Notes under the pieces: model-generated
Told to the model about the DNA's origin: nothing
Databases searched by the model: none
What the model saw: the letters and a program-made list of their open reading frames with translations, nothing else
Program-made: the position numbers and the translations under genes
Shown here: positions 1 through 64,000 of the stretch, one piece after another
Position numbering within the stretch: position 1 is the first letter of the stretch
Layout: each line of letters begins with the position of its first letter
Assembly: GCA_963837955.1 (NCBI GenBank)
Contig: CAWIPH010000002.1
Span: 2,698,966-2,762,965 of the forward strand
DNA from: an uncultured Verrucomicrobiae bacterium
GTDB lineage: Bacteria > Verrucomicrobiota > Verrucomicrobiia > Chthoniobacterales > JAFAMB01
Length of the DNA stretch: 64,000 bases
Reading direction: 5' to 3'

Positions 1-1
1 T

Positions 2-796
2 CTATTCTATGGCTGCACCCGGCTAGGATTTGAGATCGATGGGTTGCAGATCACTCTGACGCTGGCGGCCGCGGTCGGTGTGCAGCTCCTTTTGGCCTGG
101 GTGACTCGAGCGGATGCGCGGTCTGATATACGCAGCGCCCTCATTACGGGTTTGTCGCTCTGTCTTCTCTTGCGAACCAACACCGTCTGGTTCGCCGCAG
201 TGGCGGCGGCAGCGGCGATTCTTAGCAAATTTGTCATTCGCTTTCGAGGTAAACATTTGTTCAACCCGGCCAACTTCGGCTTGGTCATTCTCTTGATAGC
301 GGGTCCGCGAATCGCCTGGTGTTCCGCCGGTCAATGGGGTTCGACAACTGTGCTCACCTTTTTCTTTGTGTGTCTTGGTTTATTGGTTGTGTATCGAGCA
401 CGTCGCGCGGATATCTCGTTCGCATTCCTGGTGGGCTACGCCATCCTGCTTTTCGGTCGCTCGGCCTGGCTGGGCGAACCCTTGACCATTCCGTGGCATC
501 GCCTGCAAAGCGGAGCGTTGCTGTTGTTTGCTTTCTTCATGATCTCCGATCCGCGAAGTACTCCGAACTCCTGGATCGGACGATTGATTTTCGCGCTGTT
601 GGTCGTTCTCGGTACCGGCTTCGTTCAATTCGTATTGAACCGCCCAAATGGCCTTTTCTTCAGCTTGGCGGTCTTCTCGCTGTCGGTGCCGCTCATCGAC
701 TTATTGTTTCCGGCCGTTCACTACGAATGGTCGCAGCTCACTAAAGTGCCGGGCTCAGGGACTCGTTCCATCTTTCCCGACCGGCCAGTCACCTAA
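2..796 (+). CDS. Polytopic membrane protein, NqrB/RnfD-like family (5' end probably outside window)
   Basis: Reading frame is open from the window edge up to the TTG at 44. Multi-TM hydrophobic sequence with 'RGKHLFNPANFGLV' motif typical of NQR2/RnfD/RnfE-type subunits. TAA at 794-796. Confidence 0.6.
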   Translation, partial: LFYGCTRLGFEIDGLQITLTLAAAVGVQLLLAWVTRADARSDIRSALITGLSLCLLLRTNTVWFAAVAAAAAILSKFVIRFRGKHLFNPANFGLVILLIAGPRIAWCSAGQWGSTTVLTFFFVCLGLLVVYRARRADISFAFLVGYAILLFGRSAWLGEPLTIPWHRLQSGALLLFAFFMISDPRSTPNSWIGRLIFALLVVLGTGFVQFVLNRPNGLFFSLAVFSLSVPLIDLLFPAVHYEWSQLTKVPGSGTRSIFPDRPVT

Positions 797-839
797 ATTA
801 CGCTTTCTCGTTCCATTGAAATTGAATCGCTGTGATCCT

Positions 840-2192
840 ATGACGACCTCCCGACTCTCCCTCCTCCTCATCTGTTCTGTCCTTTGCTTATCCAGCGCAG
901 ACCTGTGCGCCTTCTGCGGTTTCTATGTAGCTAAGGCCGACACGAAGATTTTTAACCAGGCTTCCAAAGTGGTAATGGTGCGGGATGACGATCGAACCGT
1001 CCTGACTCTAGCGAACGATTTCCAAGGCGACGCCAAAGATTTTGCGGTGGTAATCCCCGTGCCGACGGTCTTGGAAAAAGGCCAGATCCATGTCGGGGAT
1101 AATGCGTTGATCGACCATCTTGATGCCTATTCTGCGCCGCGGCTCGTCGAGTATTGGGACGAAGACCCCTGCGCAATTCGTTATCGGGCTCAAGCAGTAC
1201 CAAATGCGCCGAGCGGGGCCGCCGCTCCAAATCAGAGTCGAGCTTCAGCTCTCGGCGTAAAGATCGAAGCCCAATACACCGTCGGCGAATACGATATCGT
1301 GATTCTCTCGGCTGAGCAGAGTAACGGGCTGGAAACCTGGCTGACGGAGAGTGGTTACAAAATCCCCAGTGGCGCCGCCAGCGTCCTGGAGAGTTACATC
1401 AAACAGAATCTGCGCTTTTTCGTCGCCAAAGTGAATCTGGAAGAAAAGGGGAAACTCGGTTTCACTTATTTGCGGCCGCTCCAGTTGGCCTACGAGAGCA
1501 GCAAATTCATGTTACCGATCCGGCTCGGGACGGTGAACGCGAACGGCAGCCAGGAACTGTTTGTATTTGCCTTGAGCCGGCAAGGCCGCGTGGAAACCAC
1601 TAACTACCGCACGGTGAAACTAAACTCGGATTTGGAAGTGCCACTGTTTATCAAAGATGATTTCTCCCATTTTTATCGATCGATGTTTGATCGTGCCGTG
1701 CAACGGGAAGACATGCGGGTCGTTTTCCTGGAATACGCGTGGGATATGGGATGGTGCGATCCGTGCGCAGCGGAACCGTTAACCAACGACGAATTACGAA
1801 AGCTGGGCGTTTTCTGGTTAGACGACACTGACCCGCCCTCTAGCAAAACTGGTAGCAACCGTCCGATTGTTCGACCTTACGGCGGAACCAACGTATTCGT
1901 GACACGGCTACATCTGCGCTACGATGCCGCGCATTTCCCCGAGGATTTGGCATTCCAACAGACGGGCGATCGCGAGAATTTTCAGGGAAGATACATTCTG
2001 CGCCACCCCTGGACCGGCGAAGCAAAATGCGAGGCGGCCAGAGCCTATCTTAGATCCCTCGACACCCGCCATCGAACGGAAGCGGAGAATCTCGCCAATC
2101 TCACCGGTTGGGATATCCAAGAGATCTACAAGAAGATGAATTTTCAGCCCGTGAACGGGAATAAAAAGTGGTGGCAAAAGATCTGGGAATAA
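840..2192 (+). CDS. Secreted DUF2330-like protein with two CxxC motifs
   Basis: ATG at 840 gives a signal peptide (MTTSRLSLLLICSVLCLSSA) followed by CAFCGFYV...DFAVVIPVPT, the pattern I associate with DUF2330. The 648-839 extension overlaps the upstream gene and is rejected. Second CxxC is 'WCDPC'. Confidence 0.6.
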   Translation: MTTSRLSLLLICSVLCLSSADLCAFCGFYVAKADTKIFNQASKVVMVRDDDRTVLTLANDFQGDAKDFAVVIPVPTVLEKGQIHVGDNALIDHLDAYSAPRLVEYWDEDPCAIRYRAQAVPNAPSGAAAPNQSRASALGVKIEAQYTVGEYDIVILSAEQSNGLETWLTESGYKIPSGAASVLESYIKQNLRFFVAKVNLEEKGKLGFTYLRPLQLAYESSKFMLPIRLGTVNANGSQELFVFALSRQGRVETTNYRTVKLNSDLEVPLFIKDDFSHFYRSMFDRAVQREDMRVVFLEYAWDMGWCDPCAAEPLTNDELRKLGVFWLDDTDPPSSKTGSNRPIVRPYGGTNVFVTRLHLRYDAAHFPEDLAFQQTGDRENFQGRYILRHPWTGEAKCEAARAYLRSLDTRHRTEAENLANLTGWDIQEIYKKMNFQPVNGNKKWWQKIWE

Positions 2193-2286
2193 AGGAGTTA
2201 CCGAATAAGAAGTAGGGACTCCGCGTCTGACAATTCTGAATGGCAGTCGTGCACCTGACATCAACTCAGAACTCCTCGTGCTTTCT

Positions 2287-2646
2287 ATGACGCAAGAACA
2301 AAGAGAAGCTGTGGTGGACCTTCTCCTCCTCGGCATGTTTGCAGATGCTCCCCTGAGGGTTAGCGAAGATCAGAAACTGCTCTCCGTGATCGAGGAAATC
2401 GGCTGGGAGTCGTATCAAACGCCCGATCTCTATCTCCAATCGGCGATCGCAAAGGCCCGTGAAGCCTCCGATACGGAAATTGGCACGAAGCACCGGCTGG
2501 AAAAGATCGGCCATGAACTGGACGACGCCCCGCTCCGACAACGCGCGCTAGACTATCTCATTCAGTTTCTGGGAGTCGACGGAGCTGTCGACATTGATGA
2601 ATCGAAATTTCTCGAACTCGCCAGGAAAGCATTGCAAGCGCCCTAA
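2287..2646 (+). CDS. Small TerB-like (tellurite-resistance TerB / DjlA N-domain-like) protein
   Basis: About 119 aa helical protein with two 'D(G/A)xxxxxExxxL'-type segments (FADAPLRVSEDQKLL; VDGAVDIDESKFLEL). ATG at 2287 lies just inside the GTG at 2278. Confidence 0.5.
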   Translation: MTQEQREAVVDLLLLGMFADAPLRVSEDQKLLSVIEEIGWESYQTPDLYLQSAIAKAREASDTEIGTKHRLEKIGHELDDAPLRQRALDYLIQFLGVDGAVDIDESKFLELARKALQAP

Positions 2647-2850
2647 GTGTTTTATGAGAGGTCGACATCCGGCAGTTTTCTACCGTGAGTTCGTCGACGA
2701 ACTTCCGGTCGACGCTTCTATTCTTTAGCGCAGCGCGACCTCAACCCCGGGCGCTGACCCACGCCGGAAGGCATTCGCTGAGAATCCCGACGAAGCCCCA
2801 GTCCGGCGCACCGATGCTCCGGCTTTGCCTTAGCGAGATGAATGCGGCAA

Positions 2851-3753
2851 CTATTGGTTGCTCTCGCTGCTCAGAATATTCCGCCGCGCGAAGCGATCGT
2901 TGCTTTGGCGACGCAGAATCACAAATGTATTATTCTCGCCGTACATCGCCCAAGGACCAGGCGAAACCTCTTTGAATTCTACGAAACGCCAGTCGCAGGC
3001 ATCTTTATTCCCGAGACCAAGGTAGTCGCGAACTGCAGGCGAAACGTCCAGTCCAGCGCCTTGGTTGAGATTCGGGCGCGGACGCTCGTTCCCAAAGACA
3101 TACTGCCAGTGATCCGTACGAAACGGACCACAATCCTCCCACTGAGCATAGCAGATACGGTTACCGTGCCGAATACAAAGCCAGCGGCTCTTTAGAACCG
3201 TTTGTCCGTCACGAACGAAAGATTGCTTGAACCAAGGAACGACCTGGGCGGCCTCCGGCTTAGTGTGGCTGTATTCCACGTCGTTGTAGGGCAACGCTAC
3301 ATAAAAAGGGTTTTGCCGCGGAATGAAATTGACCGGGATGTAATTGCGTCGACCAGACGGGTCCGGATTATCGTATCCTCCGTAACTGCTGCTCCAATAT
3401 TTGTCCCAAGAGCTTCTGTCGTTAGGTACCGGGTTGTTGCCAGAGGGCCGTTCACCAATCCAGAAAATGGTGGTGACAATGTTTAGCTTCCAAGGGTATC
3501 GCCCGGAACCGATCGCCAGACCGTTGCTGCGACCCATCAATGAAGGACCACTCTGATAACGCGGTCCACCTCCCGTGAATGTCGTTTTGGTCGGCGACAT
3601 GATCACTTTCGGTTCGACCTTAAGTAGCGCGTTTTCCCGCAACTTCATCGCGTACTTCGCAAAATCGGTACTACTCTCGTACTGAGTTTGGGCAAATGCA
3701 GCACCACCAAACAAGAACGAGACCGACGCCAAGATGGGAAAATAAGACCGCAT
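2851..3753 (-). CDS. Secreted hypothetical protein, possible RlpA/expansin-like double-psi beta-barrel C-terminal domain
   Basis: ATG at 3753 gives signal peptide MRSYFPILASVSFLFGGAAFAQ. C-terminal 'ICYAQWEDCGPF...GAGLDVSPAVRDYLGL' resembles the DPBB 'V.V.D.GPF...IDLS.AA...LG' signature. The fold call is weak. Confidence 0.55.
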   Translation of the reverse strand: MRSYFPILASVSFLFGGAAFAQTQYESSTDFAKYAMKLRENALLKVEPKVIMSPTKTTFTGGGPRYQSGPSLMGRSNGLAIGSGRYPWKLNIVTTIFWIGERPSGNNPVPNDRSSWDKYWSSSYGGYDNPDPSGRRNYIPVNFIPRQNPFYVALPYNDVEYSHTKPEAAQVVPWFKQSFVRDGQTVLKSRWLCIRHGNRICYAQWEDCGPFRTDHWQYVFGNERPRPNLNQGAGLDVSPAVRDYLGLGNKDACDWRFVEFKEVSPGPWAMYGENNTFVILRRQSNDRFARRNILSSESNQ

Positions 3754-3898
3754 GCGGAGTGTGTTTTTCTGTTTTACGAGCAGCGGGAGCCAAAGAGCAA
3801 GAGATTTCTGCATTTTTACAACTCAAATCTGCGTGTTTTCGCCATCTACGGTCCGAATGGGCCCTACTTTAGCTTATTTAGGACAATTTCAATAACTT

Positions 3899-5497
3899 TC
3901 AGTATCGAAATAATACTGAATCGCGACGATAGCCGGACTCGTCTGTTTCCGGATAGTCGAGCGTAAAATGGAGGCCCCTGCTTTCTTTTCTAGCCAAAGC
4001 AGAGTCCACGATCAAACTCGCCACCGTACAAAGGTTGCGCAGCTCGAGTAAATCGGTGGACAAATTAAAGTCCCAATAAAATTCCTGAATTTCCCGCTGC
4101 AAATTCCGCAGTCGGGTGCTCGCCCGCTGGAGCCTCTTGTTGGTGCGCACGATACCGACGTAGTCCCACATCAGCCGGCGGATCTCATCCCAGTTGTGAT
4201 AGACCACGACCAGTTCATCGACATCTTGAGCGTGACCAGGCCGCCAATCTGGTAGTTGCACTTCCTGATGGTATTTAGAGTATTTCGGCCGCAACAAGGC
4301 GCTCGCGCAACGCTTGGCTAGAACCACCGCTTCAAGTAGCGAATTGCTTGCCAAGCGATTGGCTCCGTGCAGGCCGGTACAAGCCACTTCGCCTATCGCA
4401 AAGAGCCCGCGCAAAGTCGTTGCGCCATCGATATCAGTTCGGACACCTCCACATTGATAATGTGCGGCCGGTACGATCGGGATCGGCTGGACGGTGATAT
4501 CAATCCCCAGACCCAGGCAAGTCTCGTAAATATTGGGAAATCGTTCTTTGATAAAAGCGGCCGGTTTCCGCGTGATATCGAGATACATGCAGGGCGCGCC
4601 CGTCCGCTTCATTTCCGCATCGATGGCCCGAGCAACAATGTCACGCGGCGCAAGAGCCCCGAGGCGATGGTATTTGGTCATGAATTCGCGACCATTGGCG
4701 TCCACCAAAATCCCCCCCTCGCCCCGCACCGCTTCGGTAATGAGGAACGACCTAGCCGCAGGATGAAAAAGACAGGTCGGATGAAATTGAATAAATTCCA
4801 TGTTGGCGATGGCCGCACCTGCCCGCCAAGCCATGGCCACGCCATCGCCGGTAGCGATGTTCGGGTTTGTTGTATAGAGGTAAACTTTGCCGCAGCCACC
4901 GGTAGCAAGAATCACCCGATCTGTACGTAACCATTTTACCGCGCCGGTTTCTTCATCCAATACGTAAACGCCGACGACTCGATCCTCCGCAGCGTAGCCC
5001 AGCCTTCCGGTCGTGATGAGGTCGACCGCCATGTGATTTGATAGAACTGTGACGTTTGATGTCGCTTCCAGCGCTGCGACCAAGCGCTGCTCGATCTCTC
5101 GACCGGTCATATCAAGGTAATGCAGAACTCGGCGCTTAGAGTGGCCGCCTTCCTTTGTCAGATCGAGTTCCCGGTGACCATCTTCCAATACCCGTTCATC
5201 GAAATGCACACCCCACTTGATCAAATCCTGAATCGCCGCGGGACCTTCGGTGATTATCGTCCGGACGACGTCTTCATGACACAAGCCGGCTCCGGCGATC
5301 AGCGTATCTTTCACGTGCAAGTCGAAGGAGTCTTCCGCACTTGTCACCGCGGCGACTCCGCCTTGCGCCCATGCTGTATTCGATTCGCCCAGGGTTCGTT
5401 TCGTCACCAGTGCGACCGAACCATACTGGGCGACGTTCAAGGCTAGACTCAGACCAGCGATCCCGCTGCCAATAATGACAAAATCGAACTGGTTCAT
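3899..5497 (-). CDS. nadB: L-aspartate oxidase
   Basis: N-terminal FAD fold 'FDFVIIGSGIAGLSLAL', 532 aa, succinate DH/fumarate reductase flavoprotein-like body. ATGA overlap with panC. Confidence 0.93.
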   Translation of the reverse strand: MNQFDFVIIGSGIAGLSLALNVAQYGSVALVTKRTLGESNTAWAQGGVAAVTSAEDSFDLHVKDTLIAGAGLCHEDVVRTIITEGPAAIQDLIKWGVHFDERVLEDGHRELDLTKEGGHSKRRVLHYLDMTGREIEQRLVAALEATSNVTVLSNHMAVDLITTGRLGYAAEDRVVGVYVLDEETGAVKWLRTDRVILATGGCGKVYLYTTNPNIATGDGVAMAWRAGAAIANMEFIQFHPTCLFHPAARSFLITEAVRGEGGILVDANGREFMTKYHRLGALAPRDIVARAIDAEMKRTGAPCMYLDITRKPAAFIKERFPNIYETCLGLGIDITVQPIPIVPAAHYQCGGVRTDIDGATTLRGLFAIGEVACTGLHGANRLASNSLLEAVVLAKRCASALLRPKYSKYHQEVQLPDWRPGHAQDVDELVVVYHNWDEIRRLMWDYVGIVRTNKRLQRASTRLRNLQREIQEFYWDFNLSTDLLELRNLCTVASLIVDSALARKESRGLHFTLDYPETDESGYRRDSVLFRY

Positions 5498-6336
5498 TCC
5501 AGAAGCCGGTTATCAATCAGTCGCGTTGTTCCGAAGAAGACAGCCGCGGCGAGCAGCATGGGGGGGCGCAAGCTGGTAACAGGCTGGAGATTCTCAGGGT
5601 CGACTGCTACCACATAGTCGACCTTCGCTAGCGACGCGAGTTCCATTTCGGCCCGCATCCATTTCACCAAACCCGTAACTGATCCCCGGCCCTCGCGAAC
5701 CTTCTTCTCCGCTCGTTGCAATACTTGCTGGATGACAGGTGCTTGCTCGCGTTCCTCCGTACTAAGATAAATATTTCGTGAACTCAGAGCCAGCCCGTCT
5801 GGTTCTCGAACCGTCGGATGCGCCTCAAGCCGGACAGAAAAATTCAGGTCGCGGACCAATCGTCTAATAATGGCAAATTGCTGGAAGTCTTTGGCACCAA
5901 AGATCGCGACGTCGGGACAAAATAGATTCAACAGTTTCGCCACGACCGTGCAGACCCCGGCAAAATGACCTGGACGCGACGCTCCGCACATCACCGTCGA
6001 AAGCGAGTTTTCGACAACCACGACTGATCGATCGCCAAAATACATATCGGACGCCGCCGGGGCGAAGAGCAGATCGCAACCGTTTTGTTTGAGCAACGCC
6101 GAGTCTGTAGCAAACGGACGCGGGTACTGCGCAAAATCTTCTGAAGGCCCAAACTGCGCCGGATTCACAAAGATGCTGGCGGCGGCCGTACCTGTGCCCT
6201 GGGCAAGTTTCCGAGCCCGCCGCACCAGGGCGAGGTGGCCTTCATGTAGCGCGCCCATGGTCGGAACCAGCACAAGCGGGCGCGGCGCTGTGGAGATGAT
6301 CTGCCGCAGCTTCAACGGGTCTCTGACTATGCGCAT
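5494..6336 (-). CDS. panC: Pantoate--beta-alanine ligase
   Basis: 'VPTMGALHEGHLALV' HIGH-type motif. ATG at 6336; a TTG at 6342 is an alternative start. Confidence 0.92.
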   Translation of the reverse strand: MRIVRDPLKLRQIISTAPRPLVLVPTMGALHEGHLALVRRARKLAQGTGTAAASIFVNPAQFGPSEDFAQYPRPFATDSALLKQNGCDLLFAPAASDMYFGDRSVVVVENSLSTVMCGASRPGHFAGVCTVVAKLLNLFCPDVAIFGAKDFQQFAIIRRLVRDLNFSVRLEAHPTVREPDGLALSSRNIYLSTEEREQAPVIQQVLQRAEKKVREGRGSVTGLVKWMRAEMELASLAKVDYVVAVDPENLQPVTSLRPPMLLAAAVFFGTTRLIDNRLLE

Positions 6337-6423
6337 GTCCAAAGCGGAATTTAGAATAAAAACGTCGGGTCAGCGAATCGGGCACAATAGAACTCGCAAC
6401 CTGAAACCGCCAACCTGCAACTT

Positions 6424-9400
6424 CTAGCTCCCCACTACCTGCAAGAGGCCGCGCAAAGGGATCGCCGTCCATTTTGGCCGATTGTTTAGCTCGTAACGCA
6501 ATTCGTACATCGCTTTCAGGACCGAATAGCTGCGCAGCAAAGCACGTAAGTCACCTCGATCAAAAGGAACAAAGACAGCGTTAGCGGCTGTTTCCAAGTA
6601 AGCGCCTAGAAAGACCTGGCCGGCCCGCGTCGCCCATAGATCGGCGAACGCACCTAGTGTCTGGCGATCTTCCGGGCGTACGGTTCGTGACTCAAACAAA
6701 CTGTAGTGCGCGACATAATGGAAAGAGCGAAGCATGCCGGCAATATCAACCATGGCGGATCGCTTCAATCTGCGCTCCCCGAGCGGGCGAGCCGGCTCGC
6801 CTTCGAAATCAAGGATCACATAGTCTTTTCCGGTGAACAGGATCTGCCCGAGATGATAGTCTCCGTGGATTCGAATCTTATGCACATGAATGGTGTCGTG
6901 TAGCAGATACTCGTGCGAACTCATCAGCTTATCACCGATAGACATCACCTGGTCCGCCAGCGCTCGTGGATACTCTTCCAATCCGCTCAGATTCCTCCCG
7001 AGCAAAGTCAAAGTCAGCTTGGATTCGCTCCGGATCGATTGGTAGACCGATCGTTGGTGTTGCAGTGTGAATGGCTCCGGTCGGAAATCAGGCGAATCGG
7101 CATCGGCCGCCAACGCCAGATGCATTTCGGCAGTTCGTTGGCCCAAAAGGCGGACCGTTTCAAGGTGCACTCCCTCGATCACAGTGAGTAGTTGCTCCGG
7201 GATCTGATCCCACAGCCCGAGTCTAGGCGGCTCGGGCAGGGTCGGGTCACCAAGAACGCGATCGAAAAAGCGATCGACTGCCGCGAGCGTGTGGGTCCAG
7301 CCATCTTGCTCGTTGCCGGTAAATACTTGGGCCATCGCTAGCGCAGCCGGATCTTGACCGCGAGCAATGTACTGCATATCGCCCAGATAACTCGGAACGT
7401 GCGGGAAGCCGCATCGTTCACTCAGTTGCTTGGTGACTTCCAGATCAGGATTTAGTCCCTCATCCAATTTCCGGAATAGTTTCAGGTAAATCTGCTCGCC
7501 GTAGATGATCGAGCTATTACTCTGTTCCACCTTCAATGCTTTAGAGACTTCCGGAAGCCCGTTATCGGCCATCTCCAGTAGTCGCTTGGAACGGCTCGGG
7601 CTAAGCTGGCCGCTGCGTCCTGGGACCGATCCTCCGGAAACGATCGATTTCAGGAGAACTCGATGGAAATTCGTCGAGGCAACCGCATCCACCATTAAAT
7701 CGCCCTCCGCGCCAACCCTGGCAATGACTGCACCCGGGTATTCGACTTCGATCGATCTGGCCTCCTCTCCCGAAACAACTTTGACGGGTAGCGCATACAG
7801 ATCCCGTGCTCCCTCTGAAAAATTCACGCCAATGATGAGGAACAGGGTTGAGTCTTCGGAGCCTAGATCAACCAGATCAACCAAAACGGTACTAACAATG
7901 CTGCGCGATTTGCTCCGGTACCATCGGGCAGCGCGCATATAATTGATGAGGTCACGTTCAAGAAATCTTGCCCCGGCCGGTGAAGACCACCACGCGGCGG
8001 TGCCGTTGTAAGCAATCGTTGGAAGATATTTTTCACCGGCGGAAACACCTGCGACTTCCGGCGGCGTTAATAACAACCAATAAAACGAGGTTGGGCCGAG
8101 CGTGATCGGGTAAGGACCGTCCCGAATCACTGGAAACCGGCCGTGACCGAACGCGTCTTCCGGCGTCCAACCTGCCCAGGGTTGAAGATCCAACTCAACC
8201 GCTTGGGTAAAACGGGCGAGGTTTATTACCACCAGGATTGTCTGCGTCTCATATGTGCGGGTGAAGACCAGCACCTTGTTGTTTGCTGGGAACAGCATCC
8301 GAAAATCACCGTGACCGAACGCGGGAAACCGTTTGCGCATCGCGATGATCCGGCGCATCCACCAAAGAAAGGAAGAGAGATTAGTCTCCTGTACTTCGAC
8401 GTTGATCGCTTCGTAGTGAAATTCCGGATCGATGTTAACCGGCAGAAACAAAGAGTGCGGATTGGCTCGAGAAAAGCCGGCGTTTTTGTCCGCGCTCCAT
8501 TGCATCGGCGTACGGACTCCATTGCGATCGCCCAAATAGATGTTATCTCCCATTCCGATCTCGTCGCCATAGTAAAGGATGGGGCTTCCTGGCATAGAAA
8601 ACAGGATGGCGTGAATCAACTCGAGCTTACGTCGGTTGTTGCTCAAGAGCGGAGCGAGCCGGCGCCGGATACCGAGGTTGAGGCGAGCGCGCGGATCGCG
8701 AGCGTAGACGCGATACATGTAGTCACGCTCCTCCTCTGTCACCATCTCGAGCGTCAGCTCATCGTGGTTGCGCAAGAAAATCGCCCACTGGCAATTTTCC
8801 GGAATGTTCGGCGTTTGGTCGAGGATGTCGACGAGCGGATAACGATCTTCCATGTGCAGCGACATGTAGATCCGCGGCATGATGGGAAAATTGAATGCCA
8901 TATGACATTCGTTGCCATTTCCAAAGTAAGCTACCGCGTCATCCGGCCACTGATTGGCTTCCGCCAAAAGCATCCGGTCGACGTATTTTTCGTCGATGTG
9001 AGCTCGAACCTTTTGAAGATATTCGTGTGTCTCTGAGAGATTCTCGCAACTCGTTCCTTCGCGTTCAAAGAGATAGGGCACCGCATCGAGCCGCAGCCCA
9101 TCCACTCCCATATCGAGCCAGAAATCGACGACCTTGAGCATAGCTGAACAGACCTCGGGATTGTCGTAATTCAGGTCGGGCTGGTGGGAATAAAAGCGAT
9201 GCCAGAAATACGATTTCGCGATCGGATCGTAGGTCCAGTTACTGATTTCAGTATCTTTGAAGATGACGCGAGCTTCCTGATATTTATTCGGATCATCCGA
9301 CCAAACATAATAATCGCGCCACGGATCACCAGCTACCGCCCGTCGCGATCGTTGGAACCATATATGCTGATCGCTCGTGTGATTGAGCACCAGCTCGGTG

Positions 9401-9729
9401 ATTACCTTGAGACCGGCTTCATGCGCGGCTTCCAGGAACTGCCGAAAATCATCGAGCGTTCCGTATGACGGATGCACGTTATAACAATCCGCGATGTCAT
9501 AGCCATCATCGCGCAAGGGCGACGGATAAAATGGGAGCAACCAAATCGCGGTAACGCCAAGATTCCGCAAGTAGTCGAGCTTGCTGAGCAACCCCTGGAA
9601 GTCTCCGACGCCGTCGTTGTTAGCGTCGCAGAAGGTCTTGATATGAAGTTGATAAATTATGGCGCCTTTAAACCAGTTCGAGCTCGCTGGTTTGGCGACG
9701 TCATGTGTTTCGGTAGTCGGAATCTGCAT
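6424..9729 (-). CDS. treS: Trehalose synthase (maltose alpha-D-glucosyltransferase) fused to maltokinase
   Basis: 1101 aa. N-terminal GH13 alpha-amylase-type catalytic region (GVTAIWLLPFYPSPLRDDGYD, GVDGLRLDAVPYL, RNHDELTLE). C-terminal ~450 aa is kinase-like (IHGDYHLGQILF). Confidence 0.9.
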   Translation of the reverse strand: MQIPTTETHDVAKPASSNWFKGAIIYQLHIKTFCDANNDGVGDFQGLLSKLDYLRNLGVTAIWLLPFYPSPLRDDGYDIADCYNVHPSYGTLDDFRQFLEAAHEAGLKVITELVLNHTSDQHIWFQRSRRAVAGDPWRDYYVWSDDPNKYQEARVIFKDTEISNWTYDPIAKSYFWHRFYSHQPDLNYDNPEVCSAMLKVVDFWLDMGVDGLRLDAVPYLFEREGTSCENLSETHEYLQKVRAHIDEKYVDRMLLAEANQWPDDAVAYFGNGNECHMAFNFPIMPRIYMSLHMEDRYPLVDILDQTPNIPENCQWAIFLRNHDELTLEMVTEEERDYMYRVYARDPRARLNLGIRRRLAPLLSNNRRKLELIHAILFSMPGSPILYYGDEIGMGDNIYLGDRNGVRTPMQWSADKNAGFSRANPHSLFLPVNIDPEFHYEAINVEVQETNLSSFLWWMRRIIAMRKRFPAFGHGDFRMLFPANNKVLVFTRTYETQTILVVINLARFTQAVELDLQPWAGWTPEDAFGHGRFPVIRDGPYPITLGPTSFYWLLLTPPEVAGVSAGEKYLPTIAYNGTAAWWSSPAGARFLERDLINYMRAARWYRSKSRSIVSTVLVDLVDLGSEDSTLFLIIGVNFSEGARDLYALPVKVVSGEEARSIEVEYPGAVIARVGAEGDLMVDAVASTNFHRVLLKSIVSGGSVPGRSGQLSPSRSKRLLEMADNGLPEVSKALKVEQSNSSIIYGEQIYLKLFRKLDEGLNPDLEVTKQLSERCGFPHVPSYLGDMQYIARGQDPAALAMAQVFTGNEQDGWTHTLAAVDRFFDRVLGDPTLPEPPRLGLWDQIPEQLLTVIEGVHLETVRLLGQRTAEMHLALAADADSPDFRPEPFTLQHQRSVYQSIRSESKLTLTLLGRNLSGLEEYPRALADQVMSIGDKLMSSHEYLLHDTIHVHKIRIHGDYHLGQILFTGKDYVILDFEGEPARPLGERRLKRSAMVDIAGMLRSFHYVAHYSLFESRTVRPEDRQTLGAFADLWATRAGQVFLGAYLETAANAVFVPFDRGDLRALLRSYSVLKAMYELRYELNNRPKWTAIPLRGLLQVVGS

Positions 9730-9870
9730 ACAAAATCAATGGTTGTGAAGCGGTGGTCGATCAGAGGTGCGTCGCTTGGTGTTCGCTTGCCTTTCAATAG
9801 GTCTTTCGAACTGCGCTAAAATCATACAGAAATTCAAGTGACTGCTAGAGGTTGCTCCACCATGGCTTGT

Positions 9871-11136
9871 TTAAGGGAAGAGCCCACGAGCTTTCTTCGC
9901 CTGCATTACCTTCTCTACTCCGATGGCCAGAGCAGCGAGCCGATGTGGAATCCTTTCTTCTTTGGCCCGTTTGATCACCGCCCCGAAGGATTGTTCCAAA
10001 ACCCGGAAGAGGCGATCCACTACTTCGGTCTCGTTCCAGAAAAAGCTTTGTAAGCTCTGCACCCATTCAAAATACGATACAATGACGCCACCGGCGTTAC
10101 AGAGAATGTCCGGCAAAACAAATATCTCGTTCCACCGTTCGAACAGAACCTTGTCGGCTTCGACGGTCGTGGGACCGTTCGCGGCTTCTGCCAGGATTCG
10201 GCATTGGATTCTGGCGGCATTTTTCTTATTGATGACGCCGCTTACTGCGGCCGGAATCAGCACATCGCAAGGAATTATCAGAAGTTCATCGGCTGAAATC
10301 AAATCCGCCCCGGGAAATCCGCCAAGGGCGCCATACTTTTCTACATGCTTGTCGGCCGCCTTGATATCGATGCCCTCATCGTTCCGATAGGCGCCGGAGA
10401 TATCGCTGATGGCAATCACCTTCATCCCGCTCTTGAATGCAAGGCCGCGAGCGGCGACCGCGCCAACGTTCCCGTAGCCTTGGATCACCGCCGTCCCTCC
10501 GGCTAGTTTTAACTTCAACTGATGAGCGGCCCGCTCAACCAGATAAACCGCTCCCCGCCCTGTCGACTCGCGGCGTCCGGACGTCCCGCCGACACTAACC
10601 GGCTTTCCCGTTACAATTTCCGGGACCGCATGCCCTTGGTGAGACGAATAGGTGTCCATAAACCAAGCCATGATCTGCTCATTGGTTCCCATATCCGGTC
10701 CCATGATGTCGGTATGAGGTCCGATGAAAGGAATCATTTCCTGCATGTAGCGCCGGGATAGGCGTTCCAATTCGCCGGGGGAAAGTTTGCGCGGATCGCA
10801 ATCAATTCCACCCTTGGCCCCACCGTACGGCAGACCGCTCAACGCACATTTCCAGCTCATCCACATCGAAAGAGCAGCGACTTCGCCAAGGGTGACTCCA
10901 GGTGCGAAGCGCGTGCCTCCTTTGGTTGGTCCCATTGAAAGATGATGCTGTACCCGATAGCCTTGAAATACTCTCGTCGAACCATCGTCCATATGAACTG
11001 GCACTGCTACAGTCACCGACCGCTTCGGGTACATGAGGCGTTCACGGAGATTATCCGGAATCCCTAAATAATCCGCGATCAAGTGAAACTGATCGCAAGC
11101 CATTTCAAAGGTCGGGTCACTATAGATTTGCTGCAT
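9871..11136 (-). CDS. gdhA: Glutamate dehydrogenase (Glu/Leu/Phe/Val dehydrogenase family)
   Basis: 'GPTKGGTRF', 'PYGGAKGG' and Rossmann 'GYGNVG' motifs; 421 aa. Confidence 0.92.
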   Translation of the reverse strand: MQQIYSDPTFEMACDQFHLIADYLGIPDNLRERLMYPKRSVTVAVPVHMDDGSTRVFQGYRVQHHLSMGPTKGGTRFAPGVTLGEVAALSMWMSWKCALSGLPYGGAKGGIDCDPRKLSPGELERLSRRYMQEMIPFIGPHTDIMGPDMGTNEQIMAWFMDTYSSHQGHAVPEIVTGKPVSVGGTSGRRESTGRGAVYLVERAAHQLKLKLAGGTAVIQGYGNVGAVAARGLAFKSGMKVIAISDISGAYRNDEGIDIKAADKHVEKYGALGGFPGADLISADELLIIPCDVLIPAAVSGVINKKNAARIQCRILAEAANGPTTVEADKVLFERWNEIFVLPDILCNAGGVIVSYFEWVQSLQSFFWNETEVVDRLFRVLEQSFGAVIKRAKEERIPHRLAALAIGVEKVMQAKKARGLFP

Positions 11137-11157
11137 AGACGGATCGAATACGACAAA

Positions 11158-11185
11158 GGGCCGCGCTGCGGGCGGCCCCTTTTTT
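11158..11185 (+). terminator. Orphan terminator-like GC hairpin with T6 tail in the gdhA 5' region
   Basis: gggccgc(11158-64)/gcggccc(11172-78) stem followed by tttttt (11180-85). No + strand gene lies upstream, so its role is unclear. Confidence 0.3.
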
Positions 11186-11268
11186 CGATTCAGGAGGGGA
11201 GTTGAGGTCTGGGAAACTGGCGTTTCACTGCCCGTAGAATGTCTCGCATTTCCGCACTCCGCAACCCT

Positions 11269-11440
11269 GGAGGGATGACAAATGACAAATGCATCCCCCC
11301 CGCCGACAAGATCAACCTTGGGTCACGCCCGGCCGCCGCAAGCGGCGCACCCTCCGATAGGCACCGCGACTTTTTATCGGTAAGCTTGCCCTATTTGTCC
11401 TCTGTCATTTGTCTTTTGTCATCGGTCATCTGTCATTTCG
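11269..11440. repeat. Hairpin element with heptamer-repeat arms (GACAAAT / ATTTGTC)
   Basis: Left arm 'ggagggatgacaaatgacaaatgcatcccccc'. Right arm 'ctatttgtcctctgtcatttgtcttttgtcatcggtcatctgtcatttcg' is its inverted counterpart. The core contains 'ccgataggcaccgc', shared with the elements at 14070 and 58000. Confidence 0.75.
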
Positions 11441-11483
11441 TATTGAACCGGCGGCCGATTGCGGTTAACCCAAAAGACTCCAG

Positions 11484-13985
11484 ATGGTTGGGAATGACCG
11501 GCCCGCAGTAGCAAGGTGGCATGAGATTTTCGATACCCAAGGGTATTCGAGACCACAGTATGCCAACCTTCTAGCCAAGCTCAAAAGTTATCCACCCCCC
11601 TATCTCCGCGAGCTGGAACAGCGCCTGCACGCCAGCCTGCGGGAACTGGGCATCACTTTTGGGAGTTCTCAGAGGGATCGAGCAAATACCTGGTTTTCAG
11701 ATCTACTCCCTCACCTCTTTTTGCCCGAAGAGTGGGATCTAATCACACGGGGATTCCAGCAAAGGGTGCGCGCATTCGAGAGTTTGCTGCAGGATATTTA
11801 CGGCAAAAGAGAAATCCTCCGGGAAGGCGTACTACCGATTGCCCTGATTATCGGTAGTCCTCACTTCCAGCGGAGCGCCGTTGGCCTAAAACCGACCAAC
11901 GGACGGTATCTCCATCTGAATGGGCTCTGCCTTTGCCGCGCTCCGGACGGACGCCTTACGGTAAAGCATCATTATTTCAGTCATCCCTCCGGGATTTCAT
12001 ATATGATTCAGGATCGGCGCCTGCTCGCACGAGTGGTGCCAGATCTGTTCGAAGATCAGCAGGTCGAGCCGATGGCGGACGTCCCGACCGAGATTTTGTT
12101 ACGGCTAAGGAGCATGGCCCGAACGAGCGATCCATCGGTGGTCCTCCTTTCGTCGGGAGTCGCAAGTGCCGTTTACTCCGAGCACAGTTTTCTGGCACGT
12201 CGTATGGGTGTTCCGCTGGTCCAGGGCGGAGATCTGCTCGTTTTGAACGACTCTCTATTCCTGAAAACCGTTTCAGGTCTGGAGAGGATTGACGTGATCT
12301 ACTCGAGGGTTGCCGACCCTTGGCTCGATCCGCTCGTTTTCCAATCGGACAGCCGCATCGGCGTACCCGGACTCATCCATTGCTTGCGAAAAGGTACCGT
12401 AGCGCTCGTCAATCCCATCGGTTCCCAACTGGCTGATGATCGCAGCCTTTTGCATTTCTCAAACGTTATCATTCGCTACTACCTCGGAGAGTGGCCAATC
12501 TTGCCGACCATCCAAACCTATTGGCTCGGCGACCTGGACCAGTGCGAACTCGTGCTGGAAAACCCCGAAGCCTTCCAAATTCGGACACTGACGGGAGAAC
12601 GATTCCTTACCGTGCATGATCTGGAGAATGGCCCCGATGAGCTCCGCACTTTGGTCAGAAGAACACCCCACCTCTTCGTCGCCCAACCGAGAGAGGATGC
12701 CGCGAGAACGATCGGATTGGTTAAGAATCGGGAAGTGGAACGCCTGCAAGATCATATCATCTACGGAATGCGGAACGGCGAGGGATTCGAACTTTTTCCC
12801 GGAGCGTTGACTCGCCTCTCAGCGAAGCCGGGAGGGCGAACCGAGTCCGAATATGGCGGAGGAGGAAAAGATACATGGGTCCTTCGTTCGCCGACCCAAT
12901 CGGTGCCAGTTCCACACCTACCCAATCCCGCTCAGGTTCTTTTGTCGCGGCGCGTTACTAGCCGCGTAGCCGAAGCTTTTTACTGGCTTGGCCGCTACCT
13001 CGAGCGTTCGCAAGAAGTGGCGCGGATGATCCAATTCGTCGAGACGGTCGAGATGGAAGAGCTCAATGCGGTTGAGCGGAAATTGTATCGGCCAATCTGG
13101 AACCATTTATTGCCTCCGCTAGATACACCCGGCAAACGCGGCCGCCGCGGCATCAGTAACGTCAAGGAGCGGTACCGGCTCGTTCTCGAGGTTGATCAAC
13201 CTGGATCGATCGCTTCGATGATTCGAATGGCTTTAGCAAACGCAAATTCTCTCCGGGATGCAATTAGTCCAGAGGCCTGGTCGGTGCTTTCGGAGTTGCA
13301 GAGTCGTTTTGAACGTAAACGTTTGCAGCTGCGCATCAGCGATACCGACGCCCGCCGATTGACGCGGCGATTGGCTCAATCCGTGCTGTCGCTGGTGCCG
13401 CAATTTATTGCCATCGCCCAACAGACAATGTTGGCGGATGATGGCTGGCGTTTCTGCGAGCTCGGGCTCTACATAGAGCGAGCGGTCGGTACGGCAAACG
13501 CGACCTATGGGGTCGCCCAATCGATCAAACAGCGTGCCGGAACACGCCAGGGATTGGACATTGAGCTCTCTGCCTTTCTCCGTTTGCTCGCTTGTCGGGA
13601 CGCTTATCGTCGCATTTATCAAGCTCGATCGGAACCGGCCTCTGTCTTCGGGTTTCTTTGGCAAAACTCTGAGATGCCGCGCTCGGTCATGTTTTGTCTA
13701 CAGAATTGCTCCAGGCTCCTCGCCGCCTCGCTTCCCGCCGCTTCCGCCAACGCCGAGTCGGGATTGACCTATTTGCAAGGGATCATTCGGCAGGTGCGCC
13801 GGCTCGATTGGTATGCCTTTTTCATCTCGGATGTCGAAGACACCGAACTCGTAGTACAGAGCGACGAATTAGTAGCCCTTATCGGCGAGCTGCTCGACCG
13901 AATCCAAGAGCTGCATCATGTGGTCACTGACCATCTGTTGAGTCACCAAAGCATTATTTCAGAGCCAGAGCCGATGCTGTTCTAG
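11484..13985 (+). CDS. Circularly permuted type-2 ATP-grasp protein fused to an alpha-E domain
   Basis: 833 aa. The N-terminal half matches the CP ATP-grasp family as I know it (…LLPHLFLPEEW…, VLLSSGVASAVYSEHSFLARRMGVPLVQGGDL). The C-terminal half is an alpha-E-type helical domain (AEAFYWLGRYLERSQEVARM). Confidence 0.8.
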   Translation: MVGNDRPAVARWHEIFDTQGYSRPQYANLLAKLKSYPPPYLRELEQRLHASLRELGITFGSSQRDRANTWFSDLLPHLFLPEEWDLITRGFQQRVRAFESLLQDIYGKREILREGVLPIALIIGSPHFQRSAVGLKPTNGRYLHLNGLCLCRAPDGRLTVKHHYFSHPSGISYMIQDRRLLARVVPDLFEDQQVEPMADVPTEILLRLRSMARTSDPSVVLLSSGVASAVYSEHSFLARRMGVPLVQGGDLLVLNDSLFLKTVSGLERIDVIYSRVADPWLDPLVFQSDSRIGVPGLIHCLRKGTVALVNPIGSQLADDRSLLHFSNVIIRYYLGEWPILPTIQTYWLGDLDQCELVLENPEAFQIRTLTGERFLTVHDLENGPDELRTLVRRTPHLFVAQPREDAARTIGLVKNREVERLQDHIIYGMRNGEGFELFPGALTRLSAKPGGRTESEYGGGGKDTWVLRSPTQSVPVPHLPNPAQVLLSRRVTSRVAEAFYWLGRYLERSQEVARMIQFVETVEMEELNAVERKLYRPIWNHLLPPLDTPGKRGRRGISNVKERYRLVLEVDQPGSIASMIRMALANANSLRDAISPEAWSVLSELQSRFERKRLQLRISDTDARRLTRRLAQSVLSLVPQFIAIAQQTMLADDGWRFCELGLYIERAVGTANATYGVAQSIKQRAGTRQGLDIELSAFLRLLACRDAYRRIYQARSEPASVFGFLWQNSEMPRSVMFCLQNCSRLLAASLPAASANAESGLTYLQGIIRQVRRLDWYAFFISDVEDTELVVQSDELVALIGELLDRIQELHHVVTDHLLSHQSIISEPEPMLF

Positions 13986-13986
13986 A

Positions 13987-14185
13987 GTAGCCTGATGCTC
14001 CAGCCTCAGGGAAAACGCTGGTGAACGGTGTTTAATGAAAGGGGCGGTGAGAGATTTCTGCCTGGGATCTGCCGATAGGCGTTCACCAATCCCCTCTCAC
14101 ACGCTGTAGCCCCCTGAGCCAGGAGGATCAGGCTACACTGCTTAGTGGATTTGTCATTTGTCATTTGGTATTCGTTATTCGCTGC
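13987..14185. repeat. Family-A inverted-repeat (MITE/REP-like) element plus adjoining heptamer tract
   Basis: TIRs are gtagcctgatgctccagcctcaggg (13987-14011) and ccctgagccaggaggatcaggctac (14112-14136), 22/25 complementary. Conserved core 'gagagatttctgcc..tgccgataggc'. A 'ttgtcatttgtcatttggtattcgttattcgc' tract runs to 9 nt before the next start codon. Confidence 0.8.
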
Positions 14186-14193
14186 ACCCCCCA

Positions 14194-16125
14194 ATGAGCA
14201 TCCCTGAAAAAGCTCTCGCGTTTTGTCGCCGATCGCTCGCCGAGCGCGATCAGTTTTGGAAAGAACAATCTGAACGCATCTTTTGGCACAAACCGTTCGA
14301 CCAAGTATGTGATTTTAGCCGGCCACCTTTCGCTCGCTGGTTTGTCGGCGGTGAGACCAATCTTTGCTACAATGCGGTCGACCGGCACCTCGGCGAACGA
14401 GGCGAACAAATTGCCCTCCACTTCATTTCCACAGAAATAGATGCACAACGCTCATTTACCTACCGCGAGCTAGCAGAGGAAGTTAACACCTTTGCTGCCA
14501 TCCTGCGTTCCCTCGGTCTGCAGCGCGGTGATCGGGCGATCATCTACCTGCCGATGATTCCGGAGGCAATCTTTTCGATGTTAGCGTGCGCTCGCATTGG
14601 GGCAATCCATTCCGTAGTCTTCGCCGGATTCGCACCGGCCAGCCTGGCTACTCGCATCGATGACGCCGAAGCGAGCGTTTTGATTACCGCCGACGCGGGT
14701 CTGCGCGGCGGCAAGTTGATCCCTCTGAAACGCCTGGCCGACGAGGCGGTCGCCCTCGCTTCGCGACCGCCGCGACATGTGCTCGTTTGCGCCCGAGGCC
14801 TTGATCCGGATATGCCGTCTGATCCCCGCCGTGATCGAGACTATGCAACCTTACGTGAAGAGCATTTGAAAGACCAAGTACCGGTAGAGTGGCTCGAGAG
14901 CTCGGAAATATGTTATTTGCTATACACCTCCGGTACAACGGCCAAACCAAAAGGTATCCAGCGCGATACCGGTGGCCACGCCGTCGCCCTCGCTCTGGCC
15001 ATGCAAAACATCTTCGCTGGTAATCCTGGCGAGACTATGTTCACGGCCGCCGATGTCGGTTGGGCAGTTGGCCATTCTTTCGGAGTGTATGGTCCGCTCA
15101 TTCACGGAATGGCAACAATTCTCTACGAAGGATTGCCCATCCGGCCAGACGGCGGAATTTGGTGGAAAATTGTGGAGCAGTTCCAGGCGTCGGTGATGTT
15201 CACCTCACCCACGGCCATTCGCACGCTAAAAAAACAAGATCCGGCCTATCTCAAAAAGTATAATACAAGTTCGCTGCGTTACTTGTTTCTTGCTGGTGAG
15301 CCTTTGGACGAACCAACCTGGCGATGGATTCACGAGGCACTAGGCATTCCGATAGTCGACAATTACTGGCAGACAGAGAGCGGCTGGCCAATCCTCACAC
15401 TGCTTCCGCGAATCGAGGAACCGAAGATCAAGCCCGGCTCACCCGGGATTGCTATGCCTGGTTATGACGCTAGCATCGTTGACCCAGCATCGGGCCAGAG
15501 ACTGCCGGCAAACAAGAAAGGCGTTCTAGCACTCGGACTTCCCTTGCCCCCCGGTTGCATGCCGACCGTTTGGAAAAATGACGAGCTTTTCGCTCGACAT
15601 TACTGCGGCCAATTTTCCGAAAAGCAGCTCTATTCCACGTTCGATTACGCGATCCAGGACGAAGATGGATACTTCTTTATTCTGGGTCGTTCCGACGATG
15701 TGATTAACGTTTCCGGTCATCGTCTCGGCACGCGCGAGATTGAAGAAACAATCTGTTCCCACTCCGCGGTCGCCGAAGCTGCTGCGGTCGGCGCGAAGGA
15801 TGAATTGCGCGGCCAAGCAGTCCATTGCTTCGTTGTCGTCAAGCAAGCCGAGGTATTCGAAGGCGAGGAAAAACGGAACCAGTTACAGAAAGAAATCGAG
15901 TCTACCGTGGTCTCGAAACTCGGATCGTTCGCCCGTCCGGCTGCGATTTACCTGATTCGAGCTCTGCCCAAAACGCGATCGGGCAAGATTCTTCGGCGCG
16001 CGATTCTGGCAGCTGCGGAGGGACGCGACACCGGCGATTTGACGACCTTAGAAGATCCCGCCGCTCTCGAGTCAATTAAGGAAATGATCTTCAGAATGCA
16101 GGAGTCAGGAGATAGGGGGCGCTAA
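14194..16125 (+). CDS. AMP-forming acyl-CoA synthetase, propionate/acetate--CoA ligase family
   Basis: 'FWHKPFDQV...PFARWFVGGETNLCYNAVDRHL' N-terminus, 'YLLYTSGTTAKPKG' AMP motif, C-terminal 'LPKTRSGKILRR'. Confidence 0.87.
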   Translation: MSIPEKALAFCRRSLAERDQFWKEQSERIFWHKPFDQVCDFSRPPFARWFVGGETNLCYNAVDRHLGERGEQIALHFISTEIDAQRSFTYRELAEEVNTFAAILRSLGLQRGDRAIIYLPMIPEAIFSMLACARIGAIHSVVFAGFAPASLATRIDDAEASVLITADAGLRGGKLIPLKRLADEAVALASRPPRHVLVCARGLDPDMPSDPRRDRDYATLREEHLKDQVPVEWLESSEICYLLYTSGTTAKPKGIQRDTGGHAVALALAMQNIFAGNPGETMFTAADVGWAVGHSFGVYGPLIHGMATILYEGLPIRPDGGIWWKIVEQFQASVMFTSPTAIRTLKKQDPAYLKKYNTSSLRYLFLAGEPLDEPTWRWIHEALGIPIVDNYWQTESGWPILTLLPRIEEPKIKPGSPGIAMPGYDASIVDPASGQRLPANKKGVLALGLPLPPGCMPTVWKNDELFARHYCGQFSEKQLYSTFDYAIQDEDGYFFILGRSDDVINVSGHRLGTREIEETICSHSAVAEAAAVGAKDELRGQAVHCFVVVKQAEVFEGEEKRNQLQKEIESTVVSKLGSFARPAAIYLIRALPKTRSGKILRRAILAAAEGRDTGDLTTLEDPAALESIKEMIFRMQESGDRGR

Positions 16126-16126
16126 A

Positions 16127-16158
16127 GCGTAACGGCGTATCGGCGTGTCGGCGTGATG
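16127..16158. repeat. Four tandem degenerate octamers (GCGTNNCG) starting 2 nt after the stop codon
   Basis: gcgtaacg gcgtatcg gcgtgtcg gcgtgatg, read directly from the sequence. Confidence 0.7.
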
Positions 16159-16303
16159 GTAGGGCGAAACAGATCCAGCGACAGCAGGATCTGTGAGCCT
16201 TTCGGCCTAGCCGCGGAGGGTTTACGCCCGCTTGGGATGCAAAGATTTTCTTACAACTTTCGCCTCACTCGCTGTGTATTTACCCCGAACGAGGAACTCA
16301 CCT

Positions 16304-17290
16304 ATGCATGTTCAAAACGCGCACTCAGTTCTGCTTATCGCTTCTCTCATAGTGGCGTATTCCGCGACAAGCCAAACGAGCTTGGCGGATTCAATGGACA
16401 CAATCGCCGAGCAATCGCGACATTTGGCAGAAGCCGGAAAATGGGACGACGCCAAAGCAGTTCTTCAAGAGCAGCTGACCAAAGCGCAAGATGCCGTCGA
16501 AGTAGCACGACTCAAAGCAGAGTTAGCTCATCTTGCGACGGATTGGAATACCTACTTTCGCAAAGATGAAGCGTCGGTACTTACCGCATTAGCGGAAGCT
16601 CGCTCCGCGGTCCAGGCGCATGACGACAAGCAGGCGCTCGCAACATTGGAAATGGCCGAAGGCCGATTCACCTATTGGAAGGCGCTGGACAACACCAAAG
16701 ACTGGGGGCCACCAACCGACGATTTCGACCGAGCACTTCAGGTTTACCAAGAGCTAGGAGATGAAGTGGGACTCGGCGAGGCGATGTTTTATCGTGGGCT
16801 GGTTTATCAGATGCAAGATGACAATCAGCATGCACGCCAGATCTTCGAGCAAGCGCTGGCACTCACCCAGAAGACCGGCGACGAACGGATGGAATCGTTC
16901 GTGGTGAGACACATCGGCTACCTGCAACAAGCCGCCGGCGAGATTGATGCGGCTCGAGCTAACTTCCAAAAGTCTCTTCAATTGCGGCAGCGCAACGAGA
17001 TGAAAGTCTTCGTGCCGTTTGCGCTAATTGCGTTAGCGGAGTTCGAAGCGGAACAAAAGAACTCTGCGGAAGCAATTAAGCTGATCGAGGAGGCGCTTCC
17101 GCTAGCCAAATCGGGGAACAGTCCCCGGGCCCTTTATGCAGGTCAGTTGACGCTAGCGAAATGGTACGCAGATGAGGGAAAAGCAGCGGAAGCAAGAAAA
17201 CTCGCAGAACAAAGCCGAGCCGGTGCCGAAGCATTTGGAGATCCGAGCGACACGAAAGAAGCCGAGGATTTCCTGAAAGAGCATACGTGA
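16304..17290 (+). CDS. Secreted tetratricopeptide-repeat protein
   Basis: ATG at 16304 gives signal-like MHVQNAHSVLLIASLIVAYSATSQTSLA. Repeated TPR-like helices (GEAMFYRGLVYQMQDDNQHARQIFEQAL...). Confidence 0.7.
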   Translation: MHVQNAHSVLLIASLIVAYSATSQTSLADSMDTIAEQSRHLAEAGKWDDAKAVLQEQLTKAQDAVEVARLKAELAHLATDWNTYFRKDEASVLTALAEARSAVQAHDDKQALATLEMAEGRFTYWKALDNTKDWGPPTDDFDRALQVYQELGDEVGLGEAMFYRGLVYQMQDDNQHARQIFEQALALTQKTGDERMESFVVRHIGYLQQAAGEIDAARANFQKSLQLRQRNEMKVFVPFALIALAEFEAEQKNSAEAIKLIEEALPLAKSGNSPRALYAGQLTLAKWYADEGKAAEARKLAEQSRAGAEAFGDPSDTKEAEDFLKEHT

Positions 17291-17296
17291 GGGTAT

Positions 17297-17390
17297 CCGG
17301 TGACCGGTGATCGGTCAGAGGTGATTAGTGATTGGTGATTTGTGATTCGGTAGCTAGAGCAGCACCTCTCGCCGATCACTAAGCACCGGC
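17297..17390. repeat. Hairpin element with GGTGATT-type 7-8 nt repeat arms
   Basis: ccggtgaccggtgatcggtcagaggtgattagtgattggtgatttgtgattcggtag, then the inverted arm cacctctcgccgatcactaagcaccgg. Starts 7 nt after the TPR gene stop. Confidence 0.75.
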
Positions 17391-17445
17391 GCTAAGGGCG
17401 AGCGGCGCCAGAAAACCCAGATCCATAAGCGGATTTCAGCTACAT

Positions 17446-18399
17446 TTGGGACTTGTGGATCTCAACCGTATACCACCGGCTCTGTTACAGACTTTCTTGG
17501 TAGTTGCTGAAGCTGGCCAAATCTCGGAAGCAGCTCGGCGGCTTCATCTCTCCCAACCGGCCGTTACCGGGCAGATCCGTAGATTGGAAGCCGACCTGGA
17601 AACAACCCTCTTCATCCGCTCAGCCCAAGGCGTGTCGTTGACCCCTCGAGGAGCTACTCTCCGAGAACGACTGCAAGATGTCTTTGCTGAGCTTGAACAG
17701 ATTTTGCAGGACCTGGATCAGACGCGCGAAGTAACTGGAATTGTGACTCTTGCAGCCAGCACAACTCTGGCGCGATATTTTGTGCCCAGGATTTTTATTC
17801 GCTTCCATCATTACTACCCGGCAGCTGCTCTTCATCTAATTGTGGGAAATACGGAAGAAGTGCTGGAGCATCTTCGACAACATAGGGTTGGACTCGGTCT
17901 GGTCGAGGGCCATCAGCGGAGTCCGGGTGTGCGCCTGGAGCCATTCATGCCTGATGAAATCCTTCCGGTTTGTGCCGCTCGAATTTCTGACCCAAAGCTC
18001 CGCCGCGCAATTGAAGGAGTGAAGTCGGTTCGAGACCTTGAGACTCTGCCACTAATTTGGCGCGAGTCTGGAGCAGGTACGCGAACGGTGGTTGAAAGCG
18101 TATTGAAGGAAGGCGGAGTGAACCCGAAGAAGTTGGATCAGCGTTATGAATTGGGAAGCACTGAAGCCATCAAATCGCTGGTCGTGGCCGGTCTCGGTGT
18201 GGGCTTTTTTTCCTGTTGGGAAATCCAACAGGAAATTGCCAGGGGGCTGGTACGACAAATGAACGTCCCTGGTCTGCGCATCGAGCGGATGTTCTCTTGG
18301 GGCCTCCCCAGTGGCGAACTTGGCGGGCTCCCGGCCGAGTTCTACCGGTTCGCCAATTCCATTCGAAGCGAGCTATCCACAGTTAGCGTTCGCATATAG
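17446..18399 (+). CDS. LysR-family transcriptional regulator
   Basis: N-terminal wHTH 'LQTFLVVAEAGQISEAARRLHLSQPAVTGQIRRLE' plus LysR substrate-binding body. Start is TTG 17446 or GTG 17455. Confidence 0.9.
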   Translation: MGLVDLNRIPPALLQTFLVVAEAGQISEAARRLHLSQPAVTGQIRRLEADLETTLFIRSAQGVSLTPRGATLRERLQDVFAELEQILQDLDQTREVTGIVTLAASTTLARYFVPRIFIRFHHYYPAAALHLIVGNTEEVLEHLRQHRVGLGLVEGHQRSPGVRLEPFMPDEILPVCAARISDPKLRRAIEGVKSVRDLETLPLIWRESGAGTRTVVESVLKEGGVNPKKLDQRYELGSTEAIKSLVVAGLGVGFFSCWEIQQEIARGLVRQMNVPGLRIERMFSWGLPSGELGGLPAEFYRFANSIRSELSTVSVRI

Positions 18400-18415
18400 C
18401 AGCCCGACTACGTCC

Positions 18416-18576
18416 GGCGGCTGCCCATGCGCTAAGTTAAGGGTGCTGATGTCTGGTTCTCTGCCCCGAAGGGACGGGGAGGGATCGCGTCCTCGCGATC
18501 CGCGGCGCACGAGGACGTGCGCCCTCCCCGAGAGAACCAGACATCCCTCTTACCTTGACGCGCATGGGCGGCTGCC
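18416..18576. repeat. Family-C GC-rich double-hairpin element (complete copy)
   Basis: Outer stem ggcggctgcccatgcgc / gcgcatgggcggctgcc. Second stem gatgtctggttctc / gagaaccagacatc. Two inner hairpins ggatcgcg-tcct-cgcgatcc and ggcgcacg-agg-acgtgcgcc are bracketed by ggggaggg / ccctcccc. Confidence 0.8.
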
Positions 18577-18715
18577 AGGGCGCGGCGAACTTTATAAGGT
18601 TCACGAGCTCTCGACAAGGGCTACTAAGGCCTATCAGCCGGCCTGATATGCGATCGAAATATCCGATTACCCCCTCTAAGTGACCGGGATGACATTGCCA
18701 CAAGAAAGGTTGTTT

Positions 18716-19285
18716 ATGAGATTACTTAAGGGTTCACTTGCTGGCCTGGTTTTAGCCGGCATTCTAGCAATCACGCCCACGGCCGCATTCGCTGGCGGCG
18801 GCCATTTTGGTGGTGGTGGAGGCGGTGGGCATTTCGGCGGTGGGGGTGGCGGCCATTTTGGGGGCGGTGGGGGCCATTTTGGCGGCGGACATTTCGTTGG
18901 CGCCTCACATGTCGGGGGAGGCCATTTTGACAGGGCTGGTGGTCATGATTTCGAGTTTCGCGACCGCGACCACTTTAGGCACTTTGGAGGGTTTTTTGGG
19001 TTTGGCGATCCCTACTGGTACGGATATCCCTATTCGTATGATCCGTACTACGGCTACTACAGCGACTACTACGGTGGACAAACCTACTCGGCTGAGGATC
19101 TTTCAAGTCAGACCGTTGTTGCTGTGCAGAAGGAGCTGACTCAACTCGGTTATTATCACGGTCAGATCGATGGCGTGATTGGCGCGGAAACGCAAAAAGC
19201 GATTCGCTGGTTCCAATCGGTCAATAAGGTACCTGTCACCGGACAGATCGACGATCCCACATTGAGGGCGTTGCAGATCACTTGA
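18716..19285 (+). CDS. Secreted Gly/His/Tyr-rich low-complexity protein with C-terminal peptidoglycan-binding (PG_binding_1-like) domain
   Basis: Signal peptide MRLLKGSLAGLVLAGILAITPTAAFA, then GGGHF repeats, a Tyr-rich stretch, and 'LTQLGYYHGQIDGVIGAETQKAIRWFQ...PVTGQIDDPTLRAL'. Confidence 0.7.
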   Translation: MRLLKGSLAGLVLAGILAITPTAAFAGGGHFGGGGGGGHFGGGGGGHFGGGGGHFGGGHFVGASHVGGGHFDRAGGHDFEFRDRDHFRHFGGFFGFGDPYWYGYPYSYDPYYGYYSDYYGGQTYSAEDLSSQTVVAVQKELTQLGYYHGQIDGVIGAETQKAIRWFQSVNKVPVTGQIDDPTLRALQIT

Positions 19286-19325
19286 CCGCACAGAATTGAA
19301 CGCTTGACTCTGTAATTCGATAAGA

Positions 19326-19358
19326 CTCTGCGGGGAAGCATCTCCGCAGAGTTTTTTT
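19326..19358 (+). terminator. Rho-independent terminator
   Basis: ctctgcgg (19326-33) / ccgcagag (19344-51) stem followed by ttttttt (19352-58), 40 nt after the stop codon. Confidence 0.75.
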
Positions 19359-19525
19359 ACAGGTGGGAAATTTCTCCCGATCGAAAAAACAGTTCTGGGT
19401 CATCCCGGGTAGGCTTGACCAAACACCCACGCCGGCACGTTTATTCGCCGTACCATCTCCGGTATTCCGAACTCGACGAAATTTGCTTTCCGCCCTCGGC
19501 ATGGCATATCAATGCCTCCGACGAC

Positions 19526-20443
19526 ATGCTCTTCCGCATTTCTCACCAGACCGACTACCACTATCCAACCCCGGTCGCGGAAGCATATCTCGAACTGCGG
19601 CTCACTCCTCTAAGTCGCCGTGATCAGATAGTGAAACGACATGCACTGGTTATTGAGCCGAACGTCCAAATTTCAAATTACGAAGACTATTTCGGGAACC
19701 AAGTCTCCTTCATTTCCCTGCCGTTTAGACACTTGCGGCTCAGGATTTCCAGCGAGGCGCTGGTGGCAACAACCCGGCCTCCTCTGCCAGTAGAGTGCCT
19801 CGAACTATCCATCCAGGAATCACGTCAAATATTAGCCTCCGCTTTGCCATTCGTGTACGATTATTTACAGCCTACCGAGATGGTGAAAATAAGTCGGGAA
19901 GCGGCCCAATGGGCGCGACGATATCTTAGCGGGCGGGTGGTTCTTCGGAAGGGCCTCGAAGAGTTGAATCATGCGATCTGGGAATCATTCGAGTACCAGA
20001 AAGGCTCAACCGAATTTTCCACGGATCTTTCCGTTGTTTGGAAACAGCGGCGAGGTGTTTGCCAAGACTTTGCGCACGTGATGCTGAGCGTTCTGCGCAT
20101 AGCGGGTCTGCCTTCCCGGTATGTCTGTGGCTACATCGAAACAGCCCTGCCGGAGAGTGTTGATTCCCGGGCTCCGCGATTGGTTGGCTCCATTGCCACG
20201 CACGCCTGGGTGGAAACCTTCGTCCCAGGTCAGACTTGGGTGGCCCTTGACCCGACGAACAATCGCTGGTGCGGCGAGCAGCATATCGCTGTCTCATTCG
20301 GTCGGGACGCGAGAGATGCCGCCCCCGTGCACGGCACCTTCAAAGGCGGAGGCAAACAATCCCTGAAAGTCCGCGTTAAAGTGAGACGGCTACGCGAACC
20401 GGCCGTCGAACGCAAAAAGAACTCTTTGCCGGCAATCGGTTGA
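19526..20443 (+). CDS. Transglutaminase-family protein (Bact_transglu_N + transglutaminase core)
   Basis: Start 'MLFRISHQTDYHYPTPV' is typical of the family. Catalytic-type Cys (RGVCQDFAHVM) and His/Asp (HAWVETFVPGQTWVALDPTN). Confidence 0.8.
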   Translation: MLFRISHQTDYHYPTPVAEAYLELRLTPLSRRDQIVKRHALVIEPNVQISNYEDYFGNQVSFISLPFRHLRLRISSEALVATTRPPLPVECLELSIQESRQILASALPFVYDYLQPTEMVKISREAAQWARRYLSGRVVLRKGLEELNHAIWESFEYQKGSTEFSTDLSVVWKQRRGVCQDFAHVMLSVLRIAGLPSRYVCGYIETALPESVDSRAPRLVGSIATHAWVETFVPGQTWVALDPTNNRWCGEQHIAVSFGRDARDAAPVHGTFKGGGKQSLKVRVKVRRLREPAVERKKNSLPAIG

Positions 20444-20451
20444 CCCTGCTT

Positions 20452-23283
20452 ATGCGTGTCCAAATCGAGAACTGGATGAGATACACTTACGAGAAGCCGG
20501 TTAGCTTCTCGCCCCACAAAGTTCGTCTCTACCCGCGGACCGATCCGACGATCGTTACTCACCGATTACAAACGCTCGCTAATATTCCGGCAGATGTTCA
20601 ATACCGGCGGGATCTTTATGACAACCTGATTGCTAATTGTTTCTTCACGGAGCCGGCCAAAACATTGGAACTAAGGATCCAGCTTGAAGTCGAACTGTCG
20701 CCGAGGAACCCATTCCACTTCTTATTGGCTCCCTATGCCGTAGAACTCCCGTTCAGTTACACCGAAACAGAAGCGAGAGTCTTAGCGCCGTACCTTGAGA
20801 CTCTGGCAGCGGATGAAGTCGACTCGGATGAAATCTGGCGATTCGAAGGGAAGCGAAGCACGGTCGATACCCTGGTTGATTTAGCTGGCACGTTGCATTC
20901 CGAGATCAGTTACGAGGTACGGGATGACGGCGAAGCGCGGCCTCCGTCGCGTACGCTGGAATTACGGTCCGGAGCCTGTCGTGATACTGCCCTCCTGGCA
21001 GCATCCATCATACGCAAAATGGGATTGGCTGTTCGCTTAGTGAGTGGGTTTCTCTGCGAGTTTCAGGTCGATGTACGGGCTCGGCGAGCGGATAGCGCGC
21101 TCCATGCCTGGATAGAGGTTTTTCTTCCAGGAGCCGGTTGGGTCGGCATCGATCCGACGAACGGCACATTTTGTGACCATCGATTCATCCCCACCGCGGC
21201 TGGCATCGTTATGGCCGATATCGCACCGGTCGAAGGGAGCTATTTTGGCAACGAAAGAGTGCCGTCGGATTTTCAGGCGAAACTGGAGCTTGAGCTGGTG
21301 GTCGAAAAAGATCTGGATCGTCTGGCCGAAAACCTCGAGCAGACTCTGGCTACTGAAAGGGTCGCTCTCACCCTGGGAGGCGAGCCGACCTTTGTGCCGG
21401 AACATCCAGAAGGAGCCGAATGGAAGGTGGCGGCGGTCGGTCCGACAAAAATTACCTACGCTTACCAAATCGCGAACACGATCGTTGAATCGGATTGGCC
21501 CGGCGCAATCATCCTTTACACGCCAGGCAAGCTTTACCCAGACGAAATCGATCCTCGTTGGGCTCTCAACATCTTGCGACCTCCCCAGCCTTTTCCAGCT
21601 TCGACCAAAGAGGCATTTGCTCCCGACGAAAAGAGCCTCAAACATCTGCGAGACACGGTAATCGATCATTTGAAGATCGAGGATCGCTGGATGAAAGCGT
21701 ACGATCCGCGTGAACCTAAAAAGCAGATCTGGGTGCTCCCATTGGATTTTTCAGAAGGAGAATGGAAAAGCGAAAAATGGAATCTGCGAAAGTTGGAGCT
21801 CATTCCAGCCAACGGCCCAGCCGGATTACGGTTGCCGCTGGTGGATTTGCCGAAAAACCTGACGAAACGCGCGCTAGTGGTCGAAGTGCAACCCACGTAC
21901 CTCGACCTGTTTCTCCCTCCTCTTCTTTCGACTGAATTCGCGTTGCTGGTCTGGATGATTTACGACGCCTTCGACCAACCAACTGACATTCATTGGCAGG
22001 GGTATGTTCCGGTCGATCTTCCTCCGGAATGGTCCCGAATCGCCCTGACCGCCGATCCCGGTGTTCTGGAAGTCAATCTTCCTGCGTGCCCTGATTGGAA
22101 GACCTACCAATCCTGGTTGGAGCGTTTGGAAACGATTAGCCGAGAGCACGGTTTGCGCTGTTTCAAAGAAGATGGCCTGACGGTGGGAACCGGCGGTGGC
22201 AACCACGTGCTCTTTGGCGGACCCTCTCTCGAGCGCAATCCGTTTTTCGTCCGGCCGCAATGGGTGGCTTCCATCGGGCGCTATTGGCAGCATCACCCCG
22301 CTCTCTCCTACCTCTTTACCGGGCTCTACGTTGGAGGTTCTTCTCAGGCACCGCGTCCCGACGAGTGCGGGCACGATCTCCTTGATCTCGAGCTCGCCTA
22401 TCGTCAGCTCGAATCCCTGGGTCCGGGCGATCAACGCGAAAGCATCCATGAGATCTTGCGCCATCTGCACACCGATCCGAGCGGAAACCCGCACCGGAGC
22501 GAGATCAGTGTAGATAAATTTTGGTCATACCCGCTTGGAAATTGGGGTCTACTCGAGTTTCGGGCGATCGAGAGTCTGCCAAAGGTACGGTGGGCAACGG
22601 CGGTGGCTTTGCTGTTCCGCACCACCCTCGCCTATCTGCTCAAGCAGCCATATCGATCGGCCCTGAAACAGTGGGGACAGGAGTTGCATGATCGATTTTT
22701 CTTGCCGACTCTCCTCTGGAGGGATCTCACTGATGTGCTCACTGAGTTGGCCCAATTCGGTTTCGCATTTGATCCTGGGCTATTCCGCGAGATATGGGAA
22801 TGGCGCTTTCCTCCCCTGCTCCAATTGGAAGGCCTCACCATTCGCAAAGGTTTAGAAGCCTGGTCGTTGTTGACCGACACTCCCGTAGAAGGCCAGACCA
22901 CGAGCCGATTCGTCGATAGCTCGATAACCCGGCTAGAGTTTTCCGCTGACGCTCAATTTCATCGGGAACACCAGGTCTTTGTGAATGGCCGCGAACTGCC
23001 TTTTCGCTCCTTTTCAGCGCGAGAATTGATCGTTGGATTACGCTATCGCAGTTCTGCCCTCTATCCCTCTTTGCACCCGAAACTGCCGATCCAAACACCG
23101 CTCGTTGTCACGATCCTCAGTCGTGATGCCGATAAGCTGATCGCTCAGTACGTTCTGCCAAAAGAACAAAGCAGTTTTTCGGAAAGTGATTCACGCGATT
23201 TCAGCCGAGGTAAACCATGTGAGCCGCCTGCGCCGGGCTTGATCACGTGCGACCTGCGAATAGAAGAATCCCTGTTTGGTTAA
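20452..23283 (+). CDS. Transglutaminase-like N-terminal module fused to DUF2126 (putative amidoligase) domain
   Basis: 'MRVQIENWMRYTYEKPV' N-terminus, 'SGACRDTALL' Cys, 'HAWIEVFLPGAGWVGIDPTNG' His/Asp, then a ~650 aa C-terminal region of the large transglutaminase/DUF2126 type. Confidence 0.78.
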   Translation: MRVQIENWMRYTYEKPVSFSPHKVRLYPRTDPTIVTHRLQTLANIPADVQYRRDLYDNLIANCFFTEPAKTLELRIQLEVELSPRNPFHFLLAPYAVELPFSYTETEARVLAPYLETLAADEVDSDEIWRFEGKRSTVDTLVDLAGTLHSEISYEVRDDGEARPPSRTLELRSGACRDTALLAASIIRKMGLAVRLVSGFLCEFQVDVRARRADSALHAWIEVFLPGAGWVGIDPTNGTFCDHRFIPTAAGIVMADIAPVEGSYFGNERVPSDFQAKLELELVVEKDLDRLAENLEQTLATERVALTLGGEPTFVPEHPEGAEWKVAAVGPTKITYAYQIANTIVESDWPGAIILYTPGKLYPDEIDPRWALNILRPPQPFPASTKEAFAPDEKSLKHLRDTVIDHLKIEDRWMKAYDPREPKKQIWVLPLDFSEGEWKSEKWNLRKLELIPANGPAGLRLPLVDLPKNLTKRALVVEVQPTYLDLFLPPLLSTEFALLVWMIYDAFDQPTDIHWQGYVPVDLPPEWSRIALTADPGVLEVNLPACPDWKTYQSWLERLETISREHGLRCFKEDGLTVGTGGGNHVLFGGPSLERNPFFVRPQWVASIGRYWQHHPALSYLFTGLYVGGSSQAPRPDECGHDLLDLELAYRQLESLGPGDQRESIHEILRHLHTDPSGNPHRSEISVDKFWSYPLGNWGLLEFRAIESLPKVRWATAVALLFRTTLAYLLKQPYRSALKQWGQELHDRFFLPTLLWRDLTDVLTELAQFGFAFDPGLFREIWEWRFPPLLQLEGLTIRKGLEAWSLLTDTPVEGQTTSRFVDSSITRLEFSADAQFHREHQVFVNGRELPFRSFSARELIVGLRYRSSALYPSLHPKLPIQTPLVVTILSRDADKLIAQYVLPKEQSSFSESDSRDFSRGKPCEPPAPGLITCDLRIEESLFG

Positions 23284-23382
23284 CCGCCGGTGGTTATCCT
23301 TCAGATCTGGCGAAGCAGCCAGCAAAGTCCGATCCTTCTTCGTTCCCCCCGCAACCCACAAACTGCCGCGGACAAACCTGGC

Positions 23383-23865
23383 TCAAGAGCCCAAGTTGCG
23401 GCTACAGGGCAAGTCATCGGGAAACAGGAGGCGATCATCCTCCAAGAGAACTTCAAATATCGGAGTTGTTTTCGCCATTTCTTCCACAAAGGGATAGACC
23501 TTAATCACCGTGGCCATTGGGAGAAGGGCTAGCAGATCTTCGATCCGCCTTCCCTGAAGCTTCGTGTTGAGCGCATCTTTTTGAGAGAGATTAGCGTTCT
23601 GGCGAAGCCATTGAGCGATCTCATCTTCGACCGAGGCTTGCGCAACGACTTCGAGAAGGCGGTCTTCCGGCACTTCAATCCCGTCGAGCAGAGCAAGGCT
23701 CAAACCGGGTAAAGCCGTGCTCATACCGCGAATGGTGTAGGCGCCGATCTTGCCGCCGGGAAGCTTCGCACGCAATTTATCGATCGTGCGCGGCATCATG
23801 TATAGACCCTCGATCTTTTGATAAGGGCTGCGTGGCGGACGAGTCGTCAAATCGAGAGGTTCCAT
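23383..23865 (-). CDS. DUF5069-like protein (paralog 1)
   Basis: 'DLTTRPPRSPYQKIEGLYMMPRTIDKLRAKL' N-terminus. Paralog of 44265-44702. Confidence 0.6.
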   Translation of the reverse strand: MEPLDLTTRPPRSPYQKIEGLYMMPRTIDKLRAKLPGGKIGAYTIRGMSTALPGLSLALLDGIEVPEDRLLEVVAQASVEDEIAQWLRQNANLSQKDALNTKLQGRRIEDLLALLPMATVIKVYPFVEEMAKTTPIFEVLLEDDRLLFPDDLPCSRNLGS

Positions 23866-23908
23866 TTCGGACGTTATCGTAGTGCCAACGCCACGGATGG
23901 CGCCCGCT

Positions 23909-24850
23909 CTATTTCATCCGATCGAACGTCTTTTGCAGGATCTCCAGATCACTGGCATTACCGGTCTTTGCCCGGCTCGCTTCAATCCACTTCTGTTCGA
24001 GAGCGTTTTTCGTTGGACGATCAATTTCGTAAAAGACACCAAAAAGACCCGGAAACGGCACATCGGCTAGTCGGTATGCTGCGATTTCGTCGGTCAAGTC
24101 GTGACGCGCTTCGTCCTCGGGTGAATCGTCCCACTTCTTTTCATCTATGAGCTTGAACTCGCCCCCCTTCCGCGGGTTACCCGCGTCGAAGGCCCCGGGA
24201 TAGAACTCTATACATTCCGACAAACACTCTATCACCGAGAATCCATCGTGATCCATCGCTCGCTCGATCATTTGGATCATATGGTTGACCTGGGCAGCAT
24301 GCGTGCGCGCGACGAACGTGGCACCCGCAGCAATCAGTTTTTTGATAGGATTGACCGGGTGGTCGATTGCCCCGGTCGGATCAGTCTTGGATCGATAGCC
24401 AATTGGTGAAGTCGGAGAGGTCTGTTTTTTGGTCAGACCATAGACAAAATTGTCCATGATCACGTAAGTCAGTCGGATGTTCTTGCGGGCTCCGTGGTCA
24501 AGATGGTTTCCACCGATGGAAAAGCCATCACCGTCCCCTCCGAAAAGGAATATGTGAAGGTCGGGACGGGCCAGACTGATGGCGGACGCTAACGGAACCG
24601 CGCGCCCATGGATGAAATGCGCGCCGTGCGTATTGACGAAATACGGAAAACGAGAGGAACAACCGATGCCTGCCAATGTTACAATGTTTTCGTGCGGTAG
24701 CTGCCGCTTTTCTAACACCTTGTAAAAAGAAGCCAAGACGGCAAAATCCCCACATGCAGGACACCAAGTAGGGTGATCAGCCGTAATCGCTTTCTTCGTC
24801 AATTTCTCGCGTTCCGGTGGTGTTGCCGGGACGGCATCTGCTGGATTCAT
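23909..24850 (-). CDS. korB: 2-oxoacid:ferredoxin oxidoreductase, beta (TPP-binding) subunit
   Basis: 'HPTWCPACGDF', 'GIGCSSRFPYF', 'GGDGDGFSIGGNHL' motifs. Start overlaps the korA stop. Confidence 0.9.
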   Translation of the reverse strand: MNPADAVPATPPEREKLTKKAITADHPTWCPACGDFAVLASFYKVLEKRQLPHENIVTLAGIGCSSRFPYFVNTHGAHFIHGRAVPLASAISLARPDLHIFLFGGDGDGFSIGGNHLDHGARKNIRLTYVIMDNFVYGLTKKQTSPTSPIGYRSKTDPTGAIDHPVNPIKKLIAAGATFVARTHAAQVNHMIQMIERAMDHDGFSVIECLSECIEFYPGAFDAGNPRKGGEFKLIDEKKWDDSPEDEARHDLTDEIAAYRLADVPFPGLFGVFYEIDRPTKNALEQKWIEASRAKTGNASDLEILQKTFDRMK

Positions 24851-26658
24851 TTGAATACTCCTTCCAGAATTTCGCGGACGCGATAGGTCAATCCATCGGT
24901 CTTAGTCAGACTCTCAATTTTTGGGTTGCAAAACTGGGCGCGCAAGATCGTCGCAAGTTGGCCATAACCATACAAGCCTTGGTCGTTCATTTCGACTACG
25001 ACGATCCTGCGAAACCGCTCGAAGATCGAATCCAATCCACGCGGGAGCGGATGAAGATGACGAAGATGCAAGGCGGAAACACTTTGGCCGCGGTCGCGCG
25101 CTCGGTGGACAGCCTCGTAAATCGGGCCATAGGTCGAACCCCAGCCCACCAGCAATACGTCGCCCTCGGGACTACCGTGGACTTGAGGCAGCGGCAGTTC
25201 GTCCGCCAACTGTTGGTATTTCTTCCGCCGTTTCGCCGTCATGCCCGCGTGCAGACGAGGCGATGCGGTTGGGTGGCCCATTTCATCGTGCTCCAGCCCA
25301 GTTACCACCGGATATTTGCCTTCCAGTATGCGGGTCCCCGGTGGGGCATGCTGAGTGATCCCGTCCAGAGGATATGGCCTAAAGCCAGCCGAACGCGGTT
25401 GCAGATCTGGTTTTGGCTCTTGCATCAGCTCGGCTAAATCAGGTTCGTCGAAAGCTTCGATTCGAGTGGCCAAAGAAGAATCGCTCAAAATGAACACCGG
25501 CGTGCTGTATTTGCGGGCAATCCGGGTGGCCTCCAACGCAATATAAAAACAATCTTCAACGGTTGCCGCAGCGAGGACTACGCGCGGACTGTCACCGTGC
25601 CCGCCAAATACTGCCTGATAAAGATCACTCTGCTCCACGTTCGTCGGTAACCCGGTACTCGGTCCGCCTCGCTGAACATTGATCACGATTAGCGGAATCT
25701 CCGCCATCGAAGCCCAACCGATCGCTTCCGCTTTCAACGAAATGCCGGGTCCGGCGCTCCCAGTGACAGCGAGCGAACCAGAATAGGAAAATCCGAGTGC
25801 CAGCGAAACTGCGGCCAATTCGTCTTCAGCTTGGACGAACAGGCCACCATATTTGGGGAATTCTGAGCGAAGAATTTCCATTACCGATGACCAGGGCGTA
25901 ATCGGGTAACCCGCACCGTATCGGACGCCGCCGGCAATCAACCCGTAGGCCAGGGCCTGATTTCCATCCATCGTGACTTGGGCGCGGTCCGAAGTTCGTG
26001 GGCTCGGCTCGAACTCGTAAAGTGTAGTGAGGAGATTGCGTACCGGATAGGCGTATCCGGCTTGGAATGCCATGAGGGCGGTATTCACGACGCTCTCGTT
26101 TTTGCCGCCAAACCGTTCGCGGATGAGCCCTTTTAGTTTTTCCGCGTTAAGATGAAAAATACTAGCTAAGAGCCCGAGTACGAAGATGTTCTTCCCTTTG
26201 TCCTTGGCTGTTCCACCGAGCGCTTCAACCGTGAGTCCCGTGATCGGAACGCCCACATAGACAAACCGTTTGTCCTCACGATTCGGTTGAACCTGATCCG
26301 AATCGTAAAGCAGGACGCCCCCTTCCCGGAGGAAATCGAGGTGGTTTTCGTAACTGTGCTGATAAAAAGCGACCAGGAAATCCGCCTCATCACCAGCCGA
26401 GAGTACTTCCCCGGAACCGATGCGGACTTGGAAGATCGATGGTCCCCCCGAAATCGTCGAGGGAATCGTCATATACGTGATTACATCCTGCGCGCTACGT
26501 CCTGCTAAGCGCGCCAGGAACGCGCCAGCGGTCTGGATGCCATCTTGAGAATTGCCGGCCAGCCGAATGACTGCGTCGCGAATGTGCTCGGGTCGCAAGT
26601 CGGCGCGTCCGGTAGGCAACGAAGGGGCCGATTCAGGCAAAACGGGGGAAGAACTCAA
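24847..26658 (-). CDS. korA: 2-oxoacid:ferredoxin oxidoreductase, alpha subunit
   Basis: 603 aa, 'AVIRLAGNSQDGIQTAG' N-terminus and pyruvate/2-oxoglutarate:Fd oxidoreductase domain order. Only a TTG start (26658) is available upstream of the conserved N-terminus. Confidence 0.88.
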   Translation of the reverse strand: MSSSPVLPESAPSLPTGRADLRPEHIRDAVIRLAGNSQDGIQTAGAFLARLAGRSAQDVITYMTIPSTISGGPSIFQVRIGSGEVLSAGDEADFLVAFYQHSYENHLDFLREGGVLLYDSDQVQPNREDKRFVYVGVPITGLTVEALGGTAKDKGKNIFVLGLLASIFHLNAEKLKGLIRERFGGKNESVVNTALMAFQAGYAYPVRNLLTTLYEFEPSPRTSDRAQVTMDGNQALAYGLIAGGVRYGAGYPITPWSSVMEILRSEFPKYGGLFVQAEDELAAVSLALGFSYSGSLAVTGSAGPGISLKAEAIGWASMAEIPLIVINVQRGGPSTGLPTNVEQSDLYQAVFGGHGDSPRVVLAAATVEDCFYIALEATRIARKYSTPVFILSDSSLATRIEAFDEPDLAELMQEPKPDLQPRSAGFRPYPLDGITQHAPPGTRILEGKYPVVTGLEHDEMGHPTASPRLHAGMTAKRRKKYQQLADELPLPQVHGSPEGDVLLVGWGSTYGPIYEAVHRARDRGQSVSALHLRHLHPLPRGLDSIFERFRRIVVVEMNDQGLYGYGQLATILRAQFCNPKIESLTKTDGLTYRVREILEGVFK

Positions 26659-26724
26659 AGCAAATGTTTCTTAAATGCTAATAGAGATGGCAACCCCTTG
26701 TCAACGTGCTGTGCGCGATTCCGA

Positions 26725-28101
26725 TCATGCATTATGCACCGCTTGCACGAGGTTGGTCAGCGATTCTTTCGCATCGCCATACAGCATCCCGCAATTGGGC
26801 TTGAAGAAAAGGGGATTAACCAGACCGGAAAATCCTTTCCCCTGTCCTCGCTTGAGCACGACAACCGTTTTCGCGCGGTCGACTTCTAAAATCGGCATTC
26901 CGGCGATGATACTTTTGGGATTATCCCGAGCGTCCGGATTCACAACGTCATTAGCTCCAATCACGATCGCCACATCGGTAGAGGGAAACTCCGGATTGAT
27001 TACATCTAGCTCCTGGAGTTGCGAGTAGGGCACGCTCGCTTCGGCCAGCAAAACGTTCATATGTCCGGGCATTCTTCCGGCCACCGGATGGATAGCGTAC
27101 TTCACTGTCACACCCCGTTCTTCAAGCGCATCGGCCAATTCCCGCAAGACATGTTGGGCTTGCGCAGTCGCCATTCCGTAGCCAGGCACAAAAACCGCCT
27201 GGCGCGCATAAGCGAGCTGTACGGCAACGTCGTCCAAACCTATTTCTCGCATTTGTCCTTCGCTCGATTGCGTCGTCTCTGAAACGCTGCCGAACGCGCC
27301 GAATAGGACGTTTGTAATCGAACGGTTCATCGCTTTGCACATCACGATCGAAAGAATAAATCCGGAACCGCCGTCTAAGGTTCCCGCGATGATCAATACA
27401 TTATTGCCGATCACCATCCCGGTCGCAGCGGCCGCCAGGCCTGCGTACGAGTTCAACAAGGCGATTACTACTGGCATATCTGCAGCGCCGATTGGCAGCA
27501 CGAGCAGAACGCCAAAGGCAAACGCCAGGATCAACATTAGATAGAACAACACAGACGCTCCCGGAAAGAACAGCAGACAAACGAAGCAGATGATGGTGAC
27601 TGCCAAGAGCGACAGATTGAAGATATTTTGGCCCTTGTACGTGAGGGGCGCGCCTGGTATTAAACCCTGGAGTTTAGCAAATGCTACCAAACTGCCAGTG
27701 GTGGTCAGCGAGCCAAGCAAGACTTCAAAACTGAGCGCGCCCATCTTGAATTGTCCGAGCCCAGCGCCGTGCAGGTAGTACTCCGAGATTCCCACGAGAG
27801 ATGCGGCGAGCGCACCGAATGCATGTGACAGAGCCGTCCGCTGCGGCATCGCTGTCATTGGCACCCATAAACCCATGGCCAGTCCAATCGTTGAGCCAAT
27901 CAAGAGCCCCGCGATGATCCACTCATAGCTAACTATCTCGCGGTTGACCAACGTGCCCAAAATAGCGAGCAGCATGCCAAACTCGGCTAAATGCATGCCG
28001 CGCCGCGCGGTGTCCGGGTGACTCAACCCGCGGAGCCCGAGGATGAAAAGAATCGAAGCCAGGAGATAACTGGTTTCAATAAACAGGGTGCGTACGTCCA
28101 C
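26725..28101 (-). CDS. pntB: NAD(P) transhydrogenase subunit beta
   Basis: Multi-TM N-terminal half plus dIII NADP(H) domain (VPGYGMATAQAQH, AIHPVAGRMPGHMNVLLAEA). GTG start. Confidence 0.93.
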   Translation of the reverse strand: MDVRTLFIETSYLLASILFILGLRGLSHPDTARRGMHLAEFGMLLAILGTLVNREIVSYEWIIAGLLIGSTIGLAMGLWVPMTAMPQRTALSHAFGALAASLVGISEYYLHGAGLGQFKMGALSFEVLLGSLTTTGSLVAFAKLQGLIPGAPLTYKGQNIFNLSLLAVTIICFVCLLFFPGASVLFYLMLILAFAFGVLLVLPIGAADMPVVIALLNSYAGLAAAATGMVIGNNVLIIAGTLDGGSGFILSIVMCKAMNRSITNVLFGAFGSVSETTQSSEGQMREIGLDDVAVQLAYARQAVFVPGYGMATAQAQHVLRELADALEERGVTVKYAIHPVAGRMPGHMNVLLAEASVPYSQLQELDVINPEFPSTDVAIVIGANDVVNPDARDNPKSIIAGMPILEVDRAKTVVVLKRGQGKGFSGLVNPLFFKPNCGMLYGDAKESLTNLVQAVHNA

Positions 28102-28104
28102 GGC

Positions 28105-28410
28105 TCAGTCCTCCTTTTTCACAGTCTCCCGCTTTCTGAACATCTTCAGCATGCGATCGGTAATGACGAAACCGCCGACCACGTTAATGGTGGAACAGGT
28201 CACGGCTAAGAATCCGAGCACGGCGCTCACCGCTGTTAGATGCGCGCCTGCCGTCACTAACGAACCGACCAGCGAAATTCCGGAGATCGCGTTGGTTGCT
28301 GACATGAGTGGGGTGTGAAGAAGCGAAGGCACTCGCGAGATGACTTGGTAGCCAAGAAATGCCGCCAGGATCAAAACGTAAAAGGTAGCGATTAGTGTTT
28401 CAGCGGGCAT
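28105..28410 (-). CDS. pntAB: NAD(P) transhydrogenase alpha subunit, membrane part 2
   Basis: 101 aa, three TM helices, 'LHTPLMSATNAISGI' motif. Confidence 0.88.
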   Translation of the reverse strand: MPAETLIATFYVLILAAFLGYQVISRVPSLLHTPLMSATNAISGISLVGSLVTAGAHLTAVSAVLGFLAVTCSTINVVGGFVITDRMLKMFRKRETVKKED

Positions 28411-28435
28411 AGCCTAGTGATGACGATTTTTAAAT

Positions 28436-28497
28436 GACACATGGGACATATGGGACTCATGAGACTTATGTGACCGATGGGACACATGAGTCGTGTC
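28436..28497. repeat. Nonamer-repeat element (ATGRGACNN units) inside the pntAA-pntAB intercistronic spacer
   Basis: atgggacat atgggactc atgagactt atgtgaccg atgggacac atgagtcgt. Shares 'catgagacttatg' and 'atgtgacc' with the copy at 49141-49200 (opposite orientation) and 'agacttatgag' with 54100-54167. Confidence 0.8.
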
Positions 28498-28546
28498 CAA
28501 GATAGCTGGCGTGGTCCTGATCGTCCGCCGGATCGCTGTGCTGCCG

Positions 28547-29683
28547 CTAAGCTCCATAAGCTTTCCGAATGGTCTCATTGCAGATCTCGCCGGCGTGGGT
28601 GATGACGCAGCCCTTGAGCAGCTCATTGCTCAAATCGAGAACGAACGCCTTCGTGTCCTTGTTCCAAAAATGTTCAACGAAGGCGCCAAGGTTGTTGGAA
28701 TACATCTCGCTGGCATTCGTCGCTACGCGTCCCGGCAAGTTCGCATAACCCAGAATTTTGACGCCGTTCAGCACGACCTCCTCGTCGTACTCCGAACATT
28801 CGACGTTCCCTCCGGTCTCTACCGCTGTATCGACGATGACGCTTCCTGGCCGCATCTTCTTAACCATTTCGGTGGTGACGACAATAGGAGCCTTCCTGCC
28901 AAAGACCTGAGCTGCGGTAATGACGATGTCCGCTAACGCTACATGGTCTGCCATCACCTCGCGTTGTTTTTGTAGTTGTTCAGGTGTGAGCGCTTTGGCG
29001 TAACCCCCTGCTGTTTCGCCAGTCTCGCCCAAATCAACCTTTACAAATTTCGCTCCCAACGATTTCACCTGTTCCTCGACGACTGGCCGAGTATCGAATG
29101 CTTCCACCCAGGCGCCGAGTCGGCGGCCGGTCGCAATTGCTTGTAGCCCGGCAACCCCAACCCCGATCACAAACATGCGCAGCGGTTTGATCGTTCCGGC
29201 CGCAGTAGTCATCATCGGCAGGATCCGTTTGATTGCGCCGGCGGCCAGAATAACGGCGACGTATCCCCCGAGATTGGCTTGCGAACTCAGAGCATCCATT
29301 TTTTGCGCGATGGCCACACGAGGAATCATTTCCATGCTCACTGCGGTAATTCCTGCAGCCGCAAGTCGATGGACCAATTTTTCTTCGCTAAACGGATCAA
29401 GCAGGCTGACGTGAATACTCCCTGTTTTCAGCTGCGCGATTTCTTCCATCGCCGGTTTACGCAACCGCAATACCAGATCGGCGTTGCTCAAGGAGGCTGC
29501 CCGATCGGAACTGGTTTTTGCACCCCCGGATTCATAATCAGCGTCTAACCAGCCTACCGATGTTCCCAAACCTTTTTCCACCTCGCAATCCGCTCCGAGT
29601 TTCACCAATTTGCCGGCCGTAACGGGCGAGATCGGAACGCGCAATTCGGTTGGATCAGCTTCTTTGGGGACAAAGATTCGCAT
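28547..29683 (-). CDS. pntAA: NAD(P) transhydrogenase alpha subunit, soluble part 1 (dI)
   Basis: Alanine-dehydrogenase-like fold, 'VIGVGVAGLQAI' Rossmann motif; 378 aa. Confidence 0.93.
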   Translation of the reverse strand: MRIFVPKEADPTELRVPISPVTAGKLVKLGADCEVEKGLGTSVGWLDADYESGGAKTSSDRAASLSNADLVLRLRKPAMEEIAQLKTGSIHVSLLDPFSEEKLVHRLAAAGITAVSMEMIPRVAIAQKMDALSSQANLGGYVAVILAAGAIKRILPMMTTAAGTIKPLRMFVIGVGVAGLQAIATGRRLGAWVEAFDTRPVVEEQVKSLGAKFVKVDLGETGETAGGYAKALTPEQLQKQREVMADHVALADIVITAAQVFGRKAPIVVTTEMVKKMRPGSVIVDTAVETGGNVECSEYDEEVVLNGVKILGYANLPGRVATNASEMYSNNLGAFVEHFWNKDTKAFVLDLSNELLKGCVITHAGEICNETIRKAYGA

Positions 29684-29949
29684 GATAATTAATCGACTCA
29701 GGGGAGCCGGTGATTGATAAAAAGTTCGTGAACGGCAGGCGCCAAAAAGACCAAATCCTTGCGTGCTGAGAAAGTGGAGGCGGAAACCATTCGGAGGTTT
29801 TCTGCGCGGATGATGCCCAAATCTTTTTGAAACATCAATACAGGATACAGAATACAGGAGCCAGGGACGACAACCGCTCCTATCCGGTTTCAGACACTGC
29901 CATCCGAAATCGCTCGACCAACATTCCAGCCCTGGGCCAATATCGGCGG

Positions 29950-30477
29950 ATGGGATACGTCAACGCCACCCTCCTGGAGAGCGGTCTCGACCAGATCCGT
30001 CGTTCCCCCGCTGACCAGGGGAGAGTGGAGCTCATCGTTCGCCGGCCAGCCGAGAACGAGCGAGAAGTCGTCCCGGAGGCAATGCTGGATTCTGCCAAAG
30101 GTCTCGTCGGCGACACTTGGGCTAACGGATCGGCGCATCTCGACACGCAGCTGACGGTGATGAACGCTCGCGCAGCGCTGCTGGTGGCCGGTCAGGCGGA
30201 ACGGCGGCAACTTGCGGGCGACCAGCTCTATGTCGATCTCGACCTGAGCGAGGACAACATCCCGGCAGGCACGCGCTTGCAGCTCGGATCCGCAGTCATC
30301 GAGGTAACTAACTCGCCTCATCTCGGTTGCAACAAGTTCGCCGAGCGTTTCGGGCAAGATGCGCGCCGATTCGTAAACTCCGCCGTCGGCCGGCAGCTCC
30401 GGCTACGTGGTCTCAATGCCAAGGTCATTGTCCCTGGCGCCGTCCAGGTCGGCGATACGGTTCGGAAGCTATCGTAG
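29950..30477 (+). CDS. MOSC domain-containing protein
   Basis: ATG at 29950. '...GDQLYVDLDLSEDNIPAGTRLQLGSAVIEVTNSPHLGCNKF' is a MOSC beta-barrel type with the conserved Cys. Confidence 0.7.
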   Translation: MGYVNATLLESGLDQIRRSPADQGRVELIVRRPAENEREVVPEAMLDSAKGLVGDTWANGSAHLDTQLTVMNARAALLVAGQAERRQLAGDQLYVDLDLSEDNIPAGTRLQLGSAVIEVTNSPHLGCNKFAERFGQDARRFVNSAVGRQLRLRGLNAKVIVPGAVQVGDTVRKLS

Positions 30478-30539
30478 CCTGATGCTCTAGCCTCAGGGGT
30501 GTTGGTGATTAGGGATTAGTGATTGAAGGATCCGGCTAC
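30474..30539. repeat. Family-A element, truncated copy; its TAG is the MOSC gene stop codon
   Basis: gtagcctgatgctctagcctcagggg followed by the gtgttggtgattagggattagtgattgaagg arm and a short '..ccggctac' end. Confidence 0.7.
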
Positions 30540-30609
30540 TTCCTCTTTTGCGCTTTCCTTCGTGAGAGTATCAGCTAACTTTTAAGAGCAGCGCAATTCT
30601 CCCCCCAGA

Positions 30610-32898
30610 ATGCCGAAAGCTAAAGTACAGCGATCGATCCGCCCAGTCCCGAACGGTTGGATGCCCGCGCTCTGGGCAAGCCTCAAACCTTTTGGAATCG
30701 GTGAGCAACATCCCAATAATTTTTCGGAAATTTTTCGGGCTCTTTGGGAAAACCGTGACAACCTCGATTACGCCTACCGGATTTTAGATCAAGGAGTCTG
30801 CGATGGCTGCTCGCTCGGCACCAGCGGGATGAAGGACTGGACCATGACCGGGCTTCACTTGTGCAACGTCCGGCTCCGCCTGCTTCGGCTTAATACGATG
30901 CCCGCGTTAGATGGCAAGCTGTTGGAGAACGTCCATGCGCTTCAATCGCAACGCTCGCGCGACCTGCGCGCATTCGGCCGCATCCCGTACCCGATGATCC
31001 GTCAGCGAGGAGAGCCGGGGTTTCGCCGAATTTCTTGGGACGAGGCTTTGACCAAGATCGCAGCTAAGATCAGACCAAGCCATCCAGAGCACATCTATTT
31101 CTACCTGACTAGTCGTGGTGTGCCGAACGAAACATACTACGCGGCGCAAAAAGCAGCGCGTTCACTCGGTACAAACAACATCGATAACGCAGCCCGAATT
31201 TGCCATTCGCCTAGCACTTTTGCTCTTAAAGCGGCGCTCGGCGTAGCGGCTACAACCTGTTCGTATACTGATCTGATTGGCACGGATCTAGTGGTCTTTT
31301 TCGGAAGCAATGTCGCCAACAACCAACCCGTCATGATGAAGTACCTTTATTACGCGAGGAAGGCGGGTACCAAAGTGGCGCTGGTTAATCCTTACCGCGA
31401 GCCAGCCATGGAACGCTACTGGGTACCATCTGATGTTGAGAGCGCGTTTTTCGGCACCAAAGTCGCAGAGCACTTCTTTCAGGTCCAACCGAGGGGCGAT
31501 GTGGCTTTTCTGCAAGGGACTCTGAAACACATGATCGGTGAGGGTTGGCTAGACGATGAGTTCATTCACGAACACACTGCCGGTTTCGAGGAGTTGCGTT
31601 CGTTGGTGAACCAATTCTCTTGGGAAGAGTTGGAGACCGCCAGCGGAGTTAGCCGGAACACCATGCGAGACTTTGCGCAACTGGTGGCCGGCGCGAAACG
31701 CGCGGTTTTCGTCTGGGGAATGGGAATTACCCAGCACACCTGCGGAGAGGATAATGTTCATGCTATTGTCAACTTGGCCCTCGCGAAAGGGTTTGTCGGC
31801 CGAGAAGGTTGCGGCTTGATGCCCATCCGCGGGCACTCGGGTGTTCAAGGTGGAGCCGAGATGGGAGCCTACGCTACGGCTTTTCCCGGAGGCTTGCCGA
31901 TCAATGAGGAGAACGCGACGAAGTTCGCCCAGCAATGGGGATTTCCCGTGCCGAAAAAGCCGGGCCTAACCACTCCCGAGATGTTTGAATTGGCTCTGCA
32001 GCGCGAGCTCGAAGTGCTTTGGTCGATGGGCGGAGATTTCCGCCAGGTGATGCCAGATCCCGAGTTAATCGAGAGCGCTCTTAAAACGATCCCCCTTCGG
32101 GTTCACCAGGATATTGTGCTGTCCTCGCAAATGTTGATTGAGCCGGAAGACACAGTTGTACTACTTCCTTCCACCACTCGATACGAGATTCCAGGCGGGG
32201 TTACTGAGACCAGCACTGAACGACGGGTTATATTCAGCCCCGAAATTCCGGGACCACGCGTCGATGAAGCCCGATCGGAGTGGGAAGTTTTCTTGGAGAT
32301 TGCCCGGCGCGTACAGCCAAAATTTGCGGACAAACTCACCTTTGCCGGAACGGGTGCCATTCGCGAAGAAATCGCTCGGATGATCCCCTTTTACGAGGGC
32401 ATACAGCACCTGAAAAAGAGGGGTGACAGCTTCCAGTATGGCGGCCCGATGCTCTGTGCAGGCTCCAAGTTTTCCACGGTCGACGGCAAAGCCCATTTCA
32501 AGGCCATCAGGTTGCCACAAGTAGAGGTGCCAGCCGGAGCTTTTCGAGTGGTTACTCGTCGAGGCAAACAATTTAACAGCATGGTACACGAGGATATCGA
32601 TGCCAGCACGAATGCGCCACGGGACGGCGTATTGATGAATCCGGAGGACGCCCACCGGCTGGGACTGACGTCCGGTGATCAGGTGCGATTACACAACGAT
32701 TTCGGTACTTACGACGGAGAAGTGCGCGTTGCGCCGGTTACAGCCGGGACGCTAGAGGTCCACTGGCCGGAAGGCAATGTCTTAGTGGATCCACAGGCGC
32801 GTTCACCTCTCGCTAAGATTCCAGCCTACAAAGAGATTTCCGCCACGTTGGAACGAGCCAATGGGGCCGAGCAGCACGAACCTTTCTTAAAGCTGTGA
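30610..32898 (+). CDS. FdhF/YdeP-family molybdopterin oxidoreductase (paralog 1)
   Basis: 762 aa. N-terminal Cys cluster (GVCDGCSLG...HLCN), molybdopterin oxidoreductase body, C-terminal molydopterin dinucleotide-binding-type barrel. Confidence 0.8.
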   Translation: MPKAKVQRSIRPVPNGWMPALWASLKPFGIGEQHPNNFSEIFRALWENRDNLDYAYRILDQGVCDGCSLGTSGMKDWTMTGLHLCNVRLRLLRLNTMPALDGKLLENVHALQSQRSRDLRAFGRIPYPMIRQRGEPGFRRISWDEALTKIAAKIRPSHPEHIYFYLTSRGVPNETYYAAQKAARSLGTNNIDNAARICHSPSTFALKAALGVAATTCSYTDLIGTDLVVFFGSNVANNQPVMMKYLYYARKAGTKVALVNPYREPAMERYWVPSDVESAFFGTKVAEHFFQVQPRGDVAFLQGTLKHMIGEGWLDDEFIHEHTAGFEELRSLVNQFSWEELETASGVSRNTMRDFAQLVAGAKRAVFVWGMGITQHTCGEDNVHAIVNLALAKGFVGREGCGLMPIRGHSGVQGGAEMGAYATAFPGGLPINEENATKFAQQWGFPVPKKPGLTTPEMFELALQRELEVLWSMGGDFRQVMPDPELIESALKTIPLRVHQDIVLSSQMLIEPEDTVVLLPSTTRYEIPGGVTETSTERRVIFSPEIPGPRVDEARSEWEVFLEIARRVQPKFADKLTFAGTGAIREEIARMIPFYEGIQHLKKRGDSFQYGGPMLCAGSKFSTVDGKAHFKAIRLPQVEVPAGAFRVVTRRGKQFNSMVHEDIDASTNAPRDGVLMNPEDAHRLGLTSGDQVRLHNDFGTYDGEVRVAPVTAGTLEVHWPEGNVLVDPQARSPLAKIPAYKEISATLERANGAEQHEPFLKL

Positions 32899-32911
32899 AT
32901 TGAAGACGCCT

Positions 32912-34171
32912 ATGACTCAAGAAACAACTAAGGGATTGCCCAATCGCTGGCTGCTAGCGGGCGGGGGTGTACTAATGCAGCTAGCCTTAGGAGCGGTTTA
33001 TGCATGGAGCGTATTCCGAAATCCGTTAATCAAGACGTTTGGTTGGTCTATCTCAGACGTAACAACCACCTTTTCCATAGCCATCCTGGTTTTGGGCTTC
33101 GCCGCATTTCTCGGTGGCCTCTGGATGAGACGAGTCGGTCCTCGTGTCGTCGGGATCACCGCGGGGATTTGTTATGGTCTCGGCGTCGCCTTGGCGAGCC
33201 TTTCGAGTGGCAATATTTGGATCCTTTGGCTCACCTACGGAGTGCTTGGCGGGTTGGGACTCGGATTAGGGTACATTGTTCCTTTGGCCACCCTGGTAAA
33301 ATGGTTTCCTGATCGGCGCGGCTTTATTACTGGACTTGCAGTGGCCGGCTTCGGAGCTGGAGCTTTGATCACAGCTCCGGTGGCCCAGCATCTGATCGAT
33401 GGTGTCGGGGTACTCAAGACGTTAGCGATTCTCGGTATAGATTACTTGATCCTGGTCGTGCTTGGTGCCTCTGTTATGCGCAATCCGCCCGAAGGCTGGG
33501 TGCCCAAAGGTTGGCAGCCTTCCGCCAAGCAACAAGAGCAATTGCAGGCGCGGAATTACACCCTCAAGGAGGCTCTATCCACCTGGCAATGGTACGTTCT
33601 CTGGGCAATGCTTTTCTTGAACGTGACGGCTGGCATCAGCATCATTTCGCAGGCCTCGCCGATGGCGCAAGAAATCAGCGGCGTTAGTGCCGCGGTGGGC
33701 GCGGGCATGGTCGGTATCATCTCGATTGCCAACGGCATTGGCCGGCTGCTTTGGGCTTGGTTGTCCGATGCGATTGGACGTCGGACCGTTTTCTTGATCA
33801 TGTTCCTGTTGCAAGCGGTACTTTTCTTCCTCTTGCCTTCGCTGCGGGAGTTCACGCTGCTGGCCACCGTGTGTTTCATCATCATCAGCTGTTACGGTGG
33901 CGGCTTCGGTACGATGCCCGCATTCGCTGCCGACTATTTTGGTCCGAAATGGATCGGATCGATTTACGGACTGATGCTGACCGCGTGGGGTTTCGCCGGC
34001 GTCTTTGGGCCGCTGTTGATAGCCAATATCCGTCAGGCTACTGGGAAATACGATCGCGCATTAACCATCATCGCGGCGATAATGTTGGTTTCCAGCGTGC
34101 TGCCATTGGTGTTACGGCGCCATCGCGCGGTGGGCGAGCCGATCGCCGCGAAGCCTGTCGAAAGAGTCTAA
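32912..34171 (+). CDS. MFS transporter, oxalate/formate antiporter (OFA)-like
   Basis: 12-TM profile, 'LAGGGVLMQLALGAVYAWSVF' N-terminus typical of the OFA family. ATG at 32912, 14 nt after the upstream stop. Confidence 0.8.
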   Translation: MTQETTKGLPNRWLLAGGGVLMQLALGAVYAWSVFRNPLIKTFGWSISDVTTTFSIAILVLGFAAFLGGLWMRRVGPRVVGITAGICYGLGVALASLSSGNIWILWLTYGVLGGLGLGLGYIVPLATLVKWFPDRRGFITGLAVAGFGAGALITAPVAQHLIDGVGVLKTLAILGIDYLILVVLGASVMRNPPEGWVPKGWQPSAKQQEQLQARNYTLKEALSTWQWYVLWAMLFLNVTAGISIISQASPMAQEISGVSAAVGAGMVGIISIANGIGRLLWAWLSDAIGRRTVFLIMFLLQAVLFFLLPSLREFTLLATVCFIIISCYGGGFGTMPAFAADYFGPKWIGSIYGLMLTAWGFAGVFGPLLIANIRQATGKYDRALTIIAAIMLVSSVLPLVLRRHRAVGEPIAAKPVERV

Positions 34172-34309
34172 CCGCTAGCCGAAAGGCTGGCGGAATTTAG
34201 CTCAGGGCGACAGCAGCAGCCGTCGCCCCGGGCCCAAGGCGGATGATTCGAAGCCGTTCGCCTACATTAGTTTGTCAGCGATTGGCCGATTCGATCTTTG
34301 GAAACGCGT

Positions 34310-34672
34310 TCAGGCCGATTTTGGATTCCACAGACCAAGCGGCGCGCCCGTCGGATCGGCGATGATACTCAGCCAACCGGCATCCGGTATTTCAGTCACC
34401 TCTTTCATGACCGTCGCGCCAAGCGATTGGGCCTTTTGGGTTGAGGCGTTAATGTCGTCGACCAAGACATAGGCTAACCACATTGAAGGCGCTCCGGGAA
34501 TGGGATGTTTCATCATTCCTCCGCCAGTGCCTTCGCCGACTTTAATCATTGTGTATGCGCCATTTTCCATCGGAAAATCTTCTAGCTTCCAGTCGAAGAG
34601 CTTTCCGTAAAAGGCTTTTGCTTTGCTGAGATCGGTTGTGTTGAGTTCAACGTGCGCGAATGGATTTGCCAT
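34310..34672 (-). CDS. VOC (glyoxalase/bleomycin-resistance) family protein
   Basis: ATG at 34672 gives 'MANPFAHVELNTTDLSKAKAFYGKLFDWKLE', a classic VOC start. Confidence 0.78.
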   Translation of the reverse strand: MANPFAHVELNTTDLSKAKAFYGKLFDWKLEDFPMENGAYTMIKVGEGTGGGMMKHPIPGAPSMWLAYVLVDDINASTQKAQSLGATVMKEVTEIPDAGWLSIIADPTGAPLGLWNPKSA

Positions 34673-34968
34673 AACTGTCTCCGGGGTTTTCAAGCATTGG
34701 GGGTTTCGCCGGCGAGTCGTGCTGGCTTTCTCGAACATCAGTGTATTGCCCTTAAGGTCGATAAAGGTCAATCAGCAACCCGCCACCGAAAGCAGCAGTT
34801 GAGAGACAGAAACTGGAAACGCTACGTTCTAGTAATTTCCAGCTTGTGAACAATCTTAACCTGCCTCTGAAGAGGATCGGTGCCTGCGAATTCGTCCCGA
34901 AATTCAGACGTTTATCCAGAAGGCCATGGCCTGCAAAAGCGAATCGTGAGTCTGCTTCCGGATGTTCT

Positions 34969-37227
34969 TTATTTTTCCGACCGATGCCGCTTCGTCCCTT
35001 CGTCCGGGGTTGGTGAAGCATATTCATCCGGATGCGCCAGCGAACTCATATCGGTTCCAACCTTCGTCCTCTTTTCTTCCTTCAAGCTTGCCCGGAAAGA
35101 TTCGACGTTATTCTCGACCACCGTCGGTTGAATAAAGACCAGAAGCTCGTTTCGATTGCGAGTATGCGTTTGAAATTTGAAGAGATTGCCGACATAGGGC
35201 AACCGATCGACGATGGGAACTCCGGAGTCGCTGTGTTTGATAGTATCCTGGATTAATCCACCTAGGACGACGGTTGCACCGCTCGGTACCGTCACAGTGG
35301 TGGTCAAGCGTTGGCTATTCACGATCGGTACAGTGTTGCCGGCAATAGTCACGTTATTACCCAAGCTGTCATTGATCTGCGCGATCTTCAACGTAACCTC
35401 GCGATCGGAATTGATTAACGGTATCACCTCGAGCCGCAGTTCAACGTCTTCGTACTCGATAGTAGCTTGAATAGCGGCCGTATTGTTGTTGACAGTGTTA
35501 ACGTTTGTTAACGTAGTGCCTGGCACCGGCACTCTCTGCCCTGAAGCAATCACCGCTCGTTTGTTGTTGGCGGTATAAACGGCCGGCCTGGCCAGAATCG
35601 TGAACTTGTCTCGTTGATCAATCGCTCGAACAAAAACGCGGATTGCGTCATTGATGCTGCCGTAGATGGCTAGGCCCTGCGTACCCGGCACGAGCCCCGT
35701 GTTCAAGATTTGCCGGGGATCAATTACGACTTGGCCGTTTTGATTAAAGATACCCGCTTGAGTTCCGGTGCTGCTGAGATTGCTCGAGGCGATCCCTTGG
35801 CCCGAAGCGATCTTTTTGTAGGTCTGCGTAAAATCAACTCCGAAATCGAGCTCACTGCTCAGCTGGAGCTGACCTATGACGGTAGACAGATAGACTTGCT
35901 GCGGTCTGCGATCGAGACGGTCGAGCAAAGCGCGAACTTTCTGGACGCTTTCCGGAGGTCCAATCACGATAATCTTGTTGTCCTTGGCGTCTGAAATAAT
36001 GCGCGTTTTTCCAGCAATTAACGATTGCGGACCGAGCTGCTCATTCGGCTCCTGCAGCAAGTCTTGCCCGGCACCGACTGATCCGGCCGACGAATTTACC
36101 GAACTATAGCCACCGGTGCCCCCACCTGACTGCGTCATACCGGTCGAACTCCGTGAACTCCCGAGGTTAACGGTTCGATTCTGATTGACCTGTTGTGGCT
36201 GATTCTGATTCTGCAGCTGGTTTGTGCCGGCACCGTATTGCTGCTCTTCGTTTAGTAAGTCGGCCAGAACCGGAAGCGCCTCGCCGGCGGAGATGTATCG
36301 CAGCTTGTACTCGAGCGGCTGAGCAGCGGCTGTCGCCTGGTCAAACGCTTCTACCAACCCTCTCAGCGTAGCCATGTTCTGGGGACGGGTAACGATCAAG
36401 ATTCGGTTGGTACGCGCATCAGGAATAAGCTGCGCCTGCAAACCGGCAATTACCGTGGACACGGGGTTAGCAACGACGACATTTTGGCCCTGCTGCTGCA
36501 CCAGCTGGTTCTTCGGCTGACTGCCGCCGTCTAGCAGCTTACTCATTGTGTCACATACGCGTTCTGCATCGGCTCGAACCAATTGAACAAATTCGGTGGA
36601 GGTCGCAGCCGGAGGCAGGTCGATCAGGTCTTTTAAGGCAATCAGCTGTCGGATCACGTTCGTCGTCTCAGTGATCACCAGTGATTGTGCGCTGTTAACT
36701 GGAACAAAGGAGGTGTAGGCGCGCGGCAAAATATGCGTGTTAAAAACCGTTAACGCTTCATTGGCTGAGATATGGTTCAACGGCATGTAGTAGCTGACGA
36801 TCTCTTCGCCAATCGGCATATCTTCCGGACTAGTGAAGAGACGCACTCCCTCGCTCCGGGCGTTTTTGCCGGTGCTCAGGTTGATTATCTTCATCGTGTT
36901 CTCGCCGGGACCGGGAATCAGGGCGTAATTGTTTAGGAGTAGCGCGGCTTCAATCAAGCGAATCAACTGACTCTTCTTAACCGGCTGTGGTAGCGAAATA
37001 GTCAACGGAACAGCGTTCGCCATTAGGTTGCTGTCCTCGATCAATGTCTTACCAGTTAGTTTTTCGTACTCCTGCAACACCGCAGTAATCGGCGCATTAG
37101 ATGCTTCGTACGAAACCATTTCTTCGTCGGGACTCGGATTAGGCTGTGGCGTTGTCAGAGTGCTTTGGGCCCAAAGCAACGTCGCCTGCGAGAAGATCAA
37201 GGAAGCCAAGAGAAGGCGTGGGAGCAT
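34969..37227 (-). CDS. gspD: Secretin (type II secretion GspD / type IV pilus PilQ family)
   Basis: 752 aa, signal peptide, N-domains, C-terminal secretin core (…VTVPSGATVVLGGLIQD…VPIVDRLPYVGNLFKF). Confidence 0.87.
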   Translation of the reverse strand: MLPRLLLASLIFSQATLLWAQSTLTTPQPNPSPDEEMVSYEASNAPITAVLQEYEKLTGKTLIEDSNLMANAVPLTISLPQPVKKSQLIRLIEAALLLNNYALIPGPGENTMKIINLSTGKNARSEGVRLFTSPEDMPIGEEIVSYYMPLNHISANEALTVFNTHILPRAYTSFVPVNSAQSLVITETTNVIRQLIALKDLIDLPPAATSTEFVQLVRADAERVCDTMSKLLDGGSQPKNQLVQQQGQNVVVANPVSTVIAGLQAQLIPDARTNRILIVTRPQNMATLRGLVEAFDQATAAAQPLEYKLRYISAGEALPVLADLLNEEQQYGAGTNQLQNQNQPQQVNQNRTVNLGSSRSSTGMTQSGGGTGGYSSVNSSAGSVGAGQDLLQEPNEQLGPQSLIAGKTRIISDAKDNKIIVIGPPESVQKVRALLDRLDRRPQQVYLSTVIGQLQLSSELDFGVDFTQTYKKIASGQGIASSNLSSTGTQAGIFNQNGQVVIDPRQILNTGLVPGTQGLAIYGSINDAIRVFVRAIDQRDKFTILARPAVYTANNKRAVIASGQRVPVPGTTLTNVNTVNNNTAAIQATIEYEDVELRLEVIPLINSDREVTLKIAQINDSLGNNVTIAGNTVPIVNSQRLTTTVTVPSGATVVLGGLIQDTIKHSDSGVPIVDRLPYVGNLFKFQTHTRNRNELLVFIQPTVVENNVESFRASLKEEKRTKVGTDMSSLAHPDEYASPTPDEGTKRHRSEK

Positions 37228-37248
37228 AAAGTTAAAAATAATTGACCG

Positions 37249-38022
37249 TTATTGATCTTGGTTTATTCCAGGACCTTGGTTGACTCCGGGATTCTGCCTA
37301 GGCGGCACGGCACCAGGAGTCCCGTTAGCGACCGCTGAAGGCAAGACTCGCCGACGATGAGTCTGCTGAGCTTGCGGTGGAATGTTTGGGTTCTGATTTG
37401 CGCCAGGAACGTTCCCGTTTTGATTTACGCCCGGAATGTTAGGTTGAACCCTTCCACCCGGCACTTGATTGTTGATTTGCCGCGGAATTTGATTGTTCTG
37501 TCCGCCTTCTGGCTGGACCTGCATCGGATTGTCGGCAATTGCCGGTGCAGGTTCCTGTGGTTTGAATTTAATCGTACCCTGTTCCACACCGTTCGATATG
37601 ACGGCCTCGAAATCTCGAATCATCTGGAAATCCTTTCCGCCTTTTGCGCGGACTTCGACGATCCGAATACCTTTGTCGTTGGGAACATCCGTAATCTTTT
37701 GTACGTCGTTGGTGTCGGCATCTTGAACAAACAAGGAGTCCTTCCCTCCCTCATTTAGCCAAGAGACAACGGCCAACTTATTGAAGGCCTCAGGTTGAAT
37801 CTGAGCGGCCGGAGTGACCAGCGTAAACGGGTTTCGCTCCCAAAGCTTTCGATACCGCTCCGCTTTGAATCCGGTCGGCAGCGCATCATCCGCCCGGGCG
37901 AGCGCTACGGAAGACAAGAATACTAAACAGAATACGCACGAGCTGATCGGAAATCTGGCTGTCGCTCCACTCGCCCCGAATCGGACAACAGACCGCAGCC
38001 TTCTGGGAAAAAAATCACGCAT
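37249..38022 (-). CDS. PilP/GspC-HR-like periplasmic protein with Asn/Gln/Pro-rich C-terminal tail
   Basis: Signal anchor, 'ERNPF' motif followed by a beta-rich segment (LAVVSWLNEGGKDSLFVQD...IRIVEV), then repeats of N-Q-N/P-G. Start is ATG 38022 or 38031. Confidence 0.45.
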   Translation of the reverse strand: MRDFFPRRLRSVVRFGASGATARFPISSCVFCLVFLSSVALARADDALPTGFKAERYRKLWERNPFTLVTPAAQIQPEAFNKLAVVSWLNEGGKDSLFVQDADTNDVQKITDVPNDKGIRIVEVRAKGGKDFQMIRDFEAVISNGVEQGTIKFKPQEPAPAIADNPMQVQPEGGQNNQIPRQINNQVPGGRVQPNIPGVNQNGNVPGANQNPNIPPQAQQTHRRRVLPSAVANGTPGAVPPRQNPGVNQGPGINQDQ

Positions 38023-38581
38023 GGGGGGCATACCAACGGGCCACTTCCAGTTCCAGATTGACCTTGGGAGGCTCTGCTTCACTCTTGAGCGACAAGTTCG
38101 TGACCGCCTGAAATTTCTCGGGTTGTTGAAGCTCTGCCAGCCATTTCACGACATTCTCTAGATTACCGGACAACTTAAGTTTTACAGCGACCGACTGATA
38201 GTTGGCCGTATTCCTCGATTCTGCGAAACTTTGCTCCTGAATTACAAGCTGGTTCGCTTGCGCACTAGCGGTTACCGCCTGAAGGAGCTCGGATTGCGGG
38301 ACTTGGCCCCCATTTACTCGAGGTTGCTGCCGATCGATCCACTGCTTTCTGGTCAACCAAAACTGCTTTTCCCGGAGCCACATCTGGTTGGTCTTGGCGG
38401 TCGCCTCCATCTCCCCGAGCTGCTGATTTAGTCCGTTCTCGGTGTCCAGCAGATAACTGATACCGTAGAAATTCGCCATAACGAATAGGGCCAGCCCGAA
38501 AAGGACCAACAGACGTCTCTCGTTCTTAGTCAATTTTCGCAATTTTCGGGTCTCCTTCGATCGTGAATTCCGCGCGTCCAT
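38015..38581 (-). CDS. PilO/GspM-like bitopic assembly protein
   Basis: Basic N-terminus, single TM (LLVLFGLALFVMANFYGISYLL), coiled-coil then alpha/beta C-terminal domain. Position in cluster supports the call. Start uncertain (ATG 38581 or TTG 38533). Confidence 0.45.
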   Translation of the reverse strand: MDARNSRSKETRKLRKLTKNERRLLVLFGLALFVMANFYGISYLLDTENGLNQQLGEMEATAKTNQMWLREKQFWLTRKQWIDRQQPRVNGGQVPQSELLQAVTASAQANQLVIQEQSFAESRNTANYQSVAVKLKLSGNLENVVKWLAELQQPEKFQAVTNLSLKSEAEPPKVNLELEVARWYAPHA

Positions 38582-39752
38582 CAGGTCGCAAACTCGGGCT
38601 GTGCATCTGCCATTGGAAAAGGTTCAAGCTCGGATTCGCCTTGATGTCTTCACTAAATTTAAAAACTGCGGCCGCTGCACTGGCTTCGCCCCGAATCGAA
38701 AGCTTGCCCTTCGTTATTTCGAATGCCGTGAGGCGCAGCCCTTGGGGCGGAATGAGAGCCGCGACCTGGTGCAGGATTTCAACAGGATACAGTTGCGGAT
38801 CGACCGCCCACTCCACCTTCTTCCACTCATCTGCGGTCGCCTGGATCGCCCCGACCGTCGGAGCCTCGGTGGCTAACTGCCTGCGCAGTTGGGAGAGCTG
38901 AAATTTTTGCCAACCGATATATCCGACCAAGGCCAAGATCACCGCGGCATAAATCGCCGCAGCTGCCAATAGCAAGCGTTGAACGCGCCGGCGGCGCCGG
39001 CGGCGGGTATGCAACACCTCCACTTCGTTTGGAAGCAGCTTGGAAGGCGTGGCCGGAAAAGTAGGTGGCGGAAACGACTCTCTTGATACCCGCAGCGCTA
39101 GTCCTTTTTGCAACTGCTCGACTTCCTCGTCGGAAAAGTCACCCCAAAGCACTACACCGAGCATTGACTCAGAAAGCCGCTGACTTCCTAAGTACAAAAG
39201 CGCACAGCGAACTTCGTGAATCATCTCCGCGCCGACCTCCGTCTCACCCAAGATTTGCAAATGGATCGGATTTCTACCGCGGGTGACCGCGATAGCCAGC
39301 CGCCCCTGCTCGCGCCAGATGCACAAGCGATCTTGCGGCAGCGGAAGCACAAAGCTTGCCGGTTCAAATTGGACTGCCGATGCAAAGGCTAGTCGCGGAT
39401 CCAGTTCGGGTAGCAGAGCGGTGGCCAACGCTAGCGACTTGTCTGCTTGAGTTTCCAGAACCCGGATATCGGTTCGTTTGCCATTTCGCTGGGTTAATCC
39501 CTGCTGCTCGAGTTGCAGTTGGACGATTTCGGGAACCAGAGAGCGATCGCCCGTGGCAACCCAGGTCGCCATAGTGACGGTTTGTCGCACCGGCAAGCCC
39601 ACTATCGTCTCCCCCGGCGCATCAGCCGGCTTGGCGATTCGACGAACAAACTGGGCCCGTTTCGAATTTGAAAATGTCCAGAGCTCCCAATCTTCCGTCG
39701 CGGTGCAGCGAACGAATGAACGCTGAGAGCGGTCGCGCACACTGTCTGTCAT
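38526..39752 (-). CDS. GspL / PilM-PilN-like fusion (cytoplasmic domain + TM + periplasmic domain)
   Basis: About 270 aa cytoplasmic part, poly-Arg, TM (LLLAAAAIYAAVILALVGYIGW), C-terminal PilN/GspL-periplasmic-like domain. ATG at 39752 is preferred over 39899. Confidence 0.45.
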   Translation of the reverse strand: MTDSVRDRSQRSFVRCTATEDWELWTFSNSKRAQFVRRIAKPADAPGETIVGLPVRQTVTMATWVATGDRSLVPEIVQLQLEQQGLTQRNGKRTDIRVLETQADKSLALATALLPELDPRLAFASAVQFEPASFVLPLPQDRLCIWREQGRLAIAVTRGRNPIHLQILGETEVGAEMIHEVRCALLYLGSQRLSESMLGVVLWGDFSDEEVEQLQKGLALRVSRESFPPPTFPATPSKLLPNEVEVLHTRRRRRRRVQRLLLAAAAIYAAVILALVGYIGWQKFQLSQLRRQLATEAPTVGAIQATADEWKKVEWAVDPQLYPVEILHQVAALIPPQGLRLTAFEITKGKLSIRGEASAAAAVFKFSEDIKANPSLNLFQWQMHSPSLRPDGRAEFTIEGDPKIAKID

Positions 39753-39843
39753 AGGGCTTGTCTTTCGCTGCCAAGAACATGAGCGTTTGGCACCACTGTC
39801 AGTTGATCGATGTTGCTCCCCTTCACGTTTCCAAGCCAGCCCG

Positions 39844-40848
39844 CTATTCTTCCTGCCATACCAGATAAGCGATCGGAATAGTGTTGCGTCGGGCGACAAC
39901 TGTCAAAGTATCTGTGTACCCGTTGACCATTCCTTTGCTGACGATCCGATCCACCGTGCTGTTTATGCTCAATAAGCCTTGCACCAATTGAAATTGCTGC
40001 GGCGTCATTCCCAGTTCAGTCCGTACCTGATCCATCGTGACATAAGGCGTATCGTCTGCGGTGTACGGAATTCCGTCCGGCCCCCACCGGTGCTGGACAA
40101 AGTGTTTCGCTTGTCCTGGACTAATCCCGGTAACCAGAGCGATCGTGTCGGCTTCTGCGGCATTCACATTGATTGTTCCATCGCTCCAAACTGTGAAATA
40201 TTTCGTCCAGTCGGGTTGAGCCGCCGCCACCGGCGCAAACGTCGAAACCAGGCTCATTTCTTCTACCGACCGAAAAGGATGGATGAGCTGGACGACGGGC
40301 TGCGTAGGATTTTGGGTTTGTCCCCCGTTCTGGCCGGCCGTCGCATCCAGCTGCTGCTGTTCAAGCTCTTTCGCCTGATTACTTCCCTGCTCCGGAACTT
40401 CCTGACCGCCTGTCACCCAATCCCGGAGCCCTTGGACAGCCGCCAGAGCGGCATTGGTTTCGACGCCCCATTTTCGAAATAGACTTTCCAAGATATCGTC
40501 TCGATTGTTTTGCAACAGGAAATTGACATTCAACCGAGTCGACTCGCTGGTAATTGTCACTTGAAACTGGCCTCCATCCTTCGACTTTTGATTCAATAGT
40601 GCGTTATCCGTATTGGCGGTTTGAGGGTTTAGTCCGAAGGCCAACCCCGATTCCGCTAGTTGGCGAGCCCGAAATTGGTGATTGAAAGCTGAGTACTCAT
40701 CCACGCTCGATTTCAGAAAGGCGATGACCGACACGACCAAACTGGAGACCAAGAGAATCGTGAACAGGACAAGTAATAGCGCCGACGCGTTCTCCTCATT
40801 TCGATCCACTAAATGCCAATTCCGCCGCATATTTTCCGCGCGCTTCAT
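39844..40848 (-). CDS. gspK: GspK-like minor pseudopilin
   Basis: N-terminal hydrophobic helix lacking Glu5 (ASALLLVLFTILLVSSLVV), size and position after gspJ. ATGA overlap with the upstream gene. Confidence 0.6.
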   Translation of the reverse strand: MKRAENMRRNWHLVDRNEENASALLLVLFTILLVSSLVVSVIAFLKSSVDEYSAFNHQFRARQLAESGLAFGLNPQTANTDNALLNQKSKDGGQFQVTITSESTRLNVNFLLQNNRDDILESLFRKWGVETNAALAAVQGLRDWVTGGQEVPEQGSNQAKELEQQQLDATAGQNGGQTQNPTQPVVQLIHPFRSVEEMSLVSTFAPVAAAQPDWTKYFTVWSDGTINVNAAEADTIALVTGISPGQAKHFVQHRWGPDGIPYTADDTPYVTMDQVRTELGMTPQQFQLVQGLLSINSTVDRIVSKGMVNGYTDTLTVVARRNTIPIAYLVWQEE

Positions 40849-41597
40849 TGCTCAATCGGTGCAACTGGCCAACGAAAGATTGCTCGAGTCGGATTAGCCT
40901 GACCGCTTACCGCAAACGTGCATTCGAAGAGTGCTGGCTTAGCGCCCGGATCGGTCCAATCAGTCTTCCATTCACGTGTGCGCCCATCGAAAAACCGCCA
41001 ATTGCATTCACGCAGACCGCTGACGACGCGAACCCACTTGGCCCGCGCTGGTTCCCCGGAATTCGCGTAGCTGATAGTCGCGTCTTCCGGCTCCTGCACC
41101 ACCGCAAATGTATAGCGGCCATCCGCCTGCGGTCGGGCCGCGATCACTGTAGACCCAAACTGAGGGCCGCTCGGCGTCCAGGAAAAATGAAACGGGACCT
41201 CCAAAAAGACCAACTCCAGCGCATTTTGGAGGCGGCGCGTCTGAAACTCAGCGGTCTGCGGCATCGAATCGAAATGTTTTCGCAACAATTCGTATAAGCC
41301 GTCGGCATGCTCTTGTTCGGACTGCAAATACTGGACGTCTGTCGTAACCCGGACCGTTGTTTGGATGATCCGAAATACCAGCACAACGACTATGGACAGG
41401 ATCGCCAAGGCCAATACGACCTCCAGCAGCAAGTAGCCGGCCGCCGGTCGGCGCCTTCGGCCCGCGACCGCGACATTGCTACCGCTACTTCTGGGAGCCG
41501 GGGTCGTTCTCGGCCGGCAATCATAAATAGCCAATAGCCTATAGCAGATATTGGCTATCGGTGATTGGCTATTGCCTATCTCTTCCAGGCGGCTCAT
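40845..41597 (-). CDS. GspJ-like minor pseudopilin with ~53-aa leader
   Basis: Prepilin-type 'AAG|YLLLEVVLALAILSIVVV' motif. The only in-frame start is ATG 41597 (ATGA overlap with gspI-like). Confidence 0.55.
   Translation of the reverse strand: MSRLEEIGNSQSPIANICYRLLAIYDCRPRTTPAPRSSGSNVAVAGRRRRPAAGYLLLEVVLALAILSIVVVLVFRIIQTTVRVTTDVQYLQSEQEHADGLYELLRKHFDSMPQTAEFQTRRLQNALELVFLEVPFHFSWTPSGPQFGSTVIAARPQADGRYTFAVVQEPEDATISYANSGEPARAKWVRVVSGLRECNWRFFDGRTREWKTDWTDPGAKPALFECTFAVSGQANPTRAIFRWPVAPIEQ
41521..41580. repeat. Short-period palindromic repeat (TAGCCAAT / ATTGGCTA units) lying inside the gspJ-like leader-coding region
   Basis: tcataaatagccaatagcctatagcagatattggctatcggtgattggctattgcctatc. 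'aatagccaat' pairs with 'attggctatt'. Contains the 'ggtgattgg' unit seen in intergenic elements. Confidence 0.65.
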
Positions 41598-42022
41598 GGC
41601 TGATAAACGATTATTTCCGCCTGGCTGGACCTCGACTGCTTAGTTTCTTGCCAGGTCGCTCGCACTGTGATTCGCCAAAGATGGTCAAGCGGTTGGCCCT
41701 TCAAATTCGTTGCCTGCACCGGCACGACTTCACGCTGGTAGTGGACACGTTGATCTCCCATCGCGACCTCATTCTTTCCGGCGACCAGCTTGGTGGCAGA
41801 ACTTTCGACCAAGATGCTCTCCAGATCGTGCCGTACCTGTGAATCTTGTCGAAGCAGTCGGGCAGTGTCCGCTGCCTGCTGGAGCGCGGTTGTCAACGAA
41901 AGCCCCACTATGCAAAAAATAGAAAGCGCGAGCAGCATCTCCCAAAGTACAAACCCGCTTTGGCCGCTCTTATTCCCGGGCCGATCTCGGGCCCGCTCCA
42001 GAAAAGAAAACCAACTTTTCAT
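41594..42022 (-). CDS. GspI-like minor pseudopilin
   Basis: 'SG|FVLWEMLLALSIFCIVGL' prepilin-type N-terminus, 142 aa. Overlapping start/stop with neighbours. Confidence 0.55.
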   Translation of the reverse strand: MKSWFSFLERARDRPGNKSGQSGFVLWEMLLALSIFCIVGLSLTTALQQAADTARLLRQDSQVRHDLESILVESSATKLVAGKNEVAMGDQRVHYQREVVPVQATNLKGQPLDHLWRITVRATWQETKQSRSSQAEIIVYQP

Positions 42023-42552
42023 GGGATAAACGATTCCTCGTCTTCAATGCGAGCAGTCAGCGGGTCGATCCGAAATTTGATCCAATCCCGACCACGCTGG
42101 AACAAGAAGATCAGCGGTTCGCACAAGCCGTTTGGCAAAAAGATCCAACGAGCATCAACGCTCCCTTTGAAGTCATCTTCGTTAAGTCGTTTAATGGCGA
42201 AGGTTACATCGTTAGGTAATTGGTAGTTCTCGTCCGGCCGTTGAGGTTCCGCTTTCCGGTCAGATGGCTGCAACACAAATTCGCCGTTCAGCAGCAGCAG
42301 CTGATACGATCGGTTTTCCGCGATGGCCGATCGCCTTGCTTCTTTGGCGAAACTCTGTAGCTCGCGCACGGGTCGGCGAAGTTGCTCCTCCTGGAAGAGT
42401 CGCGCGGTTGGTGGCGCTGCCACGGCGAATAGCACCGCTACGATGAAGAGGACGAAGCAAACCTCTAACAAGGTGAATCCCGGCGCGTTCCGAGGGTGCG
42501 TGGTCATGTCGATGTTACGCGCACTACCCGCACTGCTGACGCGCCGGCTCAT
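42019..42552 (-). CDS. GspH-like minor pseudopilin
   Basis: 'APG|FTLLEVCFVLFIVAVLFAV' prepilin-type N-terminus. ATG 42507 is an alternative start. Confidence 0.55.
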   Translation of the reverse strand: MSRRVSSAGSARNIDMTTHPRNAPGFTLLEVCFVLFIVAVLFAVAAPPTARLFQEEQLRRPVRELQSFAKEARRSAIAENRSYQLLLLNGEFVLQPSDRKAEPQRPDENYQLPNDVTFAIKRLNEDDFKGSVDARWIFLPNGLCEPLIFLFQRGRDWIKFRIDPLTARIEDEESFIP

Positions 42553-42564
42553 AAGCAGAGACGC

Positions 42565-43026
42565 CTATTGAGTACGGCGAAAGATGTTACCGTCTCCCTC
42601 TTTGCGTTGAGGTCCAAGTGAATAGACATCGATGCCGGACGGATCGCGCTTTCCAGGATTGCGGTATTGATAAGGGGTATTCCAGGGGTCAACCGGCAAA
42701 CTGTCCATCAATCGAATCCAATTAGCTGGTTGGGTGCCCGTAGTTGGCGGATTCACCAACGCCTCCAATCCCTGGGCCTGATCCGGCATCTGGTTATTGC
42801 GCGCTTCGTACAGCTTTAACGCGCTATAAATATTAGCGATATCCTGCTCGGACCGTTGGATCTTAGTGACATCCAGAATGCCTGTCATCTTGATGATCAC
42901 GCCACCGGCGATCACCGCAATGATAGCCACAACCAACATGATCTCCATCAAAGTATAACCAGCACGTCGGTGCCGACGTATGCGAGCTTTTTGAGACTTC
43001 GAGCCGGCCGCGAGAGGGGATTTCAT
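42565..43026 (-). CDS. gspG: Type II secretion major pseudopilin GspG
   Basis: 'RAG|YTLMEIMLVVAIIAVIAG', 'DIANIYSALKLYEARNNQMP', 'DPWNTPYQYRNPG...DVYSLGP' are classic GspG features. Confidence 0.85.
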   Translation of the reverse strand: MKSPLAAGSKSQKARIRRHRRAGYTLMEIMLVVAIIAVIAGGVIIKMTGILDVTKIQRSEQDIANIYSALKLYEARNNQMPDQAQGLEALVNPPTTGTQPANWIRLMDSLPVDPWNTPYQYRNPGKRDPSGIDVYSLGPQRKEGDGNIFRRTQ

Positions 43027-43071
43027 ACAGCGTTACAAAGAGAAACGAAATTAATGCAAAGGCGTTTCAAG

Positions 43072-44022
43072 TCAATCAGAGGCATATTGGACCTGCAGCA
43101 AAAAGTCGCGGATAGCGATGGGGTTCCCGGCTGGACCTTCAAATTGAAATTGATTGTCGCCGATGACCAATTGCGTTGGCGGCAAGTAAAGGGCCCCTTT
43201 TCGCCAACCTACAAATTGACCGATATTTTCCGCCCCATAACCAGGATCGGTCAGGTCCGGGACCTCAAAGGATAGCGTTCCAACCACCTGTCCGTTCAGC
43301 CAGACTTTCAATGCACCGTTGAGCGGCAAACCGTTCACCATCACCTCGATTCGAGCCCGTTTCAGGTGCGTTGGGATGGTGACCGGAAACGACACTCCGT
43401 TCTCGATCCTTTCGGCTCCATCGGTGATCGAAGTGGTCAAAATCTTCCCTTCCCAGCTATCGGCGACCGGTGTCAATCGACTACCATCTACTTCCTCCGG
43501 CGCAAACATTTTGCCTCCGTTCATCACCAACGCTCCATTTGGCGCTGAGTCCACTAACCTAACAACCCCAGGTCGAACCCAATCGATCCTCACTCGAATC
43601 ACATTCAGAAATCGCGTGCTGGACTGGAGAACGATCTTTCCAGGTCCACCCATTGTCGGCCGGCTAATCAGCAACGTCCGTTGGTTCGGCAGCCCGATAT
43701 TCTCGAGTAAATTGTCGCATAGCAGCTGTCTATCTCCCTGCCCGGTTTGCCAAAAGACACTAAGATAAGCGCCGGGCTCCTCGTTAAAAACAACTGTAAG
43801 CGCTATGTCGTCATCTTCGGCCCCGGGCGTAACCGGGAAGGAAAGTTCCGCGCGATCTTTTGCCACCGCGACCGGGCGCTCACCCATCCAGGCCGGGATA
43901 TCGAGCTTCGAACTCGTTGTCGGATCGAAAACGAAGGTATCGGCCGTAGCCGGATAAGGCACGATCCACAAGCCTGCCGCGAGGGCGATCAACCAAGAGC
44001 GAAGCACCACGACGTCGTTCAT
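43072..44022 (-). CDS. Secreted hypothetical protein, first gene of the pseudopilin operon
   Basis: ATG 44022 gives signal peptide MNDVVVLRSWLIALAAGLWIVPYPATA. Beta-rich, no motif recognised. Confidence 0.5.
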   Translation of the reverse strand: MNDVVVLRSWLIALAAGLWIVPYPATADTFVFDPTTSSKLDIPAWMGERPVAVAKDRAELSFPVTPGAEDDDIALTVVFNEEPGAYLSVFWQTGQGDRQLLCDNLLENIGLPNQRTLLISRPTMGGPGKIVLQSSTRFLNVIRVRIDWVRPGVVRLVDSAPNGALVMNGGKMFAPEEVDGSRLTPVADSWEGKILTTSITDGAERIENGVSFPVTIPTHLKRARIEVMVNGLPLNGALKVWLNGQVVGTLSFEVPDLTDPGYGAENIGQFVGWRKGALYLPPTQLVIGDNQFQFEGPAGNPIAIRDFLLQVQYASD

Positions 44023-44264
44023 AGTCAACTTCCTCCGCCCAGGCAAGAAAATGGCGAGTTTGTTACAATCCAAACCATCCTCAGGGGGCTTTAGGCGCAA
44101 TGTGTGTCGGCTTAATACCGATACAGCGCCACCACAGGCTATGACCACAGAGCGGGAGAATTATTCCGGGACCTCCCAAAACGGCTATGAAATTTCTGAT
44201 ACGCTGAACCGGCGGGCGTTTGGTCATTTTGACCTCTTCGGAAGTCCGTGTTCAGGTAAGAGCG

Positions 44265-44702
44265 ATGAACATTGTCGATCTCACCCAACGTCCACCTCGG
44301 AGCCCACGCGTAACCCTCGGCGGATATGTCCTATTACCTCGCATGTTGGATAAAGGCCGCGCTCATCTCGCCGGCAAAGCCGGGGAATATCATTTCAACT
44401 GTCCGCTGGATCAGCGCTTCGCGGGCTTCGCTGGATTGAAGGCTGACGATATCCTCCAGCTTTTGAAGGAAGGAAAATCAGATTCCGAGGTTCTGGCGTG
44501 GGTTCGCGAGCACAGCCAGCGATCCGACTTCGAGATCGCGTCGTGGACGCAGTTCCAATTACAACGCGGTCCTTCCGATAACGAGGGCCGCGAATTCTTG
44601 AGCAGTACGGTCCAAGAACTCGCCCCGAATCGAGATGACATACAAACTTTTTTCGATTTGCTTGATCTGGACGATTTTGTCTCGTTCGGCGGAGCTGCCT
44701 GA
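44265..44702 (+). CDS. DUF5069-like protein (paralog 2)
   Basis: 'MNIVDLTQRPPRSPRVTLGGYVLLPRMLDKGRAHLAGKAGEYHFNCPLDQRF'. Confidence 0.62.
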   Translation: MNIVDLTQRPPRSPRVTLGGYVLLPRMLDKGRAHLAGKAGEYHFNCPLDQRFAGFAGLKADDILQLLKEGKSDSEVLAWVREHSQRSDFEIASWTQFQLQRGPSDNEGREFLSSTVQELAPNRDDIQTFFDLLDLDDFVSFGGAA

Positions 44703-44704
44703 TG

Positions 44705-44965
44705 GCGAGGCTGCCGCTGCGCCGGCACCCATCCTCGGTCGGTAGGGTCAGGCTCCCGCCCGCGGCCGCGAGACCCAACGCGGGGAGGGATCGCGTCCCC
44801 GCGATCCCTTGTGGCCGGACCCAAGCGCGTTTGTATACCAAGGGTTAAATTGCCTCCCCCAGGTTAGAGATCGTTTTCTCGGCGCGCGGGGACGCGCGCC
44901 CTCCCGGCGATGGAGCAGGCAAACCATTCTTAAGTTGACGCGTATGGGCTCCCGCCGGACCGCAT
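44705..44965. repeat. Family-C element with an internal insertion
   Basis: ggggagggatcgcgtccccgcgatccc hairpin and ggcgcgcggggacgcgcgccctccc hairpin are separated by ~75 nt of unrelated sequence. The right flank 'cttaagttgacgcgtatgggctcc' is homologous to the 18550-18575 flank. Confidence 0.7.
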
Positions 44966-45034
44966 CCATGGCAGGGCAACGGACGCACAGGAGCGCGTCC
45001 TACCGGCGCTGGGCCCGTCCAAGCTCAGGCATTT

Positions 45035-45682
45035 TTATGCCGCGGCACCAACCACCTCAATCAGCGGCCACAATGAATCGGAAACGAATTTCGGGCGCGC
45101 CGAAGAATCGAGCAGCGGCAGGCCCAGGCGATTATGCCAGAAAACGGGCATCCCCACGCCCGCAGCGCCCGATAGATCGGCCGGTGAACCAGCTACGAAT
45201 AATGCTTGGGCTGGCTCAACCTCCAATTCCTCCAACGCAAGCCGATAGGTTTGCGGATGCGGTTTGTAAAAGCCGGCGCGTTCTGCCGTTACAAGGTTGG
45301 CGAATTGAATCCCAGTCTTTTCTACCGCTATCGCCCCCAACGCTTCCGAACAGTTTGTCACAACCGCAAGTACAACTCGTCGTTGCAATTCCCCAAGGAC
45401 TTCTGTTGTCTCAGGCCACGGTTCGAGCTTGTTCCAAGATTGAATTAGCCGGGCCGGCCGGTCCTCTGAAATCCCTTCTGCAGCAGCAGCTTCCCGCACG
45501 ATGCCATCATAGGGTCGGTAGTTCCCAGCGGCATAAGTAAGTTGAATATATCTCTTCCGCCACCGAAGACCGATCTCTTCCGACTCGGCAACCTCGTTCC
45601 ATAGTTTCCAGGAATTCAGCAGAGCACTTAAGAGATCGAAGACGACCGCTTGATAGGGAGTTCGGCTGCCGGGGTTCATCAT
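45035..45682 (-). CDS. HAD-superfamily hydrolase (haloacid dehalogenase type II-like)
   Basis: 'AVVFDLLSALLNSW' motif I region, 'VVTNCS', 'GFYKPHPQTY', 'FVAGSPADLSGA' motifs. Confidence 0.7.
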   Translation of the reverse strand: MMNPGSRTPYQAVVFDLLSALLNSWKLWNEVAESEEIGLRWRKRYIQLTYAAGNYRPYDGIVREAAAAEGISEDRPARLIQSWNKLEPWPETTEVLGELQRRVVLAVVTNCSEALGAIAVEKTGIQFANLVTAERAGFYKPHPQTYRLALEELEVEPAQALFVAGSPADLSGAAGVGMPVFWHNRLGLPLLDSSARPKFVSDSLWPLIEVVGAAA

Positions 45683-45726
45683 CGAATAATAGCAAATCCG
45701 ACTATCGACGATTGCTCATTTCATAG

Positions 45727-46092
45727 CTACGTCTCCCCCCGGTAAACGCACCGGGCAGAAGGCGTTTCGTGAATCACGATCTCGCTCAAACCGGGACATT
45801 TCGGAGCTAGTCTTTGCCAAAACCAAGCCGCCATGAGCTCGATAGTGGGATTATCCAATCCTGGAATCTCGTTTAGATAACTGTGGTCCAACTGTTCCAG
45901 AAGCGGACTCATCGCTTCACTAATCAGCGCATGGTCATAGATCCAGCCGGTAGCCGGATCGACCTCTCCTTCCACCGAAACTTCCACCTTGAAGCTGTGC
46001 CCATGCATCTGCCGGCATTTGTGCCCTTCCGGCGCCTTTGGTAGCGTTTGCGCGGACTCGAATCGAAAATCCTTGGTTAAACGTGCTTTCAT
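45727..46092 (-). CDS. queD: 6-carboxy-5,6,7,8-tetrahydropterin synthase
   Basis: 'MKARLTKDFRFESAQTLP...HKCRQMHGHSFKVEV' PTPS motifs. ATGA overlap with the queE stop when started at 46092. Confidence 0.9.
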   Translation of the reverse strand: MKARLTKDFRFESAQTLPKAPEGHKCRQMHGHSFKVEVSVEGEVDPATGWIYDHALISEAMSPLLEQLDHSYLNEIPGLDNPTIELMAAWFWQRLAPKCPGLSEIVIHETPSARCVYRGET

Positions 46093-46763
46093 ACCCCCTT
46101 GGTTTCCGGCGCCCAAATGAACTTGTGTAGTTGCAATTGAAACCGAACCGGGAGCTTATCTGCGAGGAGCCACTCGACAATTGCGCGCGGATCAATCTTT
46201 CCAAAAACGGGAGAAAAGAGAATGGTCCCACATCGTCCAGCAAGGCCAAATTTCTCGATCTGTTCTCTCGCCCAGAGGTAGTCTTCGCGAGAACCGATCA
46301 CGAATTTCACTTCGTCGCGCTCGTTCAGGTGTTCGATGTTCTCTAACCGGTTACGGTGCGACTCACCGCTGGTCGGCGTTTTCAAATCCATGATCCGATG
46401 TACGCGCGGGTCAACGGGACTGATGTCATGCGCACCGCTTGTCTCGATCAACACGGTCAAACCGCGATCAGCAAGTTCCCGCATCAGCGGCAACACATTC
46501 TTTTGCAGCAGCGGCTCCCCGCCGGTGATCTCGACCAAAGGGCATTCATACGCTAGGACCTGTTCAACAATCTCCGCCAGACTGATCTTGGTGCCCTTAT
46601 AAAACGCGTATGCGGTGTCGCAATAGGTGCAACGAAGGTCACAAAAGGTTAGTCGCACAAATACGCATGGCAAGCCGGCCCAAGTGCTTTCCCCTTGCAC
46701 GGACTGATAGATTTCGTTGATGGTTAACGTTTGGGCGTTCACTGGAGCGATCGTCTTAACCAT
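46089..46763 (-). CDS. queE: 7-carboxy-7-deazaguanine synthase (radical SAM)
   Basis: 'INEIYQSVQGESTWAGLPCVFVRLTFCDLRCTYCDT' cluster motif. ATG at 46763. Confidence 0.9.
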   Translation of the reverse strand: MVKTIAPVNAQTLTINEIYQSVQGESTWAGLPCVFVRLTFCDLRCTYCDTAYAFYKGTKISLAEIVEQVLAYECPLVEITGGEPLLQKNVLPLMRELADRGLTVLIETSGAHDISPVDPRVHRIMDLKTPTSGESHRNRLENIEHLNERDEVKFVIGSREDYLWAREQIEKFGLAGRCGTILFSPVFGKIDPRAIVEWLLADKLPVRFQLQLHKFIWAPETKGV

Positions 46764-46855
46764 CGCACCGCTTTGCGTGTTGCCAAGGAGCCGGCCTCCG
46801 CGGTCAGCCTGTCGCATCAAGCTGGCGAACCGGCGCACTACCGTCTGACCGGTCT

Positions 46856-47275
46856 TTACGCGCCACGACTCATCCGAACCCTGGGCGGGTCTCTCGGATC
46901 GATCACCAACCCCAATACGTAGGTTCCGCTAAAATCGGATTTGAAAGTCGAACGATCGCTTAACCACCGTTTAATCTCAGCATCGGCACCCGGAAAGCCC
47001 GATGATTTGAAAACACGAGCGTCGATCGCCCGCCCGCGATCGATGGTAAGTTGAACCTGGATCGGAATTTCGTGCGGATTGCTTCCCTGCTTCGCTCTGA
47101 TTTCCCTCCATACTTCCACTGATAGGAGGATTGGTTGCATAACTTTGCCGACTGTCCGGGTTTGACCAAACCCATGTTCGCTGAAAATCAAACCAATAGT
47201 CGCGATCGCGAGCGACTGGAAGGTGCGAAGAAATTGTCTGCGTTTTTGTCCAGCCGGAAAATTCCACTCATCCAC
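46856..47275 (-). CDS. Hypothetical membrane-anchored protein, weak TonB-C-like C-terminus
   Basis: Single hydrophobic segment (LAIATIGLIF). C-terminal 'IPIQVQLTIDRGRAIDARVFKSSGFPGADAEIKRWL' loosely resembles TonB C-terminal domains. Confidence 0.4.
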   Translation of the reverse strand: MDEWNFPAGQKRRQFLRTFQSLAIATIGLIFSEHGFGQTRTVGKVMQPILLSVEVWREIRAKQGSNPHEIPIQVQLTIDRGRAIDARVFKSSGFPGADAEIKRWLSDRSTFKSDFSGTYVLGLVIDPRDPPRVRMSRGA

Positions 47276-47383
47276 GGAAAACGGTTTTGCCGGAAAAGAG
47301 CGCCGAGCTCAACAGTTAGTTTTGTTCGTTGTCCTAGCCGATGATCGTTGAATCTGAAGACGCTTTTGAACAATCATACAGCC

Positions 47384-49099
47384 ATGAAGCCTGGCGTCCT
47401 TCTTAGTCTCGTGCTTTGCGGATGTACCGTAACTTCGTTCGGTCAAGTGGATCGAATTACAGGCAAGCATTTCGCGACGCGATCCGAGGTAATTGCGGTC
47501 CACGGAATGGCAGCGACCGCCCAGCCGCTTGCCAGCCAAATCGCTATCGACATTCTGAAGCAAGGAGGGTCGGCCGTTGACGCGGCCATCGCCGCAAATG
47601 CAGCGCTCGGTCTGATGGAGCCGATCAGTTGCGGCGTCGGCGGCGATCTCTTCGCGATAGTCTGGGACGCCAAGAGCCAAAAACTCTATGGGATCAATGG
47701 AAGTGGTCACTCGCCCCTGGGCCTTTCTTATGAGCAAATGAAGTCGGAATTGGACAAGCTCGGTCTGAAGCAAATTCCGAAGTTTGGCTTTTTACCGATC
47801 AGCGTGCCAGGAACGGTCGACGCCTGGTTCGAGCTTCACCAAAAATTCGGCAAGCTTCCGATCAGTCAAGACCTGGCCCCGGCTATTCAGTACGCTGAAG
47901 AGGGCTTTCCGGTCAGCGAATTGATCGCTTACTATTGGGGCAGGAACGTTGCGATATTGGCCAAACAGCCAGGAGCAATTCTTCAGACCTATACGGTAAA
48001 CGGCAAACCTCCGGCCAAAGGCGACATCTTTCGAAATCCCGATTTAGCCCATACCTATCGCCTTCTCGCAGAAAAGGGACGCGACGCTTTTTATAACGGC
48101 GAGGTCGCGGAAAAGATCGACGCGTTCTTTCGCGCGAACGGCGGCTATCTGCGCAAAACCGATTTTGCGGCACACCGCTCAGAATGGGTCGAGCCCGTCT
48201 CCACGAATTACCGCGGCTACGATGTCTACGAGCTTCCGCCGAATACGCAGGGTGCTACTACCCTCGAGATGCTCAATATCCTGGAGGGCTACGATCTCAA
48301 AACGATGGGTTTCGGGAAGGCTGACACTTTGCACGTGATGATTGAAGCCAAGAAGCTGGCCTTCGAAGATCGGGCACGGTCTTTTGGAGATCCGGCTTTT
48401 TCCCGAGCGCCCTTGGAAACATTGCTTTCGAAGGAATATGCCGCTCAGCGACGAAATCTCATCGACTTGCAGCACGCTGCGCAACGCTATGACGCCGGCG
48501 TTGGAAAGCTGGCCCAAGGCGATACCACTTATTTCTGCGTAGCGGATAAGGAGGGAAACATGATCTCGATCATTCAAAGCAACTATCGTGGCATGGGTTC
48601 CGGCATCGTGGTTCCGGGTCTTGGCTTTGGGTTTCAGGATCGCGGCGAGTTGTTCACGATGGAGCTGGGTCATCCTAACGTGTATGCGCCAGGTAAGCGG
48701 CCGTTCCACACACTCATTCCCGGATTCGTCATGAAGCAAAACCAACCATGGCTTTCTTTCGGTGTAATGGGCGGCGACATGCAACCTCAGGGCCATGTCC
48801 AGGTCCTCACTAATCTGATCGATTTCGGGATGAATCTTCAGGAAGCGGGCGACGCGCCGCGCTGGCACCATGAAGGATCTTCAGAGCCGACTGGAGAGGT
48901 TATGAACAACGGCGGGTACGTCGAAGTCGAAACTGGATTCCCGTATGAAAGCATCCGCGAATTGATGAACCGGCGACACAACGTCCGTTTCGATCTTGGT
49001 GGCTACGGCGGGTACCAGGCGATCATGCGCGACCCGGCAACCGGCGTCTACTACGGTGCCTCCGAGAGTCGTAAGGACGGCTGCGCTATCGGCTACTAG
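47384..49099 (+). CDS. ggt: Gamma-glutamyltransferase
   Basis: Signal/lipobox-like MKPGVLLSLVLCGC, 'GGSAVDAAIAANAALGLMEP', autoprocessing 'GDTTYFCVAD' Thr site, 'GVMGGDMQPQGH'. Confidence 0.92.
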   Translation: MKPGVLLSLVLCGCTVTSFGQVDRITGKHFATRSEVIAVHGMAATAQPLASQIAIDILKQGGSAVDAAIAANAALGLMEPISCGVGGDLFAIVWDAKSQKLYGINGSGHSPLGLSYEQMKSELDKLGLKQIPKFGFLPISVPGTVDAWFELHQKFGKLPISQDLAPAIQYAEEGFPVSELIAYYWGRNVAILAKQPGAILQTYTVNGKPPAKGDIFRNPDLAHTYRLLAEKGRDAFYNGEVAEKIDAFFRANGGYLRKTDFAAHRSEWVEPVSTNYRGYDVYELPPNTQGATTLEMLNILEGYDLKTMGFGKADTLHVMIEAKKLAFEDRARSFGDPAFSRAPLETLLSKEYAAQRRNLIDLQHAAQRYDAGVGKLAQGDTTYFCVADKEGNMISIIQSNYRGMGSGIVVPGLGFGFQDRGELFTMELGHPNVYAPGKRPFHTLIPGFVMKQNQPWLSFGVMGGDMQPQGHVQVLTNLIDFGMNLQEAGDAPRWHHEGSSEPTGEVMNNGGYVEVETGFPYESIRELMNRRHNVRFDLGGYGGYQAIMRDPATGVYYGASESRKDGCAIGY

Positions 49100-49140
49100 A
49101 GTTGGCTGGCGATGACTCGATAGCGCCTGAATTATGGAGC

Positions 49141-49200
49141 CTCATAGGTCACATGCGACTCATAAGTCTCATGCGACCCACGAATCCTACGGCACCACCA
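49141..49200. repeat. Nonamer-repeat element (same subfamily as 28436-28497, opposite orientation)
   Basis: ctcataggt cacatgcga ctcataagt ctcatgcga cccacgaat cctacggca. Lies about 40 nt after the ggt stop. Confidence 0.75.
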
Positions 49201-49249
49201 ATCAAATATGGATAACCTAATAACATGTTAATTTTCTGTTTGTTTTTTC

Positions 49250-49278
49250 TTGCCCTCTGCAAATGGATCCGCTAACAT
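49250..49278 (+). promoter_or_regulatory. Candidate sigma70-like promoter (TTGCCC-N17-TAACAT) in AT-rich spacer
   Basis: ttgccc 49250-55, 17-nt spacer, taacat 49273-78, about 40 nt upstream of ATG 49321. The promoter consensus for this lineage is unknown to me. Confidence 0.2.
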
Positions 49279-49320
49279 CTGGATTAATAAGTTCGTTCAA
49301 AATCGAAGAGATTAAATGAT

Positions 49321-49779
49321 ATGGGCGTAGAAGAATCGCTAATCGGCGGAACCGTTAAAGCTGGAAGTCGCAAAGTCCCGGTTTTAGGTATCGCCATCGG
49401 AGCAGCGGAGACTGCCAAAAACGGATGGGACGCGAAAAGTGCTTTCAAGCGTGCTCTGGATCCTAACCGCAGCGAACAGGAGCGCATTGCAGCAATTCGA
49501 ATAGCAAAAATCTACGGACGCCGCGCAATGTTCAAAGCGGGTAGCACCATCGCCGCTCAGATCCCGGGGTACGGCACAATTGCTTCATTAGCGGTGGATG
49601 GCGCGGACATCGTCTTGCGCACTATGGAAGGTGATCCGCAGAAGATTGAGAAGCCGTCGTCAGAGAAAATAGCCAACAAGAAGAGAAGTACCGAGGCGTT
49701 CATGCAAACGATGCGTGAACAGGCAGCCAAAGAGAATTTGCACGGTAACAATCAAACACAATCGATAAGGCAGTCATAG
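49321..49779 (+). CDS. Orphan hypothetical protein (152 aa)
   Basis: Clean ATG ORF preceded by a visibly AT-rich spacer. Ala/Gly/Lys-rich, no signal peptide or motif recognised. Confidence 0.4.
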   Translation: MGVEESLIGGTVKAGSRKVPVLGIAIGAAETAKNGWDAKSAFKRALDPNRSEQERIAAIRIAKIYGRRAMFKAGSTIAAQIPGYGTIASLAVDGADIVLRTMEGDPQKIEKPSSEKIANKKRSTEAFMQTMREQAAKENLHGNNQTQSIRQS

Positions 49780-49854
49780 CGTTCGATAGAATCGTGCTGA
49801 AAGGCGCTTCCTATCCCGGCCAACCAAACAAGGTTGCCACAAAATTGGGCAGCT

Positions 49855-50328
49855 CTAACCGGTACGTCGCAACACCCCACCCCGCACAATCGCCGCACGC
49901 AGACCGCCATTTCCTTTAAGTGCAGTGTGCGCACCAGGACCGAAAGCGCGTTCCATCCAATAACAAGGGCGGCACTCTTCCGTTCCCCGGAACTGGAGGC
50001 CCTGGATCTCAAACGTCTCACCGATCAAATCGTTCAAATTCACTCCGCGGGTGATCACGTTGCGGCGAAATACTTCAGTCGGACGATCCCAAACGTCGAG
50101 CTTGAGGCAAAGCTCGTCGTAAACCTCCTCGGCAAAGAAAGTGATCTGACCCTTGTAGTTTTCGCTGAAACCAAAATAACGGTCTCCCTCGATTCCTTCG
50201 CCGACGACACACTGAATCTCGTTAACTTCTTGCGCGGGATGGCTGGATGGCTCTTTCCCGTGGTGGCCGACAAAGTTGTGACCAGGAGAGATGTAAAGAT
50301 GCCGAATATCGAATTCAACTAGTACCAC
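49855..50328 (-). CDS. MOSC domain-containing protein (second copy type)
   Basis: 'HLYISPGHNFVGHHG', 'IEGDRY', 'FRRNVITRGVNLNDLIGETFEIQGLQFRGTEECRPC' MOSC core with conserved Cys. GTG start. Confidence 0.72.
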   Translation of the reverse strand: MVLVEFDIRHLYISPGHNFVGHHGKEPSSHPAQEVNEIQCVVGEGIEGDRYFGFSENYKGQITFFAEEVYDELCLKLDVWDRPTEVFRRNVITRGVNLNDLIGETFEIQGLQFRGTEECRPCYWMERAFGPGAHTALKGNGGLRAAIVRGGVLRRTG

Positions 50329-50366
50329 ACTTTAGAATAAACGCTTCGGTCCTTCCTGCCAAATGA

Positions 50367-50652
50367 GGAACGCCGAGAGCGCGCCGAGAACGCCGGGAAC
50401 GCCGGGAACGCCGGGAACGCCGGGAACGCCGACAATGTGATGAACGCTGAGAACGAAAAGCAAGTCGAGAATGCGTGAACGCAAGGAATGTGTGGGAGTC
50501 CGATCAACTTCCTCTCAGCCGCCAGGGGTCGATTCTGCGAGCGATCGCTAAACTACTGTTCGCCGGTGTCGTCGTCGTTCCCGGGGTCGCGGCGCTGTCG
50601 GCGTTCTCGGCGCTCTCGGCGTTCCCGGCGATGACGGCGCTCTCGGCGTTCC
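50367..50652. repeat. Two inverted arrays of GGGAACGCC-type nonamers about 100 bp apart
   Basis: Left array is 50367-50456, including four perfect GGGAACGCC units at 50395-50430. Right array is 50559-50652, with seven complementary GGCG(C/T)TNYC units at 50591-50652. Confidence 0.85.
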
Positions 50653-50722
50653 AAGTGCTCCTCCCCGTTGCAGACCTCGAGAAGCGCAGTTATCCTAATA
50701 GGTGGCTTCGCCTGAAGACACC

Positions 50723-51571
50723 ATGCTGGTAGGATCGAAACGACTCACGATCGAACGGTTTAGCGCAGAGCGACCTCCGCAAAACGCTAGTGACACAGTG
50801 ACGGTCGAAGAGCCGTTGGAGATCCGTGTTCGATTTCGCCGCGGCCCAAACGTTGTTCAAAAACCGGTTTCGGTGACCATGCGTACACCGGGATCCGATC
50901 GGGAACTCGCGGTGGGATTTTTATTTACGGAGGGAATTGTCCACGCAGCCGCTTGGATTGAAGCCAGTGATGTCGAAAGTGACAAAGAAAACTCGATACT
51001 CCTGTCCCTGAATCAAGAGGTCGACTTGAAACGGCTGGAACGGCACTTTTATACCTCTTCGAGCTGTGGCATTTGCGGAAAGACCTCAATCGAGGCGCTC
51101 GCTATTAATCGTGAGATTTCTCTCCCCGATCGCACGCCGCAGGTGAGCGTCGAAACAGTATTAGCCCTCCCAGAGAGACTTCTTGAGCAGCAGGCCCATT
51201 TTTCGAAGACGGGAGGCCTGCATGCCGCGGCGTTGCTCAGTTCAGATGGAAAGATCCGCGCGATCCGCGAAGATATCGGGAGACACAATGCCGTAGATAA
51301 GGTGATTGGTCACGCCCTGCTCTCAAAAGCGATCGATCTCTCGGACTCTATCCTTATGGTGAGCGGTCGGGCAGGCTTTGAGTTGGTTCAGAAAGCCATC
51401 ATGGCGGGTATTCCAATCATGGCGGCGGTCGGAGCCCCTTCTTCGCTGGCGGTGGAACTTGCGCGACGCTACGATCTCACCTTAATCGGTTTTCTGCGAG
51501 GCACCCGTTTCAACCTCTATTCGGGTCGCCAACGAATGCCGGCGGCGGCTGAGCAGTTCGCGACTACTTAG
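50723..51571 (+). CDS. fdhD: Formate dehydrogenase accessory sulfurtransferase FdhD
   Basis: 'SSSCGICGKTSIE' motif, 'GGLHAAAL', 'EDIGRHNAVDKVIG', 'VSGRAGFELVQKA'. Confidence 0.9.
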   Translation: MLVGSKRLTIERFSAERPPQNASDTVTVEEPLEIRVRFRRGPNVVQKPVSVTMRTPGSDRELAVGFLFTEGIVHAAAWIEASDVESDKENSILLSLNQEVDLKRLERHFYTSSSCGICGKTSIEALAINREISLPDRTPQVSVETVLALPERLLEQQAHFSKTGGLHAAALLSSDGKIRAIREDIGRHNAVDKVIGHALLSKAIDLSDSILMVSGRAGFELVQKAIMAGIPIMAAVGAPSSLAVELARRYDLTLIGFLRGTRFNLYSGRQRMPAAAEQFATT

Positions 51572-51592
51572 CTTGCAAGCATCAGCGCTGCC

Positions 51593-54088
51593 ATGGCTCA
51601 GCACAACTCGTCGTCTAATCACGGCCGAATCGTGCGTTCGTCGCAGCAGAAAGGACCTGATCGCGATTTGATGCCTGATGGATCGGTGCCAGGATCGCAG
51701 TCACCGATAGAGCCTGATCCGGCCGAACAAGCAAAGCGCCATAAAGTCGCGGGCGGTTTTGGAGCGATCGTGCAAACCACGCGCTACGTCATAGGAAGAA
51801 TGGGAGTGACTCGCGGTACCTCGACGTTGCTCCGGCTAAATAAGGTTCACGGGTTTGATTGCCAGAGCTGCGCTTGGCCAAGTCCCGATGACCATCGCCA
51901 TATCGCAGAGTTTTGTGAAAACGGCGCCAAGGCGATATCGGATGAAGGGACGTTGCGCCGATTGACGCCTGAGTTTTTCGCGAAACACAGTATCCATCAA
52001 CTCCTCCTGATGTCTGACTTCTGGCTCAACGAGCAAGGTCGGTTGATCCATCCGATGATTTTACGAGTCAGGTCCAAGCATTATGAACCCATCTCTTGGG
52101 ACGAAGCATTCTCCCTTATCGCGGAAGAGTTGAATCGGCTCGGATCCCCCCATCAAGCCGCGTTCTACACATCTGGAAGGACCAGTAATGAAGCAGCTTA
52201 TCTCTACCAACTCTTCGCCCGGCAGTTCGGGACGAATAACCTCCCGGACTGTTCCAACATGTGCCACGAATCGAGCGGCGCTGCTTTATCGGAAACGATT
52301 GGGAGCGCTAAAGGCACCGTGACCCTGTATGATTTCGACATAGCCGAGGCAATTTTTATCGTCGGCCAGAATCCGGGCACTAACCATCCCCGGATGTTAA
52401 CTTCTCTGGAACGAGCAAAAAAGCGCGGCGCGAAAATCGTAAGCATTAATCCGCTCCCTGAGACCGGCAATTTTCGGTTTAAGAATCCGCAAGACTTCAA
52501 AAACCCGGTAACTGCGCTGAAGTCCACCTTTGGTAGTGGCACTCACCTTTCCGATTTGTGGTTGCCGGTAAAAATCAACGGCGATCTCGCCTTGTTTAAA
52601 GGCATCATGAAAGAGATGCTTGCGGCCGAAGACCAAAAGCCTGGATCGGTTTTCGATCACGATTTCATCACAAGGTACACCGACGGTTTTGAACCTTTCA
52701 TCGATTCGCTTCGGACCGCTCCGTGGGAGCCGGTTCTCGCGAGCTGCGGGTTGACCCGCGATCAGATCCGGCCGGCGGCGCAAATTGCGATGAACGCGAA
52801 GAGTATCATCTGTTGCTGGGCGATGGGCCTCACCCAACACCGCAACGCCGTGGCTACTCTGAGAGAAATCGTTAACTTTCTGCTGCTGTGCGGAAATATT
52901 GGGCGACCCGGCGCGGGCCCTTGCCGTGTGTGCGGCCATAGCAACGTACAGGGTGACCGGACGATGGGTATCTGGGGACAGCCGTCACCTGAGCTTCTCG
53001 ATAAGTTGGCGGAACGGTATCACTTCGAGCCGCCTCGTGAGATCGGAACCGATGTCGTTGATACGATCAAAGCTATGCACTGGGGCCGGATCAAAATTTT
53101 CTTCGCCATGGGCGGAAACTTCCTATCGGCAACTCCTGACACCGAATTCACCGCTGAAGCTCTACAGAATTGTCGTCTGACTGCACACGTCTCAACCAAA
53201 CTGAACCGTTCACATCTCATCACGGGACAGCAGGCATTGATCCTCCCCTGCCTCGGAAGGTCCGAAATCGATGAACAGAAAGGCGGTCCGCAATTCGTAA
53301 CGACTGAAGATAGTATGGGTATCATCAACCCATCTCGCGGACGGCTCCTCCCCGCTTCCGAACATCTGCTGAGCGAACCGGCGATCGTCGCCCGTCTCGC
53401 CCGGGCCGTGCTCAAAGAACGAAGCCAGCTCCCGTGGGAACAATGGATGAACGATTACTCGAAGATCCGCGACGAAATCGAGGCCGTCATTCCCGGATTT
53501 GACCGTTTCAACGAACGTATTGCGAAACACGTTTTCTATTTGCCAAATCCGCCGCGCGACAAGCGTGAGTTTGGAACAAAGAGCGGAAAAGCGAATTTTA
53601 CGATCAACCAACTCGAGATCCTCGATATTCCGCCGGCCCATTTTGTCTTAACGACGATTCGGAGTCACGATCAGTTCAACACCACGATCTACGGACTCAA
53701 TGACCGTTACCGCGGCATCTACAATGGGCGCCGCGTTCTGTTCATGAATCCTGAGGATATGAAGCAAGCTGGCCTTCAACAGGGCCAGCCTGTCGATATC
53801 ACGAGCCGCTTCGAAGGTCAGGAACGCGAGGCTCAGCATTTCCTGGTGGCCCCTTATTCCATTCCTCGACAGTGCGTTGCGACTTATTTCCCGGAGGGTA
53901 ACGTTCTCGTCCCGATCGGCAGCGCCGCCGCGATAAGTAATACCCCTACGTCCAAATCGATTATAGTCACCCTGACTCCGTCACCGAATGTCGAAGTTGT
54001 TCGCACCGAATTGTTCGCCAAGGTAGCGGAAGCGAAACGTTTGCCGGCCCAGATAGTCGCCGGGACCGCGAAGTTGGTAACGCGGTAG
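51593..54088 (+). CDS. FdhF/YdeP-family molybdopterin oxidoreductase (paralog 2)
   Basis: 831 aa, 'GFDCQSCAWP...FCENGAKA' Cys cluster, molybdopterin oxidoreductase body. Paralog of 30610-32898. Confidence 0.82.
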   Translation: MAQHNSSSNHGRIVRSSQQKGPDRDLMPDGSVPGSQSPIEPDPAEQAKRHKVAGGFGAIVQTTRYVIGRMGVTRGTSTLLRLNKVHGFDCQSCAWPSPDDHRHIAEFCENGAKAISDEGTLRRLTPEFFAKHSIHQLLLMSDFWLNEQGRLIHPMILRVRSKHYEPISWDEAFSLIAEELNRLGSPHQAAFYTSGRTSNEAAYLYQLFARQFGTNNLPDCSNMCHESSGAALSETIGSAKGTVTLYDFDIAEAIFIVGQNPGTNHPRMLTSLERAKKRGAKIVSINPLPETGNFRFKNPQDFKNPVTALKSTFGSGTHLSDLWLPVKINGDLALFKGIMKEMLAAEDQKPGSVFDHDFITRYTDGFEPFIDSLRTAPWEPVLASCGLTRDQIRPAAQIAMNAKSIICCWAMGLTQHRNAVATLREIVNFLLLCGNIGRPGAGPCRVCGHSNVQGDRTMGIWGQPSPELLDKLAERYHFEPPREIGTDVVDTIKAMHWGRIKIFFAMGGNFLSATPDTEFTAEALQNCRLTAHVSTKLNRSHLITGQQALILPCLGRSEIDEQKGGPQFVTTEDSMGIINPSRGRLLPASEHLLSEPAIVARLARAVLKERSQLPWEQWMNDYSKIRDEIEAVIPGFDRFNERIAKHVFYLPNPPRDKREFGTKSGKANFTINQLEILDIPPAHFVLTTIRSHDQFNTTIYGLNDRYRGIYNGRRVLFMNPEDMKQAGLQQGQPVDITSRFEGQEREAQHFLVAPYSIPRQCVATYFPEGNVLVPIGSAAAISNTPTSKSIIVTLTPSPNVEVVRTELFAKVAEAKRLPAQIVAGTAKLVTR

Positions 54089-54183
54089 CGATGCTTGAGC
54101 CTAAGACACCTAAGTCCCATAAGACTTATGAGGACCTATGGGTCACATGGGACTTAGGTGTCTTAGGAGGAACATCAGTCTAC
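54085..54183. repeat. Family-A element filling the whole spacer between two convergent genes; both GTAG termini supply the TAG stops
   Basis: Left end gtagcgatgcttgagcc (TAG 54086-88 is the stop of the + gene). Right end ggaggaacatcagtctac (cta 54180-82 is the TAG of the - gene). Perfect 21-bp internal inverted repeat at 54100-54120 / 54147-54167. Confidence 0.8.
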
Positions 54184-54518
54184 TTCGCGGCTCCCCGATA
54201 GACGATCGCCTGGACCCGCTCGAGCGTGACCAACCCGCCGGTAATTAATCCATCCAGCACGGGTAGAAAATCTCTAACTTTTTCCTCGCTATCGACTATC
54301 TCGATTACGATCGGCAAATCCATGGAGAGTCGAAGAATCTTTGTGGTGTGCAGATGACTCGATTTACCAAAACCCATCGGACCGCGGAGCACGGTCGCTC
54401 CGGCAAGTTTTCTTTCTCGCGCCTTCAACACAATCTGTTCGTAGAGTGATTTGCCCTGCCACTCGTCGGCCTCGCCGATATAGACCCGCAGGAGCATCGC
54501 ATCATGAGGGACATCCAT
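54180..54518 (-). CDS. DUF190 domain protein (CrcB-associated)
   Basis: 'LLRVYIGEADEWQGKSLYEQIVLKARERKLAGATVLRGPMGFG'. ATG at 54518. Confidence 0.78.
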   Translation of the reverse strand: MDVPHDAMLLRVYIGEADEWQGKSLYEQIVLKARERKLAGATVLRGPMGFGKSSHLHTTKILRLSMDLPIVIEIVDSEEKVRDFLPVLDGLITGGLVTLERVQAIVYRGAAK

Positions 54519-54534
54519 CTCTGTCTCCGAAGAC

Positions 54535-54924
54535 TTAACCAAGCACAAGCGTCGCTAACCACCAACCCGCCGCAACCATTCCGATACAGAGGATAGTTGA
54601 GAAAAAAATGTTGGCCAACGCTATCCAAAAACGTTTTTCGCGCAGAAGGTGAAAAGTTTGCAAGATAAACGAGGAAAAGGTAGTCAGGCCCCCGCAAATG
54701 CCAACCACAACGAAAGCGAGAACGATTTGGGCTAAGGCACGATGCAGCTCGGGTCTGGCGTAATTGAGTGCGAATCCGATGAGCAAACTCCCGGTCAGGT
54801 TCACCGCCAGAGTGCCAAAAGGTAACGTCTCTCCGATCCGTTGAGCCACCCAGCCGGATAAGCCGTAGCGCCAGATACTGCCAATGGCTCCCCCAACAAA
54901 AACGAGAAGGATCACGCCAATCAT
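54535..54924 (-). CDS. crcB: Fluoride channel CrcB/Fluc (copy B)
   Basis: Four-TM ~129 aa, 'GGAIGSIWRY', 'GICGGLTTFSSF' motifs. Confidence 0.87.
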   Translation of the reverse strand: MIGVILLVFVGGAIGSIWRYGLSGWVAQRIGETLPFGTLAVNLTGSLLIGFALNYARPELHRALAQIVLAFVVVGICGGLTTFSSFILQTFHLLREKRFWIALANIFFSTILCIGMVAAGWWLATLVLG

Positions 54925-55358
54925 TCTTCCCTCCCGTGCTGGAGCCGCCGCGCCAACGCTTCCATCAATCGCCCGGTCACAACGCAGACAAAATAGCCAG
55001 CGATAACCGCGCCCAGGCCGAGCAGGTGAGATGCGAGAATGTTCAGCAACGCTTCATTCCAGTCCCCGTTTTGCAACGATCGAAATGACAGGGCACTAAA
55101 TGCGCTGAAGGTCGTGTATCCGCCGCAAAACCCAGTCATTAAGACTAAGCGGGCGTTAGGCCCCAAATAGAAGCGGCTATCCGGCTCGGAAAGACCCTGC
55201 AGGGCTCCAATCAAGAGCGAACCGGTGAAATTTATGATCAACGTGGGCAACGGCGGCCACGAAGGATGCAGCCATTCGGCGACGCCGAAGCGGCAGAGGG
55301 TTCCGATTCCGCCGGCAATCCCAACCAATAAATATCGACGGCGTACGCCCTTCTTCAC
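54921..55358 (-). CDS. crcB: Fluoride channel CrcB/Fluc (copy A)
   Basis: 'GIAGGIGTLCRF', 'GFCGGYTTFSAF' motifs. GTG start; overlaps the downstream crcB by 4 nt. Confidence 0.85.
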   Translation of the reverse strand: MKKGVRRRYLLVGIAGGIGTLCRFGVAEWLHPSWPPLPTLIINFTGSLLIGALQGLSEPDSRFYLGPNARLVLMTGFCGGYTTFSAFSALSFRSLQNGDWNEALLNILASHLLGLGAVIAGYFVCVVTGRLMEALARRLQHGREE

Positions 55359-55556
55359 TCGATTTTATGTCGCGCCAAACCACCCTCTTCGCGCGGGTTC
55401 AATTCGTTGTCCAGCGAGTTGTCGTAACGCTTCTATTCACCTTTAGACAGAGTTATCGTGACGTTTTTCGCGCACGGCCACGGATCAACCCAAACCGGAA
55501 AAGTCTCGCGTACCATTCGCACTGGATTTTTTAGCCAGAACGGTAACTTAGCCCTC

Positions 55557-55898
55557 ATGCGCAGTTTGTTGTTATTTGCCCTGGCGACTGTAGCCAGCTC
55601 TCTTTGCCTTGCCGATGAGCCCACCGTTGATTCCCTCCCGACACCGGTGGCCAACACGCTTAAAGCGCAAGCTGGCAACGGAACCGTCCGAAACATTGAG
55701 ACATTTCAGTGGGGCGATTCCATCATCTACAAAATCGCGATCGACCAGAACGGGCAACCTTATCTGGAGCTGCAGATTGCAGACACCGGGCGGCTAGTTC
55801 GAGTAGATCAACTCGCTTCGGCAACGAGCGCAACGGATGATGATGATGATCAGACGGATGCTTCGCCGACACCGTCACCGAGTGCTCCTCCGCGTTAG
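55557..55898 (+). CDS. Small secreted hypothetical protein with acidic/Pro-rich tail
   Basis: ATG 55557 gives signal peptide MRSLLLFALATVASSLCLA, a beta-rich core, then a C-terminal 'TDDDDDQTDASPTPSPSAPP'. Confidence 0.5.
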   Translation: MRSLLLFALATVASSLCLADEPTVDSLPTPVANTLKAQAGNGTVRNIETFQWGDSIIYKIAIDQNGQPYLELQIADTGRLVRVDQLASATSATDDDDDQTDASPTPSPSAPPR

Positions 55899-55963
55899 CC
55901 AAAGCGCGTCAACATGAGGAAGCTCCGATCAATCCCCCGAAGGGGGAAGAGGACTCAGCCCGG

Positions 55964-56134
55964 GGTTTAACCCTGGTTTAACCCCGGGATCAGTCGTATT
56001 AACGCGGTATGCCCTGTAGGGGCACCAGGATCGAGCGTCACAGCCGACAACCCAATGGGAGCATTCTAATACTAGCGCCGCTTTCAGGGCGCAACGCTTC
56101 AAATACCTTGCCCGGGGTCAAAACCCGGGCTGAG
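55964..56134. repeat. Family-D structured element closed by ctcagcccgggg / cccgggctgag
   Basis: An 11-bp terminal inverted repeat encloses the hairpins cccggggtt..aaccccggg, gccc-tgtag-gggc, gcgcc-gctttca-gggcgc and cccggg-gtcaaaa-cccggg. Confidence 0.6.
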
Positions 56135-56203
56135 AAAGATCGCAGCCTGTCCGTTATAGCTTTTGATGCATCGCGCTCAACGACCGTGCGCTTTTGCGGC
56201 GTC

Positions 56204-56322
56204 GGATCATCGCGATCCACGGCGCACGAGGATCCGACGTCGCGCTCAAGCATTCTGCATCAGGCATCGAAAGGGCTATGTCGGACAGGCTGTGCGCCCT
56301 CCCGGAGAGGCAGAGAACCAGA
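56204..56322. repeat. Family-C element, degenerate copy with insertion in second hairpin
   Basis: ggatcatcgcgatcc, then ggcgcacgagga | ~60 nt insert containing 'gcatcaggc' | gtgcgccctcccggagaggcagagaaccaga. Confidence 0.6.
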
Positions 56323-56388
56323 AATCGGCATGATGCCGAGGCGCATGCGAGCCAGCCTGACTTTAGAAGATCAAACACGAATGGACTT

Positions 56389-56988
56389 TCACTTGTTATC
56401 GATGTCTTCCGGCGTATTCCAATTGGCGAACAACGGAATCTCTTCATCCCGAACCGGGTATTCGCCAACGAGTCGTTCGCTCAGGAGCCGCTGAACGAAG
56501 TCTTGCAGCCGGAGGTTTCGTTTCGAAATCTGTTCGATAGCAAAAGGAAGCGACGTCTTCGGGTAAACCGCGACGAGCGGTTCATAATGTTCGCCAATTC
56601 GCGGGACAATTCCGTAACCGGCACTGCATTTTTCGAGCAAGCTTAGCAAGATTGGCGCCTCAATTCGGGCAACGTCGACAGCCAAGCATAGTAGCAGGTC
56701 CGTAGTCGCCGCCTTCAGGCAAGAAGCGATCCCGCTCAAGGGACCAGCGTCTGGCCATTCGTCGTCAACTATTTTTGCACTGCTGAGATCTTCCGATCGA
56801 GCGGGACCGGAGCAAAACAGAGCCTCCGGTTCCAAGCTCCGCAAGACTCGAAGCTGCCGTACCCAGAGTGGTACGCTTTTACCCTCCCAGTTCACCGCGA
56901 TCTGCGCCTTATCCCACCCCATCCGAACCGAGCGCCCTCCAGCTAACAATGCTGCAGAAAAACTGCTTTTGCACTGGGCTTTCCCCAT
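56389..56988 (-). CDS. mobA: Molybdenum cofactor guanylyltransferase
   Basis: 'SAALLAGGRSVRMGWDKA' N-terminal nucleotide-binding motif, 'DAGPLSGI', 199 aa. Confidence 0.8.
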   Translation of the reverse strand: MGKAQCKSSFSAALLAGGRSVRMGWDKAQIAVNWEGKSVPLWVRQLRVLRSLEPEALFCSGPARSEDLSSAKIVDDEWPDAGPLSGIASCLKAATTDLLLCLAVDVARIEAPILLSLLEKCSAGYGIVPRIGEHYEPLVAVYPKTSLPFAIEQISKRNLRLQDFVQRLLSERLVGEYPVRDEEIPLFANWNTPEDIDNK

Positions 56989-57083
56989 GCCCGACCTTCA
57001 AACAGGGAAAAAGCTTTCGCAAGAACGGGCCTTCTGCTTCATCGTGCACTGCGGGCGCCAGAATGCGCGCCGCTCCTGGGTTT

Positions 57084-57884
57084 ATGCAAAATCGTATCGA
57101 TGAGCAGTTTGAGGCACTTCGTCGCAAGGGTCGAGCTGGGTTCACCGCCTATATCACCGGCGGAGATCCTAACTTGGAGCAGACCGTCGACATCGCCGTG
57201 GCGCTAGCAGAAGCAGGGACCGATTTTCTCGAGCTGGGAGTTCCTTTTTCTGATCCGTTGGCGGACGGTATCGCCAATCAGCTGGGAGCGCAGCGCGCCC
57301 TAGCCGCGGGAACCACTCTCCCAAAACTGCTCTATACCATTTCTCAGATTCGTAGCCGAATTCCGATACCGATCATTCTCTACAGTTATCTCAACCCGAT
57401 CTATCAATATGGATTCGAGCAATTCGAGCAGGACGCGGTTGCCGTCGGAATCGATGGACTATTGCTCCTGGACCTGCCACCAGATGAGCATCTGGTATCA
57501 GATCGGAGCAGTTTTCTGCACCGAATCCGCTTGATCGCACCCACTACAACCGAAGATCGAATCCGAACCATTGTCGCACGGGCCAGCGGCTTCATTTATT
57601 ACGTTTCACGAGAGGGCGTGACCGGAGAGCAAAGCACATTATCCGATTCGATTGCCGCCCAAGTAGAAAAGATTCGACGATATTCTGCCCTCCCGATTGC
57701 CGTCGGATTCGGAATCTCGACTCCAGAACAAGCCGCGCAGGTGGCCGCCCTGGCAGACGCTGTCGTCGTGGGGAGCGCGATCGTTCGGAGGATTGGGGAA
57801 CTAGCGAATGATCCTGCGATCGCTGTCAAACTCCGGGAACTCGTTCGGCCTATGGTGCAAGCGGTTAAATCGGCGCAGAAGTAG
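57084..57884 (+). CDS. trpA: Tryptophan synthase alpha chain
   Basis: ATG 57084: 'MQNRIDEQFEALRRKGRAGFTAYITGGDP', 'LELGVPFSDPLADG', 'YYVSREGVTG', 'GFGISTPEQA'. Confidence 0.93.
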   Translation: MQNRIDEQFEALRRKGRAGFTAYITGGDPNLEQTVDIAVALAEAGTDFLELGVPFSDPLADGIANQLGAQRALAAGTTLPKLLYTISQIRSRIPIPIILYSYLNPIYQYGFEQFEQDAVAVGIDGLLLLDLPPDEHLVSDRSSFLHRIRLIAPTTTEDRIRTIVARASGFIYYVSREGVTGEQSTLSDSIAAQVEKIRRYSALPIAVGFGISTPEQAAQVAALADAVVVGSAIVRRIGELANDPAIAVKLRELVRPMVQAVKSAQK

Positions 57885-58089
57885 CCTGGTGCTTCCTCCT
57901 CGTTCCCCCAAAGCCAAAAACACGGCGGGGCGTGTCGGTGATCGGTGAGAGGTGATTAGTGATTGGTGAAAGGGGGATGAGAGATTTCAGCCGAGGGGCT
58001 TGCCGATAGGCACCCGCCACTCGCCAATCACTTCTTACCTCTCACAATCGCTGCAGCCCTGGGTTCCTGAGCCAGGAGAATCAGGCTAC
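57881..58089. repeat. Family-A element, largest copy (TIRs + GGTGATT-type arms + conserved core); its TAG is the trpA stop codon
   Basis: gtagcctggtgc... left end (TAG 57882-84). Arms are 57934-57970 and 58021-58050. Core 'gagagatttcagcc..tgccgataggc'. Right end cctgagccaggagaatcaggctac. Confidence 0.8.
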
Positions 58090-58192
58090 GCTCTTCGAGC
58101 ACGCCCACCAAGCAATAAGGCCGCGCCATAGCGACGGCGGGACCAGTCCAGCGCGCAGAACCGTGAATTGGCCCAACGATTCCCGACCAAAC

Positions 58193-58223
58193 AAAAAAGG
58201 CCACATTGCCGTGGCCTTTTTTT
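58193..58223 (-). terminator. Bidirectional Rho-independent terminator
   Basis: aaaaaa-ggccac-attgcc-gtggcc-ttttttt, 14 nt downstream of the minus-strand stop at 58237. Confidence 0.75.
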
Positions 58224-58236
58224 CGATTCGAAAAAC

Positions 58237-58629
58237 TCAGGCAGTCAGGTTCGGGAACCACTTCTTCCAGAGTGGAGTCAAGAAAGGATATTCCCAGCGT
58301 GCGCCGGTAAATGCCTTAATAATACCGAGAATCCAGACAACGAAGTACGCGATCCAGAAGACAAAGAGCAGCAATCCAAGAAGGATAGCGAAGAGCACTC
58401 CGATTACCGGTATGTGCGCAAAGATTTGCGTAAGAATCGCAATCAGAAAGAACACAACGATAGCGCTGACCCCGAAATAGATGCTCTGTACCGCCCAGTG
58501 CCTGACGAAGCTGTCTTTCTTCTCGATGAAATAGAAGATGATTCCTCCAAGCGGCGCGAAGATTGCGCAGAGCCCAGCGGCCACGTTGGAGGGAAGTCCC
58601 GTATCGCTTGAAGCAGAAGGTCCAGACAT
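58237..58629 (-). CDS. DUF4870-like small membrane protein
   Basis: 'AAGLCAIFAPLGGIIFYFIEKKDSFVRHWAVQS' plus three further TM helices. Confidence 0.65.
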   Translation of the reverse strand: MSGPSASSDTGLPSNVAAGLCAIFAPLGGIIFYFIEKKDSFVRHWAVQSIYFGVSAIVVFFLIAILTQIFAHIPVIGVLFAILLGLLLFVFWIAYFVVWILGIIKAFTGARWEYPFLTPLWKKWFPNLTA

Positions 58630-58771
58630 AGATTATAATTATATAGGAGACAAGAATTGGGGGCGATCGTAAAATCCGCCCTCAGAATGTCAAGATTTCG
58701 TGCGCAAGAATCAAGACTAACTTAATTGTTTCGATTGGCAGGCGGCGATTTCGCGCTACTTTCCCCGCTCT

Positions 58772-59893
58772 ATGTTAAGCGCGGGGATCGTCGGTTTGCC
58801 TAACGTTGGCAAATCCACTCTTTTCAACGCGGTAACGCGGACGCGGAAAGCGGAAGCGGCTAACTACCCATTCTGTACCATTGAGCCAAACCAAGGGGTA
58901 GTCACTGTTCCGGACTCGCGGTTAGATCGGCTTGCCACCCTCTCGAAGTCTCAAAAGGTCGTCCCGGCTGCGATTGAGTTTGTCGATATTGCAGGACTAG
59001 TTCGCGGCGCGAGCCAAGGCGAAGGCCTGGGTAACCAATTTCTTAGCCATATCCGTGAAGTGGATGCAATCGTTCAGGTGGTCCGATGCTTTACGGACGG
59101 GGACATCCACCATGTAAGCGGGTCCATCGACCCAATCCGTGATATTGAAGTCGTCAACACCGAGCTTATCCTGGCCGATATCGCCTCTCTGCAAAAACGC
59201 GGCGACCGCCTGCAAAAACAAGTCCGTTCAGGCGATAAGACCGCAAAAGCGGAGGCCGCTCTCATCGAGCGGATTTTACCGCATCTGAACGACGGTAAGC
59301 CAGCCACAACGTTTCCGTACTCGTCGGAAGAAGCCGCGATCGTCCGCTCCTTCCTTCTGCTGACGGGAAAGCCGACAATTTTTGCCTGTAACGTCGCAGA
59401 ATCCGATTTAGTCGCTTTCTCCCAGGAGACCAAAACCGCGGCGTCTGAATACGTCACCCGGGTCAGCGATTATGTCACTTCGCATCTTTCCACTCAATCG
59501 GTGGTGATCAGCGCCCAAATCGAGAGCGAACTCATCGATCTATCCGCCACCGAAGCGATCGAGTATCTCGCCGGTTTGGGCGTAAAGGAGAGCGGAGTCG
59601 GAAGTTTGATTCGTTCGGTGTACGGCCTCTTGGGCTTAAGGACTTACTTCACCACAGGAGAAAAGGAAACGCGAGCTTGGACGATCCATGCCGGTGATAA
59701 GGCTCCGGCCGCCGCCGGGGTCATCCATTCCGACTTTGAGCGCGGCTTCATTGCTGCCGAAACCGTCCATTTTGAAGATCTTATTCAGCTCGGGACATTT
59801 GGTAAGGCTCGGGAGGCCGGAAAGTTGAGGATTGAAGGCAAAGAGTATGTCGTCAAAGATGGCGACGTGATGGAGTTCCGATTCAACGTCTAG
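58772..59893 (+). CDS. ychF: Ribosome-binding ATPase YchF
   Basis: '[16 protein letters not shown]' P-loop, '[12 protein letters not shown]', C-terminal TGS-like '[27 protein letters not shown]'. Confidence 0.95.
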
Positions 59894-59988
59894 TAGCCTG
59901 ATGCTCTTGGCTCGGGAACTCATCGCTATAAAAGTGCAAGATCATCGATTCTCCATATCGGATCCCTGAGGCTGGAGCATCAGGCTAC
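59893..59988. repeat. Family-A element, minimal copy abutting the ychF TAG
   Basis: gtagcctgatgctcttggctcggg ... ccctgaggctggagcatcaggctac. The G of the stop codon is the first element base, and the element's own TAG is the next in-frame codon. Confidence 0.8.
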
Positions 59989-60066
59989 TTTGCCAGCGCG
60001 TCTCTGCCGATCTAGCCCGAAACCATTTTACACCCGGGGTCTTATAGGCAAGGTTCCGCCCTTACG

Positions 60067-61527
60067 ATGATTCGTTGTGCTGTTTTTTTCGTCTTAGCGA
60101 TCGCCGCTAACGCCGTTGCCGAAACGTCGAAGCCGGATATTCATAAGAGTCTCGTGCGGATTACGACGAGCTCGCAGGACCCCGATTACCGCGTGCCATG
60201 GAATCCTGGCAATATCACCGTCGGAATCGGAGCAGGTTTTGTGATCGACGGGAATCGGATTTTGACCAACGCGCACGTCGTGAGCAACGGTCGATTGATT
60301 GTGGTCGAGAAGGAGAACGACCCGAAGGAGTATATCGGGAAAGTAGAATTCATCGGCGGGGATTGTGACCTGGCTATAGTCAGGGTCCAGGATCCCAATT
60401 TCTATAAAGGAACCGCCCCGGTCCGATTTGGAGCACTGCCGGTAGTACAATCCGCCGTCGACGTCTACGGGTATCCGATCGGAGGTCAACGACTTTCAGT
60501 AACGCAAGGAATCGTTTCTCGGGTCGACTTCCAGAATTACACCTACTCCGGCGTTGATCAGCACTTGGCCGTTCAGATCGACGCGGCGATCAATCCTGGA
60601 AACTCCGGTGGGCCGGTGCTGCAAGAAGGAAAAGTCGTCGGAGTTGCCTTCCAAGGGTACACGGGCGACGTCGCTCAGAATACTGGCTACATGATTCCGA
60701 CGCCGGTAATCCTGCGGTTTCTCAAGGATATCTCCAGCGGTCGTTATAACCGGTACGTCGATCTGTCGATCACCACATTTAAGTTATTGAATGCTGCAGA
60801 ACGCCATGCGCTGGGTCTTCCTGACGACAATACCGGAGTGCTGGTCAGCTCCGTTGAAAAGGATGGCTCCTGTGCCGGAAAACTGCAGGAAGGCGACGTG
60901 ATGCTCTCGATCGACAATCATCTAATCGCTAGCGACGGAACGGTTCGCTTGGACGGCGATAGCTTGGAGCTGGCCGAGATAGTGGAGCGCAAATTCAAGG
61001 GAGAAAAAGTGAAGATCGGAGTCTTGCGCAACCATCAACCGCTGACCGTAGAAATCGACTTACAGCCTAATAACTCTTACCTGTTGCAAGCGTACCTCCA
61101 TGAGGAAAACCCGCGCTTCGTCTTATTTGGCGGTCTTGTCTTCCAACCGCTCTCGCGGAATTTCATGGAGGCCTATCAGCCGGACGAGCTGCGCGTTCGG
61201 TATTACTATGATTTCTACATCACCGACGACCTATACGAGGAGCATCCGGAAATCATCGTGCTCTCGAATATCTTGGCCGATCCCGTGAACGCTTATTTGT
61301 CAGAGTTTCGTTTTCAGATCGTCGATGAGATTAACGGTAAAAAGATCAAGCATTTGAGCGATGTCGCTCATGCTTTCGCCACATCGGCCGATGAATACGT
61401 GATCAAGTTTATCGGAAGCAGCCGCCCCGCTGTGCTGGAAAAGAGCGCGGTGGAAGCAGCTCAACAGCGCATCAAGAGAAATTATAACGTTCCGATTGAT
61501 CAAAACCTGGGAAAAGAACAACTATAA
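60067..61527 (+). CDS. Secreted S1C (DegP/Deg2-like) serine protease with PDZ-type C-terminal region
   Basis: Signal peptide. Catalytic triad contexts 'ILTNAHVV', 'GDCDLAIV', 'GNSGGPV'. Confidence 0.85.
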   Translation: MIRCAVFFVLAIAANAVAETSKPDIHKSLVRITTSSQDPDYRVPWNPGNITVGIGAGFVIDGNRILTNAHVVSNGRLIVVEKENDPKEYIGKVEFIGGDCDLAIVRVQDPNFYKGTAPVRFGALPVVQSAVDVYGYPIGGQRLSVTQGIVSRVDFQNYTYSGVDQHLAVQIDAAINPGNSGGPVLQEGKVVGVAFQGYTGDVAQNTGYMIPTPVILRFLKDISSGRYNRYVDLSITTFKLLNAAERHALGLPDDNTGVLVSSVEKDGSCAGKLQEGDVMLSIDNHLIASDGTVRLDGDSLELAEIVERKFKGEKVKIGVLRNHQPLTVEIDLQPNNSYLLQAYLHEENPRFVLFGGLVFQPLSRNFMEAYQPDELRVRYYYDFYITDDLYEEHPEIIVLSNILADPVNAYLSEFRFQIVDEINGKKIKHLSDVAHAFATSADEYVIKFIGSSRPAVLEKSAVEAAQQRIKRNYNVPIDQNLGKEQL

Positions 61528-63038
61528 TGAAGTCCCTGCTTCTCTTTCCGCTTATTGTTGCGCTGACCTCGTCGACACTGGCGGTGGCAGAGGACACCCT
61601 CGCCCCAGCGGCCCCGACGCCAAAAGACAAACCTGTCCCCGAACTCCAAAAGGGATCGGTCGTTCGCGTCAACTCCACCAATCAGCAATACGATTTCTTT
61701 CGTCCTTGGAATAAGAAGGCGCCGTTCAATCGCCGGGGCATTGGAGCAGTCATCGACGGGAACGAAGTGGTCGTTGCAGCTGAATTGGTAGCCAACAGCA
61801 ATTTCATCGAACTAGAAAAACCGGAGAGCGGCGAACGAACGTCGGCCCAGGTAGTCGCCATCGATCACGAAACTAATTTGGCCCTGCTGAAGCCAAACGA
61901 TGAACATTTCCTGCAAAGCCTTCAGCCGCTCGGCACCGAAGCTGCGGTTAAGGTGGGCGATCAACTTTCGGTAATCCAACTCGAGGCGAATGGCACGCCA
62001 GTCTCGACGCAAGGGTTGGTCACGAGTGCAGAAGTCGGTCGTTACGTGCTCGAGGATTGTTCCTTTCTTCTGTTCAAAATGAGCTGCCCACTGCAGTATC
62101 GGGAGAATAGCTTTACCCTGCCGATCGTTAAGGATCATCAACTTGCAGCCATTTTGCTCCGTTATGATCCGCGCTCCCAAACCGTGGACGCAATTTCGGG
62201 TCCGGTAATCCAGCACTTCCTGCGTGAGGCTAAAAACAATCCCTATCGCGGTTTTCCTCGGATCGGCGTCGCGTTTTCCAGCCTGCGGGACCCGGTCTTG
62301 CGTCGCTACGTGAAACTACCGGACTCGGACGGCGGTGTATTTGTCGATGACGTGCAACGTAACAGCCCGGCCGCAAAGGCTGGAATTCTACCGGGCGACA
62401 TCCTTCTAGCGATTGATGGAAAAACGATTGATGCCGACGGAAATTACATTCATCCAGTCTTGGGTAAGCTCTCGATTACTCACCTGACGACGACGGAATT
62501 ATATTCCGGGCAAACGGCGAACATGACCGTCTTCCGGAACGGCGAACAAAAAGACATTCCGGTGGAGCTGTTCCGGCAGCCTGCGGAAAGCTACGTCATC
62601 GACCCATATGTGATCGATCGCGCGCCCCGTTACCTCGTTTTAGGTGGATTGGTGTTTCAGGAACTTTCTCGCCAATACCTCCGCGAATGGGGCAGCAATT
62701 GGGCCAAGGATGCTCCGCAACGATTTGTCTATTACGACCGCTTCCAATCCGAGCTTTTTCCTGAGCAGCGGAAAATGGTCTTTTTGAGCCAAGTGATTCC
62801 AACGGCGGACACCGTCGGGTACGAGCAGTTGAACTACTTGATTGTTAAACGGGTCAACGATCGAGAGATTCGCAACCTCGATGATCTCGCCCAGGCCATT
62901 AGCGCGCCCCAAAACGGCTTTCAGAAAATCGAGTTCAATGAAGACCCGCGCGTGATTTACCTTGATGCGGGCCAAGCCGAGAGCACCGCGAAACAACTGC
63001 AGGCGCTGTATGCCTTGCCCGCCCTGCAACGCCTATGA
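61527..63038 (+). CDS. Secreted S1C-protease paralog lacking the catalytic His and Asp (pseudo-protease)
   Basis: Collinear with 60067-61527, but 'TNAHVV' becomes 'VAAELV', 'CDLAIV' becomes 'TNLALL' and 'GNSGGPV' becomes 'ENSFTLPIV'. TAATG one-nt overlap with the upstream stop. Confidence 0.7.
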   Translation: MKSLLLFPLIVALTSSTLAVAEDTLAPAAPTPKDKPVPELQKGSVVRVNSTNQQYDFFRPWNKKAPFNRRGIGAVIDGNEVVVAAELVANSNFIELEKPESGERTSAQVVAIDHETNLALLKPNDEHFLQSLQPLGTEAAVKVGDQLSVIQLEANGTPVSTQGLVTSAEVGRYVLEDCSFLLFKMSCPLQYRENSFTLPIVKDHQLAAILLRYDPRSQTVDAISGPVIQHFLREAKNNPYRGFPRIGVAFSSLRDPVLRRYVKLPDSDGGVFVDDVQRNSPAAKAGILPGDILLAIDGKTIDADGNYIHPVLGKLSITHLTTTELYSGQTANMTVFRNGEQKDIPVELFRQPAESYVIDPYVIDRAPRYLVLGGLVFQELSRQYLREWGSNWAKDAPQRFVYYDRFQSELFPEQRKMVFLSQVIPTADTVGYEQLNYLIVKRVNDREIRNLDDLAQAISAPQNGFQKIEFNEDPRVIYLDAGQAESTAKQLQALYALPALQRL

Positions 63039-63733
63039 CTTGGGGCGCCATCTTCGATTGGGATGGAGTGATCATCGATTCGTCCGCGCACCACGCAGAG
63101 AGTTGGGAGCGTTTGGCTGCTGAAACCGGCCACATACTTCCACCAGGACACTTCAAACGAGGGTTCGGGATGAAAAATGAAAAGATCATTCCAGACCTGC
63201 TCGGCTGGAGCCACGATCCGACCGAGATCCATCGGCTGTCGCTTCGCAAAGAAGAACTTTATCGCGAGATCGTCAAAGAATGGGGCATCGCGCCCTTGCT
63301 GGGAATCGTGTCTTGGCTGGACCGCCTGCGCGACCACGAAATACCGTGTGCGATCGGTTCGTCCACCCATCGACTGAACATAGACACCGGATTGTCAATT
63401 CTCGGGTTCAGAGAGCGTTTTACTGCGGTAGTCACCTCCGAGGATGTCCGCGCCGGGAAACCGGATCCGGAGGTGTTTCTCACCGCAGCAGCTCGCATCG
63501 GACTACCACCAGAACGATGCGTGGTATTCGAAGACGCCCTGGTCGGCATTGAGGCCGCCCATCGCGGGGGAATGCAGGTAGTCGCGGTTGCCACTACCAA
63601 TCCAATCGAACTGCTAAAGCACGCCGATTTTGCCGTTCATCGCCTCGATGAATTGACGGTGGAGCAACTTGCTTCCCGAGTGCTTGATCGGCTCGAGTGC
63701 AAATCGTTTGAAGATGAGCCAGCCGCTAACTAA
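63035..63733 (+). CDS. HAD-IA hydrolase, beta-phosphoglucomutase-like
   Basis: 'AIFDWDGVIIDS' motif I, 'GSST', 'GKPDPEVFL', 'VFEDALVGIEAA'. ATGA overlap with the upstream gene. Confidence 0.8.
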   Translation: MTWGAIFDWDGVIIDSSAHHAESWERLAAETGHILPPGHFKRGFGMKNEKIIPDLLGWSHDPTEIHRLSLRKEELYREIVKEWGIAPLLGIVSWLDRLRDHEIPCAIGSSTHRLNIDTGLSILGFRERFTAVVTSEDVRAGKPDPEVFLTAAARIGLPPERCVVFEDALVGIEAAHRGGMQVVAVATTNPIELLKHADFAVHRLDELTVEQLASRVLDRLECKSFEDEPAAN

Positions 63734-64000
63734 GTAACGTCGCCAGCCTCTTCGGGAAAAATTTTCAGTAAAGCGGACCGGAGAGCTTCGATGGTTACCG
63801 GCTTATTCACAACGAGATCGACGCCGCTTGGCAGCGTGCCGGAACTTTTCATAAATTCGCCGAACCCTGTTACCATGATGATCGGCAGTGACCTTTCGCC
63901 GTCGCCCTCGCGGACGGCATCGACCAGCGCCGCGCCGGTCATGCCCGGCATTTCCTGATCGGTCACAAGAAGATCATAGATTCCCTGACGGAGAAATTGA
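63730..64000 (-). CDS. Response-regulator receiver domain protein (N-terminus beyond window edge)
   Basis: '...FLRQGIYDLLVTDQEMPGMTGAALV...PIIMVTG...VNKPVTIEAL'. The frame stays open to position 64000, so the GTG at 63966 is internal. Confidence 0.75.
   Translation of the reverse strand, partial: QFLRQGIYDLLVTDQEMPGMTGAALVDAVREGDGERSLPIIMVTGFGEFMKSSGTLPSGVDLVVNKPVTIEALRSALLKIFPEEAGDVT

Follow-up and report, generated by a model that had tools for sequence, protein, structure and literature searches.

Inverted repeats that meet stop codons in an uncultured Verrucomicrobiota genome are very probably GTAG-tagged REP doublets of the REPIN type

Five short inverted-repeat elements lie in the window, the whole stretch of 64,000 nucleotides analyzed here, and each of them begins at or beside the stop codon of the gene upstream, which raises the question of what these elements are and how they came to sit on gene ends. 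The initial annotation, made from the sequence alone, left two options, a non-autonomous mobile element with a TAG/CTAG-like target preference and REP/BIME-like elements retained only as 3' hairpins. All five elements were located where they had been reported (Table 1), with measured lengths of 66, 96, 99, 150, and 209 bp that agree with the range first given (∼66 to ∼209 bp). Their left ends indeed abut or overlap the stop, at 0 to 1 nt from an upstream TAG, and in three copies (at 30474, 54085, and 57881) the element itself supplies the stop, by the TAG inside its GTAG. We conclude that the five elements are very likely GTAG-tagged REPs in inverted pairs (REPIN/BIME-like), in a Chthoniobacterales-like genome of soil Verrucomicrobiota. 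The REP/BIME-like option was essentially right, and the idea of a non-autonomous mobile element is consistent with a REPIN, given an empty ychF site and a RAYT flanked by the family on a related contig, both described below.

Table 1. Repeat doublets of the window, their spacer cores, and the gene ends that they meet
Feature	Position	Strand	Length	Details
REP doublet, REPIN-like	13987-14136		150 bp	arms 13987-14010 (+) and 14113-14136 (-), GTAG outward
Spacer core, long subfamily	14049-14080	+		GAGAGATTTCTGCC..TGCCGATAGGC
End of CP_ATPgrasp/Alpha-E gene	13983-13985			TAG, then A13986, then the element
Doublet	30474-30539		66 bp	left arm intact, 30474-30497; right arm degenerate, GTAGCCGGATCCTT on the - strand; spacer of heptamer repeats
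End of MOSC-domain gene	30475-30477			stop TAG within the element's GTAG
Doublet	54085-54183		99 bp	arms degenerate, GTAGC-GATGCTTGAGCC and GTAGACTGATGTTCC; central palindrome of 9-nt repeats
End of molybdopterin oxidoreductase gene	54086-54088			stop TAG within GTAG
End of convergent DUF190 gene, 54180-54548	54180-54182	-		TAG from the element, CTA on the + strand
Doublet, long subfamily	57881-58089		209 bp	left arm degenerate; right arm intact, 58066-58089 (-)
Spacer core, long subfamily	57979-58011	+		GAGAGATTTCAGCC..TGCCGATAGGC
End of trpA	57882-57884			stop TAG within GTAG
Doublet, best preserved of the five	59893-59988		96 bp	arms 59893-59916 (+) and 59965-59988 (-)
End of ychF	59891-59893			native TAG shares its G with GTAG

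Each of the five doublets found in 64 kb is intergenic or touches genes at their stop codons only (ORF ends), and 6 of the 10 element ends lie within 4 nt of a stop. The neighbors are dispersed housekeeping genes (trpA, ychF, acetyl-CoA synthetase). Rfam, run over the whole window at gathering thresholds, gave zero family matches, and neither tRNA nor tmRNA was detected in the window. The conserved core previously noted in both larger copies is present (GAGAGATTTC..GCCGATAGGC), and is shared with related metagenome/MAG copies on L002 and L027. The DUF190 stop codon, which comes from the right end of the 99-bp copy, was absent from the initial list.

The repeat unit is an arm of 24 nt, made of an unpaired 5'-GTAG and a small stem-loop (CCTGA.GC/loop/GC.TCAGG) with a 7-bp stem that a single internal mismatch interrupts (5 + 2 bp) and a loop of 4 nt. 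GTAG is present in 10/10 arms of the window, degenerate ones included (three of the ten are badly degenerate); E. coli REPs also begin GTAGGCCTGAT..., a possible resemblance. In the wider set, 94 to 95 of 95 arms have GTAG, a conservation that is partly circular since most of these arms were found with a pattern requiring GTAG. The stem itself varies in a compensatory manner, with G-C changing to C-G. Over 44 distinct arms among the matches listed, 88% of the cells are paired, and the one stem pair for which the search pattern fixed neither base reads GC in 21 arms, CG in 13, UG in 2, and other combinations in 8; none of 500 shuffles of these 44 arms gave covariation as strong. Joint counts for the same pair at unique sites are 45 G/C and 23 C/G, versus 5 G/G and 2 C/C. 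The small hairpin is predicted as a fold in every intact arm and is weak by itself (-8.9 kcal/mol, z about -1). Since the arms are paired with GTAG outward, the whole unit can fold as one long hairpin, and the predicted long hairpins are more stable than those of shuffled sequences in four of the five copies (z from -5.9 to -8.3): 13987-14136 (-75.7 kcal/mol, z = -5.9), 54085-54183 (z = -8.3), 57881-58089 (-109 kcal/mol, z = -7.4), and 59893-59988 (z = -6.8). The 66-bp copy folds no better than its shuffles (z = +0.66).

The same repeat family was found at no fewer than 96 unique ends on independent Verrucomicrobiota contigs, a recurrence in many contigs that rules out chance similarity. The mismatch search first suggested, with a 14-mer and up to 3 mismatches, did return an excess of matches (10, versus 4.4 expected), which is marginal when taken alone. 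Arm-to-arm matches span 24 to 27 nt, some being 100% identical between loci, and an identical type of 24-nt arm is common to many unrelated loci in several MAGs. Among the matches listed, 35 doublets were recognized, with a modal length of 96 to 117 bp and GTAG facing outward in 35/35 and inward in 0. A long subfamily has a conserved spacer of 100 to 150 nt and heptamer repeats. Copies at orthologous sites are retained across several strains, in clusters of up to 8 loci. Among species-representative genomes, a set to which the source genome does not belong, six matches fell in one Chthoniobacterales MAG and one Verrucomicrobiota MAG.

A transposase of the expected kind was found on the metagenome contig L032, which is probably of related origin. 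The ORF at 3692-4270(-) of L032 matches Pfam Y1_Tnp with 38 bits (cutoff, 23); its best NCBIfam match is REP_Tyr_transpos, at 70.5 bits and thus under the equivalog cutoff of 80; its sole PDB match is E. coli TnpA-REP (4ER8); and its homologs carry the name "REP element-mobilizing transposase RayT." Arms of the window's family surround this gene (3545+, 3579+, 3683-, and 4457-). The search for a cognate transposase that the initial annotation recommended led, on one metagenome contig, to a Y1/HUH ORF that we regard, from its homology and its position between the repeats, as the probable RAYT of the family. Contig L133 encodes a 61% homolog of the L032 RAYT, flanked by arrays of another GTAG doublet. 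With the L032 RAYT and one from E. coli as tblastn queries, no match was obtained in the window and L032 was the sole match among the related loci searched; the statement that the window has no transposase therefore holds for RAYT-like ORFs, the only type that this search covered. None of the best 120 homologs of the L032 RAYT lies on the 5.04-Mb source contig.

The copies cluster strongly at the stop codons of upstream genes or a few nucleotides past them. This was tabulated, as the initial annotation had proposed, against random positions, using 133 related loci among the matches listed rather than the source genome: the codon that ends a long upstream ORF falls at -10 to +6 nt in 30 of 89 unique ends (34%) among these matches, compared with about 2.5% of random intergenic positions (binomial P of about 1e-25). 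The element has a TAG of its own at +1 and a TGA at +6, which is why TAG is found at the ends, and the ORFs that enter an element stop at -2 (2 ORFs), at the +1 TAG (11), or at the +6 TGA (7), with third-frame read-through in 0/20. Adjacent stops that do not overlap the element (-3 to -10, unique ends) are TGA in 10 cases, TAG in 3, and TAA in 1; being mostly TGA, they leave the supposed TAG/CTAG target preference without support. The idea that the elements are retained only as 3' hairpins was too strong as well, many related copies not lying near any stop.

The gene ends themselves seem to have suffered little. The ychF site, filled in the window, is empty in L131 (GTCTAG/CAACCCGAAAC, with the slash at the site) and L132; one relative without the element there has an 84%-identical YchF. 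In a relative with 89% identity, an inverted-repeat element of quite another kind, about 450 nt long, begins right after the same native ychF TAG, as the window REPIN does, and a third relative has the site uninterrupted (TAG/CAA). Pfam models for MOSC, YchF, TrpA, and DUF190 align through their last positions, the C terminus of YchF (...FRFNV*) is the same as in relatives without the element, and TrpA differs from that of relatives only in a variable tail of 1 to 3 residues. The Pfam coverage and the orthologous tails speak against truncated or replaced C termini, an effect initially suspected where the element provides the stop; judging from these alignments, the C termini appear essentially intact, with at most 1 to 3 variable residues of TrpA lost.

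Our working model is that the doublets are non-autonomous elements, mobilized in trans by a single-copy RAYT, with the hairpin and GTAG presumably being where single strands are cut and ligated during transposition. Of the frames that enter the element's first 9 nt, GTAGCCTGA, one would meet TAG and another TGA, so that insertions into the last codons of a gene would terminate translation immediately in two frames out of three and would be tolerated, while insertions read through in the remaining frame would be purged by selection. This frame bias provides a simple and testable reason why the repeats can sit harmlessly on gene ends. Once in the 3' untranslated region, the hairpin probably alters the stability of the mRNA 3' end or translation termination, by analogy with E. 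coli REPs. That insertion is aimed at the bond just 3' of the stop codon, and not merely tolerated there, as the two unlike elements behind the same ychF TAG might suggest, we consider unlikely. If it were aimed, Y1 transposases would have a new mode of target choice, in which the RAYT or an insertion intermediate may recognize some feature specific to gene ends, such as the sequence or structure of the stop region or DNA left single-stranded where transcription or translation finishes.

The bias to sites just past stops could also be expected of 3'-end hairpins evolved by the host as terminators or mRNA stabilizers, immobile now or always and alike through selection or gene conversion. The high stability of the long hairpins and the copies kept at orthologous sites in several strains would fit such an origin, as would the TTT often seen on the exit side, a weak tendency that is due to the A-rich outer flank. 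However, the ychF element is present or absent among close relatives, one 24-nt arm recurs over unrelated loci, and a cognate-looking RAYT accompanies the repeats on L032. A scan for terminators (hairpin plus T run) reports none of the five elements, its counts being equal to those from shuffles and the scan hence uninformative, whereas a classical terminator-like hairpin is found at 58193-58223, about 105 nt downstream of the trpA element. We therefore hold a host origin to be quite improbable; mobile copies that were later exapted are compatible with the REPIN explanation.

An ordinary MITE that stems from a DDE-transposase insertion sequence (e.g., IS630/Tc1-like or IS5-like) and inserts at TA, TAG, or CTAG with target duplication is very improbable. 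Terminal inverted repeats, variable size, and a window free of RAYT-like transposases would suit it; both termini contain TA (G-TA-GCC...GGC-TA-C), and CTAG adjoins two of the copies. However, the G and C that border the TA on its outer side do not vary, and the TA thus belongs to the repeat. No direct duplication of flanks (at least 3 nt) was seen in 26 unique doublets among the matches listed, GTAC is missing from the empty site in L131, and the adjacent stops are, as said, chiefly TGA. In addition, a plain terminal repeat would have no need of the covarying hairpin that every single arm contains, and the sole transposase found adjoining the repeats is of the Y1/RAYT type; an unsystematic look at the window and the 133 loci noticed no DDE-transposase insertion sequence with GTAGCCTGATGC termini beside the repeats. 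Integron attC sites, which directly follow the stop codons of cassettes and fold as imperfect hairpins, resemble the elements as imperfect palindromes of 60 to 150 bp immediately 3' of ORFs, but have a negligible chance of being the right answer and are rejected on their core sequences, the termini here being GTAGCC/GGCTAC and not RYYYAAC/GTTRRRY, and the elements lying among dispersed housekeeping genes with no array of same-direction gene cassettes around them.

Under the REPIN explanation, the five hairpins and six TAG stops of the window would be REPIN-type repeats and not regulatory RNAs, terminators, or gene damage. How do they compare with known systems? DDE-type MITEs such as Correia/NEMIS, ERIC, RUP, and Nezha, which are often cotranscribed with adjacent genes, are likewise small, noncoding inverted repeats that form hairpins, but they have target duplications (usually TA) and termini derived from insertion sequences, in contrast to the self-folding GTAG REPs without duplication described here. 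In E. coli, REPs at ≤15 nt from a stop are reported to make terminating ribosomes stall and to reduce expression (Liang, Rudd and Deutscher 2015, as cited in PMC12306157). [quoted passage not shown]

The closest likeness is to the GTAG superfamily, which, according to the text of Di Nocera, De Gregorio and Rocco (2013, BMC Genomics 14:522), spans SMAG of Stenotrophomonas, the REPs of E. coli and Pseudomonas, and GTAG-17 to -20 of Opitutus terrae. Although the initial annotation recognized no named family, the superfamily thus has names (GTAG REPs; REPINs), and the text describes GTAG REPs in Verrucomicrobia whose termini often supply a TAG stop (Di Nocera et al. 2013, PMC3733652), so that the central phenomenon, the overlap with stop codons, was by that account published in 2013 and no new question is opened. 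The same text depicts an unpaired 5' GTAG with a short stem-loop, pairs in opposite orientation with spacers of 20 to 100 bp, subtypes with complementary stem changes, and a position immediately after ORFs that are unidirectional or convergent, all as in our family (PMC3733652). The arm GTAGCCTGATGCTCCAGCCTCAGG is absent from the supplementary text of PMC3733652, and the intragenic REPs of O. terrae encode other peptides, for which reason the window family is probably undescribed. By its sequence, it would probably constitute a new family within a known class, and its long subfamily with conserved spacer and heptamers differs from the GTAG REPs in the published text.

Finally, the family shares with REPIN-RAYT systems (Bertels and Rainey 2011, PLoS Genet 7:e1002132; Nunvar et al. 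2010, BMC Genomics 11:44) inverted REPs that form one hairpin unit, the lack of target duplication, and a Y1/HUH RAYT gene between the same REPs, with the difference that the RAYT linkage comes here from a related metagenome contig and not from the source genome. The host also differs, being a member of the Verrucomicrobiota and not a Pseudomonas or an enterobacterium, and a widespread family with a probable RAYT in uncultivated soil Verrucomicrobiota would extend the range of REPIN-RAYT systems past their proteobacterial models.

All five inverted-repeat elements proposed in the initial annotation were confirmed at the coordinates listed in the table, and the ends of the + strand ORFs bear out that every left end (5/5) lies 0-1 nt from an upstream TAG. 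The element itself was said to supply the stop in three copies, and it does so through the TAG inside its GTAG. A sixth case is provided by the right end of element 54085-54183, which gives a TAG (54180-54182, - strand) to a convergent DUF190 gene. Matches in the window to the family's 14-mer alone (up to 3 mismatches) are marginally above chance (10 versus 4.4 expected); arms at separate loci match over 24-27 nt, with identities up to 100%. For four of the five elements, folding is much stronger than in shuffled sequence (z of -5.9 to -8.3), and the fold of the 66-bp copy is no better than that of shuffles (z = +0.66).

GTAG-tagged elements of the window, with adjoining stop codons, and other GTAG palindromes in the trpA-MamF spacers of two relatives
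Feature	Coordinates	Upstream stop codon	Gene (Pfam)
Element	13987-14136	TAG 13983-13985, + strand, 1 base before the element	Circularly permuted ATP-grasp/Alpha-E
Element (66 bp)	30474-30539	TAG inside GTAG, 30475-30477	MOSC domain
Element	54085-54183	TAG inside GTAG, 54086-54088	Molybdopterin oxidoreductase
Element	57881-58089	TAG inside GTAG, 57882-57884	TrpA
Element	59893-59988	TAG 59891-59893, its G being the element's first base	YchF
Other GTAG palindromes, L131	~2190-2230, ~2370-2400		
Other GTAG palindrome, L130	~2380-2420		

The intact arm, GTAG-CCTGA-T-GC-NNNN-GC-C-TCAGG, leaves its GTAG unpaired and then forms a hairpin whose 5+2 bp stem contains a single mismatch and whose loop is 4 nt long. 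After arms from related DNA had been collapsed to unique sites, covariation was evident at the single stem pair for which the search pattern fixed neither base (G/C 45 and C/G 23 versus G/G 5 and C/C 2); across 44 distinct arms this pair is GC in 21, CG in 13, UG in 2 and other in 8, and 88% of cells are paired overall, a level reached by none of 500 shuffles. Since covariation of the free pair is not needed for the long hairpin between arms, the small arm hairpin itself is constrained. At unique sites in the related loci listed and the window, 35 doublets have GTAG outward and none inward. Their lengths peak at 96-117 bp. A conserved core is borne by a longer subfamily; it had been noticed in the two large copies of the window and was found again in two related contigs. 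The outer flanks have a weak consensus (G at -5, A at -3 to -1), which sometimes lengthens the palindrome by a few bases. There is no target-site duplication, with a direct flank match of at least 3 nt in 0 of 26 unique doublets.

A metagenome scan with the arm pattern yielded at least 120 loci. At up to 5 mismatches, the related loci listed and the window hold at least 168 arms (versus 1 in shuffled sequence), which collapse to at least 96 unique ends. Among species-representative genomes, a set outside which the source genome falls, the pattern matched in just two MAGs, one of Chthoniobacterales and one of Verrucomicrobiota. A YchF protein identical to that of the window is encoded on an NCBI contig and also occurs in three JGI metagenomes, and YchF relatives at 80% are named Chthoniobacterales or Verrucomicrobia. 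The other GTAG-tagged palindromes in relatives at 84% and 89% YchF identity (for example, GTAGCCGCAGCGTCTCGCTGCGG on the - strand of L131 and GTAGGCTTCGCGAAG in L130) indicate that the lineage carries several REP families.

Further repeats occur in the window. A tandem 9-nt family (CACATGGGA, CTCATGAGA and CCTAAGACA types), separate from the REP doublets, is found at 28438-28490, at 49141-49180, starting ~40 nt past the stop of an ORF ending at 49099, and at 54100-54167, where it forms the palindromic interior of element 54085-54183; the copies are complementary to each other between loci. Tandem 9-nt blocks (CGCCGGGAA x ~5 and its complement) at 50373-50435 and 50587-50658, in the gap that separates an ORF ending at 50322 from one that starts at 50702, make up a large inverted repeat with 53-nt arms, 87% complementary and 161 nt apart. 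Intergenic heptamer arrays (GGTGATT, AGTGATT or the complement GTCATTT) start right at the stop of an ORF ending at 17290 (17291-17352) or lie within or close beside REP doublets (14150-14180, 30500-30525 and 57936-57969), and like runs occur in relatives L131 and L132. Imperfect 21-27-nt tandem repeats (GGCGGCGGCCATTTTGGTGGTGG) at 18794-18943, within ORF 18680-19285, would encode a repetitive Gly/His/Phe-rich protein segment.

Sufficient upstream sequence was available for 89 unique ends from the related loci listed and the window. A long upstream ORF stops at +1 from the G of GTAG (its TAG) in 10 of them; in a further 2 the stop is at -2, in 4 it is at +6 (TGA of GTAGCCTGA) and in 14 it is at -3 to -10. 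These 30 ends (34%) compare with 2.5% when intergenic positions and orientations are drawn at random within the same loci (binomial P ~1e-25); the observation of stop-adjacent elements is correct and statistically solid. The proposed TAG or CTAG target preference is not supported, since the adjacent non-overlapping stops in this sample are mostly non-TAG (TGA 10, TAG 3, TAA 1; background in the window TGA 20, TAG 17, TAA 13). ORFs that enter the element after at least 100 codons stop at -2 (2), +1 (11) or +6 (7), and 0 of 20 use the third, open frame, an outcome with an arithmetical probability of ~3e-4 if frames were equally used. On the simplest reading, the stop association would reflect insertion near gene ends with frame-dependent tolerance and loss: insertions would land near gene ends and be tolerated in the two frames for which the element has its own stop, and any that added a repeat-encoded tail would be lost.

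Replacement of native C-termini, also suggested initially, has hardly occurred. Pfam models are matched to their ends in MOSC (120/120 at residue 213 of 216) and YchF (YchF-GTPase_C, 84/84 at residue 372 of 373), extend to 257/259 in TrpA and nearly reach the end in DUF190 (96/97). YchF has the same end, ...F(R)FNV-TAG, in the window and in the 84% and 89% relatives, and the ychF site is empty in L131 (GTCTAG joined directly to CAACCCGAAAC), so the native TAG was there before the window element, which immediately follows it. The trpA tail is KSAQK in the window and KSIKKSKR, KSVAKN or KSGRRVG in relatives, each followed by the stop; judged from these sequences, the element-supplied stop costs the protein no more than 1-3 residues of a variable tail. 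At the exact position of the window doublet after the ychF TAG, L130 (JGI Ga0577638_0000710, 4123-4575) has a different inverted-repeat element of ~450 nt with ends TAACAGGAGGACAC...GTGTCCTCCTGTAG. Because two different elements thus start identically after the ychF stop in close relatives, there is a small chance that insertion is truly targeted to gene ends.

By a simple terminator scan, the elements are not classical terminators. Downstream of the trpA-associated element, and before the stop of a convergent DUF4870/MamF-like gene is reached, there is a separate terminator-like hairpin of the classical, bidirectional type that the scan missed (58193-58223, AAAAAA-GGCCAC-ATTGCC-GTGGCC-TTTTTTT); the likely 3' UTR of trpA therefore includes the element. 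Ribosomes are reported to stall at REPs that lie within 15 nt of a stop (PMC12306157, citing Liang et al. 2015). By analogy, a terminating ribosome would need to melt a hairpin that starts 0-4 nt after the stop, and lower expression or a change in mRNA stability could follow.

The absence of a transposase from the window was upheld for RAYTs, none being detected by tblastn with RAYT queries. A tblastn search with an E. coli RAYT sequence, whose match was treated as a lead only and then tested, pointed to one ORF on metagenome contig L032 (3692-4270, - strand). This ORF scores 38 bits against Pfam Y1_Tnp (cutoff 23), its best NCBIfam model is REP_Tyr_transpos (70.5 bits, below the equivalog cutoff of 80), its sole PDB match is 4ER8, E. 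coli TnpA-REP, and it contains HVH and YIRDNP motifs. Arms of the window's family flank it on both sides (as a doublet at 3545/3579-3683 and as a lone arm that ends at 4457), and relatives in the databases carry the annotation 'REP element-mobilizing transposase RayT'. RAYTs are known to pair each with their own REP family. This pairing is in keeping with a homologue on contig L133 (61% to the L032 RAYT), which has arrays of another GTAG-tagged doublet on its flanks. At this locus (9866-11142; ENA ERZ25039546 contig_10839), the doublets of the tandem arrays read AAAGTAGCATAAGCATCCTGCTTGTC...GACAGGCTGGAAGCCTATGCTAC, and the homologue adjoins Tn7-like genes (TniB/TniQ, Mu-transposase C) and a phage-type integrase.

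That the elements are purely host-evolved, immobile 3' hairpins is disfavoured by their presence/absence polymorphism and by the RAYT; exaptation of mobile REP elements is compatible with our main model. A DDE-type MITE with a TA/CTAG target is contradicted on four counts: targets are not duplicated, the arm hairpins covary, adjacent stops are mostly other than TAG, and the transposase found is of the Y1 type. Sequence excludes attC sites.

The REP/BIME-like reading, one of two offered initially, is right, and it falls within the RAYT/REPIN framework (Nunvar et al. 2010; Bertels and Rainey 2011). The GTAG-tagged REP superfamily was defined by Di Nocera et al. 2013 (PMC3733652), who describe 24 families spread over several phyla, Verrucomicrobia (Opitutus terrae) among them, with units paired in opposite orientation, sub-types differing by complementary stem changes, locations <20 bp from ORF 3' ends and repeat ends that often act as the TAG stop. 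As the window's arm is not found in the supplementary text of that paper and the O. terrae families differ from it, judging by their encoded peptides, the window family is probably an undescribed sequence family within the known GTAG REP class.

Follow-up and report, generated by a model that had tools for sequence, protein, structure and literature searches.

A palindromic element that holds both stop codons of a convergent gene pair is probably a decayed GTAG-headed REP doublet in an uncultured Verrucomicrobiae bacterium

The gap between two convergent genes in an uncultured Verrucomicrobiae bacterium is filled by one palindromic element of 99 bp, which is probably a decayed, non-autonomous REP doublet (REPIN-like) of the GTAG-tagged REP superfamily. 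The element lies in a 64,000-nt stretch of contig CAWIPH010000002.1 (the window; Table 1), and the gap measures 91 nt between both stop codons. The doublet would consist of two inverted heads, one derived from the hairpin type and the other from the TCCTCC type, as in many canonical doublets of the family, around a palindromic array of the period-9 repeats found scattered in the spacers of the genome. This removes a false lead, as a hairpin holding both stops would be an expected by-product of a GTAG-headed REP family and no new regulatory device. It also documents such a family, together with a RAYT-like gene, for a soil lineage of uncultured Verrucomicrobiota.

Table 1. Features of the focal gap and family doublets in the window (positions are those of the window)
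Feature	Position	Strand	Remarks
Palindromic element, 99 bp	54085..54183	.	Probable decayed GTAG-headed REP doublet with period-9 palindromic core
Left head GTAGCGATGCTTGAGCCTAAGACA	54085..54108	+	Resembles hairpin-type head GTAGCCTGATGCTCCAGCCTCAGG with a 2-nt deletion; holds the YdeP-like TAG (54086-88)
Left arm, perfect 21-bp inverted repeat	54100..54120	+	9-mers CCTAAGACA / CCTAAGTCC / CAT...
Loop, 26 nt	54121..54146	.	Further 8-bp inner stem on the + RNA
Right arm, perfect 21-bp inverted repeat	54147..54167	-	
Right head, - strand reading GTAGACTGATGTTCCTCCTAAGAC	54160..54183	-	Resembles TCCTCC-type head GTAGCCTGATGCTTCCTCCTTCGT; holds the DUF190 TAG (cta 54180-82)
FdhF/YdeP-family molybdopterin oxidoreductase gene, 831 aa	51593..54088	+	TIGR01701, 904 bits; TAG inside left head
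DUF190 gene, 122 aa	54180..54548	-	Last of crcB-crcB-DUF190 operon; Pfam DUF190, E 1.4e-39; stop inside right head
Canonical family doublet, 150 bp	13987..14136	.	
Family doublet, 66 bp	30474..30539	.	Left GTAG is the stop of the upstream gene; C2:2729439
Family doublet, 209 bp	57881..58089	.	TCCTCC-type and hairpin-type heads; left GTAG is the stop of the upstream 338-aa gene; C2:2756846
Family doublet, 96 bp	59893..59988	.	

An earlier, sequence-only reading of the window had described a single element that fills the convergent gap and carries both stops in its termini, with a perfect 21-bp inverted repeat around a 26-nt loop, and this description is accurate. The outer GTAG...CTAC ends of the element hold the stops of both genes. 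The repeat, CCTAAGACACCTAAGTCCCAT, has 0 mismatches between its arms, and none is expected in shuffles; TRF gives the core a periodicity of 9. The stable hairpin that had been expected at the 3' end of both transcripts is borne out by the predicted folds, in which the whole element forms one single hairpin of -63 kcal/mol on the + RNA and -59.3 kcal/mol on the - RNA (z -7.8 and -8.8, respectively). In the predicted fold, the UAG of the + gene is paired with CUA, the complement of the other gene's UAG. A BLAST search of the 99-bp element against the genome returned only the element itself, plus short matches to period-9 arrays or chance matches within genes. The inner 21-mer has no second copy in the genome, and exact scans for it in genome-representative and metagenome collections came back empty. 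In an Rfam scan of 53500-56000, the element matched no family and no fluoride riboswitch turned up; the sole match in that interval was a sub-threshold one to Acido-Lenti-1 at 55933-55988.

The genome carries a repeat family of about 250-330 heads in 156 clusters, with 285 heads lying within 2 mismatches of GTAGCCTGATGCTCC. Each head consists of GTAG followed by an 8-position hairpin with compensatory changes. For example, the hairpin beside GTAG is 94.1% paired compared to 80.5% in shuffles (0 of 500 as high), 45 hairpin cells are altered on both sides against 15.7 expected, and double changes occur at 4 of the 7 pairs. Columns 1-4 are invariant or nearly so across 61 distinct head sequences. 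Inverted doublets make up 71 of the clusters; they are 66-210 bp long and have variable interiors of 7-9-mer arrays. By crude gene calls, 149 of the 156 clusters are extragenic, and 51 lie in convergent gaps (33% of clusters versus 17% of all gaps). A Y1 transposase gene at C2:3780614-3781204 has inverted family heads on both sides and its own stop inside a GTAG head. The best NCBIfam match of its protein is NF047646, REP-associated tyrosine transposase, at 66 bits (below the cut-off of 80), and the sole PDB match is 4ER8 (TnpArep) at 23 bits, with the HUH and Y-x-x-x-NP motifs aligned. The GTAG and hairpin heads, the doublets, the enrichment in convergent gaps, and the RAYT-like gene together lead to the assignment of the repeats to a GTAG-tagged REP/REPIN family. 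A RAYT-type HUH/tyrosine transposase, such as the one encoded at this locus between the same heads, may have spread the family. There are 248 heads within 1 mismatch here; four congeners have 23, 16, 2, and 1, and relatives further away have 1 at most. The family sequence GTAGCCTGATGCTCCAGCCTCAGG is nearly species-specific among the genomes compared here. This lineage-specific expansion (248 heads against 1-23 in congeners) is an indirect sign that the family has been mobile. Classical MITEs carry a target-site duplication on either side of their terminal inverted repeats. The focal element was rejected as one of these since no such duplication flanks it (...aacgcg / element / ttcgcg...), and inspection of the listed family heads revealed no common flanking duplication.

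The GTAG-tagged REP superfamily has been reported in the Proteobacteria, Cyanobacteria, Chloroflexi, and the PVC superphylum, including Verrucomicrobia, with 24 GTAG families described (Di Nocera, De Gregorio and Rocco 2013, PMC3733652). The likeness to that superfamily extends to the GTAG tag followed by a short stem-loop, the many intergenic copies, the preference for convergent or tandem gaps, the inverted dimers, and the TAG-supplying termini. The focal copy differs in that it seems to have largely lost the stem-loop and has a period-9 palindrome instead. As in the REPIN/RAYT system (Bertels and Rainey 2011, PMC3116915; Nunvar et al. 2010, PMC2817692; E. coli TnpArep structure 4ER8, PMC3479197), inverted REP doublets form long hairpins, and a single-copy HUH/Y1 transposase gene is flanked by REPs. 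REPs are also known immediately after rayt stops (Nunvar et al., PMC2817692), much as the RAYT-like gene here stops in a GTAG head. Unlike in that system, the transposase is only distantly related, as the above scores against 4ER8 and NF047646 indicate, and the doublets are long, with variable interiors.

The two ends of the focal element resemble the heads to different degrees. The right end differs from GTAGCCTGATGCTCC by 2 substitutions in 15, whereas the left end has no match to it within 3 substitutions and requires a 2-nt deletion plus substitutions. The earlier statement that both termini match the family-A consensus thus stands for the right end and fails for the left. Compared over 24 nt, the left end is at edit distance 6 from the hairpin-type head and the right end at 5 from the TCCTCC-type head. 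Among all genomic GTAG sites, distances of 5-6 form the zone where decayed members and the tail of chance matches overlap; 1.2% of the sites, mostly true members, are at a distance of 5 or less, and 0.47% are at exactly 6. The GTAG tetranucleotide is present at both outer ends. Of the hairpin beside it, about 3 of 7 pairs are left in the left head (read from the aligned letters), and the right head belongs to the TCCTCC type, which is without a GTAG-adjoining hairpin. The GTAG-adjoining REP hairpin therefore seems to have been largely lost in the focal copy.

One could consider instead that the element is a local palindrome grown from period-9 short-tandem-repeat modules, the GTAG...CTAC ends being native stop contexts that look like heads by chance. 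The genome does contain about 24 intergenic period-9 arrays (YATRRGWCN), with none in a reversed-genome control, and the 23 other arrays have no convincing family heads adjoining them. The only candidate near these is a GTGG-start match at C2:2727476 at distance 6, which is in the chance range. The combination of heads with nonamers is thus effectively unique to the focal element. Also, distances such as those of its termini are reached by 0.1-0.5% of random GTAG sites, and the YdeP orthologs of two other genomes (G003 and G004) have the same cgGTAG stop context. Against this, two inverted head-like ends at such distances would be expected about 0.04 times per genome if they were independent, an estimate from GTAG-site frequencies. 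The letters common to both ends, GTAG.C.GATG.T, are the most conserved core of the family, and the pairing of a hairpin-type head on the left with a TCCTCC-type head on the right is a standard family architecture (e.g., window 57881-58089 and C2:3130861-3131062). Finally, the DUF190 stop is TGA, not TAG, in all four REP-less orthologs read; the ancestral stop having been TGA, the present TAG is taken to be borne by the element. A local origin with chance ends is therefore unlikely.

The element appears to have left the proteins nearly as they were. The DUF190 protein ends in ...VYRGAAK*, and its REP-less ortholog in G001 ends in ...VYRGATE* with a TGA stop. The two are equal in length, whereas three further orthologs exceed the focal protein by 1 aa. 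The tail of YdeP varies within the genus anyway (AKL*, AKLVTR*, AKLMTDR*, AKLMTDGQR*). The proposal that both coding sequences had been adjusted to end in the element is not supported by this comparison, and the orthologs point to little adjustment. Element-less orthologs with unchanged C-termini and the same TAG stops had been named as the outcome that would speak against the sequence-only reading; the unchanged length was found, and the shared TAG was not, given the ancestral TGA of DUF190. In the sister species G004, the YdeP and DUF190 orthologs both stop at the TAG of another repeat, one headed by GGTAGG, with its own copy of a repeat of about 115 nt after each gene. The two contig ends concerned have no reverse-complement overlap, so that one element between YdeP and DUF190 in this species is unproven.

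The possible effects of the hairpin on RNA need to be weighed separately. An intrinsic terminator is a GC-rich stem followed by a U-rich tract within 0-2 nt. Here, AGGAACAUC comes after the stem on the + RNA and CUCAAGCAU does so on the - RNA; no U-tract flanks it on either strand, and the stem with U-tract that defines an intrinsic terminator is absent. A promoter and terminator scan of 53800-54500 on both strands found no terminator-like site and no promoter. Bidirectional intrinsic terminators between convergent genes resemble the focal element in being symmetric hairpins between two 3' ends, but differ from it in the U/A tracts flanking the stem. The proposal that selection had placed the hairpin as a dedicated bidirectional terminator or 3'-end module, both genes having adapted to stop inside it, is very unlikely. 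In its favor, the hairpin is very stable and symmetric with both stops in its foot, convergent gaps are enriched for REP-type elements, and the orthologous gap of G004 has GTAG-headed repeats at both gene ends. Against it, the terminator signature is missing, the inner repeat occurs in this genome only, the length of DUF190 is unchanged compared to G001, and the element is not conserved, two relatives (G001 and G007) having the same convergent pair but unrelated spacers and stops TAA/TGA or TAG/TGA. The ends also probably derive from a dispersed REP/REPIN family with a RAYT-like transposase, and this family donates stops throughout and has produced the same geometry six times.

The donation of stops would follow from the makeup of the heads. 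Two of their three frames contain a stop (gTAG and GTA-GCC-TGA), so a copy at or just inside the end of a gene would terminate the protein at once and be tolerated. Copies of the family would persist mainly in 3' gene gaps, and heads landing on gene ends may be how both focal genes came to stop at the TAG of the element. Counts can now be put on this process: of the 285 heads, 23 donate a TAG and 12 the TGA of GTAGCCTGA to the adjoining gene (about 12%), and the open frames of at least 200 codons that enter heads do so in the TAG frame in 22 cases, in the TGA frame in 13, and in the stop-less frame in 0, so that two frames are used and the third never. Both stops lie in heads in 6 of the 761 convergent pairs. 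GTAG REP termini are known to often supply the TAG stop to flanking ORFs, and REPs in convergent gaps lie at most 20 bp from both ORFs (Di Nocera et al. 2013, PMC3733652). Since GTAG REPs are known to lend TAG to neighboring genes, the focal arrangement is real but ordinary.

An ordinary origin may still have consequences for RNA. Both convergent transcripts would end in or traverse a very stable hairpin, which could shield the 3' ends from exonucleases and impede read-through into the opposing gene. With both stops at the base of the stem and 0 nt away from the structure, termination would require the ribosome to melt the hairpin. [quoted passage not shown] The focal element resembles those REPs in placing a stable structure within the downstream footprint of the ribosome, here at 0 nt and for both genes. 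It differs from them in that the stop codon itself lies within the predicted stem. The hairpin may plausibly act at the RNA 3' end or in translation.

A modest side observation concerns whether heads insert, or are selected, at stops. In about 10-12 of the 23 genes that end in a head TAG, the protein is exactly as long as same-genus orthologs without a family head, and in cases 0, 2, 5, 15, 23, 27, and 29, at least one equal-length ortholog stops at TAA or TGA. The offset-0 class is 3-6 times as populated as any offset 3-10 nt downstream. That REP heads preferentially replace native stops in situ, beyond mere tolerance at gene ends, is nonetheless improbable. If true, it would mean that RAYT-driven insertion prefers targets at or beside stops or, alternatively, that there is selection for stops in the foot of a hairpin, as in the control of translation termination or mRNA decay. 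A simple target-site model, with insertion after a pre-existing GT or TA in the stop, is unsupported; it was rejected because orthologs do not consistently have G as the third base of the last codon, TGA was the ancestral stop in several cases, and no remnant of a displaced stop remains at the far end of the elements. For annotation of this genome, a rule can be given: a gene ending in gTAGCCTGA or GTAGCCTGA ends in a repeat, which may also encode the final one or two residues of the protein.

The 99-bp element fills the gap between the convergent YdeP-like and DUF190 genes, and the observation made in the sequence-only reading is confirmed. The YdeP-like gene ends in GTA ACG CGG TAG, with its TAG at 54086-88, the DUF190 gene ends in cta at 54180-82, and the two stops are spaced 91 nt apart. 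The 21-bp inverted repeat that had been described is present as one copy of a 21-mer per strand, where none is expected by chance. The stem energy it had called for is predicted at -63 kcal/mol in the + RNA (z -7.8) and -59.3 kcal/mol in the - RNA (z -8.8), with the 121-nt region folding as a single long hairpin. This fold pairs the YdeP-like UAG with the CUA complementary to the DUF190 UAG, a geometric consequence of ends that are GTAG...CTAC inverted. The statement that both termini match a 15-mer consensus holds for the right end (two mismatches) and fails for the left, where the consensus is absent within three substitutions and needs a 2-nt deletion.

Coordinates of genes, repeats and arrays (bare numbers are window positions; C1 and C2 are the two contigs of the host genome)
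Feature	Position	Strand	Remarks
FdhF/YdeP-family molybdopterin oxidoreductase gene	51593..54088	+	831 aa; TIGR01701, 904 bits
DUF190 gene	54180..54548	-	122 aa; final gene of crcB-crcB-DUF190 operon; E 1.4e-39
21-mer CCTAAGACACCTAAGTCCCAT	54100-20; 54147-67		one copy per strand
BIME-like tandem arrays	C1:393761-394258; C2:4992481-4992811; C2:1047287-1047836		alternating head variants, period ~100-125 bp; of these, the first two occupy convergent gaps and give both stops
Doublets with a TCCTCC-type end (examples)	57881-58089; C2:3130861-3131062
Convergent pairs with both stops in heads	C2:810678, 2262965, 2753053 (present pair), 3130869, 4992484; C1:393764
Degenerate 9-mer tandem arrays, window	28440-28466; 49143-49178
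Degenerate 9-mer arrays, ~22 other genome sites (examples)	C2:4126543-4126671; C1:80362-80401
RAYT-like Y1 transposase gene	C2:3780614-3781204		196 aa; Y1_Tnp match and flanking heads

A large family has GTAGCCTGATGCTCC as its head. In the window there are nine head matches, compared to 1.4 expected, and they make up five elements; the genome (5.62 Mb, two contigs) has 285 heads at no more than 2 mismatches. The consensus is GTAG followed by CCTGAtGC-tcca-GCcTCAGG, and sub-variants such as GATCC..GGCTC, GATCG..CGCTC and GGCGGA..TCCGC have both stem sides changed together. In a set of 61 distinct heads, 94.1% of the cells in the proposed hairpin are paired versus 80.5% in shuffles (0/500 reach 94.1%), doubly changed cells number 45 versus 15.7 expected, and the signal is lost once the partner is shifted out of register. 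A second head type, GTAGCCTGATGCTTCCTCCTTCG... (TCCTCC-type), is without this hairpin and is often the opposite end of a doublet. The 156 head clusters include 71 doublets, 65 singletons and some tandem BIME-like arrays; by gap, 51 are convergent, 77 tandem and 21 divergent, and convergent gaps are 17% of all gaps. Heads at no more than 1 mismatch number 248 in the host, 23, 16, 2 and 1 in four congeners and at most one elsewhere, and the exact 24-mer was found in only one further species-representative genome, a Verrucomicrobiota MAG. Such counts are typical of a lineage-specific REP/REPIN expansion. Among the taxa with GTAG REPs is the PVC superphylum, Verrucomicrobia included (PMC3733652).

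The 99-bp element is quite probably a worn member of this GTAG-headed REP family. Over 24 nt, its right end is 5 edits from a TCCTCC-type head and its left end 6 edits from a hairpin-type head, the same asymmetry as in canonical doublets. Only 1.2% of all genomic GTAG sites lie at distance 5 or less and 0.47% at exactly 6 (the chance mode is 10), so that an inverted pair with such distances is expected ~0.04 times per genome by our own estimate, which takes the ends as independent. Against membership, the REP hairpin, by a reading of the letters, is largely gone, the inner 21-mer has no copy elsewhere in any collection searched, and the interior, a palindrome of period-9 units, is assigned to a separate class of ~24 intergenic YATRRGWCN arrays, for example CATGGGACT / CATGAGTCC / CATAAGACT. 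This pattern gives 44 matches on both strands (38 of them outside gene calls) and none in the reversed-genome control, and the element's core is its palindromic version. No convincing family heads were found near the other period-9 arrays, with a single chance-range match (distance 6) at one of them.

Stop donation is a habit of the whole family. With a crude codon-usage gene caller written for the analysis (4,522 genes), 23 of the 285 heads provide the neighbouring gene's stop with their TAG and another 12 with the TGA of GTA-GCC-TGA, and each offset 3-60 nt downstream has 0-7 heads. The head has stops in two frames (gTAG and GTA-GCC-TGA) and none in the third. Independently of gene calling, ORFs of 200 codons or longer that enter a head do so 22 times in frame with its TAG and 13 times in frame with its TGA, with no case in the third frame; therefore, read-through insertions appear to have been purged. 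A proposed survey of convergent pairs found both stops inside heads of a gap-filling element or array in six of 761, including the present one, and one stop in a further 13. The donation of TAG stops to flanking genes by GTAG REP termini is already in the literature (PMC3733652), and with it the striking feature of this element, a probable decayed member of the family.

At the orthologous site in relatives, the element is not conserved. The DUF190 protein, ending ...VYRGAAK before TAG, has the same length in G001 (...VYRGATE, TGA, no family head at the stop) and in G007, of another genus (...MYRGEKR, TGA). It is one residue longer in G002 (...MYRGRHPG, TGA), G003 (...MYRGQRPG, TGA) and G004 (...VYRGAQDR, TAG within another GTAG repeat), so the protein was not reshaped, and the comparison indicates that the element's TAG took over from a TGA stop at the same codon or the one next to it. 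The YdeP tail after the conserved ...AGTAKL or equivalent is VTR here, MTDR in G003, MTDGQR in G004 and nothing in G002; G001 ends ...ARSEGQL with TAA. The cgGTAG context of the stop is common to three genomes, and the tail is simply variable. The claim that both coding sequences were adjusted to end in the hairpin is thus not borne out, and the interpretation is partly supported. The counter-case named with it, orthologs with identical C-termini and TAG stops, is found for length (+1 at most) but not for the four TGA stops.

The convergent YdeP/DUF190 pair also occurs in G001 and G007 with spacers unrelated to the element; the gene order is older than the element. The crcB-crcB-DUF190 block (54180-55358) is present in both but absent at G003 locus L005, between the YdeP ortholog and that of 55458-55898; members of the genus thus differ in having it at this site. 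Upstream of the operon (55359-55460), no fluoride riboswitch and no Rfam family was found at E<=1. In G004, YdeP and DUF190 are each followed by a copy of a different GGTAGG-headed ~115-nt repeat that supplies both TAG stops. The congeners G001, G003 and G004 carry a different GTAG family (cGGTAGGGACGCGCTCC...GCGCGTCC, and the ~115-nt repeat GGTAGG...GCGGTAGGGC; e.g., loci L002 3636-3760 and L140), which is likewise the TAG source for many of their genes.

The last 60 residues of 35 head-ended genes, concatenated as a query, retrieved 110 regions from four congeners for C-terminal comparison. Of the 23 head-TAG genes, ~10-12 are identical in length to orthologs without a family head, ~10 are shortened by 1-9 residues and two are extended; genes stopping at the head TGA have their final two residues (Val-Ala) encoded by the repeat. 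In cases 0, 2, 5, 15, 23, 27 and 29, TAA or TGA is the stop of one or more orthologs of equal length, so the head took the place of the earlier stop; for cases 9, 12 and 16, TAG was probably the ancestral stop too. There is a small excess of head-ended genes at exactly zero offset; simple GT or TA target models, tested against flanks, found no support. A general preference of REP heads for replacing native stops in situ is considered improbable. In case 18 (C2:2263196 and G003:C148), two species share an orthologous REP, interior included, at the same gene end. A deletion of about four codons sets the two junctions apart, and the stop is the head TAG in one species and the head TGA in the other; evidently, the tails of genes slide while heads remain fixed.

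A REP copy would have landed on both gene ends, an event tolerated since a head ends translation immediately, and its interior would afterwards have decayed or been replaced by period-9 repeats. A terminator scan of the region found no U-tract; therefore, the hairpin is not a canonical intrinsic terminator, and a shared bidirectional terminator of that type is not upheld. The hairpin may protect 3' ends from exonucleases, as for E. coli REPs. It may also lower translation via ribosome stalling (Liang et al. 2015, as cited in PMC12306157), since it starts at the stop codon.

Of eight Y1_Tnp matches in the genome, one, the RAYT-like gene, has family heads on both sides in opposite orientation. 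The top NCBIfam model is NF047646, REP-associated tyrosine transposase (66 bits, short of the 80-bit cut-off); the score against the IS200 model is 26 bits. In the PDB, only 4ER8 (E. coli TnpArep) is related, and the protein aligns with it at the HUH motif (HVH vs HMH) and the Y-I-x-x-N-P tyrosine motif (YIRDNP). Across C2:3780150-3781450, three heads in one orientation and then an inverted one just ahead lie 5' of the gene and three inverted heads 3', and the gene itself stops at the TAG of a GTAG head.
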